A stretch of DNA of 56,742 nucleotides, counting the filler, from Jimgerdemannia flammicorona (taxonomy: Eukaryota): NCBI GenBank assembly GCA_003990765.1. It is 2 parts of 2 records of this genome, joined end to end, with 100 filler letters (N's around TTAATTAATTAA, not from the genome) between each part and the next. Parts side by side here need not be neighbours in the genome. Positions count along the whole stretch, not along the records: positions 1 to 28,323 come from RBNJ01000568.1; 1 more part is not named here. One strand, 5' to 3'. Within the stretch, counting starts at the first letter, position 1. Every line of letters starts with the position of its first letter. The translations under genes were made by a program, and so were the position numbers. Shown here one piece after another: positions 1 through 56,742 of the stretch. Under the pieces are notes generated by a model, which saw only the letters and a list, made by a program, of their open reading frames with translations, did no database searches and was not told where the DNA came from.

Positions 1-3000
1 CCCCCCCACTATCCTCTCTTGATTAAAGACCACTAGGTCATTAACTATCCCCACCTGTCCACTACTTTGTCTACAAATCTTTTCTACTAGATAGTAGTGA
101 TGCCCACTCTGGGGACCCCATCCAACTTACCACCCTGTCAACACATCTCCCACCAACTCCTCCCATCTTAACAAACTCTCTTATAAGTCCAGCTGTCACT
201 CCTCCTCAAATACAAAGAGCCAATGTCTGGCCAGCCCAACCCATATAGCTAAAATCTACCCTATAGTGAGCTATTTATTGCCCATCCCTCCCACCAACCT
301 AGTTCTCAGATCCTCTCAGCGACCACTCTCTCTATCTGACCTCCTCTTTACACTCAGCTGGTCCCCTATTGCTATCCAAAAGTCCCCCAGAACCTCACAC
401 TCTCCCAGCCAATGCTCTGGCATCTGTATAAATCCCCCAACTTATCCAACATTATAGCATGCCTCACATTTCAGTATGCTACCATCCACCAGATGCCCAG
501 CACAGAAATTCAACATAACATTCCTCTGGAGCATCTGCCACCATACTATCCAATACTTAGAAGAAAGCCACCTCTGCACCTCAGCACTCTATTTCCAGAC
601 TCCTGCCCAATCCCACTCCTTACCAATTCTCACTGCTTGCCAACCACCAGGCCAAAGATTCTGACCAAGTCCCCTCTGACACTCCACTCTATCACTAATA
701 TCAAAGGCAATTAGGGGAGTACCCCCCAGAAGCAGTCTGTCCTATCTCTATATTGCTGGACCCCACAGCATCTCCCCTTCATTACCACTCTAGCATAGGT
801 CTATGCAGTGTGCTCTATCTGCCACCCCCTATCAGAAACCTTTATACTGCAGCCTATTGCTTCCATCCAGGTTCACCAGGGAAAGCAAATCTCCTGAGAC
901 CCCTTTTGGGAAGAATCTCATCTCCCATACCTTCTGCATCAGTAGCACCCATCCCCCTCCCCTCAGTTCTACCACCTGCTTTAACCACCAAGCTCTCAGG
1001 CAATGCAGCCTCTTAGGAAAGTCTACCAGTCCTAGCCCCCCTCAAACTACTGACAATGAAAGAGTATCCCAGCTGATCTGGGATCACCTTTCAGCCCAAA
1101 TCTAATCTCTAGCTATCTTCATCAGTCTCTTCACCACCCAAGCCAGAAAGTCTAAGTAATAGGTAATATACTACAGCTTAGGGAACCAGTAGAGATTCAG
1201 AATCGAAACTCTGCCTACCAGGGAGATGTGGCAACCTCCTCAGCCTTGAAGCACCTTTCCCCAGATAGCCACCCTCCTCTCCCACCACATCCATAGCAAG
1301 GTTGATCTATATACCAAAAGAAAAATGCCCAGATACTGTACTATCTCTCTTGCTGGGACAATTGTTTCAATGACATTCCCACCCACTAACCCATTTCCCA
1401 ATACTATAGTCTCATACTTATGCCAGTTGAGCTTCACTTCAGAGTATGCCTTATACTATTCTACTATCTCCTTAAGAGCCTCAACATCTACCACTAATCC
1501 AAGTCCAACCACCATGTTATCTGCAAAGACCCCCATCTTCTACACTACACTATAAATAGTGAGCCCTGCCACTCTCCACTGAATCCTATCTATTAAAGGT
1601 TCTAATGAAAGGGCATATAGAATAGGAGACAATGGGTCCCCCTGAGGAACTCCTCTCCTCAAGTGAAATACCATGCCTCAGTGGCCATTACACATTAGCA
1701 CCACCCTACTACCCTCCAACAGATTCAATATAAAAGCTTGAAACAATGGAAGAACTTCTATTCTATCTAACACCTTGCCCAGCCACACCTGCTGAATATA
1801 GTTATAGGTCTTCTCCTGGTCCAAAAAGACTAGTCTCCCATTCAATCTACTAGTCCTTGCTCCTTCAATGACACCATAGACCCAGGCCATCCCATCTCTA
1901 ATAAGTCTGCTTCCAATAAAGCCCTACTGCTCCTTACCCAATATCTGTTGGACAACTCTCTATAATCTCACCACAATCACCTTAGTCACCATCTTCCTGT
2001 CTATATTCAGAAGTATGATTGGCCTCTAGTTCTTCCAATCCTCTCTCCTTCCCTTGTCCTTATACAACAGGGCCACCAGCCCCAGGTCCTGCCCTCCCAT
2101 CCACTGACCCCTCAAAAGAACAAGATCACAGAGGGCCGCCATCTCTCCTAACACCCCAGGGACCTATACCATCTTCTTCCAAAAGTCTCAAGATAGACCA
2201 CCCTCTCCTGGTGCAATACCAAGCTTAGTTGCTGCAATGACTCTCAGAACCTCCTCCTCTTGGACTGGAAGGATCAAATCCCCCAGGCTCTCTACTAGCA
2301 GTGGCTCTCAGTTCTCCAGAGTATCTCCAATTGCCTCTGCATTGGCACCCCCTTTCTCCTCACTCCAACAGACCCCACCATTGCTCCTTCAGCAACCCCA
2401 AGATCTGTTGCATACCATGTATCATTTCCCCTTCAGCATCAAGGACTCCATCCCACTAGTAGTATACTCTTCTTGCCCTTTAAAAGTATCTAGATGGCCT
2501 CTCCCCCTCCTCAAGCCCCTGCCACCTCAACCTAGCTACCATTTCTTTCATATGTGTCTCCTCCTCCTCTCTCAACATCTGTTGCAGTTCTATTATCTCT
2601 AGTCTAACTCATGCTAACTGTCAATCATCCACCTCATCTGAATTTATCAAATCAGCCCATTCTATCTGCAGTCTAACCAATCTATTAGACACACATCTCA
2701 CTCTTTTCCTCCTTTGCCTCCCAGCATCCCTACCAACTTCACTCTAGTAAACTCTTGTAGCTTCTTTCAACTTCATCTATCAGATGTTTACTTGCAAGCC
2801 CTCATATATCCAGCCTATGATCCTTTCCTGAATGTTCTCTGTCCAAGGGTTCCACAATACCTTCTTGGCCAGCAGGGAGGAGTTAAGACACTAATGTTCA
2901 GATCTATCTCCACTCTCCCCAAATCACTCTCACCCTAATAGTCCCCAACAGTCTGACCATAGGCACCACTCTACCTCTAGAGTCCTCCAAACATCCAGGC

Positions 3001-5775
3001 CCCAGCATTCAGCTGTCAGTATCCAGTCAATCCTTATCTCTAGACCATTCACCCAATATGTATAAACCCTCTTTTCTCCCCACTGTGTTCTGCTCACATC
3101 TCCTAAGGAGCTAAGGTTCTCCACCTCCTCTCATGCATTCAGACTGCCACTCCTTCCACCAGTACTCCTCCCTCTATCAGTTCTATCTAACTGAAGATTC
3201 CACACCATATTGAAGTCACCTCTCAGAATATCCACCCCATCCTCCAAGAATATGCCCTCCTCCAAAAGACTCTGAATCCATACAATCTGCTTACCCCTAG
3301 CTGCTGGGCAGTAATAAGAGCCAACTCTCACTGGCTCCTACCCAGGTCAACACCATTCCCCCTATACCAAACAATCACCCCAGCTCCTGATTCCACCAAG
3401 ATCTCCTTTATCCCTCTGTACCAATATTGCCACTTTGCTAATCCAAGCTATAGCTCCTCCCTATTCTCTAGCCCACTCTACTTGATCCACCTCATCTTCA
3501 CAGCATATGTCCTGTAGCAGAAAAAGATCAGCCTCTAATCCCTTAAGCTAAGTAAAAATGTTCTTCCACTGCCCAGATCCCCATAACCCATTCACATTCA
3601 GAGAAAAAATATTAGTTGTACTATTTATTAGAAAGAATATTTAGAAGTAGTATCCAGCTCATCCTCTATAAGTCCACATCCCTCCCCTCTTGAGCCACAT
3701 CTAAGTTATGTTTGACAGCCAATTCCTCCTCCTCAGCCTCCCTTGCCTCCAATCCAATCAGCAGTTCAGCTATCTCCCCATCCTCCTTTTCTTTAAATTT
3801 CTCATGATAATCCAGGCAGGCCTCCTGCCAGAGTTTCAGCCCATAATACTCTACTCAACAGAAGGTGGCCCTCTCACCAGCAACAACAGCTAGCTCAGCC
3901 TCTCTCTTCTTATTAACCTCATACCCCTCCTCCTCCAGAAGAATCACAAGTACCTCTACCTTTAGCACCTCCACCACTCTATCTCCATGCAGAATCCATG
4001 CCCAATGCTCCTTACTCATCACTCTCAGGTCTACTTCTCCCAACTCTTCAGCCACAAAGTTATTCATCATCCAACACATCTACAGTAGGTTCCCCACCTC
4101 CTTTCCTCCTGGCATCACTGGCCTCCTAGTATCCAGCATAGTGGTATTGGTCTCCACACTTGCTGTCTCATCCCACTCCTCCTCCAGAACATCCACCAGT
4201 TCATTCTCACCAACTGCCACCATCTGTCCCCCTTTTGCCATATCAGGAACTCCAAAGTGAACTCACTGGGCACTATGCATCAGTACATTCTCCACCACCT
4301 TGCTCCTCCCAGCTGGATCCCTTCTGATAAGAGGAGGAGAAGTGCTATCCAATTCCTCTTTCCAGACCTCAAATGTACCATTAGCATATGAGTCATTGCA
4401 TGGCATCTTCCTGGCCCCATCCAGGTCCTCCTCCCCATTCTCTCCTCCTTTACTAGCCCAGACACTTACCTCAGCCCCTCTAGACACTTCAGCTCTACCA
4501 GTATCCTTCTTTGTCTCTCTGCCTATACTCGCTAATAACTCTCTCTGTCTCTTGAACTCTTGAGCCCTCTCTCACTGCCTCTTGTCCATATGAATATGCT
4601 TCCTATTCACAATCTCCAAATGTGTAGCCTCTTCATATATCTTTCCAGCCTTTGCCCTCTGCTCAACTGCCCCACTCATCTCCTCTAGGGTCTTCAGCAG
4701 ATCCTCCTTCTCCTCCTCACTCCCCTTCACCCTAGACATCTTACAGATGAAGGCCCCCCACAATATAACTGAAGATCAGTCACTCATCTTCCCAGTAATC
4801 TCTCTTTCTACTAGTCTAATCCTGACATCAATATCCCCTGTCCTGAAAGTGATCCCCTCCTACATCTGGAACTCAATATTGACCATATTGCCATACTCTA
4901 CCATCACCTCCTCTACCCTCCTCCTAGTCTCAACCTTTGTTACCATAGGTACCCCCTTTACCAGCAACTGAACCACCCTGAGGTCCTACCTCAAACATCA
5001 CACCATAGGAACCACTATCTCTCCTATTGCTACTCTAGTCTTCAAAGCTTCCTCCAGTGGACCTGCCTTCTCAAAACCCACCTCAACCTCTTTTAGTCCC
5101 TTCAGAAACTTCACCAATACAGCCCCAGCCACTTGCTCCAAGATAATCTCCAGAACCATCCTTACTGTCACAGCCAAGCTCCAGAAGTACAAGGACACTG
5201 CAAACTCTAAGATTGACTTCTTGAGTAACAGTGCCACTGCCAGCCCCATCACACTATCTGCCAGGTCCCCCTTCTTCTTTGGGTCCATCTGCCTAGTCCC
5301 TCTATCAGTAGTCATATCTGGATTTTTTTCCAGATTCTCAGTTATACCACTATCAGCAGTCCCCCCCCTACTCTCAGCTACTACTCCACTAGCCCTTCCC
5401 TCCACTGGCTGAGGTCTAGTACCTCCCACTTCTCCTTCTCTCTGATTTCTCTTCCTCTCCATCCATCCACTATGAGATCCAACAGGCCATCCACTATTCT
5501 TCAATATATCCACCCTCCCCTTCTGTCCTCCTGCTCCTCCCCCAGTACTACTACCACTGCCTGAGCCACCCTGCCCACTTGGACCACTGAATGACCCCAT
5601 CCCTAATCCATATTCATGTCTAACATATTGCCATTTGAAGGCTCTAGGTCTACCCAACCTAGTACACATATCAGCTTGCTTGTTGGTTGCTATTACCTTA
5701 GTACCTTTCTCCAATAAATGCTTGAAAGTATGTTGTAAAAGTGTGTATAATATGAGTGATAATTGAGAAAGATGT
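1..5775 (-). mobile_element. Decayed L1/Tx1-like non-LTR retrotransposon (LINE A), nearly full length; 3' end lies just outside the window
   Basis: Minus-strand fragments: ORF1-like region about 5714-3650; APE endonuclease motifs SLNVNGL (~3600), GDFN (3131-3331), RIDWIL/SD (2930-3124); RT motifs FLDQEKTY (1678-1890), KLN..K/YLG (1240-1437); C-terminal EACYN...EHW...EC zinc-finger remnant (~390-470). Many in-frame stops. The 5' end begins ACATCTTTCTC at 5775. Confidence 0.92.
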
Positions 5776-6836
5776 AGGCTAGCTATTGTCTAGCAGCTTG
5801 ACTATACTAAATACAGCAGAACCTAATGTGGCTTATATCTCATTCTGTACACCATGCTCTCTTTACTACTAGGAGGAACTCAACTATATACCAATGACTA
5901 AAGATATATATCTGAAACTCCAATATATATATAAGACCATACTCAAGCTAAATAGAATAACCCCTACCACTCTAAGTGGAAATAACAGGTAAAGAAAAAT
6001 CCTTCTTAAGAAAAAGAATGATGGGTAAGACCTAGTTCTCTCAGATAAGATAAGTAGAGGACTTATATGTAAGGTGAGAGAAGACCCCCAATACTCTACT
6101 ACTCAAGCCTACAGGCCTTGATTATATTACTATATCAGCTCTCAGTTCTAGTTAAGTATAGCTAAGACACCTGATCTGGGTAGCCTTGGACCCCCCAGCT
6201 ACTCTCAATGACTGGGGCCCAATTTCATAAATTGCCAAAAGCAGACACCTACTACCTAACTACCCCATATCAATCAAAAGGCCCCACTAAAGTAGTACCT
6301 GCCCAGTCCTAATTATTACCTCCAGCCTGATATCCTACTGGTCCACTGTTATTACTCTTTCTCCTATCTGTAATAGTCATCTCTCCTCCCATCCTAACAC
6401 TATCTGAAAAATAGTCACCTATACTAGAACTATACTCACCAGGAAGCTCACTAAAGCCAGAGAGCCCCACCACAGGTACTGAGGATCTGTAAATAACCTA
6501 TACTAAGCACTTGATGCCCAAGGTTAGCTGACTCCCTATATAACTCATATTATACTGAGATGATATCTTGTTGGTAACAGCAAAAGGAAGAAGATGCTAC
6601 ATCAAAATGAGTATACCCTAGATATAGCTGAAGACACCAGATACTATAAAAAAGTAAAGAAGACACCAATCAGACACCAATAAAAGGGCAACTCATCACC
6701 ATTACTCTCTTCTCACTATACTCATGCAGATACAGTAAACTATACTAGGGTAGAGAGTAAAAAGATAGGAGAAAGGAGACCCAGACAGTTGTCTTCCAAA
6801 ACCACATGACTGGTATGATAGCAGAGAAAGGAGCAG
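5776..6836 (-). mobile_element. 1.2-kb poly(A) retroposon family, copy 1 (3' tail missing, abuts the 5' end of LINE A)
   Basis: Colinear with 33594-34791 and 44069-45257 (e.g. gacctagttctctcagat..gataagtagag, caaaaggaagaag, gttgtct.ccaaa) and ends at the same 5' point (gagaaag). Confidence 0.85.
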
Positions 6837-7499
6837 TAGTCAGATCTGATAGACTATAAAGATAATTATTTTCTCTAGATTGACTTGTGGTTTTATATTA
6901 TCTGCTTTTTTTATAACAGAGGTATCTAGATAGTAAACTGATTCCTCATAATTCATTTTGAACTTGTGTGACTAGTTGTGACTGGTTTCTAAATTTATAT
7001 AAGATTTCTTAATAAGGTAAGATACAATGATACTGCTGCTACCAAATGTAATAATTCTAGTTTCTTTAAGAGAAAGCAGCTAAATCTGATAGTTCTAATA
7101 GGTCTAAAGTAGCTTAAAGAGATATTTGTAGGTTTAAGTATTCTCAAAAGAATTCTGAGAGAAAATATTCTAAGCTTTATTTAAGTAGAAAATAAGAATA
7201 TTTATATAAGATCTGAAAGAAAGATCTGAAAGGATTTTGGAAAAGAAGAGAAAGGCCAAGAAATGGATTCTTAGCAAAGATGACTAATAGAATTCTACAA
7301 TGTTTCAAAAGGTTCTATAACTAGATACTTAGTACTACTTAGTACAAAAATATTCTAGTAATTTCTTAGTACTAAGAGAAGATTTCTAGATACTCAAAAG
7401 ATACTAGAACATAGTAGAATAATCAAGAAAAGACAAGAAAAGACTAGTAGAAAAGATATAAAAAGTACTAAGACTAAAATATAACTATGAAATTATTAT

Positions 7500-10400
7500 A
7501 CTATAGATAAGCATAGGCTGTATATGAATATACCTCATACTCTAAGATATCTCCTTTTACTAAATATTCTGACCTATAGTTCAATATCATATTGAACTAT
7601 AAGAGTCTCTACTATACTATCCAGAACTTGGGAGAAATCCACCTTACCACCTACTTGCTTCAAGACCAAATACTATTTCAGTTTTACTTTTTACTGATCC
7701 CCACTCCCTATCAGATCTCTGGCTACAAATATCTCCTATACTCCTGAAGACATTCTACACCATCTTCTAAACTAAAATTATCCTATGTCTTCTAACAGAA
7801 GATAGTCTCATCTCTATATCTGGAGTCTCCAGTCTATCTCTCCCTCATTCCTTTACCACCAGAGGCCAATTTATAGAGCACCATCAACCACTTCCCACCA
7901 GAATATTCTATAATATATCTTCTGACTTTTCTCCAGCACTACTAGTAAGAGCAAGTCACCAGACATACCATGGAGAGAGAACTGTACCTCCCATACTTTC
8001 TGCATAAGAGACACCCACTCTCAGTCTCTTAACTTACTAGCTTACTTTAGCCATTATATCCTCAAGTAGTATAGATACTTGGTGAAGTCCACCAGATCCA
8101 GCTCTCTCCAGTCTACTGATAATGTCAATATCTTCCAGCCAATCTGACTTTACTGCTCTGCCTATATCCACATTCTGGCTGTCTTCAATAGTCTCTTAAC
8201 CACTTATGCTAAGAAGTCTAAGTAATACTTCAGATACTTTAACTTAGGTAGCTAATATATATTCAACACTATTACTCTTTCTACCAGAGAGATATATCAG
8301 CTGCCCTATCTCAGGAGAGTATTTCTCTACTCAATCAGCTACTACTCCTACTATCTCTGAGACAACAGAGAACTATATACTGAGAAGTAGATTTTTAGAT
8401 ATCAGACTGTCTCTTCTATCAGGACAACTGTTCCAATCATATCCTTTCCTACTATTTCTCTATCTAGTACTAGGGTCTTGTACTTGTATCAGTTAAGCTT
8501 AGCATCTGAGCATCTCTCATACTATTCTACTATACTCTTCAGTATTGCTATATCCTCCACAGAACTCAGCCCTACTACTATACTATCATCAAAGGCCCCC
8601 ATCTTCTAGTTCACTCTCAGAATATTCAACCCCCCCATCTTATGTCTAATCCTATCTAATAAAGGCTCCAGAGAGAGAGTATAAAGAATCAGTAACAGTA
8701 AGTCTCTCTGTGGCACTCCTCTATTTAAGGAGAAAGACTCTTCCCTGTGATCATTCATCAGAATAGCTGTCTAACTCCCCTCCAACAAACTGATCAAAGA
8801 TTGTCTAAACTCTGAGAGAACCCTCATACATTTCAGTATCTCCTCTAGCTATACTCACTAGATGCTAATCTTGGTTCAGAAATACTAGTCAACCATCTAT
8901 CCTGATAGCATATACTCCTTCAATAACTCTGTATACCTATACTATCTCATCTCTTATCAAACAACCCCTGATGAAGTCTCTCTGCTCTGCCTCTAATACT
9001 TGCTAAGTTACTCTTTAGAGTCTAGCTATTAATATCTTTATAACTAACTTGTAATCTATATCCAGAAGTATGATTGGCCTCTAGTTCTTCTATTTCTCTC
9101 TTCTTCTCTTATCCTTATATAATAGAGCTACAAGACCCAAGTACTGCTCCCCAATCTAAACCCCTGAGCTAATAACTTCATCACACATCTACATCATCTC
9201 CTCTAAAGCCAACTCTACACTCACCATTCTCTTTCAGAAATCTCAAGATAAATCATCCTCTCCTGGACCTAATCTAAGACTTATCATTACTAATACTCTA
9301 TAGATCTCCTCCTCTTAGACAGATACTCTAAGTTTACCTAAGCCCTCTACTGGAGCTAGGTACCAATCCTCTAGCTGCTGTTCAATGTCCAATGTATTCT
9401 CTCTACCCTTCTCCTCATTCTATAATCTCCTTTATCAGAAACTCAACTGGTCTAAAATCTCTGGAGTTCTGATAACTATCTCTTCTGTCTCATCCAATAC
9501 TCCTTTCTACTGCTGCTTCACTCTTCTCACTTAAAGCAGCCTTGACAAGAACTTCATAGACCTCTCTTCCTTCTCTAAGTCCTACCATCTCAGCTGAGCT
9601 ACTATATCTTTTATCTGCAATTCTTTCTTCTGTCTCAGCAGTCACTTCAGTTCTTCTACCTCTAGCCAGGCCCACTGAACTCTTTAATCCCCCTTCTTTC
9701 TATTATTCAGCAAATCAGCCTACTTTTCCAATAGCTTCTTCAATCTCTGGGAAGCCCACCTTAAACAACTCCTCCTCTGAGTATCTCCTCTCTCTCCCTA
9801 TTTCTCTTCAGAACTACTGAGTATCAGATTTCAAATACTACTACTGATCTCCAATCTCCAGCTCCCATGTCCTCTAGCTAACAATTCTGAAGCTAATGTC
9901 TACCATCTATATATCCCACTAGGAGGGCTTCCCCAGCAATAAAGTATTTAGATACTAATGTCTAGGTCCCTTCCCACTTCTCTCAAATTTTCCACAACTC
10001 AGCAAACTCCAGTGATCTGACTATAGGCAACAAACTATCTCTAAAGAACCCCAGACATCTACTCTCCAGCACTCAGTAGTCAAGATCCAGTCAATCCTTG
10101 AATCCAGCCCTGCCATCTAGTAAGTATAGATCCTGCAATCTCTCCACCCAAGATGCTCAGCATCTACCAGTGAGCTCAGCCTCTCAATATCCTTCCAGTC
10201 TTCCATATCTCTACTCTTATTAGCTATCTCTCTCCCACTATCTATCCTGTCTAACTGCTCATTCCATATTATATATATTAAAGTTACCACCCAGATAGTC
10301 AATCTTCTCTACTACTATAGTATCTGCATCTTATAGTCCTCTTATCTACTTCATCCACTCCCTCTTTTCTGCTGAGCAGTAATATGACCCAACAGTTAAG

Positions 10401-10550
10401 AGACTCCAGCCTGGCCTCCTCTACACTCTCCACACTACTTAGCTCTCTCAATGTCCAATGTCTCCAATATCCCCCATACTCTTCTGAATCAGAATACCTA
10501 TCTGATCCTATCATATGACCACATCCCCCCTCCATTCTTATCTAGTCTAA
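7500..10550 (-). mobile_element. Decayed L1/Tx1-like LINE B (endonuclease-RT part of ORF2), boundaries approximate
   Basis: Homologous to LINE A ORF2: identical agaagtatgattggcctctagttcttc block at 9064 and 2009; GNFN (GDFN) at ~10280; RIDWIL at ~10090; RT region ~8400-9100. Heavily stop-riddled. Confidence 0.85.
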
Positions 10551-11254
10551 TATATCAATTTTTTTTTATTTTTTTTTAAAGTCTCTTGGACTTTGCTATT
10601 TATTACCCATCTATTATATATAATTACAATATCTTCTCACACTACTCAATATCCCTAGAGAGCTCTCTCCCCCACACTCTCATGCTTAAAAACCATCTTG
10701 CCACTCTTCACACCAACCTTTCTCTCACTCTGCTCACAAATTTTCTCCACCAAATAGTACTGCCAACCTCTCTGCAGACCCCATCCCAGTCACCAGCCTA
10801 TCAAGATATTCTCCAGCAACCCTTCTCACCTTACCAACCACTCCTCCAAACTCAAACACTTTCCTTCTTCAAATACAAATAGCTAGTGACCTGTCAGTCC
10901 TGTCTATATCACTAATATCCACCCAAAGTCAGCCACTCCCTCCCTATCCCCTCCCACCAATCTATCTCTCAAATCTTCCCAATGCTCCCACTCACTATCC
11001 CCCCTATACACAACACTCAACCTATTCCCAACTACTAACCAAAAGTCTCCAAGTACCTCATACTCTCTCAGCCAATGTTCTGGCATCTGCACAAACTCTC
11101 CTTTCTATCCTACATTATAACACTTCTCACAATCAAAGTTCTCTCCTTCTACAAGATGTCTTGAGTGAAAGTTGAGTATAACATTCCTCCACAGTATATA
11201 CCATCAAACCACTCAGTATTTGAGTGGTAACCATCATCTTATCTCTACACTCCA

Positions 11255-13265
11255 TATAAGAGGGTTACTTTTTAGAATAATCATTACATAGTTCTGGAAG
11301 GGTTTTCTGAAAGTTCTGGATATTCTGGAAGACTGTTTTCTTATGGTCAAGATCAATTTCATATGGAGTATGTCCTCTATGCTTATTGATTTCAAGATCG
11401 GGTTGACATCTCAACTAAAGTCCTTTTTCAGACTAGTTCTGAATGTTCAGGATTTTCTGTATTTCAGGAAGTTCAAGAAACTAAGACCAGCTTAGTTGAA
11501 TTGGTGTATTGCTGCAGACAATACTTAATTAGGAAATTTTGTGATGGGGTTAGGAGTGGGACCTAACAGAGAGCAGATTTACTTAAGGTTAGTTTGTGGA
11601 TTATTAAATAGGTTTATTCACTATTCACGATATTGCTATACTAGGAGTAGTTGTGTGAAGGGATATTGTGGGGAAGTATTCAGGAATGTTCTTGTGTATT
11701 TGAGTCTGTTTAAGTCTGAGATTCTGAGGTCTGAGAGAGGGGGTATTTATACTAGTAAGGGACTATCTGAGCTATGCTAAATATGGATGTAGCACTAAGT
11801 ACCTTGCTGAGTCAGTTCACAGTCACATCATACAAGGCTAATCTAACTATACTATAACTGCTAAGCTATTTGTAGATTTAGATGCTGTCTGAGTAGTCTT
11901 CAATGACATCACCATCAATGACATTATCTCTGATGAAGTAGTCATCTAGGAAAAGTGGTTCGTGGATTACTTCTCCTTGTTTACTGAGGTAATAATATAT
12001 TGGAACTTTGTCACCATCCCACAGGATAGCATCATCTGTCTCATATGCTGGATAAGGTGTTGGTGGGTGAAGGAGGGGTGTATTGTCTTCACTTTCATTA
12101 GATTTGCTGTCTGCATACCTTCTATAAGTTACAGTACTATAAGTTGCAGAGTTGTAGTAAGCTGACAGCTATGATTCATGTCACTCGTACTCAAGTGGTA
12201 GAGTGGTTGGTTCAATCTCAAGAGTTGTCTGAAGGTACAGATTGTGTTCTCTGATCTCTTCATTATAGTTGAAGTAATTGGGGGTGAACACAGATTGGTA
12301 TTTGTACCAGTGGTCATTATCCCAATAAGTCTCATATTTGGTTATGAACTGTTGTAAGTTCATTGGTAAGGTTGGCGGTGTGATCAGGGTTGGTAGAGAT
12401 CCTTGGCTTGAGGTCATGTTGGCATTAGAGGGATCATTGTCTTCTGCTTCATCTTCGTCGAAGTGGATTATATCATAGATATCCTTCATAGCATATCTGA
12501 CTTGGGGCATTTGTAGAATATGGTCATTGGGGTGTGGGAAGGTTCTGTCGGTGGTCTGGACATATTCAAGATACTTGTGGTTGAGTTTTTGAATCATATT
12601 GTCAATTTGGCTATAGGACAGAGTAGTAACCATTTCACTAGTAGTAACTCGGAGGCAGAGAATAAAGGTGCTGTACTTATAGAAGAGTTCTCGGTATTTG
12701 TGGGCAATGATCTTCTGGTGTTGAGACATCTGGGTGATATCTGTATCATGGTGGTATTCAACCATGTCTTCTAGGAGATAGCTAATCTGGTAGTAGCTTG
12801 AGATTTGTCCAATTCAGTGGGCTTCATTAAGCATGTTCAGGGCATTCCATCGGGCTTCCATGAAGTAGAGGGGTACTAGGCTATGAATATTCATGAGGGG
12901 CAGAGGGGGTGTGGCTCAGTTGACAATAGCATTCCAAATGTCAGCGCAGATGCGGTTGTAGATCTCAGTGGTCATATTTGTATATGTTCAGAAGTTGTAG
13001 TTGTTGTTTGTTTTGGTTCTCTGTTTTGATGTGTCTTAGTGCCCAGTATATATGCATTTGGTCCTGATTGGTAAGATTCCGTTTGTGTGAATCTTGTGTT
13101 CTGTGACTTCATGTTGACTCAGCTTTGTGTGCTATGACTTCTGTTTGACTCAGCTTCATGATTGAGCAGGTGATTTCCAGATTTGTTCAGCTATTACATG
13201 TGATCTTGGTGGCTTGTTCAGAGGGTGATGTGTGATTTCTGTGGCTTGGAGGTTGTGCACTTACA
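11255..13265. mobile_element. 2011-bp solo-LTR-like element with 5-bp TSD
   Basis: Termini TATAAG (TGTAAG in the second copy) ... CTTACA; flanked by CTCCA at 11250-11254 and 13266-13270; interrupts LINE C ORF2. Confidence 0.85.
11878..12975 (-). pseudogene. 365-codon ORF of unknown function inside the solo-LTR-like element
   Basis: One frame from ATG (MTTEIYNRICADIW...) to TAA (...DVIEDYSDSI*) with no frameshift and only four internal stops (three TGA, one TAG), all explainable as CGA/CAG C->T; the TAG site reads CAG in the second copy. Includes ORF 12181..12765. Confidence 0.75.
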
Positions 13266-15288
13266 CTCCAGGCCCAGACTCTATTCTAGTCCCACTCTTC
13301 TCCAATTCCTACCACCTGTCAGCTACTAGGCCATATATCCTGTCCCATCCCTCTCTGGTACTCTACTCCATTGCTAATATCAAAGTCTATGAGAGAGATA
13401 CCCCCAGCAATACTTGATCTCATCTCCACATTGCTGGGCTCCATGGTGCCTCTCCTTCATCTCCCTGCCAGCAAATCTCAATACAGTGAGCCCCATTTAC
13501 TACCCCCCACTAGAAACTCTTATATCTCATTTACTCTCTATTTGGAAGTATAATCAAGGACAGCAAATCTCCAGTAGCTCCTCTTGGTGAACACTGCATC
13601 TCTCAGACCTTCTTCATTAGAGAAATCTAGCTATCACCTCTCAGTTCTACTACTCTCTTCAGCTACCATACTTGTAGACAATATAGCCTCTTTGGGAAGT
13701 CAACCAGTCTAAGGCCTCCTCCAGCCACTAACAATGATAAGATTTCTCAGCTAATCTGACTCCTCTGCTTAGCCCAGATTCCACCTTTTGTCAGCTTCAA
13801 TAACCTCTTCACTATCTAGGCTGGAAAGTCCAGATAATATACCAAATACCACAACTTCAGTAGTCAGTAGACATTCAAAATTATAATGTATCCTGCCAAA
13901 GACAGGTGACAGCCTCTCCAATCTCTTAGGACCTCCCCCCAGATAGCCACTTGTTACTCTCACCAAATGTATGACAAGACTGACCCATACATAGAGAGAT
14001 AGATACCCAAGTACCTCACAGCCTCTTTAGTAGAGACAATTGTTCCAATGACATCTCCTCCCACCAGGCTATTATCTAATACCATTGTTTCATACTTATG
14101 TTAGTTAAGTTTAGCCCCAGAGTATACTGCATACCACTCCACTATTTCCCAGAATTCCTCAATATCAGCAATCAATCCAAACTGACTACCATATCATCTA
14201 CAAAGACACCAACCTTCCACACAATACTGAATATGGAGAGCCCCACTATCTTTCACTGAATTCTATCCAACAATAGCTCTAAAGACAGAGTACACAAAAT
14301 CAGGGACAGGGAGTCCCCTTGGAGAATGCCTCTTCCCAGAGAAAAGGCCACCTCTCTATACTCATTGCATATGAGTATTGCTCTACTCCTTTTCAGTAGA
14401 CTGATCATTGCCACTTAAAACTGCTGAGGGATACCAATCTTGTCCAAAACCTTCACCAGCCAAACTCACCATATATAATCATAAGCTTTCTTCTAATCCA
14501 AGAAGACCAGTCTCCCATCCAGTCCATAGGTCCAAGCCCCTTCAATAATGTTATATACTCAGGCCATGCCATCCCTAATGAACTGACCCCCTACAAACCC
14601 TTGCTGCTCCTCACCCAAAACTTGCTGGGCCACCTTCTGCAACCTTACCACTACTATCTTAGTAACCAACTTCCTGTCTATGTCTAGAAGCATGATAGGC
14701 TACCAATTCTTCCAGTTTTTTCTTCTACTCTTATTCTTATAAAGTAGTACCACTAGCCTCAGATCTTGCTCCCCCACCCACCTCCCTAACTATAGTACCA
14801 AATCACACATCACCATCATCTCTTCCAGTACCCCAGGTACTCCCAGCATCTTCTTCCAAAAGTCCCAGGGCAGACCATCCTCTCTAGGTACTGTTCCCAG
14901 CATAGTTGCAGCAAGAACCTGGTAAATCTCCCCCTCCTAAACTGACATTACCAAACTGTCCAACCCATCTACTTGTGGCAGGTACCAATCCTCCAAAGCA
15001 TGTGCAATGGTAGCAGCCATTGCTCCACTCTCCTCCTCACTCCACAAACTGCTCCACCTCTCCTTGAGTGAGTCCAAAATATCCTGTGAACTATGTACCA
15101 GTAGCCTATGTGAATTCAGTACCCCCTCCCACCTCTGCCTCACCTCCTTGCCTGCAGAATTTTTGAAAGATACTTAGATGGCCTCTCCTCCTCCTCAAGT
15201 CCCTGCTAGCATAATTGGGTAGCCAAACTCTACACCCATATCTCCTCCTCTTCTCTCAATACCTATCATAGCTCAGTAACCTCCATCT

Positions 15289-16976
15289 TAGTCTGGTATA
15301 CTCTCTACTTTATAGAAGCTTGATGGAATACTCTGAACATACTCAGCAAAGTCTATCAAATTGGACAAATCTCAAGCTACTACTATATTAGCCACCTCCT
15401 AGAAAACATAGTTGAACACTACTATGATATAGATATTACTTAGATATCTTAATACCAGAAACTCATTACTCATAAACACTAAGAACTCTTTTATGAGTAT
15501 AGTATCTTTATTCTCCATCTTTAAGTTACTACTACTGAAATGATTGTTACTCTGTCTTATGGCCAAATTGATGATATAGTATAAGAACTCAATCACAAGT
15601 ATATTGAGTATATTCCAATCATAGACAGATCCTTTCTACATTCTGATGACTATATCTTACAAATATCCCCAAGTTAGATATACTATAAAGGATATCTATA
15701 ATATAATTTAGTTCAATAACAATAAAGTAGAAGATAATAATCCCTCTGATACTAATATGACCTCTAGTTAAGGATCCATACCAGCCCTAATTACCCCACT
15801 AACTCTGTCAATGAACTTACAACAGTTTTTAACTATCTACAAGACCTATTAGAATAATAACCACTGGTATGAGTACTAATCTACATTTATGTCTAATTAC
15901 TTCAACTACAATGAAGAGACCAGAGAATATAACCTATACCTCTAAACAACTCTTGAGATTGAACTGACAATCTCACCTCCCAAGTACAAATAAAATAAAC
16001 CACAGCTACTAGCTTATTACAACCCTACAACTTATAGCACCATTATCTATAGAAAATATACAAATAGCAAATCTGATGAAAGTGAAGATAATGCACTTCT
16101 TCTCTACCCACCAACACTCTATTCAGCATATAAGACAGATGATATCATCTTGTAGAATGGTGATATGATTTTAATATACTATTATATAAATAAATAAGGA
16201 GATATCATTCAAGAATTACTCTTTTTAGATAACTACTTCATCAGAGATAATGACATCAATAGTGATCTCATTGAAAACTACCCAAATAGTATCTAAATCT
16301 ATAAATAACTTAGCAGTCATTGATATAGTTAGATTAGCCTTATATGATATAACTGCATACTGACTCAGCATCAGACAATCTCTTGATATATCAGTTCACA
16401 CTTATACTATGTGACTGTATTCTGACTTAGCAAGGCACTAAGTGCTACATATATCCATATTTAGTATAGTCCAGATAGCCTCTAAATATCCACTCCTCCA
16501 GACCTCAGAAACTTAGACTTAAATAGATATAAATAGATCCAAACATAAGAACAACTCCTCCACAATATTCCTTCATACAACTACTTCTAGTATAGTAATA
16601 GTATAAATAGTAAATAAATCTATTTAATAATCTACAAACCACTCTTAAGTAAATCTATATTCCATTAGGTCCTATTCCTAATCATATTATAAAATTTTCT
16701 AATTGGGTATTATCTGCAGTGATATGCTAATTCAACTAAATTGGGCTTAGTTTTTTAAACTTCCTGAAATATAAAAAATCCTGAATATTTAAAACTAGTC
16801 TGAAAAAGGACTTTAGTTGAAATATTAACCTAATCTTGAAATCAATAAGTATAAAGGATGTATTTTATATAAAATTGATCTTAACCTTAAAAAAACAGTC
16901 TTCTAGAATATCTAGAACTTCTAGAAAACTCTTTCAGAACTATATAACAGTATTCTAACTAAGTAACCCTCTTACA
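15289..16976. mobile_element. Second, inverted and truncated copy of the 2-kb LTR-like element
   Basis: Reverse complement of about 11255-12885; ends CTTACA at 16971-16976; more heavily C->T/G->A mutated than the first copy. Confidence 0.88.
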
Positions 16977-17669
16977 AAACTCACCTTTACTCTCTCCAAC
17001 TTCTATAAAAACTTTACTTAGACCACTTTAGTCATCTGACTCACAATTAAGCCTAAAACTATCTTGATCAGTACTACTAGTTCTCTGAAGTATAGTATAA
17101 TAGCAAATTTAGAGATTAATTTCTTAAGTAATGAGACTACTGTCAGGCTCATTATACTATCTATTAGATCTCTCTCCTCTCTATACTCCATCTACTTAGC
17201 TCTGTCTCCAATAGTTATATCTAGATTTTTTCTAGATTTTCTATTATATTATTATTAGTAATCATACCTCTACTCTCAATTATAGCTCTGCTAGCCCTTA
17301 TGTCTACCTTACTAAGCATTGACCCTTCAGCTCTCTCAGGACTTACCTTTCTTTTCTCTCTAGACTTACTATTCTTAGCACTTCTAGACTATCTCTCCAC
17401 CTTTATCTTATTGGTAAAGCTTATAGATTCTGACTCTCTACTGCTCACCAGGACCCCCCTGCTCACTTATATTACTAAAAAAGTCTATCTCTATACTGTA
17501 GCCTCTCTTAACATACTACTAACTAAAGGTCCCAGATCTGTCCAACCCAGTATACTTGTTAGAACTTTTGTACATTATTATATTACTAGTATCTTTTTTC
17601 TAAAAACTATGTAAAAAGTATTATAAGAAATTTGTATAATATAAATTATAATAGAAAAAGATATAGAGA

Positions 17670-18053
17670 TAACTCAATCTCTCAGTTATATAATTTATAT
17701 AATTATATAAAAAGTATAGTTATATAAATCTCTCAGCTATACAGATCTCTCAGCTATACAGATTTTACAATATACAGATCTTTTAACTATATTAAATAAC
17801 TTATAGAAAAAGAAGTCTTAACTTAGCTACTATATAGCTAGTAACCTTATATAAATATCTTTAGTATTTAGAGTAAATAAACCTCAGATTAAAATAGTTT
17901 AAGCAAAGAGATAAGAAACTAGTAAGCTTACAGGCAGATATACTTCAAACTCACTCACCCCTATATCTGAGAACTCTAAGAAGTCAAAGAAGATCAAGTA
18001 TTCAAGATAAAGAAATCTACTATACTTCTATTAGTATATATCTATTATATTAT
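17670..18053 (+). repeat. Decayed LTR fragment related to the LTRs of the Gypsy element at 30015-35779
   Basis: Shares gtaaataaacctcagatt.aaatagtt, cttcaaactcactcac and gtcaaagaagatcaag with 30300-30430 and 35595-35725. Confidence 0.75.
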
Positions 18054-18074
18054 AGTATATTAAGTTAAATTATA

Positions 18075-18396
18075 TATTAGATTGAGTTGTGTTTTAGGTT
18101 TCAGATCAGGTTTGGAATTTGGATCAGATTAAAGATAGATCATGTTTTTTTTCTAAGTCAGATTAAAGATGAGTTATATATATATATTTTTTATATTTTT
18201 TCTTAGATCAGATTAAAAATAGATCACATTTTTTTTTTAAGTTAGATTAAAGATGGGTTATGTTATTTTTTGGGTCAGGTTAAAGATGGGTCACATGTTT
18301 TTCTTAGGTTGGGATAATGACAGATAATGTATAATTCTGAGTTGGCTATTTTTCAGATTAAGTTTTAAGTTCTCAGGTCAGGTTTGCAGAGCACTA
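18075..18396 (-). mobile_element. Probable end of a hAT-like DNA transposon or MITE
   Basis: Minus strand starts TAGTGCTCTGCAAACCTGACCTGAG (a CpG-decayed ACCCGACCCG-type subterminal motif) followed by several imperfect copies of tcagattaaagatgggtca. No partner end or TSD seen. Confidence 0.4.
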
Positions 18397-20057
18397 CCCC
18401 TACCCCTCCTCTGTGATATATTTACCCTCTCCATCATTAACTATACATCTACTAGCTACCTATCCTTTAAAGTTGCCTTTGGCGCAATTTAGTATATCTT
18501 GCTTCGAAACAGGCGTGTTGAGATATTAATTTTCTTCATTATGTAAGCACGTGACATGTTTACGTCACACTTGTATACGCCAACATGCGACTTAATTACA
18601 TATTATCAATAAACACCCTTCTTTCCATCCGCTTCACTCCAGTATTCTGATTATCCCACAACAACGCGCACGCGTACTGGCGTTGCGCGTGCTTGCATGT
18701 TCTGTGCCTTTGCATAAGCGACAACTAGCATAAGTGAAAATGAAAAAAAGCATAAAAAGCACAAATTGTCCTGGACGAATTCATATGTAAATCCGATGAG
18801 ACGATAATTTAAATAACGCAAGAAAATGCAAAGCGTAATTGTATAATACAACTTTGATCTAAAATTCACATCTACCGATCCACACGACGCGTTGTACAAA
18901 CGAAGCCTTCCCAGCGCATTGCTTCAACAAGGCTGCGTGCGCAAGCAGGATGTGTGCGATGTTCTCGCAACGAGGAGGCCGACGAAAAAGAACCCCCTCC
19001 ATATACCGGGCGAGAATCTCGAATCGAGCGACAAATCGATCGATCGATAAGCGAGAGTTGCACGACAATGACAATGATATAATAAGCTCAAACAGGTCAG
19101 TAACATCGATCATGGTGATCGTCGGGGTGGTGATTATCGTGGTGGCGGGGCTAGTACAATCCGGATTTTTTGGCCTCCAACCGCACAGATTTTTAGCTTC
19201 TCCACAAGACGTTCGGGGTTGGGACGTCGGATGAGGGAAGCGACGGGATCGGTTCGGTTTTATTTATGGGATGTCATCGAGATATATGATAGCATTTTCT
19301 GATTACCGGCTTGAGAATCCGGGCATTTGTATTGTTTTATGGGCAGTCTTCGCCATCGATAGGGATAGCACGGTATCTGGCGAAACAGGTGATTCCACTA
19401 AAAAATAAACTCATCGAATCGTGGCCAAGGAGTTGATGGACCTTGTTGCGAGGGGCGGGGCATGCGGCGTTGGAGAGGGTCAAGGGCAGAAAGGGAGGTC
19501 TATCTTTGACGAATGGAGCGCTCATTTTGGAGTCAGCGTCTTCCATATAGGTTTTGTGTTGAGGTTCCGGGGCACTCTAAAATTCTCGGAGGGTGGGCAC
19601 GGATGGCTTGTGGTAGGTCAGGCGCTTAATAAATCTGGACTTGGGTTAGGCTGTTATAATTTTTTTTTTTTTCTGGTAGCGCTTATTGCCTTTTTTGCCT
19701 CCCACCTCCCCTACTCCTTCCCTTCTCCTACTCCTTCTCCTTCCCCTATTCTCTCTCCTGCTCCCTTCTCTACTTCCTTTTTTACTCCGTTCTCTACTCT
19801 CTCATCTACTCTCTCCGCTACTCCTTCCCGCTCCTTTCTCCCCTCCCCTCTCCCCTACTCCTCTCCCATAATGCTCGCCGTCAGCACCTTGGGATCTCTC
19901 CGCTCTTTGAGGCCGACCCAGACTCGCCCACACGGATCCGATAAAACACTGATCCGTCCGCCACTATCATATGACAGATAGAAGCGTCTAGAAGACGATC
20001 ATTTCGGCTCGCCAGAATTTCCGGTGACGACGTATCGACCATCTCCACTACCTGTGC

Positions 20058-21461
20058 TTGATTGTTGAGCATACAATGCTTGCGCTAGCGATAATCGTAG
20101 GAACTACAACAGTTTATTTATACAACACTCGCTATCGACATCTTGCCGAAAACACTTCTGCGTTACAACTTGTTAATCGGAACACCTATTTGATCTGTCC
20201 TAATATATACCCTATCTGCGAGACATTGATTGCGCCTCATTTCAGAGGTCAGGCTGCGGATTTACTATTTATTATGAACATAGATTTTTATGGCAACGCC
20301 CACGCCATTGACTCCGGAGGATCCGACGCAGACTCTGACGATTTGATACAAACTCCTGACGACTTGAACGAGCCCTACTATTCCGCGAAGTCGAGTTTTT
20401 GTCGGCTCGCCGCAAGCTCCTAAACAAATTCAGCACCGTTTCAGAAATTTCGTATTGAGGTTATTATCGGTGCCCACAACGATCTTGGAAAGTTTTGTGT
20501 CTGCCTCGACCCAGTTGCATGGTTCGACGTCTTTTTGAATGACATGAGCAGTACCGAAGCAGCGAGAATCGGTCGACAGTATATTTCAAATGTACGGCAA
20601 CGAGAAAGGGCTAACAATTATTCCGACGACGAAGAGAACTTCTACGACGAATTGTCTGACCCTGCCAATACTTACAGCATCTGCAAAGAATAGAAAAAAA
20701 AAAAAAAAAAAAAAAAACAGCGAGTGGTGTAGATACGGAAAAAATTATAGTAACTACCAATATTCGGATATTAACGGTTCTGGCTGCGGGGGTATGCCAA
20801 TGGCTCATATCATGATACTATTTCCGATAAAGGATTCACGCACCCAAGATGTATTGTCGACCTACGGCAAATCGAATGCGATTATGGAGACATTGATCGT
20901 ACACGGCCTTGGAACGGAGGCCTTTGACAACAAGTACGTCCTCACGTTGCTCCGAGAAACTATCCGCGAACTATTGTTGTTGCAGCCCGGGTAAAATAAA
21001 GCACTAATCCAATCATCTGATTTCTGGGAGGACCTCCTTGTTCTTCAAAAGATCTTTTGTTTCCATCAAGTATCATTCAATTCTGGAGAATGGGAAGAGG
21101 CAATCGAAAGTTCGCGACAAGTGTGCCACACCCACGCACGCCTACACTTTGACTTCATGACGTGGAAGCGAGTGGCGGACTTGGTGAAAGACCATTCGAC
21201 CAAACAACGGAGGCAAGCCGTTGGAGTATCGGCCCAAATTATCGAATTCAAGATTGTCAAGAACCGGAGCAGAATCGTTTACATTCCATGAAGATCGTCG
21301 AGGGGCAGAAGGCGTGGATGTATGCGATGGAGCATGCTATGGGGAGGATGGAGGAAATGGAGGGGAAGGGAGAGAGGATGAAGAAGGTGGAGGAGGGGAT
21401 CAAATGTATTATCGAATTGCTTAGCAGGCAAGCTTTGAAACATTATATTGTAAATGATTGA
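20058..21461 (+). pseudogene. Coding-like segmented region; hypothetical gene or pseudogene, family unrecognised
   Basis: Successive protein-like plus-strand frames (AADLLFIMNIDFYG..., KFRIEVIIGAHNDLGKF..., IMILFPIKDSRTQD..., KAWMYAMEHAMGRMEE...HYIVND*) in the CpG-rich island; they need introns or frameshifts to join. Confidence 0.35.
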
Positions 21462-22142
21462 ATGATGGGCCCGCATCGGCAGATATCAGAGATAAGGATT
21501 ATGCGTATGCGTAGGTGCTCATTATAACACGCGGGCAATATTTATGTAAGTATCATGCGAGGCCTTGTGGGAATATCACTCGATCTCAAGGCTGCTATTG
21601 ACAAGGTATTGAGCATGCGCTTCCGACGCACTCGCAATGGTCAATCCCATCCCGCGTCAAATCGAATCGCCGACTTCACTCGTCGAGCAATGCGGTTGTG
21701 CATATCGTATTTTGAGCATCTGGCGACGATTGTTATGTCATGGCCGCTGCATGCTTATATGATGGCGAAACTCGGCACCGCGTGGTACCGCATCGATTGT
21801 ACGCAATGAGCTTGGGCGATATTTGGACAAGCGATGATCGTATCTTTTCTTTGCGGAAATGGGCGCGCGGGTGTCAAGCATCCCACCCCGCTTTTTATTT
21901 TACTATCGACATGGAATCGTTCATTAATTTAAATAAATGTTTTATTATTGTTTAATCAATGCACCCGATGTCGATCTGCTAGGCTGCGTATGAACAATAT
22001 GAGCATCTTCAATTAATAAAATAAGTAAATAAGCTATGCGACATACACCGGGCCCAAAGTGGTAACCAATATATGTACATGAGCCCTACCCCAAATTCCT
22101 ATTTAAATGAATACTCTATACATATTGCGTTGCGATCGACAA

Positions 22143-22583
22143 CTAATTGCTCACATTCCCATCTACATCCATATTTGTAACGCGGCGATGAGCTTTCGAT
22201 GCGATTTCATCATCGGAGCTGTTGTTGGCATCGACTATCTCATTTTTTCGTCTGGGTTTTGTTTTCATCGTTGAGATGAGTTCGGGCGACGGATGCAGAC
22301 TTTGTTGGCCCGCTGCGGATGGGCTGATCATGCCTTTCGAGGGCAGGTCATGTGACACGAGTGCATGGACATGATCGCGTTCATATTGCTGACGTGGTCG
22401 CACAGTTTTCTGAGAACACAGCACACTAACGATTTGGAACCTTTTGATGTAGCGCCAAATATTTGTGTCGGTATGCCGCTTGCTTCCAAATGGTGAAGTG
22501 TGGCCAGTTAAGTCGTGCGTGGTAGTGAGGAGGTCGTGAGTCGCGCAAAGTCTGAGAATTGTGTCGTCGATATGATGTGTCAC
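22143..22583 (-). CDS. Possible exon of a hypothetical protein
   Basis: 146-codon ORF ending near a GTGAG donor-like site; no recognisable motif. Confidence 0.2.
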   Translation of the reverse strand: MTHHIDDTILRLCATHDLLTTTHDLTGHTSPFGSKRHTDTNIWRYIKRFQIVSVLCSQKTVRPRQQYERDHVHALVSHDLPSKGMISPSAAGQQSLHPSPELISTMKTKPRRKNEIVDANNSSDDEIASKAHRRVTNMDVDGNVSN

Positions 22584-23815
22584 GTTGGGAAATGTGTTGG
22601 GAAGAGTGTGTGGAATTAGAATGAAAGGAAAGTGCGTAGCTTAGCGAGTTGTCGAGCCATCGTAATATAAATGAAGACGGCTCGCGTACATCTCACCCAA
22701 GGTTTTCAGCTGTGCACCATACACTACAGGATCGGATGTTTATTTTGGGCATTCGCATTCTGGCAGATGGCCACGGTGGTCTCCGCCGCAAATTGATACG
22801 CGCGAGAATCTGATATATATCATATTATTGTCGTATATTATGTAAATATAAATTAAAATAAAATAAAAATGCTATTTGATTAATTGAGCGAAAATGATTT
22901 GATTCGCTTTGAATTGAATTAAATTGAATAAAAAATCACATTATTATTAGATGTGTCTCGTGTTTGCTTTGGGTTTCCGAAGTTTAACTGAAAGCTGATA
23001 CCATGGAAACTCAAAAGACAATAAATAATCGGCCATTTCTGATTCAGATGACCACTGACCCTAAGCGATTCGCTCAACCTTGCTTGACACCAGATACCTC
23101 CCTCAGATGTCGTCCGTAACCCGACTCCAAATCCTCCAGTGTGTTCTTCGGTAATAACCCTCATGGGGGGTGGCGTTCAATCCGCCCCAACTAAGCCTGC
23201 CAGGGGTCCTTCAAATAATTAATATAATCACACTTGATATAGTCACACCTATGTAAGGTTTTATACGAGCTGCCCACTTATAACACCTTTGGTATAGTCA
23301 CACCTTGATACAATCACACTTGAATGCTGGCCCAACAATGTGACTATATCGAGGGTTCACTGTACCAACGTACAGCATTTGGTTGTTTTGGCACAGTCTA
23401 GTTGCCTGTTCGAAGTTCTTTCGGTCCCTGGACAAATCGGTGAATACTTTTTTTTTTTTTTTTTTTTGAATTTCGCTGTTTGGGTTTTCGCATGTACTAC
23501 TCCGTGGAACACGGTATATTTTATAAGTTAGAACCTTTTTACACGTGAATGGCCTCGCTCTATTTTTGTACATAGTTCCAAACTCTTGTACATAGCGTAG
23601 ATAATTCAGAAACACGTATATATACATAAATATGAGGTCCACTAATATGTTCCGCGCGCCGAAACAATAAAATATTTATATTTTCTGTCATAAAAATACT
23701 ACGAGTGCCCTCCTTTTTTTTTTTTTTTTTTTTTTTTTTGAATTCCCTGATCGTATGCATGGTAATTAAAATTACGCGTGTCTCCGTGACTGCAGAATCA
23801 GCCTCTCAACCCACC

Positions 23816-25130
23816 ATGGACGAAGACGCTGGGGCCGACATGGACCTGCACTTCGTCTCAGCGTACACATACCTGAACGAACACCCTGGGATCGCGTCTT
23901 CAAACGATACCTTGCTCAAGGTGTGTGCTACGTCGGTATTTCGTCCTCCTTCCCTTCTCTCGCCTCACAATTCCCCCTCTCGGCACATCCATAGCTCTAC
24001 GCCTACTACAAGCAAGCAATACAAGGCGACTGCACGATACCAAAACCAGGGCTGTTCGAGTTTGTGGCGCGGGCCAAGTGGGATGCGTGGAAGGGGTTGG
24101 AGGGGTTGGGACGCGGAGAGGCGATGAGGGACTATGTGGAGACGGTGATAGGAATGCGGTGCGGATGGGACCCTGAGGGGAACCATCGCGAGGAGGAGGC
24201 TGAAGGGGCAGGGGGGGAAGAGGTGAGTTTTAGATCCAGAGGGGTGGGTGTGGAGGAGAAATGTAAGGGGTTTTGATGTTGACAATGGACGGGTTTGTTT
24301 TGTAGAGACTTGGGAATTCGGTGAGCACAATGACGTACGGTGAGGAGGATAGGTGAGTCGTTTTCTTCGACGCCACGCTTCTTTCCTTCGCGTGTTCGCC
24401 AATACCTCAACGCTCTCCCGCACCCTCACGATTCCGCATAAAATTGAACCGAGTAGCTCCGACGAGCCGATCGATATCTTCTATCACGTGAAGGAGGGCG
24501 ACCTCGCGGCGACGGTACAGTCGTTGGATGACGAAAGGGTAAACGTGAACGAGAAAGATGATCAGGTATGCTCGTTGTTGTGGCGTTTGCGTGTGTGGTG
24601 CGGGGTTAGTGATGTCGTAGGATTACTAAGCTTGGGTATTACGGCAATGGTTCTCTCACGTGTTCACACGTTGCTCTCATCAAGGGCCTCGCGCCGTTGC
24701 ATTGGGCATGTGATCGGGGGCACACAGAGATTGTAGAGCTGTTGCTGAAGCGGGGCGCGGATGTGAATGTCGTGGTGCGTATGGCTACGGTCGATTTTTC
24801 ACGCATCGGAACCTCTTTTTTTTTTTTTTTTTTTTTTGATATTGAATGTTTGCTTTCCATTTGTTGGCAACAGACGGAAGAGAACGAAACGCCATTACAC
24901 TACGGTATGAATGAATGATGCTATTTCATAATCCATGCCCGTCCTTTTACATGTTTGAAATCTTTGATTGAAACCATGCATCTGTTACTACAGCGTGCCT
25001 TTCGGAACGACTGGAGATTGCGCGGATCCTCCTGCAGAATCGGGCTGATACGACGATACGCGATGAAGACGGTAACACCGCATTCGAGGGTGCGAACCAG
25101 GGGTTCGTGGCACTTGTTCAGGCGGATTGA
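23816..25130 (+). CDS. Acyl-CoA-binding domain plus ankyrin repeat protein (ACBD6-like), 7 exons
   Basis: Exons about 23816-23920, 23995-24222, 24306-24351, 24457-24566, 24685-24774, 24874-24904, 24994-25130 with GT-AG introns; ACB motifs LYAYYKQA..GDC..PKPG..AKWDAW..L.G....EAM..YV; ankyrin motifs PLHWACDRGH.EIVELLLKRGADVN and ETPLHYAC. Confidence 0.93.
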
Positions 25131-25633
25131 GTGATATGGAAACGAAATGAGTGGATTTAATTTGTCTGGAGTTGCTGATGGGTTAGTGTTTTTTATAAAA
25201 TAAAATAAAAATCTTTCGCAATCTATAGATGAGTGGTCTCAGTTGTGATTGATAGATTGACGGATGGATGACGACAGTGTTCGGTGGGTATGAGACCCGG
25301 CCACACGGGGCGCGTTGTGTCATGTGCTGGGTGACTGCATTGGATTCCAGCCCCAAGTATGCATGGTGAGAGTTGTCTCGGCCGTCGGAAAGGCGAAAAG
25401 GGGGTTTGAAAAAGGAACAGAGCGCGTGAGTTACATCATCGAACAAGCACCTTGGACGTCAGGTGAGTGTGGCACCCCTTTTGGAAGGACCCTTTCTTAC
25501 CACTCTTGAACTGTAGCATCGTGAGCTCTTTCCCCAACATAATACACACCCAAAATTTGGAGCTCAATTGCCCGCTAACCTCGAACTCACCCTCATACTT
25601 CCCCACCCGTCGCAGTTCACTCCACCCCTTGCA

Positions 25634-28218
25634 ATGAGCCACTCCAACATCCCCGGTCTCGGATTCATATGTCCCGGCAACCTCACCTACGCCGGTAGGA
25701 TCTCGCCCTGCAGCCTGGACACCGTCGTCTTTGGCACCCTCGCCCTGTACATGTTCCTGGTCGTCGTCCGCCGTGCGTGGAAGTCGAGTCGTGGTGCGTA
25801 TATAGCGTGAGTCACGACGACACCGTAATTCCAAGAATCCCAAACAGTGTACAATAATTACTTGCCACGCGACCACATCCAATCTCAACCAATAATCAAT
25901 CTCAATCCCCCCCCCACCTAGACTCGTCCGCCACCACGACGCGTCCCCGTCGCTACCCCCAGGCGCTGCACCCACTCATGACGGCCGTCCAAGCCCTCGT
26001 CCTCCTCATCTGCGCCACATGCCTATTCCAGACGCTGTACCTCGTCGTCCTGCAGCAGACGGACCCGACCGTCCCGCTGGTCCCAACTTACCTTCTCCCA
26101 TACTCTGCGCTACATTTCCTCGCCTGGCTAGCCAACTACTTGATCCTCTCCTCCGACAAGCGGCACAACCGCACGTACTATCTCCCTGCGCAAGCTTTCT
26201 GGCTCCTCGCCCTCGTCGCCGCGCAGGTCGAACTGTACGACCGCACGCTATACCTTGTTGGCACAGACGAGGAAGAGGATGGCCCGGCGAAGGTGGCGCC
26301 CGTCTTCGTCGCCAATTGGGTCCTGTTCGCGGCGTTCGTGGTGCGGTACGCCCTGACATGGGCCCTCGTGATCGTGGCGGGGATTCTTGAGTGGAAGGTT
26401 CACCACGGGGACGAGTGGGGCTCCGATGGCGAAAGGAGCGACGACGAGACGGTTGACGAAGTGAATGGTCGCATCGGTCAGTACCGTCGCCTTACGCCGG
26501 ACCTGAATAACGGCGACGGAGATGTCGAGAACAGCCCCACTACCATCTCGCCCACACCGCTAGACGACGCAACCCACGCACTCTTCACCAACGGCCTGGG
26601 TAAAGATTACGGCACGCTTTCTAAACGGCCTCGTCGTGCGCGGCGAGCCTCCAGCACGACCACAACCACTACCACGGCCACAACGGTTCCCGTGCAAACA
26701 CTCACGTCGTCACCGCACACGAACTACATTGCCAAGCTTCGGCGACTGTTCCCATTCATGTGGCCGCGCAACGATCGCCGGCTGCAGCTTTTGATTGTTC
26801 TATGTCTGTTGCTACTGGTGGCCGAACGCGTCGTGAACGTGTTGTTACCCATTTCGTATAAGAACGTCGTGGACGCGCTGGCAAAGGAGGGCGGCGGCGG
26901 GAGAGTTGTGTGGAAAGAAATTTTGATATTTGTTGGACTCAGAATGCTTCAGGGAGGAGTTGGATTCATTGGGACCGCACAGAAGGGGTTGTGGGTGCCG
27001 ATTGGGCAGGTGTGTTGAAGTTTAAGGAGATATTTTATGTTTAGAGCTTTTTAACCAGGTTCTGATTAAGATTTTTCTACGTGCCAGTTCACGACCCGCG
27101 AGCTCCAGGTCCGTATGTTTGAACACCTCCTCAACCTCTCTCTCCGCTTCCACCTCAACCGCAAGACTGGCGAGATCCTCCGCGTGCAAGGTACTCCCAT
27201 GTTCTATTCCCGTGCTCCAACGTACCCCACCTCCTTTAACCAACCATCTACTCACGCCTTTCTCCTTTTAACCTTCGGTCCCCTCCATAGACCGCGGCGT
27301 AACAAGTATCGTGACGCTTCTGACAACGATTTGCTTCAATATCCTGCCGACGCTGACGGACGTGACGGTAGCGTGCGTGTACTTCACGTTGGCTTTCGAC
27401 GGGTGGTTCGGCGCAATCGTGTTAACGACCATGGCCGCGTACGTTGGATTTACAATGCGATTGACCGAATGGAGGATGCGGTATCGCAGGGAGACTAACC
27501 GGCTCGAGAACGAAATGGAGGCTAAAGCTGGTGGGTTGTGTGACGGTAGGGGAGAAAAAGACGGGGGTTTGAATATTTAGGTTCTCACGGTTTTTTTTTT
27601 TCTTCAGTCGATGCCCTCCTCAACTACGAAACCGTCAAGCTCTATGCAAACGAAAAGTCAGTTCCTCCCCTTTCCTTCCCAATTTTCCACTCCAACCCCT
27701 GCTTACACACATCCCGTTTTAACCACAGATTCGAAGTGGAGCAATATGAGAAAGCAATCGTATCCTACCAGCAGGCGGACCTGAAATCCAACACGGTGGC
27801 AATGACGATCAGCACGGTCCAGAACGTGATTCTGCAGGTGGGCTTGTTGACCGGGTGTCTACTGTGCGCGCGCCGTGTCACCATGGGGACCATGACCGTT
27901 GGAGATTTCGTTGCGTACATTGGGTATATGACCCAGTTGTATGGGCCATTGAGTGGGTGCGTGATTTGAAGTTTTTGTCGAGTGATGAGCAGTTTGTTTT
28001 TAAGTTGTGGAATCGGGCGTCGTTCTTTGGTTGATGTTGCTTCTTTTTTTGTTTTACGATGCCATAGATTCGGATCGTACTACAGGTGAATGTTTTCCTA
28101 TTTCCCAATTTGCGTGTGCATTACAATCTCGGTCAGCATTGTGTCCTTTTTCGAAACATTATTTCATTTTTACCCTAACATGCGTTTCTTGGTATGAAAC
28201 CGTCGCAGGTCGATGCAG
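25634..28218 (+). CDS. HMT1: HMT1/ABCB6-like half ABC transporter (N-terminal extension and TMD); NBD exons absent because the contig ends
   Basis: Spliced translation gives FEHLLNLSLRFHLNRKTGEILRVQDRG, FNILPT, TEWR..YRRETN, DALLNYETVK, MTVGDFV..Y..QLYGPLSGFGSYYRSMQ, typical of the ATM1/HMT1 family; the long hydrophobic N-terminal extension favours HMT1/ABCB6. Confidence 0.88.
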
Positions 28219-28323
28219 GTACTCTTTCTCCCTCCTCTTTCATCACGCTTGATAAATTTTGAAAACACAACCCCAACCGGTTATACCGCAATTATATAAC
28301 CCGATACAATCCTCCCCCCCCCC

Positions 28324-28423
28324 NNNNNNNNNNNNNNNNNNNNNNNNNNNNNNNNNNNNNNNNNNNNTTAATTAATTAANNNNNNNNNNNNNNNNNNNNN
28401 NNNNNNNNNNNNNNNNNNNNNNN
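28324..28423. other. Artificial 100-nt contig spacer (N44-TTAATTAATTAA-N44)
   Basis: Symmetric N runs around a palindrome with stop codons in all six frames; sequence character changes abruptly across it. Confidence 0.95.
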
Positions 28424-28758
28424 ATTAGTTACTTATACTTAGTCAGAAATCACAAACCAACTTATATAAATATTTGATGGGAGTGGTTACTGCTGGATAT
28501 TTTGAATAGTTAGTGGAAGAGGTGAGAACCTGGAGGGAGAACCTATAGGAGACTTGTGGAATGTATTTGTAAGAAGAGTAGAGAGAGAGTTGGAGTTGCT
28601 GGGAGGTTCATAGCACTCTAGAGGAGTAGAGAGGGTAGGGAGAAGGGGGGTTTAGGTAAAGAGTATATCTATACTTTTGTATTAATATAATATAGATTGA
28701 ATGGTAATTGATAATAAAGTGGAAGTCTAAGTAACTATAAAAAAAAAAAAAAAAAAAA
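28424..28758 (+). mobile_element. 3' tail of a LINE with poly(A)
   Basis: aataaa at ~28713 then an A run at 28739-28758; resembles the 3' end of LINE C (atagat..g.taataaa..aagtc.aag..act.taaaa). Confidence 0.65.
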
Positions 28759-28759
28759 G

Positions 28760-29958
28760 ATATATATTATTATAAAGTATTTATTTTACTTTTTAGAAAT
28801 TATCATTCAGAAAAGAAAGTTTTAAAAAAAGACTATTATCTAATAGAAATTTAGTATAAAAATATATAAATATAGAGATATAGAAATTATATTAAATAAG
28901 AAAAAAGACTAAGAATTATATAATTAAGATATAAATATTATAATAGAATAATATAAAAAAGATTTACAAGTCTCTAAGATTATTAAAATAGAAGATAAAG
29001 TTATAATATATATATTAAAATAAAATAGAAGCTTTATGATTATAAAAACTAAAAGCTAAGTAAGAAGAATCTTATCTTATAAAAAGATCTATCTTTTAGC
29101 TATAAAAACTCTTAGATATATATAATTATCTTTATTACTATTTATCAAAACTAACTCAAGAAGTATTATATATAACTAATAGATAAAATATAGCTACAGT
29201 CCTCAAGATTACCAGTACTGCTCAATGAGCTATAGAAAGACAATAATATACTACTAAACTCTCAACTAAGAGAAATCTTATAATAGTATCTAAAGTATTA
29301 TATAGATATATTTATCCTAAATCTCTTACTTTATTACTTATCAATAATGAGCTAAATTTCAAAAGTACTATAAGCTTGAATAACTTATTAGCTAATATAT
29401 ATTTATAAAAATTAAAAAAATATTAAATTGCTATCTATTAAGTCTTCTATAGACAGATTATAATTATAAACCAGTCTTACTATATATATCTTAGAGAAGT
29501 AATTTTAGTGCATTTTATAAAAATATAAAGAGCTTATTGAGTAAATATAATTACTCAGATAGAATAACATAGAGTTATTTGAAATATAAAAGCTTGAGAG
29601 TTTAAATAGATATATATTTTATAAATAAAATTATCTATTTAGAAGAAAGTTATAATAATTAATTTTATAAGAAATAGAAATTAAAAGATAGATATTTAAT
29701 TATAATATCTGAATTTGATTTCTAAATTTAGTATAATATAGTTAGTAAACTTATATAAATATCTTCAGTATTTAGAGTAAATAAACCTTAGATCAAAATA
29801 GTTTAAAAGTAAAGAGATAAAGAAAACTAATAAGTTCTATAGGTAGATATACTTTGAACTTATATATCTATCTCTATACTTAAGAACTCTAAAGAGTTAA
29901 AGAAGATCAAGTATTTAAAATAAAAAAATCTATAGTTATATATTTATTTTATATTATA
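28760..29958 (+). mobile_element. Highly decayed Gypsy 3' remnant (integrase traces, PPT, shortened LTR 29651-29958)
   Basis: agaagaaagt PPT at 29641 followed by an LTR similar to 35308-35779; the upstream AT-rich sequence has integrase-like traces. Confidence 0.6.
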
Positions 29959-30014
29959 ATACTATTAAAATTATTTTATAAAATTAAAATAATAAATTAT
30001 ATTTAGTTATATAT

Positions 30015-33000
30015 TGTGATAGTTAATTAAAATTAAAAATATGAATCAGAGAAATAAATATTTGATCATGGTATCTGAATCTGATTCTCAAATATAGTAT
30101 AGTCTTATAAATAGTAGTTATTTTACAAATATAAAAACTTTACAAGTATAGAGATTTTATAGATGTAGAATTCTTATGATCATAGAGATTTCACAGATAT
30201 AGAGAATCTATACTTATAGAAAATAACTCACCAGAAATATAGTCATAACTTAGCTATCTTATAGTTAGTAAAACTTGTATAAATATTCCAATATCTAAAG
30301 TAAATAAACCTCAGATTGAAATAGTTCAAAAGCAAAAGAAAAAGTAAGAGAACTAGTAAACCTATAGGCAGACATACTTTAAACTCACTCACTATATTCT
30401 GAGGACTCTGTAGAGTCAAAGAAGATCAAGTTTTCAAGATACAGAAATCTAATATACTTATATTGTTATATATCTGCTATATTATAACTTGGTGTCCATT
30501 GGCTAGTAATTCAAGATAAATCCCTCATTTTCAAGCTAAACAATGAATAACTGCTATCACCCAAATAACTACACAAATCAAACCAAGACATCCAGATAAG
30601 ATGGATATGAGATTACCAGTATTCCATAGATATATATATCTCAGATAAATCAATCATCACCTTTATTGATAATTTTGAGCAGTATTCTGCTATAAGGATC
30701 CTAACAGCAAGACAATAAGTAGCTCTTATATTCTTCAGTTACTGAGATCCAGCAAGAGTAGCATTCATAGCTACAACCTATATAGGAAATGATGATAATA
30801 CTATACTGATAGTACAGAAGGTTTGGCTTAGAACTACCTACTATATAGATAAGATCAAGTAAGCTCTGAAAGATTAGCTCAATACAACATACTAATGAAT
30901 AAGTAAGGATCTAAATATATTCTATACCAGAATCTAATATTAGATAATTCTTACTGATTATGCTGATACTATTTGAGATTAAGTAACTGAAGCAATCTTT
31001 ATAAAAGGAGTTCACCCAGAGATAGTCATGATTATCTGCTCATTGCCAGTAATCCTGGACCTGCTACAGAAGGTCACCTATACCTAGCAATATTAGATAG
31101 CTAGATATCTACAAAACTACACAATAAAAAGAGTCACTGGAGTTAGAATTAAAGTACCTAAAGTAACTAGTGTAATCTCTACCATAGTGATCAATTAAAA
31201 CACACCTCAACTAAGAGCTACTAAGTAGTAAAGAAACAGTGACCCTATGGAGAAACTAGCTAAGAAGTTTACTGAAATGACTACCTACTTAGGGGATGTA
31301 GTAAAGGAAATTAGAGGAAGAGATTACTGCCTAGCCCAGAAGTTTGCTGCTATCTTAGACAAGAAGAGAGATACTTACTACACCTATGGAGAAGAAGACC
31401 ACTACTTATATAATAAGTGAAACTAAGTATAAGACCTAGTTAAGCAATGCTATTCAAAATAAAGAATAGGCCAACATTATTACTTTTAAAGAGATTAGAG
31501 AATCAGATGAAGAAGAATGGGAGGCCTACTCTATACAGATCACTAAGAAAGATATTTATAAGAAACTCTATAAGAGATCACCAAGAAGACCTAAGAAGAA
31601 TCCAGTAGAGAAACAGATGGAAACTGCTATAGAAAGCCAAGCTAAAGAAATAGATCAAAATATAATACCATTCAAGGAACTACCCCCAGCTAGTAAAGGA
31701 GAAAAGAAGAAAAAGCTTCACAAGATTAAAACTTTTAAGTATAATATCTTCAAGAATCTAAGTCAATAAAAGGTCAATGTAATCTTTGGCTAGCTAGCAG
31801 AAATACTCACCTTCAGATAGTAAATGAGATTCAGACTTACTGAAATAACTAAAAATTAAGACTAAAAGATAACTGGCCAATAATATTAAGAAGACTTAGG
31901 AGAAGAAAATGAAGATAATTGTAAGATCTCTACCTATGCAATATGTCAAATCAAAGATAGAATCTTCAAGGCCATCATTGACACTAGAGCAGGAAAATGT
32001 CTTCTCAGTAAGAAAGCAGCAGACTGTCTAGATTGAAAGATTGAAGAAGTAACTAAGTTGGTATTTGTCACAGTAGATAGAATAAGAGCCATATCTCTGA
32101 GAAAGATCTGAGGTATTTCCATCAAGTTTGGAGGAGTAACCATCTTAGTAGATATAATCATAACCAATACTACTAACTAAGGAGTATTTGCTAATATTAA
32201 GATTATCAAACTAGATTACAAAAAGGAGAAAACTACAAATAAGTATAGCTATATTATTAGAAATGAATTCCTACTTAAGAAGGAACTCAAGAAGATACTC
32301 TATAAATTTGAGGATGTTCTAGTTATAAATTTTAAGGATATTAAAAGAAAGAATCCATACTATTATTATGATATAGATATAGGAGATACTAAACCAATCT
32401 ACCAAAAAGTAAGGCCAATTCTATCAGCTTATCATGAATGACTTAGAAAAGAAATCAAGTAGATGGAAGAAACCAGTATTAGCAAAGAAGCCAGTAGTTC
32501 TTGGGCTTCACCAGTTGTACTGGCTCTGAAGAAAGAAAGCAAATGAGGAGAATTTGCTCCAAGACTCTGTACTGATTATAAGAAGCTCAATCTGGCTACT
32601 AAGAAGAATTTTCAACTACTGTCTCTCATCAGTGACATCCTTGTAACTCTGGGAGATGAAGTAAGTATTATAGTACTTTGGATTTATACTTAGGATTCTA
32701 TCAAATTAGTCTAGAAGTAGCCAGTAAGAAGTCAGCCTTTATTACTCTATATGAAATCTATATCTATCTATAAATACTATTTGAAATATACAATATATCA
32801 GTAAGCTTCTAGCAAATAATAAACAAAATCTTCTACTATAATAAAAGATAATAGATGATGGTTTATGTAGATAATATTATTATCTATAATAAAATAGCTG
32901 CAGAATATCTATAGTATATCCAGCAAATGATAGAGAAGCTAAAGAAGTATAGCTTATACATTAAGTCCAAGAAGTGCAAATTTACAAAAAATCAAGATCT

Positions 33001-35779
33001 CCTATCTTGGCCATATCATTAACTAAGATGGAATACACATGGATTCTCTCAAGATTCAAGTAGTAGTAGTATATCTAAAGCCCACTACTATCACTGAAGT
33101 TCAAGCCTTCATGAAATCCACCTCATATACTATAGATTTATCAAAGGATTCTCCAACATTACAGATCCAATTTATGAACTCAATAAGAAGAATATCAAGT
33201 TCTAATAGATGGGCAGGTAATAAAAGATATTTGATAAACTCAAAATCAGACAGACCTAAGCATCTATTCTCAGGAGACCCAATTGGACTTAAGAATTTAT
33301 CTTATAGACAAATGTAAGTACACAAGGACTAGAAGTAGTCCTAGCTCAGAAAAAAGATAAAGTAGAGTATGTCATCATATATCTCAGCTGAGAAATCTGT
33401 AGAGCTAAAAAAAAATATGAATCCTATAAGTTGAAATATCTCACAGTTATCTGGGTTATAAAAATATTCTACTACTATCTTGCCAGAAGATACTTTACTA
33501 TCTAGACAGACTATTTAACTCTCACCTGCCTACTGACCACTGGACAACTCAAAGGAATCTATGCCAGATAGATTATGAAGTTGCAAGTCTATATTTTTTT
33601 TTTTTTTTTTTTTTTTAACAAACTTAAAGTTCTGCAGATTTTTATTAGAAGAGAATCTAGACTATATAGGCCAAAACCCTCCCCCATCATCTATTGAGCA
33701 CTGTACCCTCATTAACCTAAGCTACCTATTGTCCAGCAGCTCAACCATGCTAGATGCAGCAGGGCCTATGTTGGCCTGTATCTCATTCTGTACACTATGC
33801 TCTCCCTACTACCAGAGGGAACTCAGCTATATACTAATGACCAAAAGCATATGTCAAAAATCCCAACATATGTACAAGGCTATATTCAAGCTGAATAGAA
33901 AAGCCCCTGCCACCCTAAAGAGAATAATAGACAAAGAAAAACTCTTATCAAAGTATATCATAGTAGGTAGGACCTAGTTCTCTCAGATGAGATAAGTAGA
34001 GAACTTATATATAAGGTAGGAGGAGACCCTTAATACCCTACTACTCAAGTATATAGACCTTGATTACATTACTGTATCAGCTCTCAGTTTCAGTTAAGTG
34101 CAGCCAAGATGCCTGAAATGGGTAGTCTCAGGCCCCCTAACTCTCTCCAATGACTGGGGCCCAATCTGCTGAATTACCAAAAGAAGCTGAGAGTGACACC
34201 TATTACCTAACTGCTCTGCACCAATCAAAAGGTCCCACTGAAGTAGCACCTGCCTCAGCCCCAATGACTACCCTCAGTCTAGTACCCTACTAATTTACTG
34301 TTATCATCCTTCCTCCTATCTATAATAGCCATCTCCACTCCTATCCTGACATCACCCAAAAAATAGTCACCTATGTCAGAAACATGCTCACTGGGAAGCT
34401 TGCCAATGTTAGAGGACTTCACCATAAGTACTGAGGACCTGTAGGTAATCTATACTGGGCACTTAATACCTAAGGTCAGCTGACTCCCTACATAACTTGT
34501 GATGTACCAAGATAACACCTTGTTGGTAATGGCAAAAGGAAGAAGGTGTTGCATCAAAATAGATATACTTCAGATGCAGCCAAAGATACCAGAAACTGCA
34601 AAAAAGTGGAGAAGACACCAATTGGATACTAATAATAGGGCAACTCATTACTATTGCCTCCCTCCCACTACCTTGTAATAGGTATAGCAAACCAACTTAA
34701 GGTAGAGGGAGTATTAATTGTGAAAAGTAGACTCAGAAGATTGTCTACCAAACCATTATACATAACTGGTAAGGTAGTAGAGAAAGATACTGTTGCAAGT
34801 CTATAATATAACCATTGTACACTACTTTAGAAGAACTAATACTAATACATATGTCCTCTCACTAGTGCTCTGAACAAGCTGATCCAGATCAGATTCAAAT
34901 CTCATCTGGATCAACTACAGTATCCAAAATATAGTATAGATATACCTATTATAAATTTCACACTTTAAGGTCTATCAGAACTAGACAGAGCTCTAAGAAT
35001 ACTTCAAGTTAGAACAGCTACTGAATTCACAGCCAGAGATGGGAAAAGAAGACTGGATTAGAGAGTGTCAGCTCTTCTATACTTAGATTACTATTGCTAA
35101 ATAAGTATATAAGCTATTCAAGGATAATGAGCTGGTCCTAGTATACTTTTGAGAAGTAGTCCCAAGAGACCTTGCTTAAATCAGAAGATACTATTGGAAG
35201 AATGTGATGATATAAATTATATAGTATAAAGATATATAAATCATAAAAGCCTGGGAGTTTGAGTGAATAGAATATTTTAGGAATAAATCACCTATTCAGA
35301 AGAAAGTTGTGATAGTTAATTCAAATTAGAAAAATGAATCAAAGGAATAGATATTTGATTATAGTACTTGAATCTGATTTCCAAATATAGTATAGCCTTA
35401 CAAATAGCAGTTATTTTACAAATATAAAAACTTTATAAGTATAGAGATTTTACAGATATAGAATTCTTATAATCATAGAGATTTTATAGATATAGAGGAT
35501 TTATACTTATAGAAAATAACTTATCAGAAATATAGTTATAACTTAGCTATCTTATAGCTAACAAAACTTATATAAATATTCCAGTATCTAGAATAAATAA
35601 ACCTCAGATTGAAATAGTTCAAAAGTAAAAGAGAAAGTAAGAGAACTAGTAAGTCTGTAGACAGATATACTTCAAACTCATCTACTGTAATCTAAGGACT
35701 CTATAGAGTTAAAAAAGATCAAGTTTTCAAGATATAGAAATCTGACATACTTATATAGTTATATATCTACTATATTATA
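30015..35779 (+). mobile_element. Decayed Ty3/Gypsy LTR retrotransposon 1 (gag, protease, RT, RNase H; no recognisable integrase)
   Basis: 472-bp LTRs at 30015-30486 and 35308-35779 (TG...TA from CA); 4-bp flanks ATAT/ATGT; PBS-like TGGTGTCCATTGG at 30490; PPT agaagaaag at ~35298; protease AIIDTRAG (~31975); RT SSWASPVVL, RLCTDYKKLN, VYVDNI; RNase H region interrupted by a retroposon. Confidence 0.9.
33594..34791 (-). mobile_element. 1.2-kb poly(A) retroposon family, copy 2 (complete, 14-bp TSD)
   Basis: Poly-T at 33594-33616; TSD GTTGCAAGTCTATA at 33580-33593 and 34792-34805; removing it restores Gypsy pol ...IMKLQVYNITIVH.... Confidence 0.93.
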
Positions 35780-37095
35780 ATGTACTTTATATAATAATAA
35801 TAATAATAATAATAATATAAAATTTATATTATATTTTTTAAAAGTTAATTTATTTAATATTATCTACATTTATATAAAAACTTTATTAAACTTTACTTAA
35901 ATAAATTATTAAAATATCTATAAACTAAGATATAAATTAGTATTATTATATTATATTTTATTATTTAAATATATATATATATTATTATAATATTTACATT
36001 TATATATATATTAAATTTAAGTTATTTAGTAATCATTTTTAATTATATATTGATTTTATCTTTAAGATATTACTATATATTTATCTATAATAAAAAATAA
36101 ATATGAGAAATAATTAATAATTATCAATATAGAAGGGTAAAATTAATAGTATACCAAGTGGCCGCAGCTTTGTCGCGCGAGCTACTGCGCCACCATAATT
36201 TTTCTTGTCCACGTGTTTAGATAGGGCATCCGTTTGAATTGAGATAGCCGTAGGCAGGAATCGGGCGCTGATAACGTTCCATGGTTATTAGTTCCTATCA
36301 CAAACCCTCAATTTCAGTCCCGCTACATCGCATCGCAACCGTTTCTGGCCGCTGGTAGTGCTAACGTACAAACTCAAGATGATGACATTTACCTGGAGGA
36401 AGTGCAATAAAAAATGTGAGGGGAGACACAACAGAGTCACCAGCGGAATCTTGAAAAAAAAAAAAAAGGTTACGGTTCTGCGAAGGCAATTAATGTTCGC
36501 GTAATGGATTGTGCCGCATAACGAATGCCAATCCAAGTTCCGTAATAGAAAAAGGATTATCGATCGTGTTCATAGTTTAAAGCCAACCCAAACGTCAATA
36601 CTGATGTGGCACCTTCCTGAGTACAATGAACAAACCTAACGTTCAAAAGAAACATCAATTTGCCGAGGGAAAGTCAAGGTCGCTTATTTTACATTGATAT
36701 CGATGCTATCGCGCAAAATCTCTCCCTTTCACCAAATTTAAAATGGCAATAAAACTCTGCTAGAGCGCCCGAGAGGCAAGTTTACATAATCAAACACACC
36801 ACACCCGTGCATCGGATAATCGAAGAGAAGTACACAAGAGTGCCTCAACTGCTCAAACGTCTCTACCTGGTGCCGACCTTCCCAACGCGTATCTAATCAC
36901 GCGTCCTCCGGCCCGTCACGTCACGTCACCCCGGCTGTTGCCGTTGTTGGGGGCCGAGAGGCATTGCTCATTTGCTGACAGCATCATAAAACAAAAATAA
37001 CACCCCTCCTCTGTAATAGACACACAACCGTTTCTTTCAACGGAATATATCGGAACATTCCATCCTTCAGCCCCAGCCTCACTCGGCACCCGAAT

Positions 37096-37213
37096 GATAG
37101 TTACCACTTCGCCAAGACACATACGATGAGCCCCACCACCCGACTCGTCCAAAACGATAGTTACCACTTCGCCAAGACACACGATGAGCCTCACCACCCG
37201 ACTCGTCCAAAAC
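37096..37213 (+). repeat. Tandem duplication, 60-bp and 58-bp units
   Basis: gatagttaccacttcgccaagacac(at)acgatgagcc(c/t)caccacccgactcgtccaaaac occurs twice head to tail. Confidence 0.92.
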
Positions 37214-39101
37214 GGCGTCAGCGCAAATACCCTCCGCTATCCCAAACCGCACCAGACTGCGCGGCTCCCGAGCTGCGGCCCCGTTAACCGAACGAACACT
37301 TGGACGCAACGACCGCGGAACAATGGTATCTACGCCACGCGATATGACTCGAGGCAGACGAAACCCCGTCGTCCCGGGTCTCCTGGTCGTCGGTCCTTGT
37401 CGGGTTCTCGGGCAGCATGGGGGTAGGAGCGAAGGGGGGAGCGTGGTTCCAGTAAATGCGATAACTGCAGGCATTTAGCGGAGTCAACCAACTTCGAAAT
37501 CGGAAGCGGGACCTACTAAAATGGAAACCTGAGGCGTGCGCGCTCGTGCCGTGGTTTCCTTCTCCGAGAGCTATTCCTTCGAGCGGGCGAAGCGTGGTGT
37601 GCCGTCGCGTGACGAACTTGGTGGGGTGTAAACGAGGTTGTCAGGTTATGATCGTGAGGGAAGTTGAGAAAATCGCGTGGACATATTGCGGGAGTTCGGT
37701 TGGTTGTGTACTTTAATGTGCGCCAGCGGAGATAAATCGGGTACGTGGATCCGAGGGTATGATGCGATATCTCGAAAATGTTTCAGTGCGGGGCTGAAAT
37801 GGAATTTAGTTAAATGAGGATTAAAATACGTTACAATGTGACGATAGGCGTATTGTCAAATGGACAGTGTTACATGCCATCGACGGTAAAAACGAAACAA
37901 ATCTACAGTGTCCAGTCAAACAATCGAGGTCCAGGAAACCTTTGGGACAGCTCAAGCCATACTACATACCGTTAGTTGACCGCGCGGTGCGAAAAAAAAA
38001 AAAACTATCGGTACTGATACCTTCCAAAGTTAAGATTAGGGCCTAGCTAGGACTATCTTAAAGTCCGGGGACAAGCAAGGACCGCTCTCCGTTATGGCCG
38101 AGGGTCGGCCGGCCAGGCTTACAAGAGCCAGCAATCTTTCTTGTAAGACAATCTTCACCTCCACAGGCCCACCGACATCGTATAACTACCATATTGGTGG
38201 ATGAACCTGTCACGGGTCTCCGACTCGATTGAGTCGAGAACCATGGAAGGAGGGTAATTCGGCGCTGTTGCACGGGTAAAAGTCCCTTGTTAGAGTTGGA
38301 AACGACTGAAACGTAAACAGGGCCGATTTACGTCGGCCAGAGAGCTCATGGGACATGGCTTATGGGGTCATGAGTGTTTGTCCAATTGAGCTAGACAGGA
38401 ATTTTTAATAATAAACGGCGAAATTAAGTTTACGTCGATATTTTAGCCAAAATACCGTCGCACCCAAGCAATATATATATATATATCTGGTAAAGGGCAG
38501 ACCATAGTCTTTCGATATGCCCATGGGCCGATGGAATAATGCAGGGGCTTCGCGTAGAGAATTAGGATGTAGCCGAAGATTCGCAACTCAGAAGACCTTT
38601 AATTACATCCCAGATCGGCAGAGCGAAATGTCGTCACTATGTCCAAGATAGTCTGGTATCAATAAAGGGTAATGGCACACGCTCGTTTTCCACAAATTAA
38701 CGCTTGCGCCACTACTTTTCTCAAACAGACAAGCCGCGTGAACACGATGATATCTATCATTAGCCCAAAACTTCCCCGCATAATTCCACGGTAGTCCGGC
38801 ATGACGTCAGGAAAATGCGCAGGCCGTGTAGTGGCTGAAAGAACTGAAAGCTGACTAAAGCGCCACACTGTCGGCTAACCTAAAAATTCCCATATGAAAA
38901 AAATTCAATTTAAACCATTGTAATGGTTGATTCTTTATATATATAAGACTCTTCTCCGGACCTGCTGTGCCTCTCTTCCCTTTGAATTAATAATTAATAT
39001 AGATATAGACCTTCGGTTTGGCGAGTTACTTCACTCCTTCCGTACGATCCTTCACCATCCCCCCGTCGAACCCAATCCCTTCATTCAGTCATACTTCCGC
39101 G

Positions 39102-41237
39102 ATGGGTTTCTTACCGCGAAAAACGGCGTTATTCCTCATCTGCACCAACTTCCTCACCCTCGTACGGTCGGCGAGTATTCCCGAGCTCTCACAAGATGTC
39201 GTCGACCTGCACGATGCCGAAATAATCGGTCGTGTTGATATTGGCCACAAGCGTACGGTATGGACAGACGGTATCATCGACCTAGCACCTTCGACATCGT
39301 TCGCGTCTCTAGTGAGTTACAGATCTTCGTTTTTTCGCTTCGTTTCTAATCACTTCCAATGTAGTTGCATACACTGACAATATTGTGCCTTTTTTCTGAT
39401 AGACGGGCATCCTCACTGATTTCGGTTCATCGTGCCTCCCTTCCGACGCGAGTGAAGTCTATGCCAACATCCTCGCCCTAAACCACCAATCTTCAGACCA
39501 CAACTGGCTCTCCGCCCCTAAAATAGCACTGATCCTCTATGACGAAACATGCAGCCTCAGCACACAGCTATCGGCACTACAGAGTTTAGGCTCCGGCAAA
39601 AACTTCGACCTGAACCTCGTGGGAATCCTAACCTATACCAATACGTCATCGCCCGTGACCGCAAATCCTAGCTTCCTCCCCACGTTCTCCATTCCGCGAA
39701 CCGTCGCTTTCAATCTCCTCAACACATTTGACTCACTCGCCTCAAAAAACGTCATTCAAGATTACGACATTCCTTTTAAACGGTATGCCCGTATCACCAT
39801 ACACGATGCGAGCTATGCGGTTGCCGCCTCCGCCTCAGCTAAAATCGACCCTACGACCCAGAACAGAGTCACCGTCCTGAAGAAGAGAGGGATCGAGTCC
39901 ATCAACACAGTAGCATGCGTAGTCGCCGGAATCGTCGGTGGCACGATCCTCATCATTTCTGGTATGTATATTATTTTCCTACTTCTCTTACTCAACATTG
40001 CCATATGCTGACATCTTCCACTCCTATTCCAACCAGCCGCCATTCTTTTCATCTATTACAAACGGACCTGCTCGGCTTACGTCGAACATCATGAGGCGCA
40101 AATAGATATGAAGTCGGCGCGTCGGCGATTCGCGCATATCAAGTCCGGGCTCCTCACCAAAGACATGGTGAATCGATTCCCCCTGGTGTCTTACGATCAC
40201 GGTGTAACGAAGAATACCGAATGCATGTTCTGTATGGACGAGCTCAGGGCGCCTTACCATTACCTCGATGAGGAGGGCCAGGAGAAAGCAATAATCAAGA
40301 TGGTTTTGGTTTTGCCTTGTAAGCACGGATTTTGCCGGATGTGCGATGGTAAGATTTGAACGTTATTATTATTATTATTATTATTATTTTAAGGGAGTTC
40401 GGATTGCATAAATCTTTCAGAAATGCAACACAATGGAGCTTACACCTGTTTGATCGTCGATTGCTTACAATTATTCTCACAATTGTTGCCAATTTTCTTT
40501 TTCAAAATATTTCAAAATATCTAGGAATAAGAGGAATTGAACATTGGCTCACCAACGTAGACCGCAAATGTCCCGTATGTTATACAGATTCGTTGGCTCC
40601 TGCCAGAAAGACGCCTTTGAAACTGGACGTGAGCATAGCAACCGCATTGGCTGTCAAAGGCAGCCCTCTTCGACGCTCGCCACCACACATCAGTCTCGAA
40701 ATGAAAGACTTCAACGAAGCGAAGCGTCTGACCAGAAGCGAGGCGTCCTCCTCCGACGTCACCACGATCTCCTTTGACGAAAACGACTTGACCGTGACTG
40801 GAGAAATGGTGGTGCCTGCCGACGACGAGAACACGTTCGCCAGGAACGGCGGCAGGATTTCCTGGGGCATACCACCCTCACCTAGAACACCCGAGACACC
40901 CAGCACACGGCACCACTCTAGCATCGTCATTGCCAGTAACGACCTATCGGAGAGGCGTCTCCCCGGCGGTGGGGCCTGGAGCTCACCGAATTCGCCTAGT
41001 GTGCCCTACTCGGTTACCATATTCACGGATACCACGTTGCACGCGACACCTGCGGCTGGCGCGTGGAGTACGCCAACTACGCCGTGTGTAGGTACCGCGG
41101 GGTACAAATCTGAGTTTATAACTGGGCCGTGGAGGAAGCTGATGAACAACGGGCCCTGGAGCGCGCCGTTGACTAGCACTCATGGGGTCGACGAGTATGA
41201 TTGGAAGTTGACGAAAGTCAAGGAAGCGCTGTATTGA
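39102..41237 (+). CDS. Signal peptide-PA-like-TM-RING E3 ubiquitin ligase (RNF13/GRAIL-like architecture), 4 exons
   Basis: Exons about 39102-39311, 39403-39961, 40037-40348, 40525-41237; hydrophobic N-terminus; PA-like KIALI...CS...LPTFSI; TM VACVVAGIVGGTILIISAAILFIYY; RING CMFC...LPCKHGFCRMC...W....KCPVC; Ser/Pro-rich tail. Confidence 0.88.
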
Positions 41238-44068
41238 AGACCCCGTCCGTTGGCGATTGCGTCTTTAATCTGAAGCTGGGACATATGGATTAGAGAAATA
41301 TATAGAAATAAGGTTTTCCCGATGTACAAAGTTCTGTCCTTTCTTTTTTTGACGCCATCCTTTATCCTCTTGTATGTACATTGTCACATATATATCTATG
41401 CCCCTTCCACTCTTTTGTTACCATACGCTACTCGGTATGTAAATTGAATGTTTACTAACGTTCATTTTATGGACCTATATAACAACTTCCATAGAGGATT
41501 TCTTGTACATTTTTATGCTTACTGTGAACTCAATATTTCCAACTTATGAATATATTCTAGGCTCTCTTGGATGAGTTTTTCTTGACATAGCATTAACCTT
41601 GGGTATATATAGGAACGCAGTTTGAAAAATTCGTTTCCGATCCTGTCAATTATGGTTGCTACAGAAAGTTCACTCCGCTGACTCCGCGGCTTCGGTCATA
41701 ACGTTGGAGGTAGCCATCTTGAATTTTAGAATATGACTTGGAAAATGTGGTTGGTTGGGAGTTCGTCGTCCGACTTCTAGAATGGGTTTGCTTAACCTTC
41801 GAGCGGGCCCCTTTTTTGTCCTTCCCGTGTTTCCGATGACTCCAAATCTAGCGAGACATCCGCATACCCGCATCGCTAAATGTCCCGATATGACAATCGC
41901 GCTTGACTTTCTGGATTCACAATGTCGATGACGTTGTCGACGATCGCAGGGCAATCAGTCTATCTCTCTTGTTCGGGAAGTCGGACGCGTGGCGGCGTTA
42001 ACAACGTTCGGTTACGTCATCCCACTATGGTAGGAAATGCCGCGTTTGGTTCAAGTGCGAAAGAGATTGATAAGCGGCAAAAAAACGAAGTTCCAAACTC
42101 TCTACTGCTTTCTGCGGGGTTTTCCCATTCGCCGCTGATAGGTCTGACGACGCGAAGATGTCTTCAAACGCATCTGATAAGCAACTGGGAACGACGCCAT
42201 GCAAACTCTCTTTCAAATCTAAATCGAACCTAGTAAACGCAAATCCTAGAGATAATTATGAATGCTTTTTTTTTTAAAAAAAAAAAGAAAGAAAAAATGA
42301 CATCTCATATTGGCCCAATGCTCATTTGCCCCATTTTCATGTGACTGAGCGGTAATTTTGCCATTTCTGGTGGTAATATTATTTGATGAAAGCAATGTTG
42401 TCTTCCGTAATTCTTGGCGATACGACTTGGCATTTATTACGAGAAATCGCCATCGGCAGCTATTCTTTTACCGCATTATAAAGTTGTCTGGCACCTCAAA
42501 ACTTGTCCATAAACATGACAACGAGGGTATCAAAGACAAATTAGACATTCTCTATTCTTGTCGACACAACCCGAAGAAAGTTAAGGAGCGACAATGGATG
42601 TCGACGAGACACACTAATTTTATAATTGCGGGATTTTTAGTTCATGTTCGATACTAGACACAAGAATGGCAGTTGACCAAAGCCCGCGTATTATGGCAAC
42701 GTGCAACACAATCAACCATAGTAAAGAGAAGAAAAAATTCAAATTACATATGAGCAGTCGAAGTACTCTAAACTCATCTACTTTGGCAACGTTGACTTAT
42801 AGAAAAAATGGGCTCTTATTATATCATCAACATCGTTAACTTTTCATAAAAATAAAATAAAATAAAATAAAATAAAAGCCCCCATCACGCTAATTGCTAT
42901 TCACCGCTATCCAACACGAGTCCGTTCAATATCTCGGTCTGGCTACCGGTAGAGATCGCGAAAGCACATTTGACAAGCAGTGTTAGCCGCAGGGTAATTA
43001 CTTTGAGCAGTTGACGTTCACGATTGAGGACGTGACCTTCACCCTGGGTCCAGTCCGAAGCCTCCACTCGTCAAGTGCGATTTTGACAATGCTATGCCAC
43101 CAAACCAGAATACCCTCGTGATGGAAACAGCCATGGAACGTTCATACACCTCTGCAGAAGTCTACGCCGGTCAAGAAGATCCGTGAGTGGGTCGGATACG
43201 TGCGAGGTCGGCCAGTGGATCGATCCCACCAGGATCACCGTCCAAGGTAAAGATGTGGTGGTCACGAACGTTGCCGGTTTGGTAGAGGGAGGAGTTGGTG
43301 TGATGTGAAGGTGGTAAGAACCCAATAGTGAGAAATTGGTTGCACGTTTTGGAGCTAATATATGATAATATTCATTGTCAAGAACCTTATCGCCTTTTCC
43401 TATTGTGTTTTCTATTCTCGATTATATTTTCTTTGATTGTGCTATCGCGGTGCTATGTATTGGTATGCCGCCCAATGATGGCTTCCCTTTTGTCGCGTCG
43501 GTATCTTTGAAATTTGCTTTTTGCTTTTGCTTTGTGCGTGTAGTTATTTGCTCGTGGCAATATTTGTTTCACCAAATGGTATGGAACAATAGAATCTTAT
43601 TCTGTAAAGCTCTGGCTCAGCCCTCTAACTTGGGTGGAGAGCATTCATTCCAGCGTATACGGCAGCAATACCAACGATACTCATTCCTCGAAATTTTATT
43701 TTGGCACATTTCCAGAACCCATTGTCTTGTTCGCCGGTGCATTTTTGTAAAACAATAATTCTACGCAATCGTCCAAATACTCATATTGTGGAGGATTATG
43801 GTGTATAAAGAGAAATGGAATATTTGCAAAATCAAATACAGAAGAAAACCGAACGAACAGATCCCCTTACATGGCGTCTCATCTTCAAAGATCTTGACAA
43901 CCTCAAGGAGTATTGCGTGATGAAATATAGGCCAATATATACAACTCGATTACGTCATCCATTTTGTGGCTTATCACGTGACGTCATCAATCAGTAATGA
44001 TTATCAATAAATGCTGCTCTTGCTATTATGAACATAATTAAGTACTCATCATTGCATAAATTATCTAT

Positions 44069-45257
44069 TTTTTTTTTTTTTTTTTTTTTTTTTACAGACT
44101 CAAAGTTTTGCAGATTTTATTGGAAGAGAACCTAAACTATATAGGCCAAAACTCTCCCCCACTACTCCTTGAGCACTATACCTCTATTAAACCTAGACTA
44201 GCTATTGTCCAGCAGCTCAACTATATCAGGTGCAGCAGAGCAAAGTTATCTGTATCTTATTCTATATACTATGTTCTTTCTACTATTAGAGAGTAACAAA
44301 CATATACTTTAGGTACATACCTGAAATCCCAACATATGTACAAGGTTATGTCTGAGCCAATTTGCATAGTCTCTACCATCCCAAAGAGAGTAACAGATAA
44401 AGAAAACTCCCCTCAAAGTATAGAATAGTGAGTAGAATCTAGTTCTCTCTAATGAGATAAGTAGAGAACTTATACATATGTGAGACAAGAAGAGATCTCC
44501 AATACCCCACTACTCAAGCTTATAGGCCTCAATTATATTACTATATCAGCACTCAGTTTTAGTTGAGTGCTGCTAAGATGTCTGATCTAAGTAGTCTTGA
44601 CCTCTCTGACTATCTCTAATAACTGAGACCTAACTTTATGAATCATCAAAAGTAGCTAAAAGTAATACCTACTACCTAACTACTCTATACCAATCAGAAG
44701 GCCCCACTGATGTAGTACTCACTCTAGCCCCAACAACTGCCCCCAGCCTGGTACTCTACTGATCTACTATAATTACTATTTCTCCTATCTGTAATAGTTA
44801 TCTCCTCTTCCATCCTAACTCTATCCAAAAAGCAGTTATCTATATCAGAACTATACTTACTGAAAAGCTTGCCATAGCTCAGAGGGCCCCACTATAGGCA
44901 CTGGAGACCTGCAGGTAACCTATACTAGTACTTGATACCTAAAGTCAACTAACTTTATATATAGTCTATAATATATCAGATAATATCTCATTGATGATAA
45001 TAAAAGAAAAAAGGCACTATACTAAAACAAATATACTCCAGATATAGCTAAAGGTATCAGAAACTATGAAAAAGTATAGAAGACACTGATTTGATATCAA
45101 GAAAGAGGCAACTTAACACTATTGCCTCTCTTTTACTATGTTCTTACAGGCATAGTAAACCAACTCAAGATAGAGAGGATAATAATAGAGAAAAGAAGAC
45201 TTGAAAGGTTGTCTACCAAATCTTATAACCAGTAAGATAGTAGAGAAAGAAGCTTGA
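44069..45257 (-). mobile_element. 1.2-kb poly(A) retroposon family, copy 3 (complete, ~15-bp TSD)
   Basis: Poly-T at about 44068-44093; TSD G(C/T)ATAAATTATCTAT at 44054-44068 and 45258-45272; colinear with copy 2. Confidence 0.92.
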
Positions 45258-45663
45258 GTATAAATTATCTATATTAATTAGGTTGATATTTTTCAAAATA
45301 ATAGAATAATATCTATTTCTAAATAACTATTATACTTTGAAAAGAGATCCACAAGAAAAGATATTGAAGAAGAGTATTCATAACTAACTTTTAGATCTTA
45401 TCACTAATTTTATACTTTAAGCAGAGATTACTAATCCTAATGAGTATATTAAATTATAATATAAAATTAAATTTGTAATTGTAAATAAGCTAATATATTT
45501 ATAAATAAGCTAACATATTCATAAATAATCTGTCCTTTTTCTGTCTTACTTATAGATTATAATTAGATATAATTTAACTTTTTTTAAAAAAAATTTTCAA
45601 TATTATTAACTATAATATATTTAAATAAGTTATTATTTATAATTCAGAATTTAGTATCTATAT

Positions 45664-47209
45664 TGCAACAGACCAAAACATGCTACCTGAATTATAACTT
45701 AGCCAGATAATGTAAACAATTAGCATACTTACCCAGCATGATGTGACTTCCAGTATACCATAGTTATCTATGTGTACCATACTTATAATTAGCCAAGACA
45801 CCAGATCAGGATTATTTATCTGTGTCCTGAAGACACACTCATGTCCTGCAGACACACTCATGTCCTGTGGACACACTCATGTCCTGTGGACATGCCTGTA
45901 CCCAGAGGACACACCCAAGCATTACCAGAAGTAATAAATCTATAGTTACCACATAGCAACCAGATAGCAACCAACTTGTATAAATTACCCCAGAGATAAG
46001 AGTAAATAAACCTTAGTCCAAAATTGAAGCAAAAGACAAGCCTGCCTACCACACTTCAAGAGGAACTCTACAGCTACTGTTAGGAGATTGTAAGCTTATT
46101 TCCCCACTCCAGTCCACTTTCTGATACAAAGAATGAGTCTGAATTGAAGTGCAAACCAAAGAAGCCTCTAAAGATTGAGCATTGGTCTCCTTATTCTACT
46201 CTGGTCCACTTTCCAATACAAAGCTGATTTTGCTGCTAAGTTTAAGGAAGAACTTCACCACCTTTAGAATTATTAGTTCACTTGCCAGATAAGCCTGAAG
46301 ATTTCTGTCACCCAAAAGAAAGCCACCTTGCTCAAGCCAGTTTCTGATACAACTTCACAGTGATCTATTTGTGCAAACAAAGTTAGTCTTTAATGCAACT
46401 TTGTCAAGAGACTCTTTCTAAGCCGCCATCTCATTTCTTAGTTAAAATTGTCAATTCTGAAGAATCCATGTCATCTACTGCCTTTTGAGTTATCTGCCAT
46501 ATTCTCAGTTGAAGCTGCCAATTCAGGAAGAATCCATGCCATCATATTCCCAGAAGAACCTGATTTGGAAGAACCTGCACCATCTGAGTTAATTTCCAGT
46601 TAAGCTGTCATTTTCAAGAAGACTGCTGATTCAGAAAGAATCCACGTCATCCACCATTTCTGAGATATTATTCCCAGAAGAGCCTGATTCATACTATCTG
46701 AGTTATCCATTATTCCCAGTAAGCCTGGTATAGAAGAAACTATGCCAGTATAATTCCCAGTGAGCCAAATCAAGCTATCCATCAAAATATCAGAATGTCC
46801 CACATAAGGAATCCACCATGCTACACAAAGATTGCCTGCTACCCAAGAAGGAAAACTGCTAAATTGTCAGACTATCATACACAAGATCATCATGTTACAC
46901 AGAAATCACCTACTACTCAAGAAGGAAACTGCTCATGCTATATACAAAATTCTGCCATTCCCAGTTAACCCAAGAAGGAAACCGGTTCATACACATAATT
47001 GCTACTACACCCAGAGAACTATCCCAATTAGGAAATTGACATACAAACTGCTTGCAGATATCCAGCTTTGACTATTATACCACTAAACACCAAGGATCTC
47101 AGGAATCCTAGAACATTTTATTACTTTTTGACAAAGTAACTGGGGGCTCAAGCCAAACTACATCAACCCCCAACCTTATAATTTGCCTCCATTGAGCCAG
47201 TATATTACA
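45664..47209 (+). repeat. 5' LTR of Gypsy 2 (1546 bp)
   Basis: Direct repeat of 54734-56595 apart from the LINE-derived insert; contains 20-bp tandem repeats gacacactcatgtcctg(ca/tg) at ~45831-45893. Confidence 0.95.
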
Positions 47210-47211
47210 TT

Positions 47212-47229
47212 TGGGGGCTCAACTAAGAA
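47212..47229 (+). promoter_or_regulatory. Primer-binding site, tRNA-Pro-like
   Basis: TGGGGGCTC two bases after the LTR CA end matches the start of the known tRNA-Pro PBS (TGGGGGCTCG...); the distal part is diverged. Confidence 0.7.
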
Positions 47230-49229
47230 GATTTTAAAATTGACATAACTTTTTAGCTCATAAGAACCCATAGTCAAACTGGATATATTTGATATAACAC
47301 CAACCTCTGCCACTATAGGAGAACCAGTCATCACTAGTATTTGGACAGGAAGAGAAGTAATCACCTCAAGACTTGCCAACTATCCAGTATTAGAAGGATC
47401 CCAACCAGAAGCAGGAGACAGTATAGCCCAAAATCTCCAACCAGACCAACCAGATCAACCAGATCAATCAGACAATATAGGCAGCCCTGCTAGAGATTTT
47501 GGAGAACTTGCACAAGAACTAGAAGACCTTATCACATGGACCCAATACTTTACAGCCAAACACCCCACACCAGTCCCACTAATCTCACCAACTGAACCCC
47601 TATCACAACCCTTTGCAGAACCAGAAGTAGCTTCTACAAGAATACCTAGGCCTATTTTACTTTGCCCAAGATCCAGAACACCATCCTCAGGATACCCAAG
47701 CATCTCCATCTCTAGTAACAGTTCAGAAAGTGAATCAGAATCAGAATCTGAACCTGAGGAAGACACCAGAGAATTTCTTAATGGAATTGAAGGAATTACA
47801 GCCTTGAGAAATCTCTCAGATGAAAGAAAAATTGTCATTTATAAAGCTCAGCTCAGAGAACCAGCCAGAGGAATTTTCCATTGGACAGTAAACAACTGAG
47901 ATTCAGAACTAGCAAGACAGATACAAGCAGCAATGTCTGATGAGCTGGAATATGAAGCCATGGTCCACTGGCTTATTGAAAAATATACAGAAAATGAAAC
48001 CCACCACAAGGCTCAGGAATCCATCATGGGAATGAAGATAAATCTTAGAGAATCACTCAGAGCCTTCTTTACAAGAATCCAGAAGAGAATACATTCTGCT
48101 GGGTTCAATGCCATCAACTAAGACATCATAGGTCCAATGACCTTCATGAATGGAATTCCTCTAAATATTGCCCAGCATATCTACACCTTAGGTATCAGAA
48201 GGTCTGAAGAGTAAGTAGATATAGCCCAAGGATTCTTTGATGTCAGGCAAGGAACTACTTGGAGTGATCATGACAAGAAGGAAGATAAAGAAGATATCCT
48301 GGTCAAAGCCCTGCAAGGACTCCTTCAAGGACAAGAAAGGTCTGAAGAAAGAAGGTCAGCCAAGGAAGGAAAGAAGAACAGAAGTGAAATTCAAGACCTC
48401 AGCTCCAAGTTAGACCAATTGATTGGACAGATTGAAAAACTCACCACATGTGAAAATCAGGACTACCAAAACAACAGAGGGTACCCACTACAGAGGAGCC
48501 AAGGTTATCCACCAAGAGATAACAGAAATTACCAGCAAGAAGAAAGAAGGTATCCTGTCCAAGACAGAGTCCAAGTCTAATACTTCCACTGTAGATAATT
48601 CAGATACTATGCCACTGAATGTGATAATAAAAGAAGTGACTGAAGGGACTCAGAACCAGCAAACCAAAGAAATGACACTCAGTACAAGAAGACTGAAGCC
48701 CATCCTGTTGAAGACTTCAAAGAAACAAGTAACAGCAAAGACTACAGTGATCTAGACTTGTACCCCATTCTGAAAAACAGTCTATCCAGCAGAGAAAAGA
48801 AAGAGACCTGTAGGAAGACCATCCAGGAACATCAGCAGAAGAATTATCCAAGAAGAGGATGAAGAATATGAGGAGGAACAAGTAGAAACACCCTCCCGAA
48901 CCCCCTCACCTTTTGTCTCTGAGACAAATGAGTTGCCACCAGAAGACGAAGAAATGGAACAAGAAAAACAGGAACCTGCTACTCTAAAGCCTAAGAAGAA
49001 GTATACTCTGAAGACCATGCCTAGAGATATTTACAATGAAGCCTGGCAAAAGATTCAAGAGGCCAAGATGGAAGTCTCTCTCCTGCAGTTCTTGCAACTG
49101 ACACCAGCTGGAGTTTGAAACAAATTGCTGAGAACCACCAGGTCTAGCACTGGCCAAGTTCCAATCCCACAGTAAGAACTGGTCTCCATCCCTGTCCAAG
49201 CAGCCAAAAGACATGTCAGCACCTACTTA

Positions 49230-49560
49230 CATAGAGACATTGGAGGACAAAAAGCAAAAATCCTCATAGATATAGGAGCAGCTGTCTATGTTATTACCAA
49301 ATGATTCTTGGATACCCTCCAATGGCCCATTGATGGACCATCCAACCTTAGCATCATAGTAGCAGATGGAGCCTGAACTCAACCCCTTGGAGAAGTACGA
49401 AATATCACCATCTCTCTTGGATACATTCAGTTCTCTATTCCCAAAGCTGTTGTTACTGAAGCTGTCACCTATAATATGATTCTTAGTACCAACTGGATGA
49501 AGGAAATGAATGCAGTTGTTAATATTGACCAATAGGTACTCAAGTTTGACTACTGAGGCA
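49230..49560 (+). pseudogene. Gypsy 2 aspartic protease domain
   Basis: KILIDIGAAVYVI (DTG/DSG-type motif, mutated), IVADG..TQPLG.V, YNMILSTNWM. Confidence 0.85.
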
Positions 49561-50888
49561 AGAAGTACAGAGTTAAGGTGACCAGCTATAAGTAATCAAA
49601 GAAGAAGAAGAAGGTCACTATTCAGAAAGAGTATGCCAGCAGTGAAGAATCTACCACAGAAGAAGAGGAAGAATCTGAAGATGGAAATGATTCCAGACTC
49701 AATCCCTGAATCAATCTGGTGGATGACTGACTAGAAGATAATGTGTGGGCCAAGAACACTATCCCTATTACCATTAGAGCTATTGCAGGAGAAGCCAAAG
49801 GATGCCCCACATGCCTCAAGAGACACAAGTGTCCCAAGCACTCCTCCAAGATCATGGGAACAAGGAAATTGTCTGGCACAGCCTACCCAGAGTACAGAAG
49901 GAAGATGAAGAAATGCAGACATATTCCAGAAATACCTGCAACTGAAGCTGCAGAAGTATAAGCAATTTGGGGTCAAGAATCATCTGAGGAAGAAGAAACT
50001 TCAGATCAAGAAGTTCCTGAACAAGAAGCACCTAATGAAGAAGAGGTCCCTGAACTCATTCTCTGGGATGATCCTTGCTGGACACTACCTGAAGACAATG
50101 ATCCTTGGAATACAGAAGAAGGACTCAGTACAATCACCATTATCACCAAGAAAGAAACCCACTAAGAAAAAGCTTTTCAGCTAGGAAGATGTCTACACCA
50201 AATGATCTTCCACTCTTCCCAAGACTACTGCTATCAGCGTTATCTGTTGGACCAACAAGAAAGACAGAGACCCCAGAGACCAGAACCCCCAACTACTCTT
50301 GCACAGTCCACTACCTTTCAAGAAGTCACCACAAGATTACAAAGTCGATTTAGGGGACAAGGCTTCTTCACCCAAACAGAAATATACCCCTTGTCTACCC
50401 TTCCCCCAACCTATGATCAAGATGGGTACTGATTCCCAAGACAACAAGAGATAAATAGCTGGGAACATCATTTTCAGGCAATGGAATATTGCAACCATGG
50501 GAGATACCCTGACTGCTAAGACTGCAGACATCAGAAGATTTACCTCAGTCATGATATTGCAGTGCATACTTTGAAGAAAGGAGATAACTGAAGCTAGATC
50601 CAAAAAAGCCAGATTCAAAAAAGCCAGACCAAGAAGCTTGGAAAAAGAATCCTCAAGATCTATGATTTGGGAGAAGACATCCTAGCTCTCATCAGACATG
50701 CAACTCACCAAGGATGGGCAGAAGATGCTACCAACTTCATGGAAGCCCTTGACCCTACAGGAAGGAGGAGAATCAACTACCTCTGAGACCCCTCTACTGG
50801 AGCCAGATGGCCACACCTCAACCTTAGAGCTTGGAGGCTTTCCACTAGTGGAGCTTCAGTCTTAGAAAAGCCCAAACTCAGTAAGAAT

Positions 50889-51303
50889 ATTGCCCAGTAT
50901 GCCCTGCTGCACCACAAGGCCAAACCCCCGACCAAAGCCCAACCAGAGGATGTAGGATATGATCTTTACAGCCTAGAGGATGAATCTATCAAGCCTGGAA
51001 AAACCTTTATGATCAGAACCAGATTAGCCATGCAATCATTCCAAGGAGCTTATATTCAACTGACCTCAAGGTCTAGACTTGCCAGACAAGAGATAACTAT
51101 AGAAGGAGGAACCATTGACCCTAGATATATAGGCAAAATTAAGGTCATCCTACATAACAGCAGTGCAGAATAGTATCAAATCATTAGAGAACAGAAGATT
51201 GCCCAAGCAGTCTTCATGAAGGTCAAGACCCCACAGTTACAAGAAGTCTCTGAACTAACTGAAGGAATAAGACAAGCTAAGGGATTTGGAAGTTCAGACA
51301 GAA
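50889..51303 (+). pseudogene. dUTPase domain in the Gypsy 2 polyprotein
   Basis: All five trimeric dUTPase motifs in one frame: DVGYDLYS, SRSRLA, GGTIDPRYIGKIKVILHN, QKIAQAVF, RQAKGFGSS; one TAG at ~51171. Confidence 0.93.
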
Positions 51304-51699
51304 AGGAGGTACATCTCCTTCAAGTCAACCACCTCAAGAGGAATATTCCCCAGCAAGTGTACTGGCAACTAGTCAGACTGTACAAGAATCTCATCCTGGA
51401 GTCTGGAGAACAAACTACCTTTGAAATCTTTGCACCACCTGACCCCAGAAACCTTTTCTTTGAACCCAAGGAAGATATCCCACACCTGGACATAGAAGGG
51501 CACACATTTCCTGACAAGATGAACCCAGTACACTCCCGAGCAACCAACCAAAGTTGGGAGACCATCATCTTACTGAAAGGAACCATCATAGGACATCTGG
51601 TGCCCTTTCTCAACCAAACTCATAGGGAAGTTTATGAACTAAACTTATTGGGAAATGGCAAAAGGTCCCAGAAGAAAGGAAAGACCCCTCTGTGACCTA

Positions 51700-54185
51700 G
51701 GAGACAGTGAAGCCTTCCACCAATATTGGAGAAGAATTGACACCTCAACAACAGCAACAACTAGTAGAACTTCTCAACAAATATCAAGATATATTCACCA
51801 CCAATTATGGCAACCTGCCATACAACCTATCATATTACCATAGCATAAATACAGGAAGTGCAACACCCATTTAGCAGAAACCCTATAGAATACCCCATCA
51901 CTTGAAAACATTCCAAAAAGAGCACATTCAAGAACTCTTAGACAATAGAGTCATCCGACCCTCCACTAGCCCCTGGGCCAGCCCTATACTTATTGTACCA
52001 AAGAAAGGAGGATGGAGACTCTGTGTGGATTACAGAAAACTCAATTCAGTCACTGAGAAGAATGCTTATCCTTTGCCCAGAATCAATGACCTTTTGGATC
52101 AGTTACAGGATACCAGATACTTCAGCAGTATGGACCTCTTCACAGGATTCCATGAGATCCCCATGGACCCCAAGGATATTCAAAAGACAGCCTTCCTTGC
52201 TCTAGAAAAACTGTTTGAATACCTCCAAATACCCTTTGGACTCTGCAATGTACCCCACACCTTTCAGAGGATGATGAATTCAGTCTATGCCCCCTTGATC
52301 CACCACTACCTAATTATATACATGGATGATTCCAATATCTATTCAGTGAATTTCAAAGAACACCTGCACCACCTAGAGGAATTCTTCAAGCTCACCTGCA
52401 AGAATTACTTGAGATTGAATGCAAAGAAATGCTACTTTGGAAAACAGAAACTTGAATTCCTAGAATTCATGGTTTCAAAAGAAGGAACTCATGCAGACCC
52501 AAAGAAAACCAAGAAGATCAACAATTGGCCAGTACTCAAGACTCCAAAAGAAACACTATCATTCCTGATGCTAGTATCCTACTACAGAAGATTCATCAAG
52601 GATTTTGCCCAAATCACTGCCCCAATCCGAATCCTTCTCAAGAAAGGAATACCATTCAAATAGACAGAATCACAAGAAAAAGCCTTCAGAGAACTCAAGA
52701 ACCATATGACTACAGCACCAATCCTTGTGCACCCCAATCTATAGAAGCCATTCATCTTGTATACAGATGCTTCCAAAGATGGCCTAGGAGCAGTTCTAGC
52801 CCAAGAAGGACCTGATTAACAGCACCATGTGATAGCTTATACAAGCAGAGCTACAAATCAGCAGCAGATGAACTATGGTAGTACTAAACTGGAATATCTT
52901 GCAGTCATATGGGTGGTCACTCTGTTCAAGCATTATCTTATCAGAAAAAGGTTCACTCTGATCACAGACCATGCAGCCCTCAAATAGCTATTCAACTATA
53001 AGGAATCTGCTAGAATCCTAGCCCACTGGATCCTTATCCTTCAGGATTACAAAATCACAATTATTCACAAAGCAGGAAAAGCCCACAACAATATTGATGT
53101 ACTTTCCCACCAGCCCCAATGAACCAGAAGAAGGGTGTCCCGAGGAACCACATCTTAAAGAAAGCTCCTCAGACTATCAAGGAATAAGAAGATCTCATCC
53201 GACAAGAACATCAGAAAGCCCACCAAGGACAGACAAGCACAGAAGACAAGATTCGAAAACAATATCAACATTGGCCCTACCTCAGAACCCAAGTCCAAGA
53301 TATAATTCAGAAATGTGACATCTGCCAGAAGTACTAAGGAAAGAAGAACTATCAAGTCCCTCTGCAACTGATTCCCCCACCCACTCACATCTTTCAAAGA
53401 TGGAGAATAGATGTAATTGGACCTCTACCAGTTACACCAAGAAGAAAAAAATATATTCTTGTATTTGTGGAATATCTGACCAAGTGGCCTGAGGCTTTTC
53501 CAAAGGAAATCACAGATGCCCTAACCATTGTAGGCCTTCTCCATGGACTCATACTCAGATATAGACCCCCAGAAGAACTCATCTCTGACTGAGGCACAGA
53601 ATTTGTCAACAATATAATCATAAGTTATACTCGAATTCACAAGATACATCTCAAATAGACTATATCATATCATCCCCAGACCAATGACATGACAGAAAGG
53701 ATGAACCAGATCATCAAGAAAGGACTTGCCTGAGTTAATTCTACCAATTGGGACCTCTGCTTACCTGAGATCCTATGGGAAATTCAGAACACCCCTGCTA
53801 CCTCAACCAAACAAAAGCTATTTGAAATGATGTTTGCTAAGAAAACGAGAACTGCTGACCATGAGAACCTTGGAGATCTTCTCAAGAAGGCAGAACAGTT
53901 ATGTAATCAGATCTGAGGTCAGATTATCAAAACCCAAGAAAGACAAAAGAAGTACTATGACCAAAGACAAAAGGATCAGGAGATCAAGATTGGAGATCAA
54001 GTACTAGTTTGGAGAAGCATGATTGAAATGAACTTTGCTACCAAATTGGAGCCCAAATGGGAAGGACCTTATCTTGTATACAACATCAGAGGAACCAGTA
54101 TCTATTTAAGAAGCATGGATGGACAAACTCTGAAAACACCAGTACACATCAATCACCTCAAGATATACCTCTTCTCACACCATAA
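51700..54185 (+). pseudogene. Gypsy 2 RT-RNase H-integrase
   Basis: SPWASPILIVPKK..WRLCVDYRKLN, YPLPRI, YMDD; LYTDASKDGLGAVLAQ, LITDHAAL; integrase CDICQ, IDVIGPLP, LISD*GTEF, YHPQTN..TERMN, KLEPKWEGPY. Confidence 0.95.
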
Positions 54186-54733
54186 ACCAGAGAATTGACA
54201 ACTGCCTCCAAACCCTTGTCCTCAGTTCCCTCCAAGCCCTACCAGTTCCCCTGCCTCAGTTCCAGGAACTCAATGGAACATATCTCCAGAAAATCTGAGT
54301 TCATCAAGAGAACCTTACTCTGGCTGAGAGGCTACTCCAGATCTACCAGCTATAGACATATTATGCAATTGGAGAACAATTGCAGAATCTTTCTCTCTCA
54401 GACCTAGTCTATGTCCATAACACCACTGGTCTGAACAGAAGGAATACTACTGCTGCAGACAGACTATATACAATATACAAACAAAATCCTTCTGCCTTAA
54501 TCCAGGCCCAGTTCTTCCTGAATAACCTCCAAAGGATGATACTGCTCACCTACCTCAGTATCATTTACCAAGTGAAGATCCTATTTCCTGAGGAAGAAGA
54601 AGAGCCCCTGGAATAGAGTGACCATAGCTCAGATGATGATGATAGAACAGATATAGATATAGAAGCTGCTTATGCCTATTGGGATGATGACTAAAGAATA
54701 GTCTGGGACAGACTACCCTTCAGTAAGGGCTGA

Positions 54734-56595
54734 TGTAACAGACCAAAACATGCCATCTGAATTATAACTTAGCCAGATGACATGAACAATTAGCATACTT
54801 ACCCAGTATGATGTGACTTCCAGTATTTCATAGTTACCCATACACACCACACTTATAATTAGCCAAGATACCAGATCAGGATTATTTATCTATATCCTGA
54901 AGACACACTCATATCCTGCAGACACACTCATGTCCTGCAGACACACTCATGTCCTGTGGACATGCCTGTACTCTGAGGATACACCCAAGCATTACCAGAA
55001 GTAGTAAATCTATAGTTAGCCACATAGCAACCAGATAGCAACCAACTTGTATAAATTACCCCAGAGATAAGAGTGAATAAACCTCAGTCCAAAATTGAAG
55101 CAATAGACAAGTCTGCCTACCACACTTCAAGAGGAACTCTACAGCCACTACTAGGAGATTGTAAGCTTATTTTCCCACTCCAGTCCACTTTCCGATACAA
55201 AGAATGAGTCCAAATTGAAGTGTAAACCAAAGAAACCTCTAAAGATTGAGCATTGGTCTCCTTATTCCACTCCGGTCCACTTTCTGATATAAAGCTGATT
55301 TTGCCACCAAGTTTAAGGAAGAACTTTGCTGCCTTTGGAATTATTGGTTTGCTTGTCAGATAAGCCTGAAGATTCAGCTACAGCTCTCCTATTCTCTACC
55401 ACCATATGCCAGACCTCAATCCCACCAGTCCTCCCCTGTCCCCCAGCCCCTCCTGCAGCTACACCAGCCCCTGCAGCAGCTGCAAAGCTCTTGGGAATAC
55501 CCAGACCAGGCCTCCTCCTCTCCAGATATTTAGAGCTAGAGGAATCTTGACTAGCCATGTTGCCAAAACTTGACGGTTTTCCTTGAAACTTATTGTACCT
55601 TATAGGTAGACTCCCGCTGCATGATGTACACCAGTATATTCAAAATAAAAACTTGAAAACATGTTGTCTTTCGCTGAAAGATGTCTGTGTGGCTTAAAAA
55701 AAAAAAAAAAATAAGCCTGATGATTTCCACTGTCCAAAAGAAAGCTGCCTTGCTTAAGCCAGTTTCTGATATAACTTTACAGTGATCTGTTTGCACAAAC
55801 AAAGCCAGTCTTTGATGCAACTTTGCCAAGAGACCCTTTCCAAGCCACCATCCCATTTCCCAGTTAAAACTGCCAATTCTAGAGAATCTGCATCATCTAC
55901 CACCTTTTGAGTTATCTGCCATATTCCCAGTTGAAGCCACTAATTCAGGAAGAATCTGTGCCATCATATTCCCAGAAGAACCTGATTTGGAAGAACCCAT
56001 GCCATCTGAGTTAATTCCTAGTTAAGCCATTGTTTTCAAGAAGACCACTGATTTAGGAAGAATCTGTGTCATCTGCCATTTCTGAGTTATTATTCCCAGA
56101 AGAGCCCAATTCACACCATCTGAGTTATCCATTATTCTCAGTGAGCCAAATCGAGTTATCCATCAAAATATCAGAATGTCCTGTATAAGGAATCTGCTAC
56201 ACTATACAAAGATCACCCACTACCCAAGAAGGAGAACTACTAAATTGCCAGACCATCATGTACAAGATTGTTGCACTATACAGAAATCACCTGCTACTCA
56301 AGAAGGAAACCGCTCATGCTATACATGAAATTCTGTCATTCCCAGTTGACTCAATAAGGAAACCAGTTCACATACACAATTGCCACTACACCCAGAGAAC
56401 CATCTCAATTAGGAAATTGACATATGTACAAACTGCTTGCAGATATCCAGCTTTGACTATTATACCACTAAACACCAAGGACCTCAGGAATCCTAGAACA
56501 TTTTGTTGCTTTTTGACAAAGTAACTGGGGGCTCAAGCCAAACTACATCAACTCCCAATCTTATAATTTGCCTCTATTGAGCCAGGCACATTACA
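54734..56595 (+). repeat. 3' LTR of Gypsy 2, containing a 336-bp insertion
   Basis: Starts TGTAACAGACC, ends CATTACA; colinear with the 5' LTR. Confidence 0.95.
55375..55710 (+). mobile_element. Retrotransposed insert: inverted LINE 5' end plus poly(A), 15-bp TSD
   Basis: TSD ATAAGCCTGA(A/T)GATT at 55360-55374 and 55711-55725 (single copy in the 5' LTR); A run at 55696-55710; minus strand reads ACATCTTTC..5'UTR..MASQDSSS...KSFAAAAGAG (ORF1-like start). Confidence 0.85.
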
Positions 56596-56742
56596 ATATT
56601 TTTACTATTAGACTATTTATCATCTTGCTCTCTATTCTCATTATTCTCTCTGTTCTCATTATTCTCTCTTTTCTTATTATCTTCTCTGTTCTTATTATTC
56701 TTATTATTCTTAATATTCTTATTATTTTTTCTGTTTTTTTTT

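Follow-up and report, generated by a model that had tools for sequence, protein, structure and literature searches.

Repeat-confined C-to-T decay at CpG, CpA, and CpC sites in a genomic window of the Endogonales fungus Jimgerdemannia flammicorona: a putative RIP-like genome defense signature

We analyzed a single 56.7-kb window of J. flammicorona (56,742 nucleotides in total), in which 3 repeat blocks, the last of them containing a Ty3/Gypsy retroelement, alternate with 2 gene islands (Table 1). The host, for which the initial annotation had considered a position outside Dikarya conditionally, is indeed such a fungus (Endogonales, Mucoromycota), the translation of a 386-aa exon being 100% identical to an NCBI protein of J. 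flammicorona. Counted CpGs were compared with the number expected from base composition (CpG o/e), and the contrast already described between repeats nearly devoid of CG and gene islands rich in it proved accurate, with o/e values of 0.03, 0.00, and 0.05 in the repeat blocks versus 1.16 and 1.19 in the islands. Stretches without any CpG span 13080–18483 (5.4 kb), 28302–36163 (7.9 kb, including the N gap), and 43982–46424, and CpGs within the islands are spaced 15–16 bp apart on average, with a widest gap of 157 bp. The boundaries are as sharp as had been stated: at the 3 measurable edges, the transition from CpG-poor to CpG-rich DNA takes ~210 bp at most, and the CpG-poor domain ends ~10–210 bp from the last repeat, leaving the adjacent genes with a CpG o/e greater than 1. 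Coding sequence was considered as the cause of CpG abundance in the islands and rejected, because an intron and poorly expressed island DNA have o/e values of 1.07–1.43. At 35780–36150, described earlier as nearly pure A/T, the measured G+C content is 7.8%.

Table 1. Features of the analyzed window; CpG counts are given as observed versus expected.
Feature	Position	Strand	Description
Repeat block 1	1..18483	.	Almost CpG-free; 18 CpGs (14 of them within 11399–13080) versus 666, o/e 0.027
Family A copy 1	1..5774	+	Unclassified repeat; + strand with 34.5% C and 12.3% G
Family C copy 1	5775..6834	+	Other copies at 33588–34969 and 44064–45421
Family A copy 2	7580..11256	+	
Family B copy 1	11257..12886	+	Least mutated repeat of block 1; G+C 0.39; CpG o/e 0.18 over the longer span 11257–13263
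Family A copy 3	13264..15305	+	
Family B copy 2	15286..16974	-	Inverted, more mutated; G+C 0.295
A+T-rich relic	16975..18300	.	G+C 0.29; related to 29.5–30.5 kb and 35.4–36.0 kb
Gene island 1	18484..28302	.	ACBP-ankyrin gene and ABC transporter; 660 CpGs versus 571, o/e 1.155
Repeat block 2	28424..36162	.	0 CpGs versus 160; contains pair F, family C copy 2, and the 7.8% G+C stretch
Pair F	29977–30487 / 35268–35780		Within repeat block 2
Gene island 2	36163..43982	.	RING-finger gene; 497 CpGs versus 419, o/e 1.186
Intron of RING-finger gene	40348–40523		Gene island 2; spliced in RNA contigs
Repeat block 3	43983..56742	.	24 CpGs versus 493, o/e 0.049
5' LTR of Ty3/Gypsy element	45664..47209	+	Starts TG, ends CA
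Ty3/Gypsy internal part	47210..54733	+	pol homology up to 54195
dUTPase	50787–51692		Inside Ty3/Gypsy element
Reverse transcriptase	51875–52660		Inside Ty3/Gypsy element
3' LTR of Ty3/Gypsy element	54734..56595	+	Starts TG, ends CA

Families A and B were left unclassified: their ORFs gave no Pfam hits, and a 210-aa ORF of family B had only weak Atlas hits (0.78). Copy 1 of family A is 60–65% identical to the other 2 copies, and the family C copies share 72–75% identity, with transition/transversion ratios (ts/tv) of 2.4–5.8. Differences comprise 310 transitions and 54 transversions in pair B, 216/42, 251/43, and 266/112 in the family C pairs, and 56/13 in pair F; ts/tv accordingly reaches 4.3–5.8 in pairs B, C1-C2, C1-C3, and F, 2.4 in C2-C3, and just 1.3–2.0 in the old family A. 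Most differences between paired copies are thus transitions, as the initial annotation had stated more strongly, above all in the LTR pair of the Ty3/Gypsy element (see below) and least in family A; the 2 paired-copy strings quoted in its support occur exactly at 12718–12766 (minus strand) and 15407–15455 (plus strand). Relative to copy 1, family B copy 2 has 235 C/G-to-T/A differences versus 75 in the opposite direction, and in the A+T-rich relic (composition over 16975–18400), T follows 61% of the remaining cytosines. As in RIP, C:G to T:A transitions are concentrated in repeated DNA, with all mutated copies lying within the repeat blocks.

The two LTRs of an element such as the Ty3/Gypsy copy are identical at the moment of insertion. 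Its 5' and 3' LTRs are now separated by 170 transitions but just 6 transversions, and since these differences lie within one integrated copy, the mutations arose after insertion. At 35 sites, TG in one LTR faces CA in its partner; post-insertion CpG decay has therefore affected both strands, bearing out the suggestion that ancestral CpGs had decayed in opposite directions; the example given for it, tatgtgta versus catacaca, is located at 45769 / 54839. Seven further columns pair CG with TG, and 3 and 7 CpGs remain. Roughly ~70 CpGs may have been present per LTR at insertion, of which ~95% would since have been lost. The claim that LTR ends had mutated from TG to TA and from CA to TA was not confirmed for this pair, both members of which retain intact termini. 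The internal part carries 14 in-frame stops within its homologous stretch; the proposed origin of stops from CAG, TGG, and CGA is supported for 6 of them, the other 8 being undecidable with homologues of 45–49% identity. RNA contigs (X1, X2) cover the genes at 40–42.4 kb heavily and the element interior (47.4–54.7 kb) hardly at all, a pattern uninformative on silencing.

C-to-T hypermutation of a retroelement that encodes a dUTPase could recall an AID/APOBEC-like DNA deaminase, or RNA/cDNA editing of the element before integration; retroelement dUTPases are usually tied to excluding uracil from cDNA. We regard such an origin as extremely unlikely. The differences separate LTRs of one integrated copy and are thus post-integration, the two strands are affected equally (0.255 versus 0.239), and the unclassified non-LTR repeats are mutated too. 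Moreover, APOBEC enzymes read the 5' neighbor, whereas specificity here resides at the 3' neighbor, as for DNA methyltransferases, and the 5' neighbor matters little.

This specificity extends beyond CpG. After removal of columns of CpG origin, the LTR pair retains 93 transition columns versus 6 transversions, an excess not expected from plain CpG decay. The changes not derived from CpG affect 59 of 231 CpA, 23 of 118 CpC, and 7 of 191 CpT sites, that is, CpA ~7-fold and CpC ~5-fold over CpT (Fisher tests: CA versus CT, p = 1e-10; CC versus CT, p = 1e-5; CA versus CC, p = 0.23), in line with the CpA bias outside CpG anticipated in the initial annotation. The order CG >> CA >= CC >> CT recurs in pairs B, C1-C2, C1-C3, C2-C3, and F. 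In pooled trinucleotides, the values are 0.40–0.56 for NCA, 0.29–0.49 for NCC, and 0.09–0.15 for NCT, with only a weak influence of the 5' base. Symmetric methylation of the CHG type was considered and rejected, because CAG (0.46) is no higher than CAH (CAA 0.39, CAC 0.53, CAT 0.59) and CTG is low (0.11). CpG loss, at ~140 times the CpT rate by an estimate from few events, seems faster than spontaneous decay of 5mC alone would suggest.

Composition provides a measure for which polarity is not needed. Along an age series of genes, young element, and relics, the share of cytosines before T increases from 0.21–0.22 through 0.36–0.39 to 0.50–0.63, CT/AG o/e from 0.8 through 1.2–1.3 to 1.6–1.7, and TA o/e from 0.75–0.81 to 1.2, while CA/TG o/e goes from 1.0 through 1.2–1.3 to 0.67. 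The direction of change was assessed in a polarized three-way alignment of the coding region, in which the window sequence was joined by two less-mutated metagenome copies (CpG o/e 0.30–0.35). The window branch carries 128 C>T+G>A versus 39 T>C+A>G changes, compared with 42/41 and 40/49 on the two metagenome branches, and T>C at TpA was found at 1 of 65 sites. By context, C>T changes affect 37/226 CA, 29/190 CC, and 25/181 CT sites (0.16, 0.15, and 0.14, respectively) and 14/37 CG sites; CpT sparing is thus absent from this test of the coding region, where the branch carries 80 pre-insertion transversions that dilute the signal, and CpT changes are still ~2 times the LTR-rate prediction, dilution notwithstanding. 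Among the best 40 of 1038 rows by support, 33 are transitions, and in 26 the window has T/A where the other copies have C/G. At these 26 private polarized sites (other family copies all C or G), CpA is favored, 16 being now TpA, and CpC (3) is not above CpT (6). Three-copy parsimony within the window yielded no polarity (178 C>T+G>A versus 158 reverse changes in family C, 354 versus 263 in family A), the expected outcome of saturation at hot sites. The order CG > CA > CC with CT avoided is therefore seen in the LTR pair, in 5 other pairs, and in the composition series, and the three-way test lacks its CpT sparing.

An explanation could be sought in ordinary CpG methylation decay of the DNMT1/DNMT5 type, Basidiomycota-like, combined with normal A+T-biased drift in dead elements and devoid of non-CpG targeting. 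CpG is the main target, the window combines a CpG o/e of ~0 in elements with at least ~1 in genes and has TpG/CpA products, as plain methylation decay would leave them, young elements show the elevated CA/TG o/e given above together with a (CpA+TpG)/(ApC+GpT) ratio of 1.3–1.76, and the three-way fractions at CA, CC, and CT are similar. We nevertheless consider this account very improbable in view of the non-CpG transition columns of the LTR pair and the contrasts of CpA and CpC to CpT. In addition, the rise of CT/AG together with the fall of CA/TG in relics means that context-free mutation cannot be the source.

True RIP, in which duplicates recognized by homology are mutated in enzymatic bursts in the sexual cycle and methylation is a by-product, has to be weighed as well. 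Neurospora RIP prefers CpA well above CpT, CpG, and CpC. Here, CpG goes first (~95% lost by the above estimate), CpC is hit nearly as often as CpA, and CpT is spared in the LTR pair. Strand-coherent tracts of the Neurospora type were not found in either LTR, where inferred C>T and G>A changes alternate much as they do after shuffling (37 runs versus 43.6 +/- 4.4 in one, and 37 versus 37.1 +/- 4.0 in the other). CpGs are also missing throughout the block, even from stretches for which the window contains no duplicate, although the rest of the genome may hold one. Conversely, the transition excess in the LTR pair is extreme, the estimated CpG loss lies about two orders of magnitude above that of CpT, and all mutated DNA of the window falls within repeat blocks. 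Neurospora crassa RIP is reported to follow two pathways, RID and DIM-5/HP1/DIM-2, and DIM-2 alone can mediate it (10.1101/115501); a DIM-2-class paralogue, as in this RID-independent pathway, or another enzyme could act in J. flammicorona, for which three paralogues of this class are listed (see below). The DIM-2-mediated mutation of Neurospora is itself described as strongly CpA-specific and as spreading into single-copy DNA (10.1101/115501), unlike the CpG-first spectrum and the sharp boundaries found here. On balance, true RIP appears unlikely. The window resembles Neurospora RIP in that C>T changes in repeats lead to A+T-rich relics with stop codons, and a DNMT1-superfamily enzyme, involved in the Neurospora process, may have its counterpart here in one of DIM-2 class. 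The reading of RIP-like CpA-to-TpA mutation put forward in the initial annotation can thus be retained for its CpA bias, including the 16 of 26 private sites now TpA, and is not supported as classic RIP in other respects: CpG is fastest, CpC is close to CpA, CpT is spared in the paired copies, strand coherence is absent, and RID (RID-1) is stated to be conserved in Pezizomycotina only (PMC9963178). That annotation had offered a repeat-targeted mutator or strong non-CpG methylation, and of these two, the latter agrees better with the spectrum.

We consider it fairly probable that the repeats were methylated at CG, CA, and CC, likely by DIM-2-class enzymes, and then deaminated. The mutation spectrum by itself suggests methylation as the intermediate; the acting enzymes would be DNMT1-superfamily methyltransferases, and deamination may have been spontaneous or enzyme-assisted. 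The repeat blocks would constitute silenced, cytosine-methylated chromatin, with methylation at CpG, weaker at CpA and CpC, and hardly any at CpT. As methylated cytosines turned into thymines, CpG would go first and nearly completely, yielding TpG/CpA, and CpA and CpC would decay more slowly to TpA and TpC, with cytosines before T persisting. Element G+C would thereby drop from ~42–47% to below 10%, and reading frames would gain stops.

This spectrum fits the methylation preference of DIM-2-type enzymes better than it fits Neurospora RIP. In transposable elements of Zymoseptoria tritici, Dim2-dependent 5mC is reported to occur preferentially at CG, followed by CA and next by CC, and to be nearly missing from CT, and Dim2 promotes C>T in repeats, the described mitotic mutations being RID-independent (PMC8016269). 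The LTR pair follows the same order of sites, and as in Zymoseptoria, the process is confined to transposable elements, which are inactivated by C>T. However, CA sites account for more than 98% of the new C>T mutations in Zymoseptoria, and CpG is not mutated at a high rate (PMC8016269), whereas in our window CpG disappears before the other contexts and almost entirely, CpC decays about as much as CpA, and the host belongs to Mucoromycota rather than to the ascomycetes. Basidiomycota, in which RID is absent, are described as having CpG-targeted RIP-like hypermutation of transposable elements attributed to methylation (PMC3318451, PMC4352252, PMC4014442). CpG depletion is likewise restricted to transposable elements in our window but is accompanied by strong CpA and CpC decay, with relics down to 8% G+C; according to reviews, Basidiomycota employ DNMT1-RFD and DNMT5, in contrast to the DIM-2 class considered here. 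Phycomyces blakesleeanus, a Mucoromycotina fungus with DIM2 and DNMT1, methylates transposable elements at CG and CHH, not at CHG, and leaves genes unmethylated (PMC11258239), which matches the lack of a CHG effect in our data; for Phycomyces, the sections of that paper drawn on here report methylation and no mutational consequence, whereas the window holds the mutational footprint alone. Candidate enzymes are on record for the host: in Dataset S1 of PMC9963178, J. flammicorona AD002 has three proteins assigned to class DIM2 (JGI 471264, 479070, and 483080), each combining BAH and C5-methyltransferase domains, and a J. flammicorona row for the DNMT1 class was not found in parts 229–231 of this dataset. 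DIM-2-class genes are present in Glomeromycotina, too.

Judged from the sequence, the window carries what appears to be a RIP-like genome defense signature outside the fungal group of known RIP, in an early-diverging mycorrhizal fungus of Endogonales. A kingdom-wide screen describes RIP-like repeat signatures as unique to ascomycetes; it considered scaffolds > 50 kb only, and the listed J. flammicorona assembly comprises 35,354 scaffolds (PMC12543289), so the screen could easily have missed the signal. RIP signatures are also given as undetected in Mucoromycotina by PMC8647823, which cites another paper for this. Our search of the literature on methylation, RIP, and hypermutation in Jimgerdemannia and Endogonales found no such analysis; the species and Gigaspora genome papers, a fungal methylation survey, and bioRxiv supplements may hold statements. 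More tentatively, DIM-2-class methyltransferases may form the basis of a repeat mutator in Endogonales that is enzyme-driven, does not need RID, targets CG, CA, and CC, and spares CT, a possibility that we rate as less likely than not. Were it true, RIP-like mutagenic defense would predate Dikarya, the RID-based RIP of ascomycetes would be a later specialization, and such a defense would be compatible with a genome of ~230–240 Mb with > 77% repeats. If the pattern is genome-wide, it would be relevant to the origin of RIP and would offer a natural test of the mutagenicity of DIM-2-class enzymes outside ascomycetes. Age estimates for transposon bursts would be affected as well, in Endogonales and probably in Glomeromycotina, because decay at CpG, CpA, and CpC inflates Kimura-type distances several-fold.

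Three repeat blocks alternate with two gene islands in the window, with observed/expected (o/e) CpG ratios of 0.000 to 0.049 versus 1.155 to 1.186, a difference far beyond chance that bears out the repeat-confined CpG and C-to-T hypermutation with sharp boundaries proposed in the initial annotation; the paired strings and the "tatgtgta/catacaca" example quoted there are also exact in the window. CpG-free gaps of 5.4 kb (13080–18483) and 7.9 kb (28302–36163, spanning the N gap) adjoin the gene islands, in which CpGs are spaced 15 to 16 bp apart on average and 157 bp at most. Because the limits of repeat homology in the self-comparison (18271, 36153, and 44064) lie so close to the outermost island CpGs (18483, 36163, and 43982), the switch occupies 10 to 210 bp at three boundaries. 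The fourth (28302) adjoins the N gap, where two 44-base N runs (28324–28367 and 28380–28423, 12 bases apart, bordering gene island 1) mark a join in the window and mean that the island-to-repeat boundary on that side is not assembled exactly. CpG o/e is still 1.07 to 1.43 in introns and in poorly expressed DNA of the islands, and the contrast is therefore one of repeat versus non-repeat rather than of non-coding versus coding DNA.

Features of the window and the substitutions or stop codons recorded in them
Feature	Position	Observation
Repeat block 1	1-18483	CpG o/e 0.027 (18 CpGs vs 666 expected)
Gene island 1	18484-28302	CpG o/e 1.155
ACBP-ankyrin gene (acyl-CoA-binding protein with ankyrin repeats)	23995-24915	gene island 1
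ABC transporter with N-terminal membrane extension	25858-28031	gene island 1
Repeat block 2	28424-36162	CpG o/e 0.000 (0 CpGs vs 160 expected)
Gene island 2	36163-43982	CpG o/e 1.186
RING-finger protein gene	40012-41234	gene island 2
Repeat block 3	43983-56742	CpG o/e 0.049 (24 CpGs vs 493 expected)
Ty3/Gypsy LTR pair (pairwise alignment)	45664-47209 / 54734-56595	transitions/transversions 170/6
Pair B	11257-12886 (+) / 15286-16974 (-)	transitions/transversions 310/54
Family C (three pairs)	5775-6834, 33588-34969, 44064-45421	transitions/transversions 216/42, 251/43, 266/112
Pair F	29977-30487 / 35268-35780	transitions/transversions 56/13
Family A (three pairs)	1-5774, 7580-11256, 13264-15305	transitions/transversions 663/497, 485/238, 485/334
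pol stop	52661	TAG; aligned W in 72/88 homologues
pol stop	52985	TAG; aligned W in 31/70 homologues
pol stop	53914	TGA; aligned R in 16/38
pol stop	53590	TGA; aligned R in 21/52, Q in 21/52
pol stops	52817, 53185	TAA; C in every other family copy aligned

The suspicion that the host lies outside Dikarya was well founded: Jimgerdemannia flammicorona belongs to Endogonales, Mucoromycotina, and a 386-aa exon translation (25858–27015) matches an NCBI protein of the species at 100% identity. An intron at 40348–40523 is removed in RNA contigs of the organism, splicing which indicates that the islands hold real expressed genes. The closest named relatives of the ABC transporter (Podila) are labelled, oddly, "homocysteine S-methyltransferase."

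Repeats were defined by self-comparison of the window and pairwise alignments, and include a Ty3/Gypsy element, family C (three copies), pair B (inverted copies), pair F (two copies), and family A, which is old, unclassified, and C-rich, with three copies at 60% to 65% identity. The Ty3/Gypsy interior encodes dUTPase and reverse transcriptase (RT) domains, its pol homology reaching 45% to 49% identity to Ty3/Gypsy polyproteins. The dUTPase domain (50787–51692; Pfam PF00692, E = 1e-15) is located upstream of the RT, and the two domains are also combined in one metagenome relative, P0097.

The LTR pair provides the cleanest experiment, because both LTRs were copied from one template and were identical at integration. 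Seventy of its 170 transition columns form 35 sites with TG in one LTR opposite CA in its partner, which points to ancestral CpGs whose decay struck a different strand in each LTR; another 7 are CG versus TG, and 93 are not CpG-derived (59 CA/TA, 23 CC/TC, 7 CT/TT, and 4 mixed). Expressed as fractions of still-informative sites, these amount to 59/231 for CA, 23/118 for CC, and 7/191 for CT (CA versus CT, p = 1e-10; CC versus CT, p = 1e-5; CA versus CC, p = 0.23). Given that a CA/TA difference cannot result from one CpG deamination and that CG-to-TA needs a second hit at CpA/TpG, targeting outside CpG is real for any ancestral state. Per-copy loss probabilities, inferred via p = r/(2-r), are ~0.95 for CpG, ~0.15 for CpA, ~0.11 for CpC, and ~0.02 for CpT, with small numbers for CpT and transversions. 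Each 1.5-kb LTR would have carried ~70 CpGs at insertion, the density of the gene islands; thus, new copies arrive CpG-rich and then decay in place.

This ranking of contexts recurs in pairs B, C1-C2, C1-C3, C2-C3, and F, in which the fractions of transition differences by the 3′ neighbor of the cytosine are 0.56 to 0.67 for CA, 0.40 to 0.70 for CC, and 0.14 to 0.19 for CT. In pooled trinucleotides (NCA 0.40–0.56, NCC 0.29–0.49, NCT 0.09–0.15), the 5′ base has little influence, and a CHG signature is absent (CAG 0.46 versus CAA 0.39, CAC 0.53, and CAT 0.59; CTG 0.11). The strands are equally affected (LTRs, 0.255 versus 0.239; pair B, 0.445 versus 0.449), and C>T events, as inferred, alternate with G>A events much as they do in shuffles, with no strand-coherent clustering. 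Old family A shows the contrast less distinctly (CA 0.31–0.51, CC 0.22–0.35, CT 0.24–0.35). A composition series running from genes through the young element to old relics, which is independent of mutation polarity, agrees with the pair spectra: the share of C before T rises from 0.21–0.22 through 0.36–0.39 to 0.50–0.63, and CT/AG o/e from 0.80–0.83 through 1.21–1.33 to 1.60–1.71, while CA/TG o/e is 1.00–1.05, 1.21–1.31 (fed by CpG decay), and 0.67–0.69, and TA o/e is 0.75–0.81, 0.67–0.82, and 1.18–1.21, respectively. Context-blind mutation is unable to raise CT/AG to 1.6–1.7, and cytosines before T are therefore survivors. The end state of decay is seen at 35780–36150, with 7.8% G+C.

The plus strand of family A (1–11256 and 13264–15285) is 30% to 35% C and 10% to 13% G (GC skew about -0.5), a very marked strand asymmetry that simple G-to-A editing does not explain, given the near balance of A and T. 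Surviving G lies in protected ApG at 0.48 to 0.58, versus 0.35 to 0.47 for surviving C in CpT, and the context rule may have amplified an initial pyrimidine-rich bias. Family A copy 3 lies between the two mutually inverted family B copies. CpGs persist in the left-hand B copy (14 in 11399–13080), but the right-hand copy is free of them and its G+C is lower by 10 points, such that neighboring copies of one family can differ greatly in decay.

Fourteen in-frame stops within the pol homology were compared with homologues and family copies. The initial annotation derived stops from CAG, TGG, and CGA; an origin by C-to-T or G-to-A is supported for 6 of the 14, the rest being undecided, and the C in other copies at 52817 and 53185 indicates CAA to TAA.

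The direction of change was also evident from metagenome relatives. One soil-metagenome run yielded 3,191 contigs 80% to 99% like the Ty3/Gypsy element, with 765 transition and 89 transversion places relative to the window. Among the best-supported 40 of 1,038 rows, 33 are transitions, and in 26 of these 33 the window has T/A where all other copies have C/G; the 3′ neighbors at these private sites (A 16, T 6, C 3, G 1) favor CpA over CpT but give CpC no such advantage. L001 (4101 bases) and L005 (2297 bases), two metagenome loci that belong to this Gypsy family at 78% to 79% nucleotide identity, are less decayed than the window element (44000–54733), with CpG o/e of 0.35 and 0.30 and TA o/e of 0.47 to 0.49, indicating that CpG-bearing, possibly active, copies exist in nature. 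In the three-way alignment, C>T plus G>A changes outnumber the reverse 128 to 39 on the window branch, versus 42/41 for L001 and 40/49 for L005, and T>C at TpA is 1/65. The window branch also carries 80 transversions, and most of the branch is therefore ordinary divergence between subfamilies that predates insertion. CpT sparing is absent on this branch (CA 37/226, CC 29/190, CT 25/181, CG 14/37), its CpT changes being roughly twice the prediction from LTR-derived rates plus a context-free background. Accordingly graded, the preference for CpA is firm and the ranking of CpC less so, with CpT sparing resting on the copy pairs and composition series.

We found no analysis of methylation, RIP, or hypermutation in Jimgerdemannia or Endogonales in the literature, where an earlier remark in the species' genome paper or the main fungal methylation survey is possible. 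RIP signatures are described as undetected in Mucoromycotina by PMC8647823, citing another paper, and a 2025 kingdom-wide screen reports repeat-directed signatures as unique to ascomycetes (PMC12543289); its species table includes J. flammicorona, its k-mers came from scaffolds >50 kb only, and the assembly comprises 35,354 scaffolds. RID is reported in Pezizomycotina only, with DIM-2-like proteins recorded for both Endogonales and Glomeromycota (PMC9963178). Dataset S1 of that study lists three DIM2-class proteins for J. flammicorona AD002 (1187, 1038, and 1085 aa), all with a C5 methyltransferase domain and at least the latter two with BAH rows, and its stretch from Dichotomocladium to Endogone sp. 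has no J. flammicorona row in the DNMT1 class.

The same ranking, with CG ahead of CA, CA ahead of CC, and CT avoided, was measured for Dim2-dependent methylation of transposable elements (TEs) in Zymoseptoria tritici, in which Dim2 also promotes mitotic C>T in repeats, but at CA, not CG (PMC8016269). In Neurospora, RID-independent RIP can be mediated by DIM-2 with DIM-5 and HP1; it very strongly prefers CpA and also extends into single-copy DNA (10.1101/115501). In Phycomyces, which possesses both DIM2 and DNMT1, TE methylation falls at CG and CHH, not CHG (PMC11258239). The initial interpretation holds in part: C-to-T hypermutation extends past CpG and is confined to repeats in this fungus from outside Dikarya, but the spectrum is not that of classic RIP. 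On the evidence of one 56.7-kb window, two relatives from metagenomes, and gene tables in print, the most likely mechanism, which we favor with moderate confidence, is that DIM-2-class enzymes would methylate heterochromatic repeats at CG, CA, and CC, with targeting that may be heterochromatin-wide or homology-triggered, and that, by a passive or an enzyme-driven route, the methylated cytosines in these repeats would then be deaminated.

Follow-up and report, generated by a model that had tools for sequence, protein, structure and literature searches.

LTRs are usually regarded as non-coding control regions, and genes lying wholly inside an LTR are, to our knowledge, curiosities of a few vertebrate retroviruses. 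In mouse mammary tumor virus (MMTV), a vertebrate betaretrovirus, the superantigen ORF sag is situated in U3 of the LTR. The nef gene of HIV/SIV and the bel/bet genes of foamy viruses are 3′-terminal accessory ORFs that start in the internal region and reach into U3; in foamy viruses, accessory genes are transcribed from a second promoter.

Plant Ty3-gypsy elements of the Retrosat2/RIRE3/RIRE8/Ogre type are described as having LTRs of >3 kb together with a lineage-restricted orphan ORF0, which evolves faster than gag-pol (PMC3485330). For crapaud, an LTR retrotransposon of Podospora, the published description includes RIP, many solo LTRs and a 5′ LTR half that varies between subfamilies (PMC10787394). 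A search of the open-access full-text literature yielded no case of an LTR that contains an ORF among retrotransposons of fungi or plants.

We analysed a 56,742-nt stretch of DNA of Jimgerdemannia flammicorona (assembly GCA_003990765.1), hereafter the window. It contains a 2,011-bp unit (11255–13265, minus strand). In the reading we favour with fairly good confidence, this unit belongs to an LTR retrotransposon family of a RIP-competent filamentous fungus and is a solo LTR, carrying a 365-codon ORF that was once intact and that we would place in U3. The LTR is long because a complete protein gene lies inside it, in the sense orientation of the element. The fungal ORF and MMTV sag are both sense-strand ORFs of ∼320–365 codons, wholly inside an unusually long LTR, and neither is gag, pol or env. 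The host here is a fungus, however, the protein shows no sequence similarity to that of sag (no Pfam match) and the position in U3 is a proposed one. The overlap of nef and bel/bet with the LTR is partial, whereas the LTR in the window holds the ORF from ATG to stop codon together with a promoter-like module. An ORF wholly inside an LTR, in the manner of MMTV sag, is present in each of the two LTRs and stays behind in a solo LTR.

The identification of the unit draws on its TSD, its termini, an empty paralogous site, a drop of coverage at its ends, and PPT- and PBS-like junctions. Both flanks are parts of one LINE (non-LTR retrotransposon) copy on the minus strand, detected by self-BLAST and alignment at 10736–11254 (where the frames also give a reverse-transcriptase-like translation) and at 13266–15206. 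Directly at the borders the pentamer CTCCA is read at 11250–11254 and again at 13266–13270, as the first-pass annotation had said of a 5-bp TSD. A paralogous LINE copy (window 400–680) crosses the site uninterrupted: the element is missing from it and the 5-mer region is single. The unit entered the LINE copy by an integrase-type event with a 5-bp TSD; a duplication of 4–6 bp around a clean insertion is what is looked for in an LTR.

The sense strand of the LTR, which is the minus strand of the window, reads 5′ TGTAAG...CTTATA 3′. The 6-bp termini TGTAAG/CTTACA noted in the same annotation were thus found in part: the right end is CTTACA (13260–13265), whereas the left end of this copy reads TATAAG (11255–11260) instead of TGTAAG and so is one G>A short of a perfect 6-bp inverted terminus. 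Put in the sense direction, the 3′ end CTTATA carries one G>A-type change; the second copy described below and contigs of other sequencing runs have ...CTTACA / TG, the TG at the left end being seen in another run's contigs (loose end before 11257). These are TG...CA ends with short inverted termini, as in LTRs. Terminal direct repeats of its own are absent from the 2,011-bp unit.

The ORF, 365 codons plus a stop codon, occupies 11878–12975 on the minus strand, 1098 of the 2011 bp of the element. Its coordinates had been given correctly before, as had the absence of a frameshift and the four C→T-type stops. We find the latter in frame as TGA at codons 20, 54 and 265 and TAG at codon 269, all four being C-to-T on the sense strand, and no frameshift separates the ORF from its relatives. 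A TGA lies in frame five codons upstream of the ATG. Among 500 first-order Markov simulations of the element, none had a 365-codon window in any of the six frames with as few as four stops (minimum 7, mean 14.5).

The second copy of the LTR (15303–16974, plus strand) is inverted, 77–79% identical, truncated at the 5′ side (element positions 1–395 are missing), more RIP-mutated and ends in ...CTCTTACA. It does keep the same region, as previously remarked, with codons 36–365 present, though 14 stops and a single frameshift of 1 nt interrupt them. Transitions account for 307 of the 360 differences between the two copies; an A follows in 73 of 144 C>T changes, and a T precedes in 54 of 88 G>A changes. 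The RIP indices TpA/ApT and (CpA+TpG)/(ApC+GpT) are 1.13 and 0.96 in copy 2, against 0.86 and 1.27 in copy 1, which has been lightly hit. The pattern is that of RIP on each count: C>T/G>A transitions, preference for CpA/TpG and raised TpA/ApT in copy 2. The strong GC skew led us to consider APOBEC-like, strand-specific editing, which was rejected. In the LTR, C>T and G>A occur at about equal rates per base (144/398 and 88/232) and follow the CpA/TpG context; for the LINEs the per-base rates are likewise similar.

Over the 330 codons shared by the copies, copy 1 has 3 stops and copy 2 has 14. When C or G is chosen at the transition differences, one stop is left, which is TGA/TAA in the two copies and compatible with an ancestral CGA changed by C-to-T. 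By this reconstruction the ORF is open in the common ancestor of both window copies, and RIP-type C>T / G>A mutation evidently broke it later.

Contigs from four other public runs were placed on the stretch: 3196 from X1, 421 from X6, 276 from X7 (only guessed to be RNA) and 596 from X2. The LTR family is highly repeated in all four, and coverage drops at both ends of the unit (depth in X1 is 20 at 11136–11216, 3256 at 11298–11378 and 22 at 13323–13403). In the three DNA runs, depth over the last 250–500 nt of the LTR is 2–5 times that over the ORF part, so that the ORF may be missing from many members of the family, or only the R-U5 end may be common to them.

Signals that could serve transcription lie on either side of the ORF. 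Tandem-repeat detection revealed two copies of a 31-bp unit in the 5′ part of the LTR (13094–13156, minus strand), an enhancer-like block with TGACTCAGC in each unit (13115–13123 and 13146–13154). The length of this block varies in other runs, in which joints skip 31–69 nt between 13111 and 13231. Between this block and the ORF, 77 nt from the ATG, stands TATATA (13047–13052, minus strand), which may be the TATA box of an ORF transcript. Downstream of the ORF a further TGACTCAGC in sense orientation (11806–11814, minus strand) stands 55 nt upstream of a second TATA box, TATAAATA (11744–11751, minus strand), a candidate promoter of the genomic RNA that would mark the end of U3; at 11805–11815 copy 2 and other runs have ∼62 nt extra, with a second TGACTCAGC site. 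Finally, AATAAA (11613–11618, minus strand), kept in copy 2, is a candidate polyadenylation signal in what would be the R/U5 border region. All four exact TGACTCAGC sites of the 56.7-kb window fall in the two LTR copies; for TGASTCA alone the window shows no enrichment (9 found versus 9.6 expected). Depth in X7 is 1–23 over the ORF part versus 430–950 downstream, climbing ∼16-fold from bin 11784–11864 to bin 11703–11783, figures that come from a run only guessed to be RNA and do not make a transcript map.

Two promoter-like modules, each a TGACTCAGC pair with a TATA box, and one AATAAA suggest that the ORF is in U3 and has its own promoter. The layout is read from TATAAATA and AATAAA downstream of the ORF, by which R would be short and U5 ∼350 nt long, and from the other TATA box upstream of it. 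The two downstream signals agree with the sag- or nef-like placement suggested in the first-pass annotation. Transcription of the ORF probably starts at the module upstream of it, with its two TGACTCAGC sites and TATA box, and ends at the LTR poly(A) signal. With the ORF in U3, reverse transcription would copy the gene into both LTRs in each cycle, and LTR–LTR recombination would leave a gene-bearing solo LTR.

The same LTR can be partitioned in another way, with the upstream module (the two TGACTCAGC sites and the TATA box at 13047–13052) as the main promoter and with the ORF in an R of ∼1.4 kb whose end lies past AATAAA. All LTRs, solo LTRs included, would then be complete promoter–gene–terminator cassettes; translation of the genomic RNA would meet the ORF as its first frame, and ORF-only mRNAs would arise via polyadenylation inside the 5′ LTR. 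An R of 1.4 kb would be very unusual. Such a partition would make use of the enhancer-like tandem block, the TATA box 77 nt before the ATG, the stop five codons upstream and the single AATAAA downstream of the ORF, and it has a parallel in the plant elements of the Retrosat2/RIRE type, described as carrying an orphan ORF0 ahead of gag-pol (PMC3485330). It leaves aside the second module, TGACTCAGC with TATAAATA, between the ORF and AATAAA, and is at variance with a depth in X7 (the guessed RNA) that is high only downstream of ∼11783. We consider it unlikely and retain the placement of the ORF in U3.

An exhaustive search of ∼15 billion predicted proteins with the ORF protein (P0001) returned two true relatives, both fragments, and one spurious match. 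The latter, P0004 (E = 1e-5), is a bacterial tandem-repeat protein over whose repeats one 36-residue helix was matched six times; its Pfam rows are scattered sub-threshold stretches. Both relatives are metagenome proteins, each a single sequence from a contig of ∼1 kb; they could stem from the same organism or a close relative. Over residues 1–128, identity to P0003 is 84%; P0003 is open and has Arg at the window stops 20 and 54. P0002 aligns with 155/251 identities (62%) and 200/251 positives (80%), has only two gaps, both in frame, and the same C-terminus, and is open over 247 codons; it begins at an internal Met (residue 115), and that copy may thus be truncated or broken upstream. The ORF is open in these two diverged relatives.

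Pfam gave no family for P0001, P0002 or P0003, the PDB sequences gave no match, and comparison with the other window elements showed no similarity to their gag or pol. The statement in the first-pass annotation that the protein is not gag, pol or a transposase is in accord with these searches. By its sequence the ORF protein is an orphan, outside the known families and solved structures searched. Its N-terminal third is helical, and its C-terminal part is acidic and rich in Tyr, Trp, Phe and Pro. AlphaFold2 models have a mean pLDDT of 31.2 (5-row alignment) and 49.1 (N-terminal 128 aa), values at which the fold is unreliable. In the ESM Atlas the best rows for P0003 were unrelated hypothetical or viral coat clusters with at most 155 shared features, and the structural rows for P0002 had TM ≤0.30.

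Comparison of the two window copies gives 1 indel run in 993 nt of the ORF versus 6 in 623 nt downstream; if the 1-nt gap at the very end is dropped, 5 downstream runs are left (Fisher p = 0.03). Transversions between these copies number 16, 8 and 5 at codon positions 3, 1 and 2 (p = 0.013). Open at 84% and at 62% identity, avoided by indels and with transversions that favour third positions, the ORF has a record that supports its having been under constraint.

A history without constraint would be that of a coding piece recently captured from the host or from another element, such as a diverged gag or the remnant of an accessory ORF, drawn into U3 by a shifted plus-strand priming site, and carried as a neutral passenger still open in a few young copies. 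The finding of only two relatives, both fragments, among ∼15 billion predicted proteins would agree with this history, as would the lack of any family, fold or motif found and the lower depth of the ORF part relative to the LTR 3′ end in the DNA runs. Against it stand P0002, which is 62% identical yet open over its 247 codons, with 80% positives and gaps in frame only, the distribution of indels and transversions just given, and the dissimilarity of the ORF to gag or pol of the other window elements. Neutral capture is, in our judgement, improbable, and we prefer an LTR gene that was maintained before RIP broke it in this copy.

The ends of the unit can be followed into adjoining sequence in the other runs. 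Loose ends behind 13265 read, in the sense direction, ...AAGAAGGGGAGAGT and then TGTAAG, that is, a polypurine tract (7 contigs of X2, agreement 0.69). Loose ends before 11257 read ...CTCTTACA, ACT and TGGTAGCAGCGG, which is PBS-like (2 contigs of X6, agreement 0.98); this TGG-type TGGTAGCAGCGG begins 3 nt past the LTR 3′ end and, we presume, nearly matches the 3′ end of initiator tRNA-Met. No tRNA genes were found in the 56.7-kb window. The junctions are 30-nt consensus ends made from a few short contigs of other samples, with PPT-side agreement of 0.58–0.69, so that the PBS after the 3′ end and the PPT before the 5′ end are seen in loose-end consensuses of other runs rather than in full elements. 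Searches of metagenome, viral and prokaryote contig collections gave no further loci with DNA context. As its ends adjoin a PPT and a TGG-PBS, the unit is to be taken as the LTR of a larger element, and it evidently serves as such in other genomes or metagenomes. With real ends, a real TSD and these junctions, the initial view of a solo LTR with its own gene holds. A small non-autonomous TG..CA element with the ORF as cargo, moved in trans by an integrase, had been offered beside that view and would suit a unit that occurs in the window only singly (one complete with TSD, one truncated, never paired) and whose family's internal gag-pol was not seen, and we give it hardly any credence given that contigs of other runs pass from the ends into PPT and TGG-PBS in the orientation of 3′ and 5′ LTRs, that the unit itself lacks terminal direct repeats and that, by eye, a single unit has no internal PBS/PPT for reverse transcription.

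The plant ORF0 is described as internal, between the 5′ LTR and gag-pol (PMC3485330), whereas the fungal ORF lies within the LTR. The uneven depth along this LTR is paralleled by the variation reported for the 5′ half of the crapaud LTR (PMC10787394). The ORFs that the crapaud description names are GAG and a polyprotein only, none being described in the LTR, a comparison made by description (PMC10787394). In the window itself a neighbouring full LTR element (45664–56595) of the same genome likewise has long LTRs (1.5–1.9 kb; 1546 and 1862 bp) with TGTAA..TTACA ends. Its LTRs differ in having no stop-free frame >88 and >111 aa, respectively; it resembles the ORF-bearing LTR neither in DNA nor in protein sequence, and other sequence is found next to its 5′ LTR.

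What the protein does can be put forward as a guess, since it has no detectable relatives of assigned family or reliable fold. With low confidence, we would see in it an accessory factor serving the element itself; its C-terminal two thirds, acidic, rich in aromatic residues and probably disordered, would be in keeping with an LTR transcriptional activator or a particle-assembly scaffold. An anti-silencing role, raised in the first-pass annotation, gained no support from the analysis.

Tentatively, the family as a whole may be a high-copy soil-fungal LTR family that keeps a functional 365-aa orphan gene in each LTR, with its own bZIP-site/TATA promoter and with the LTR poly(A) signal; we see this as possible and somewhat doubtful. 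If true, each insertion, and each solo LTR left after recombination, would seed a new expressed gene copy, and as solo LTRs could then bear the gene, LTR–LTR recombination would not fully disarm the element. Retroviruses would then not be alone in having an accessory gene borne by the LTR, which could act as a transactivator or assembly factor of the element or as a gene family spread by LTRs, and annotation pipelines that mask LTRs would hide such a gene family. It would also offer a tractable system for the accessory functions that retrotransposons need in RIP-defended hosts. Should the gene prove conserved, retroelements beyond animals would also gain accessory genes in U3.

Copy 1 of the LTR, at 11255–13265 (2,011 bp, sense on the minus strand), is genuinely an insertion: it has a target duplication of 5 bp, both its flanks belong to one non-LTR retrotransposon (LINE copy B), and the paralogous site is empty. 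By self-comparison, the left flank (10736–11131) matches window positions 73–468 and the right flank (13274–15206) matches 595–2522; in a three-way alignment the paralogous LINE copy spans the site uninterrupted, with no insert and a single 5-mer region. The 5-bp duplication reported in the first-pass annotation is CTCCA (11250–11254 and 13266–13270). The inverted termini listed there, TGTAAG/CTTACA, are found only in part: CTTACA is present at 13260–13265, but the other end of copy 1 reads TATAAG (11255–11260), one G>A from the perfect inverted end. Three diverged LINE copies lie on the minus strand within 1–11254 and 13266–15300, with a GC skew of −0.4 to −0.6 over ∼11 kb (sense strand ∼33% G, 13% C); because G>A and C>T changes between copies occur at similar per-base frequencies, the skew looks like a family property and not one-strand editing.

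Contigs of four public sequencing runs (two soil metagenomes, two coded organisms) were mapped on the window. The family is highly repeated in these runs, with 3196 (run X1), 421 (X6), 276 (X7) and 596 (X2) contigs mapped, and summed contig depth falls by one to two orders of magnitude immediately outside 11255 and 13265. Contigs extending past 13265 read, in sense, ...AAGAAGGGGAGAGT and then TGTAAG (7 contigs in X2, agreement 0.69; consensus agreement on this side is 0.58–0.69), which identifies a putative polypurine tract directly upstream of the LTR start. Contigs extending past 11257 have TG at the terminus and read, in sense, ...CTCTTACA, ACT and then TGGTAGCAGCGG (2 contigs in X6, agreement 0.98), the last being a putative TGG-type primer binding site three bases past the LTR end. 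With one signal before its start and the other after its end, the unit is predicted to act elsewhere as both the 3′ and the 5′ LTR of a larger element. These contigs argue against a small non-autonomous cargo element, the alternative first offered, and for the solo-LTR reading of copy 1. TGGTAGCAGCGG appears to differ at one base from what would pair with the 3′ end of initiator tRNA-Met in animals and plants, a near-match that would suggest a Ty1/copia-type element; neither tRNA genes nor a full element of the ORF-bearing LTR family were found in the 56.7-kb window. In three DNA runs the last 250–500 nt of the LTR are 2–5 times deeper than the ORF part; many relatives may therefore be without the ORF block, or have in common only the R-U5 end.

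The window is eukaryotic, almost certainly of filamentous-fungal origin, and contains many degraded retroelements. An almost complete LTR retrotransposon at 45664–56595 (domain order dUTPase, RT, IN; degraded by stops) has LTRs of 1546 and 1862 bp with ends TGTAAC...ATTACA and ∼340 extra bases in the 3′ LTR (around 55375–55710), so that long LTRs are not foreign to this genome; no stop-free frame in these LTRs exceeds 88 or 111 aa. Another LTR element, at 30014–35780, has 474-bp LTRs that are 88% identical and 5293 bp apart, and related pieces, solo or fragmentary LTR-like copies, lie at 17705–18088 and 29569–30028. A 1.05–1.2-kb repeat is present in three copies 72–75% identical (5775–6834, 33588–34787 and 44064–45253), one of which sits within the 30014–35780 element; the repeat is probably internal sequence of that element family.

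The sense strand of the LTR, the window minus strand, is also that of the ORF, which runs for 365 codons from ATG at 12975 to TAA at 11878 with four internal stops and no frameshift; its length, coordinates and stop count are as first described. An in-frame stop lies five codons 5′ of the ATG. Sequence comparisons indicate that this ORF was once a real gene. Across 500 composition-matched simulations the lowest stop count over 365 codons was 7 (mean 14.5), against four here. All four stops are C>T on the sense strand. The metagenome protein P0003 (128 aa) is 84% identical to residues 1–128 and carries Arg in place of stops 20 and 54. A second metagenome protein, P0002 (247 aa), aligned with residues 115–365 (155/251 identities, 200/251 positives), is open, starts at an internal Met, has two in-frame 2-residue gaps and shares the C-terminus of the ORF protein. 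Both are singletons from contigs of ∼1 kb.

Copy 2 (15303–16974, plus strand, inverted relative to copy 1) is 77–79% identical to copy 1 and lacks the first 395 nt. It keeps the ORF region, as noted before, in that codons 36–365 are retained, though interrupted by 14 stops and a single inserted nucleotide. The 330 shared codons hold 3 stops in copy 1 and 14 in copy 2; when C or G is chosen at transition differences a single stop remains (TGA versus TAA), compatible with an ancestral CGA. Between the copies there is 1 indel run in the ORF part (993 nt) and 6 in the 623 nt downstream (5 without a 1-nt gap at the very end; Fisher p = 0.03), and the 29 ORF transversions fall at codon positions 3/1/2 as 16/8/5 (p = 0.013). 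Copy 2 is cut off at element position 395/396, exactly at the LINE copy B boundary (15206–15303). Its absent 395 nt were found neither beyond the LINE nor anywhere else in the window, so this junction did not arise simply by the LINE inserting into the LTR.

The pattern of differences indicates that the ORF was broken by repeat-induced point mutation (RIP). Transitions make up 307 of the 360 differences between the copies; A follows in 73 of 144 C>T changes, and T precedes in 54 of 88 G>A changes as against 93 of 232 background G's. Strand-specific editing as the source of mutation was ruled out, since per-base C>T and G>A rates are similar on both strands of the LTR. RIP indices are 1.13 and 0.96 for copy 2, passing the usual thresholds, and 0.86 and 1.27 for the lightly hit copy 1. 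AT-rich blocks of the window show the RIP dinucleotide signature; the block that contains the 30014–35780 element has GC down to 18% and strong RIP indices (TpA/ApT 1.21 and 0.67 for 28500–30500). Two intron-split host genes, recognized from translations, are an acyl-CoA-binding/ankyrin gene (∼23995–24918) and a mitochondrial/HMT1-type ABC transporter gene (∼25858–28000; MTABC_N match weak). This region (23995–28000) has a GC content of 50–59% and is un-mutated, adjoining RIP-degraded repeat blocks, with an isochore-like gene/repeat boundary at ∼28000–28500.

By these searches the ORF protein is an orphan. No Pfam families were found in it, P0002 or P0003, a PDB sequence search with it gave no match, and no likeness was seen to gag or pol of other window elements, in agreement with the earlier view that it resembles neither these nor a transposase. 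An exhaustive search of 1.84 billion representatives returned only P0002, P0003 and a bacterial repeat protein, rejected as spurious; the ESM Atlas gave no usable lead. The fold prediction proposed at first was run with AlphaFold2, but the models are unreliable (pLDDT 31 and 49); they suggest only a helical N-terminal third and a mostly unstructured remainder; the latter has an acidic composition with many Tyr, Trp, Phe and Pro residues. From composition alone, our best guess is an accessory factor that serves the element as transactivator or assembly scaffold; an anti-silencing role, raised initially, is unsupported.

In sense order, the LTR has in its 5′ part a tandem repeat of two 31-bp units, both of them containing TGACTCAGC, presumably an AP-1/Gcn4/Yap bZIP-type motif. 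Then come TATATA (77 nt 5′ of the ATG), the ORF, a further TGACTCAGC 3′ of it, TATAAATA 55 nt beyond this downstream site, AATAAA ∼130 nt past TATAAATA and ∼350 nt to the LTR end. All 4 exact TGACTCAGC sites in the 56.7-kb window are in the two LTR copies (∼0.4 expected by simple base odds). Downstream of the ORF copy 1 has a single TGACTCAGC; copy 2 and most other-run contigs have two, with ∼62 nt from one to the next. The ∼62 nt that copy 1 lacks here (11805–11815 versus 16370–16431) lie between direct repeats of the CTGACTCAGCA type, and one of the two bZIP-type sites 5′ of the second TATA box was probably lost with them by slippage.

On the simplest reading, U3 extends from the LTR start to ∼11720, including the ORF with its own promoter-like module, followed by a short R and then U5. 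Depth in X7, a run only guessed to be RNA, is 430–950 downstream of ∼11783 and 1–23 over the ORF, which fits a main transcription start 3′ of the ORF but is not proof of it. A rival layout, with the ORF within a 1.4-kb R and the upstream module as promoter, is possible but less likely.

For an ORF in U3, the closest counterpart in working terms would be sag, an ORF in U3 of the MMTV LTR; nef and the bel genes of foamy viruses, all of them overlapping U3, would be a looser likeness. Full-text searches of open-access papers turned up no LTR from fungi or plants that holds a protein gene. Plant Retrosat2/RIRE/Ogre-type elements are described as having very long LTRs and an orphan extra ORF (PMC3485330), which is internal, whereas the ORF here lies inside the LTR. 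In Podospora, crapaud LTR subfamilies diverge in the 5′ half under RIP, and the description of crapaud names no LTR ORF (PMC10787394), in contrast to the ORF here. With the gene inside the LTR, reverse transcription would copy it into both LTRs every round; any LTR could drive its transcription, which would end at the LTR poly(A) site, and the gene would persist as a solo LTR after LTR–LTR recombination.
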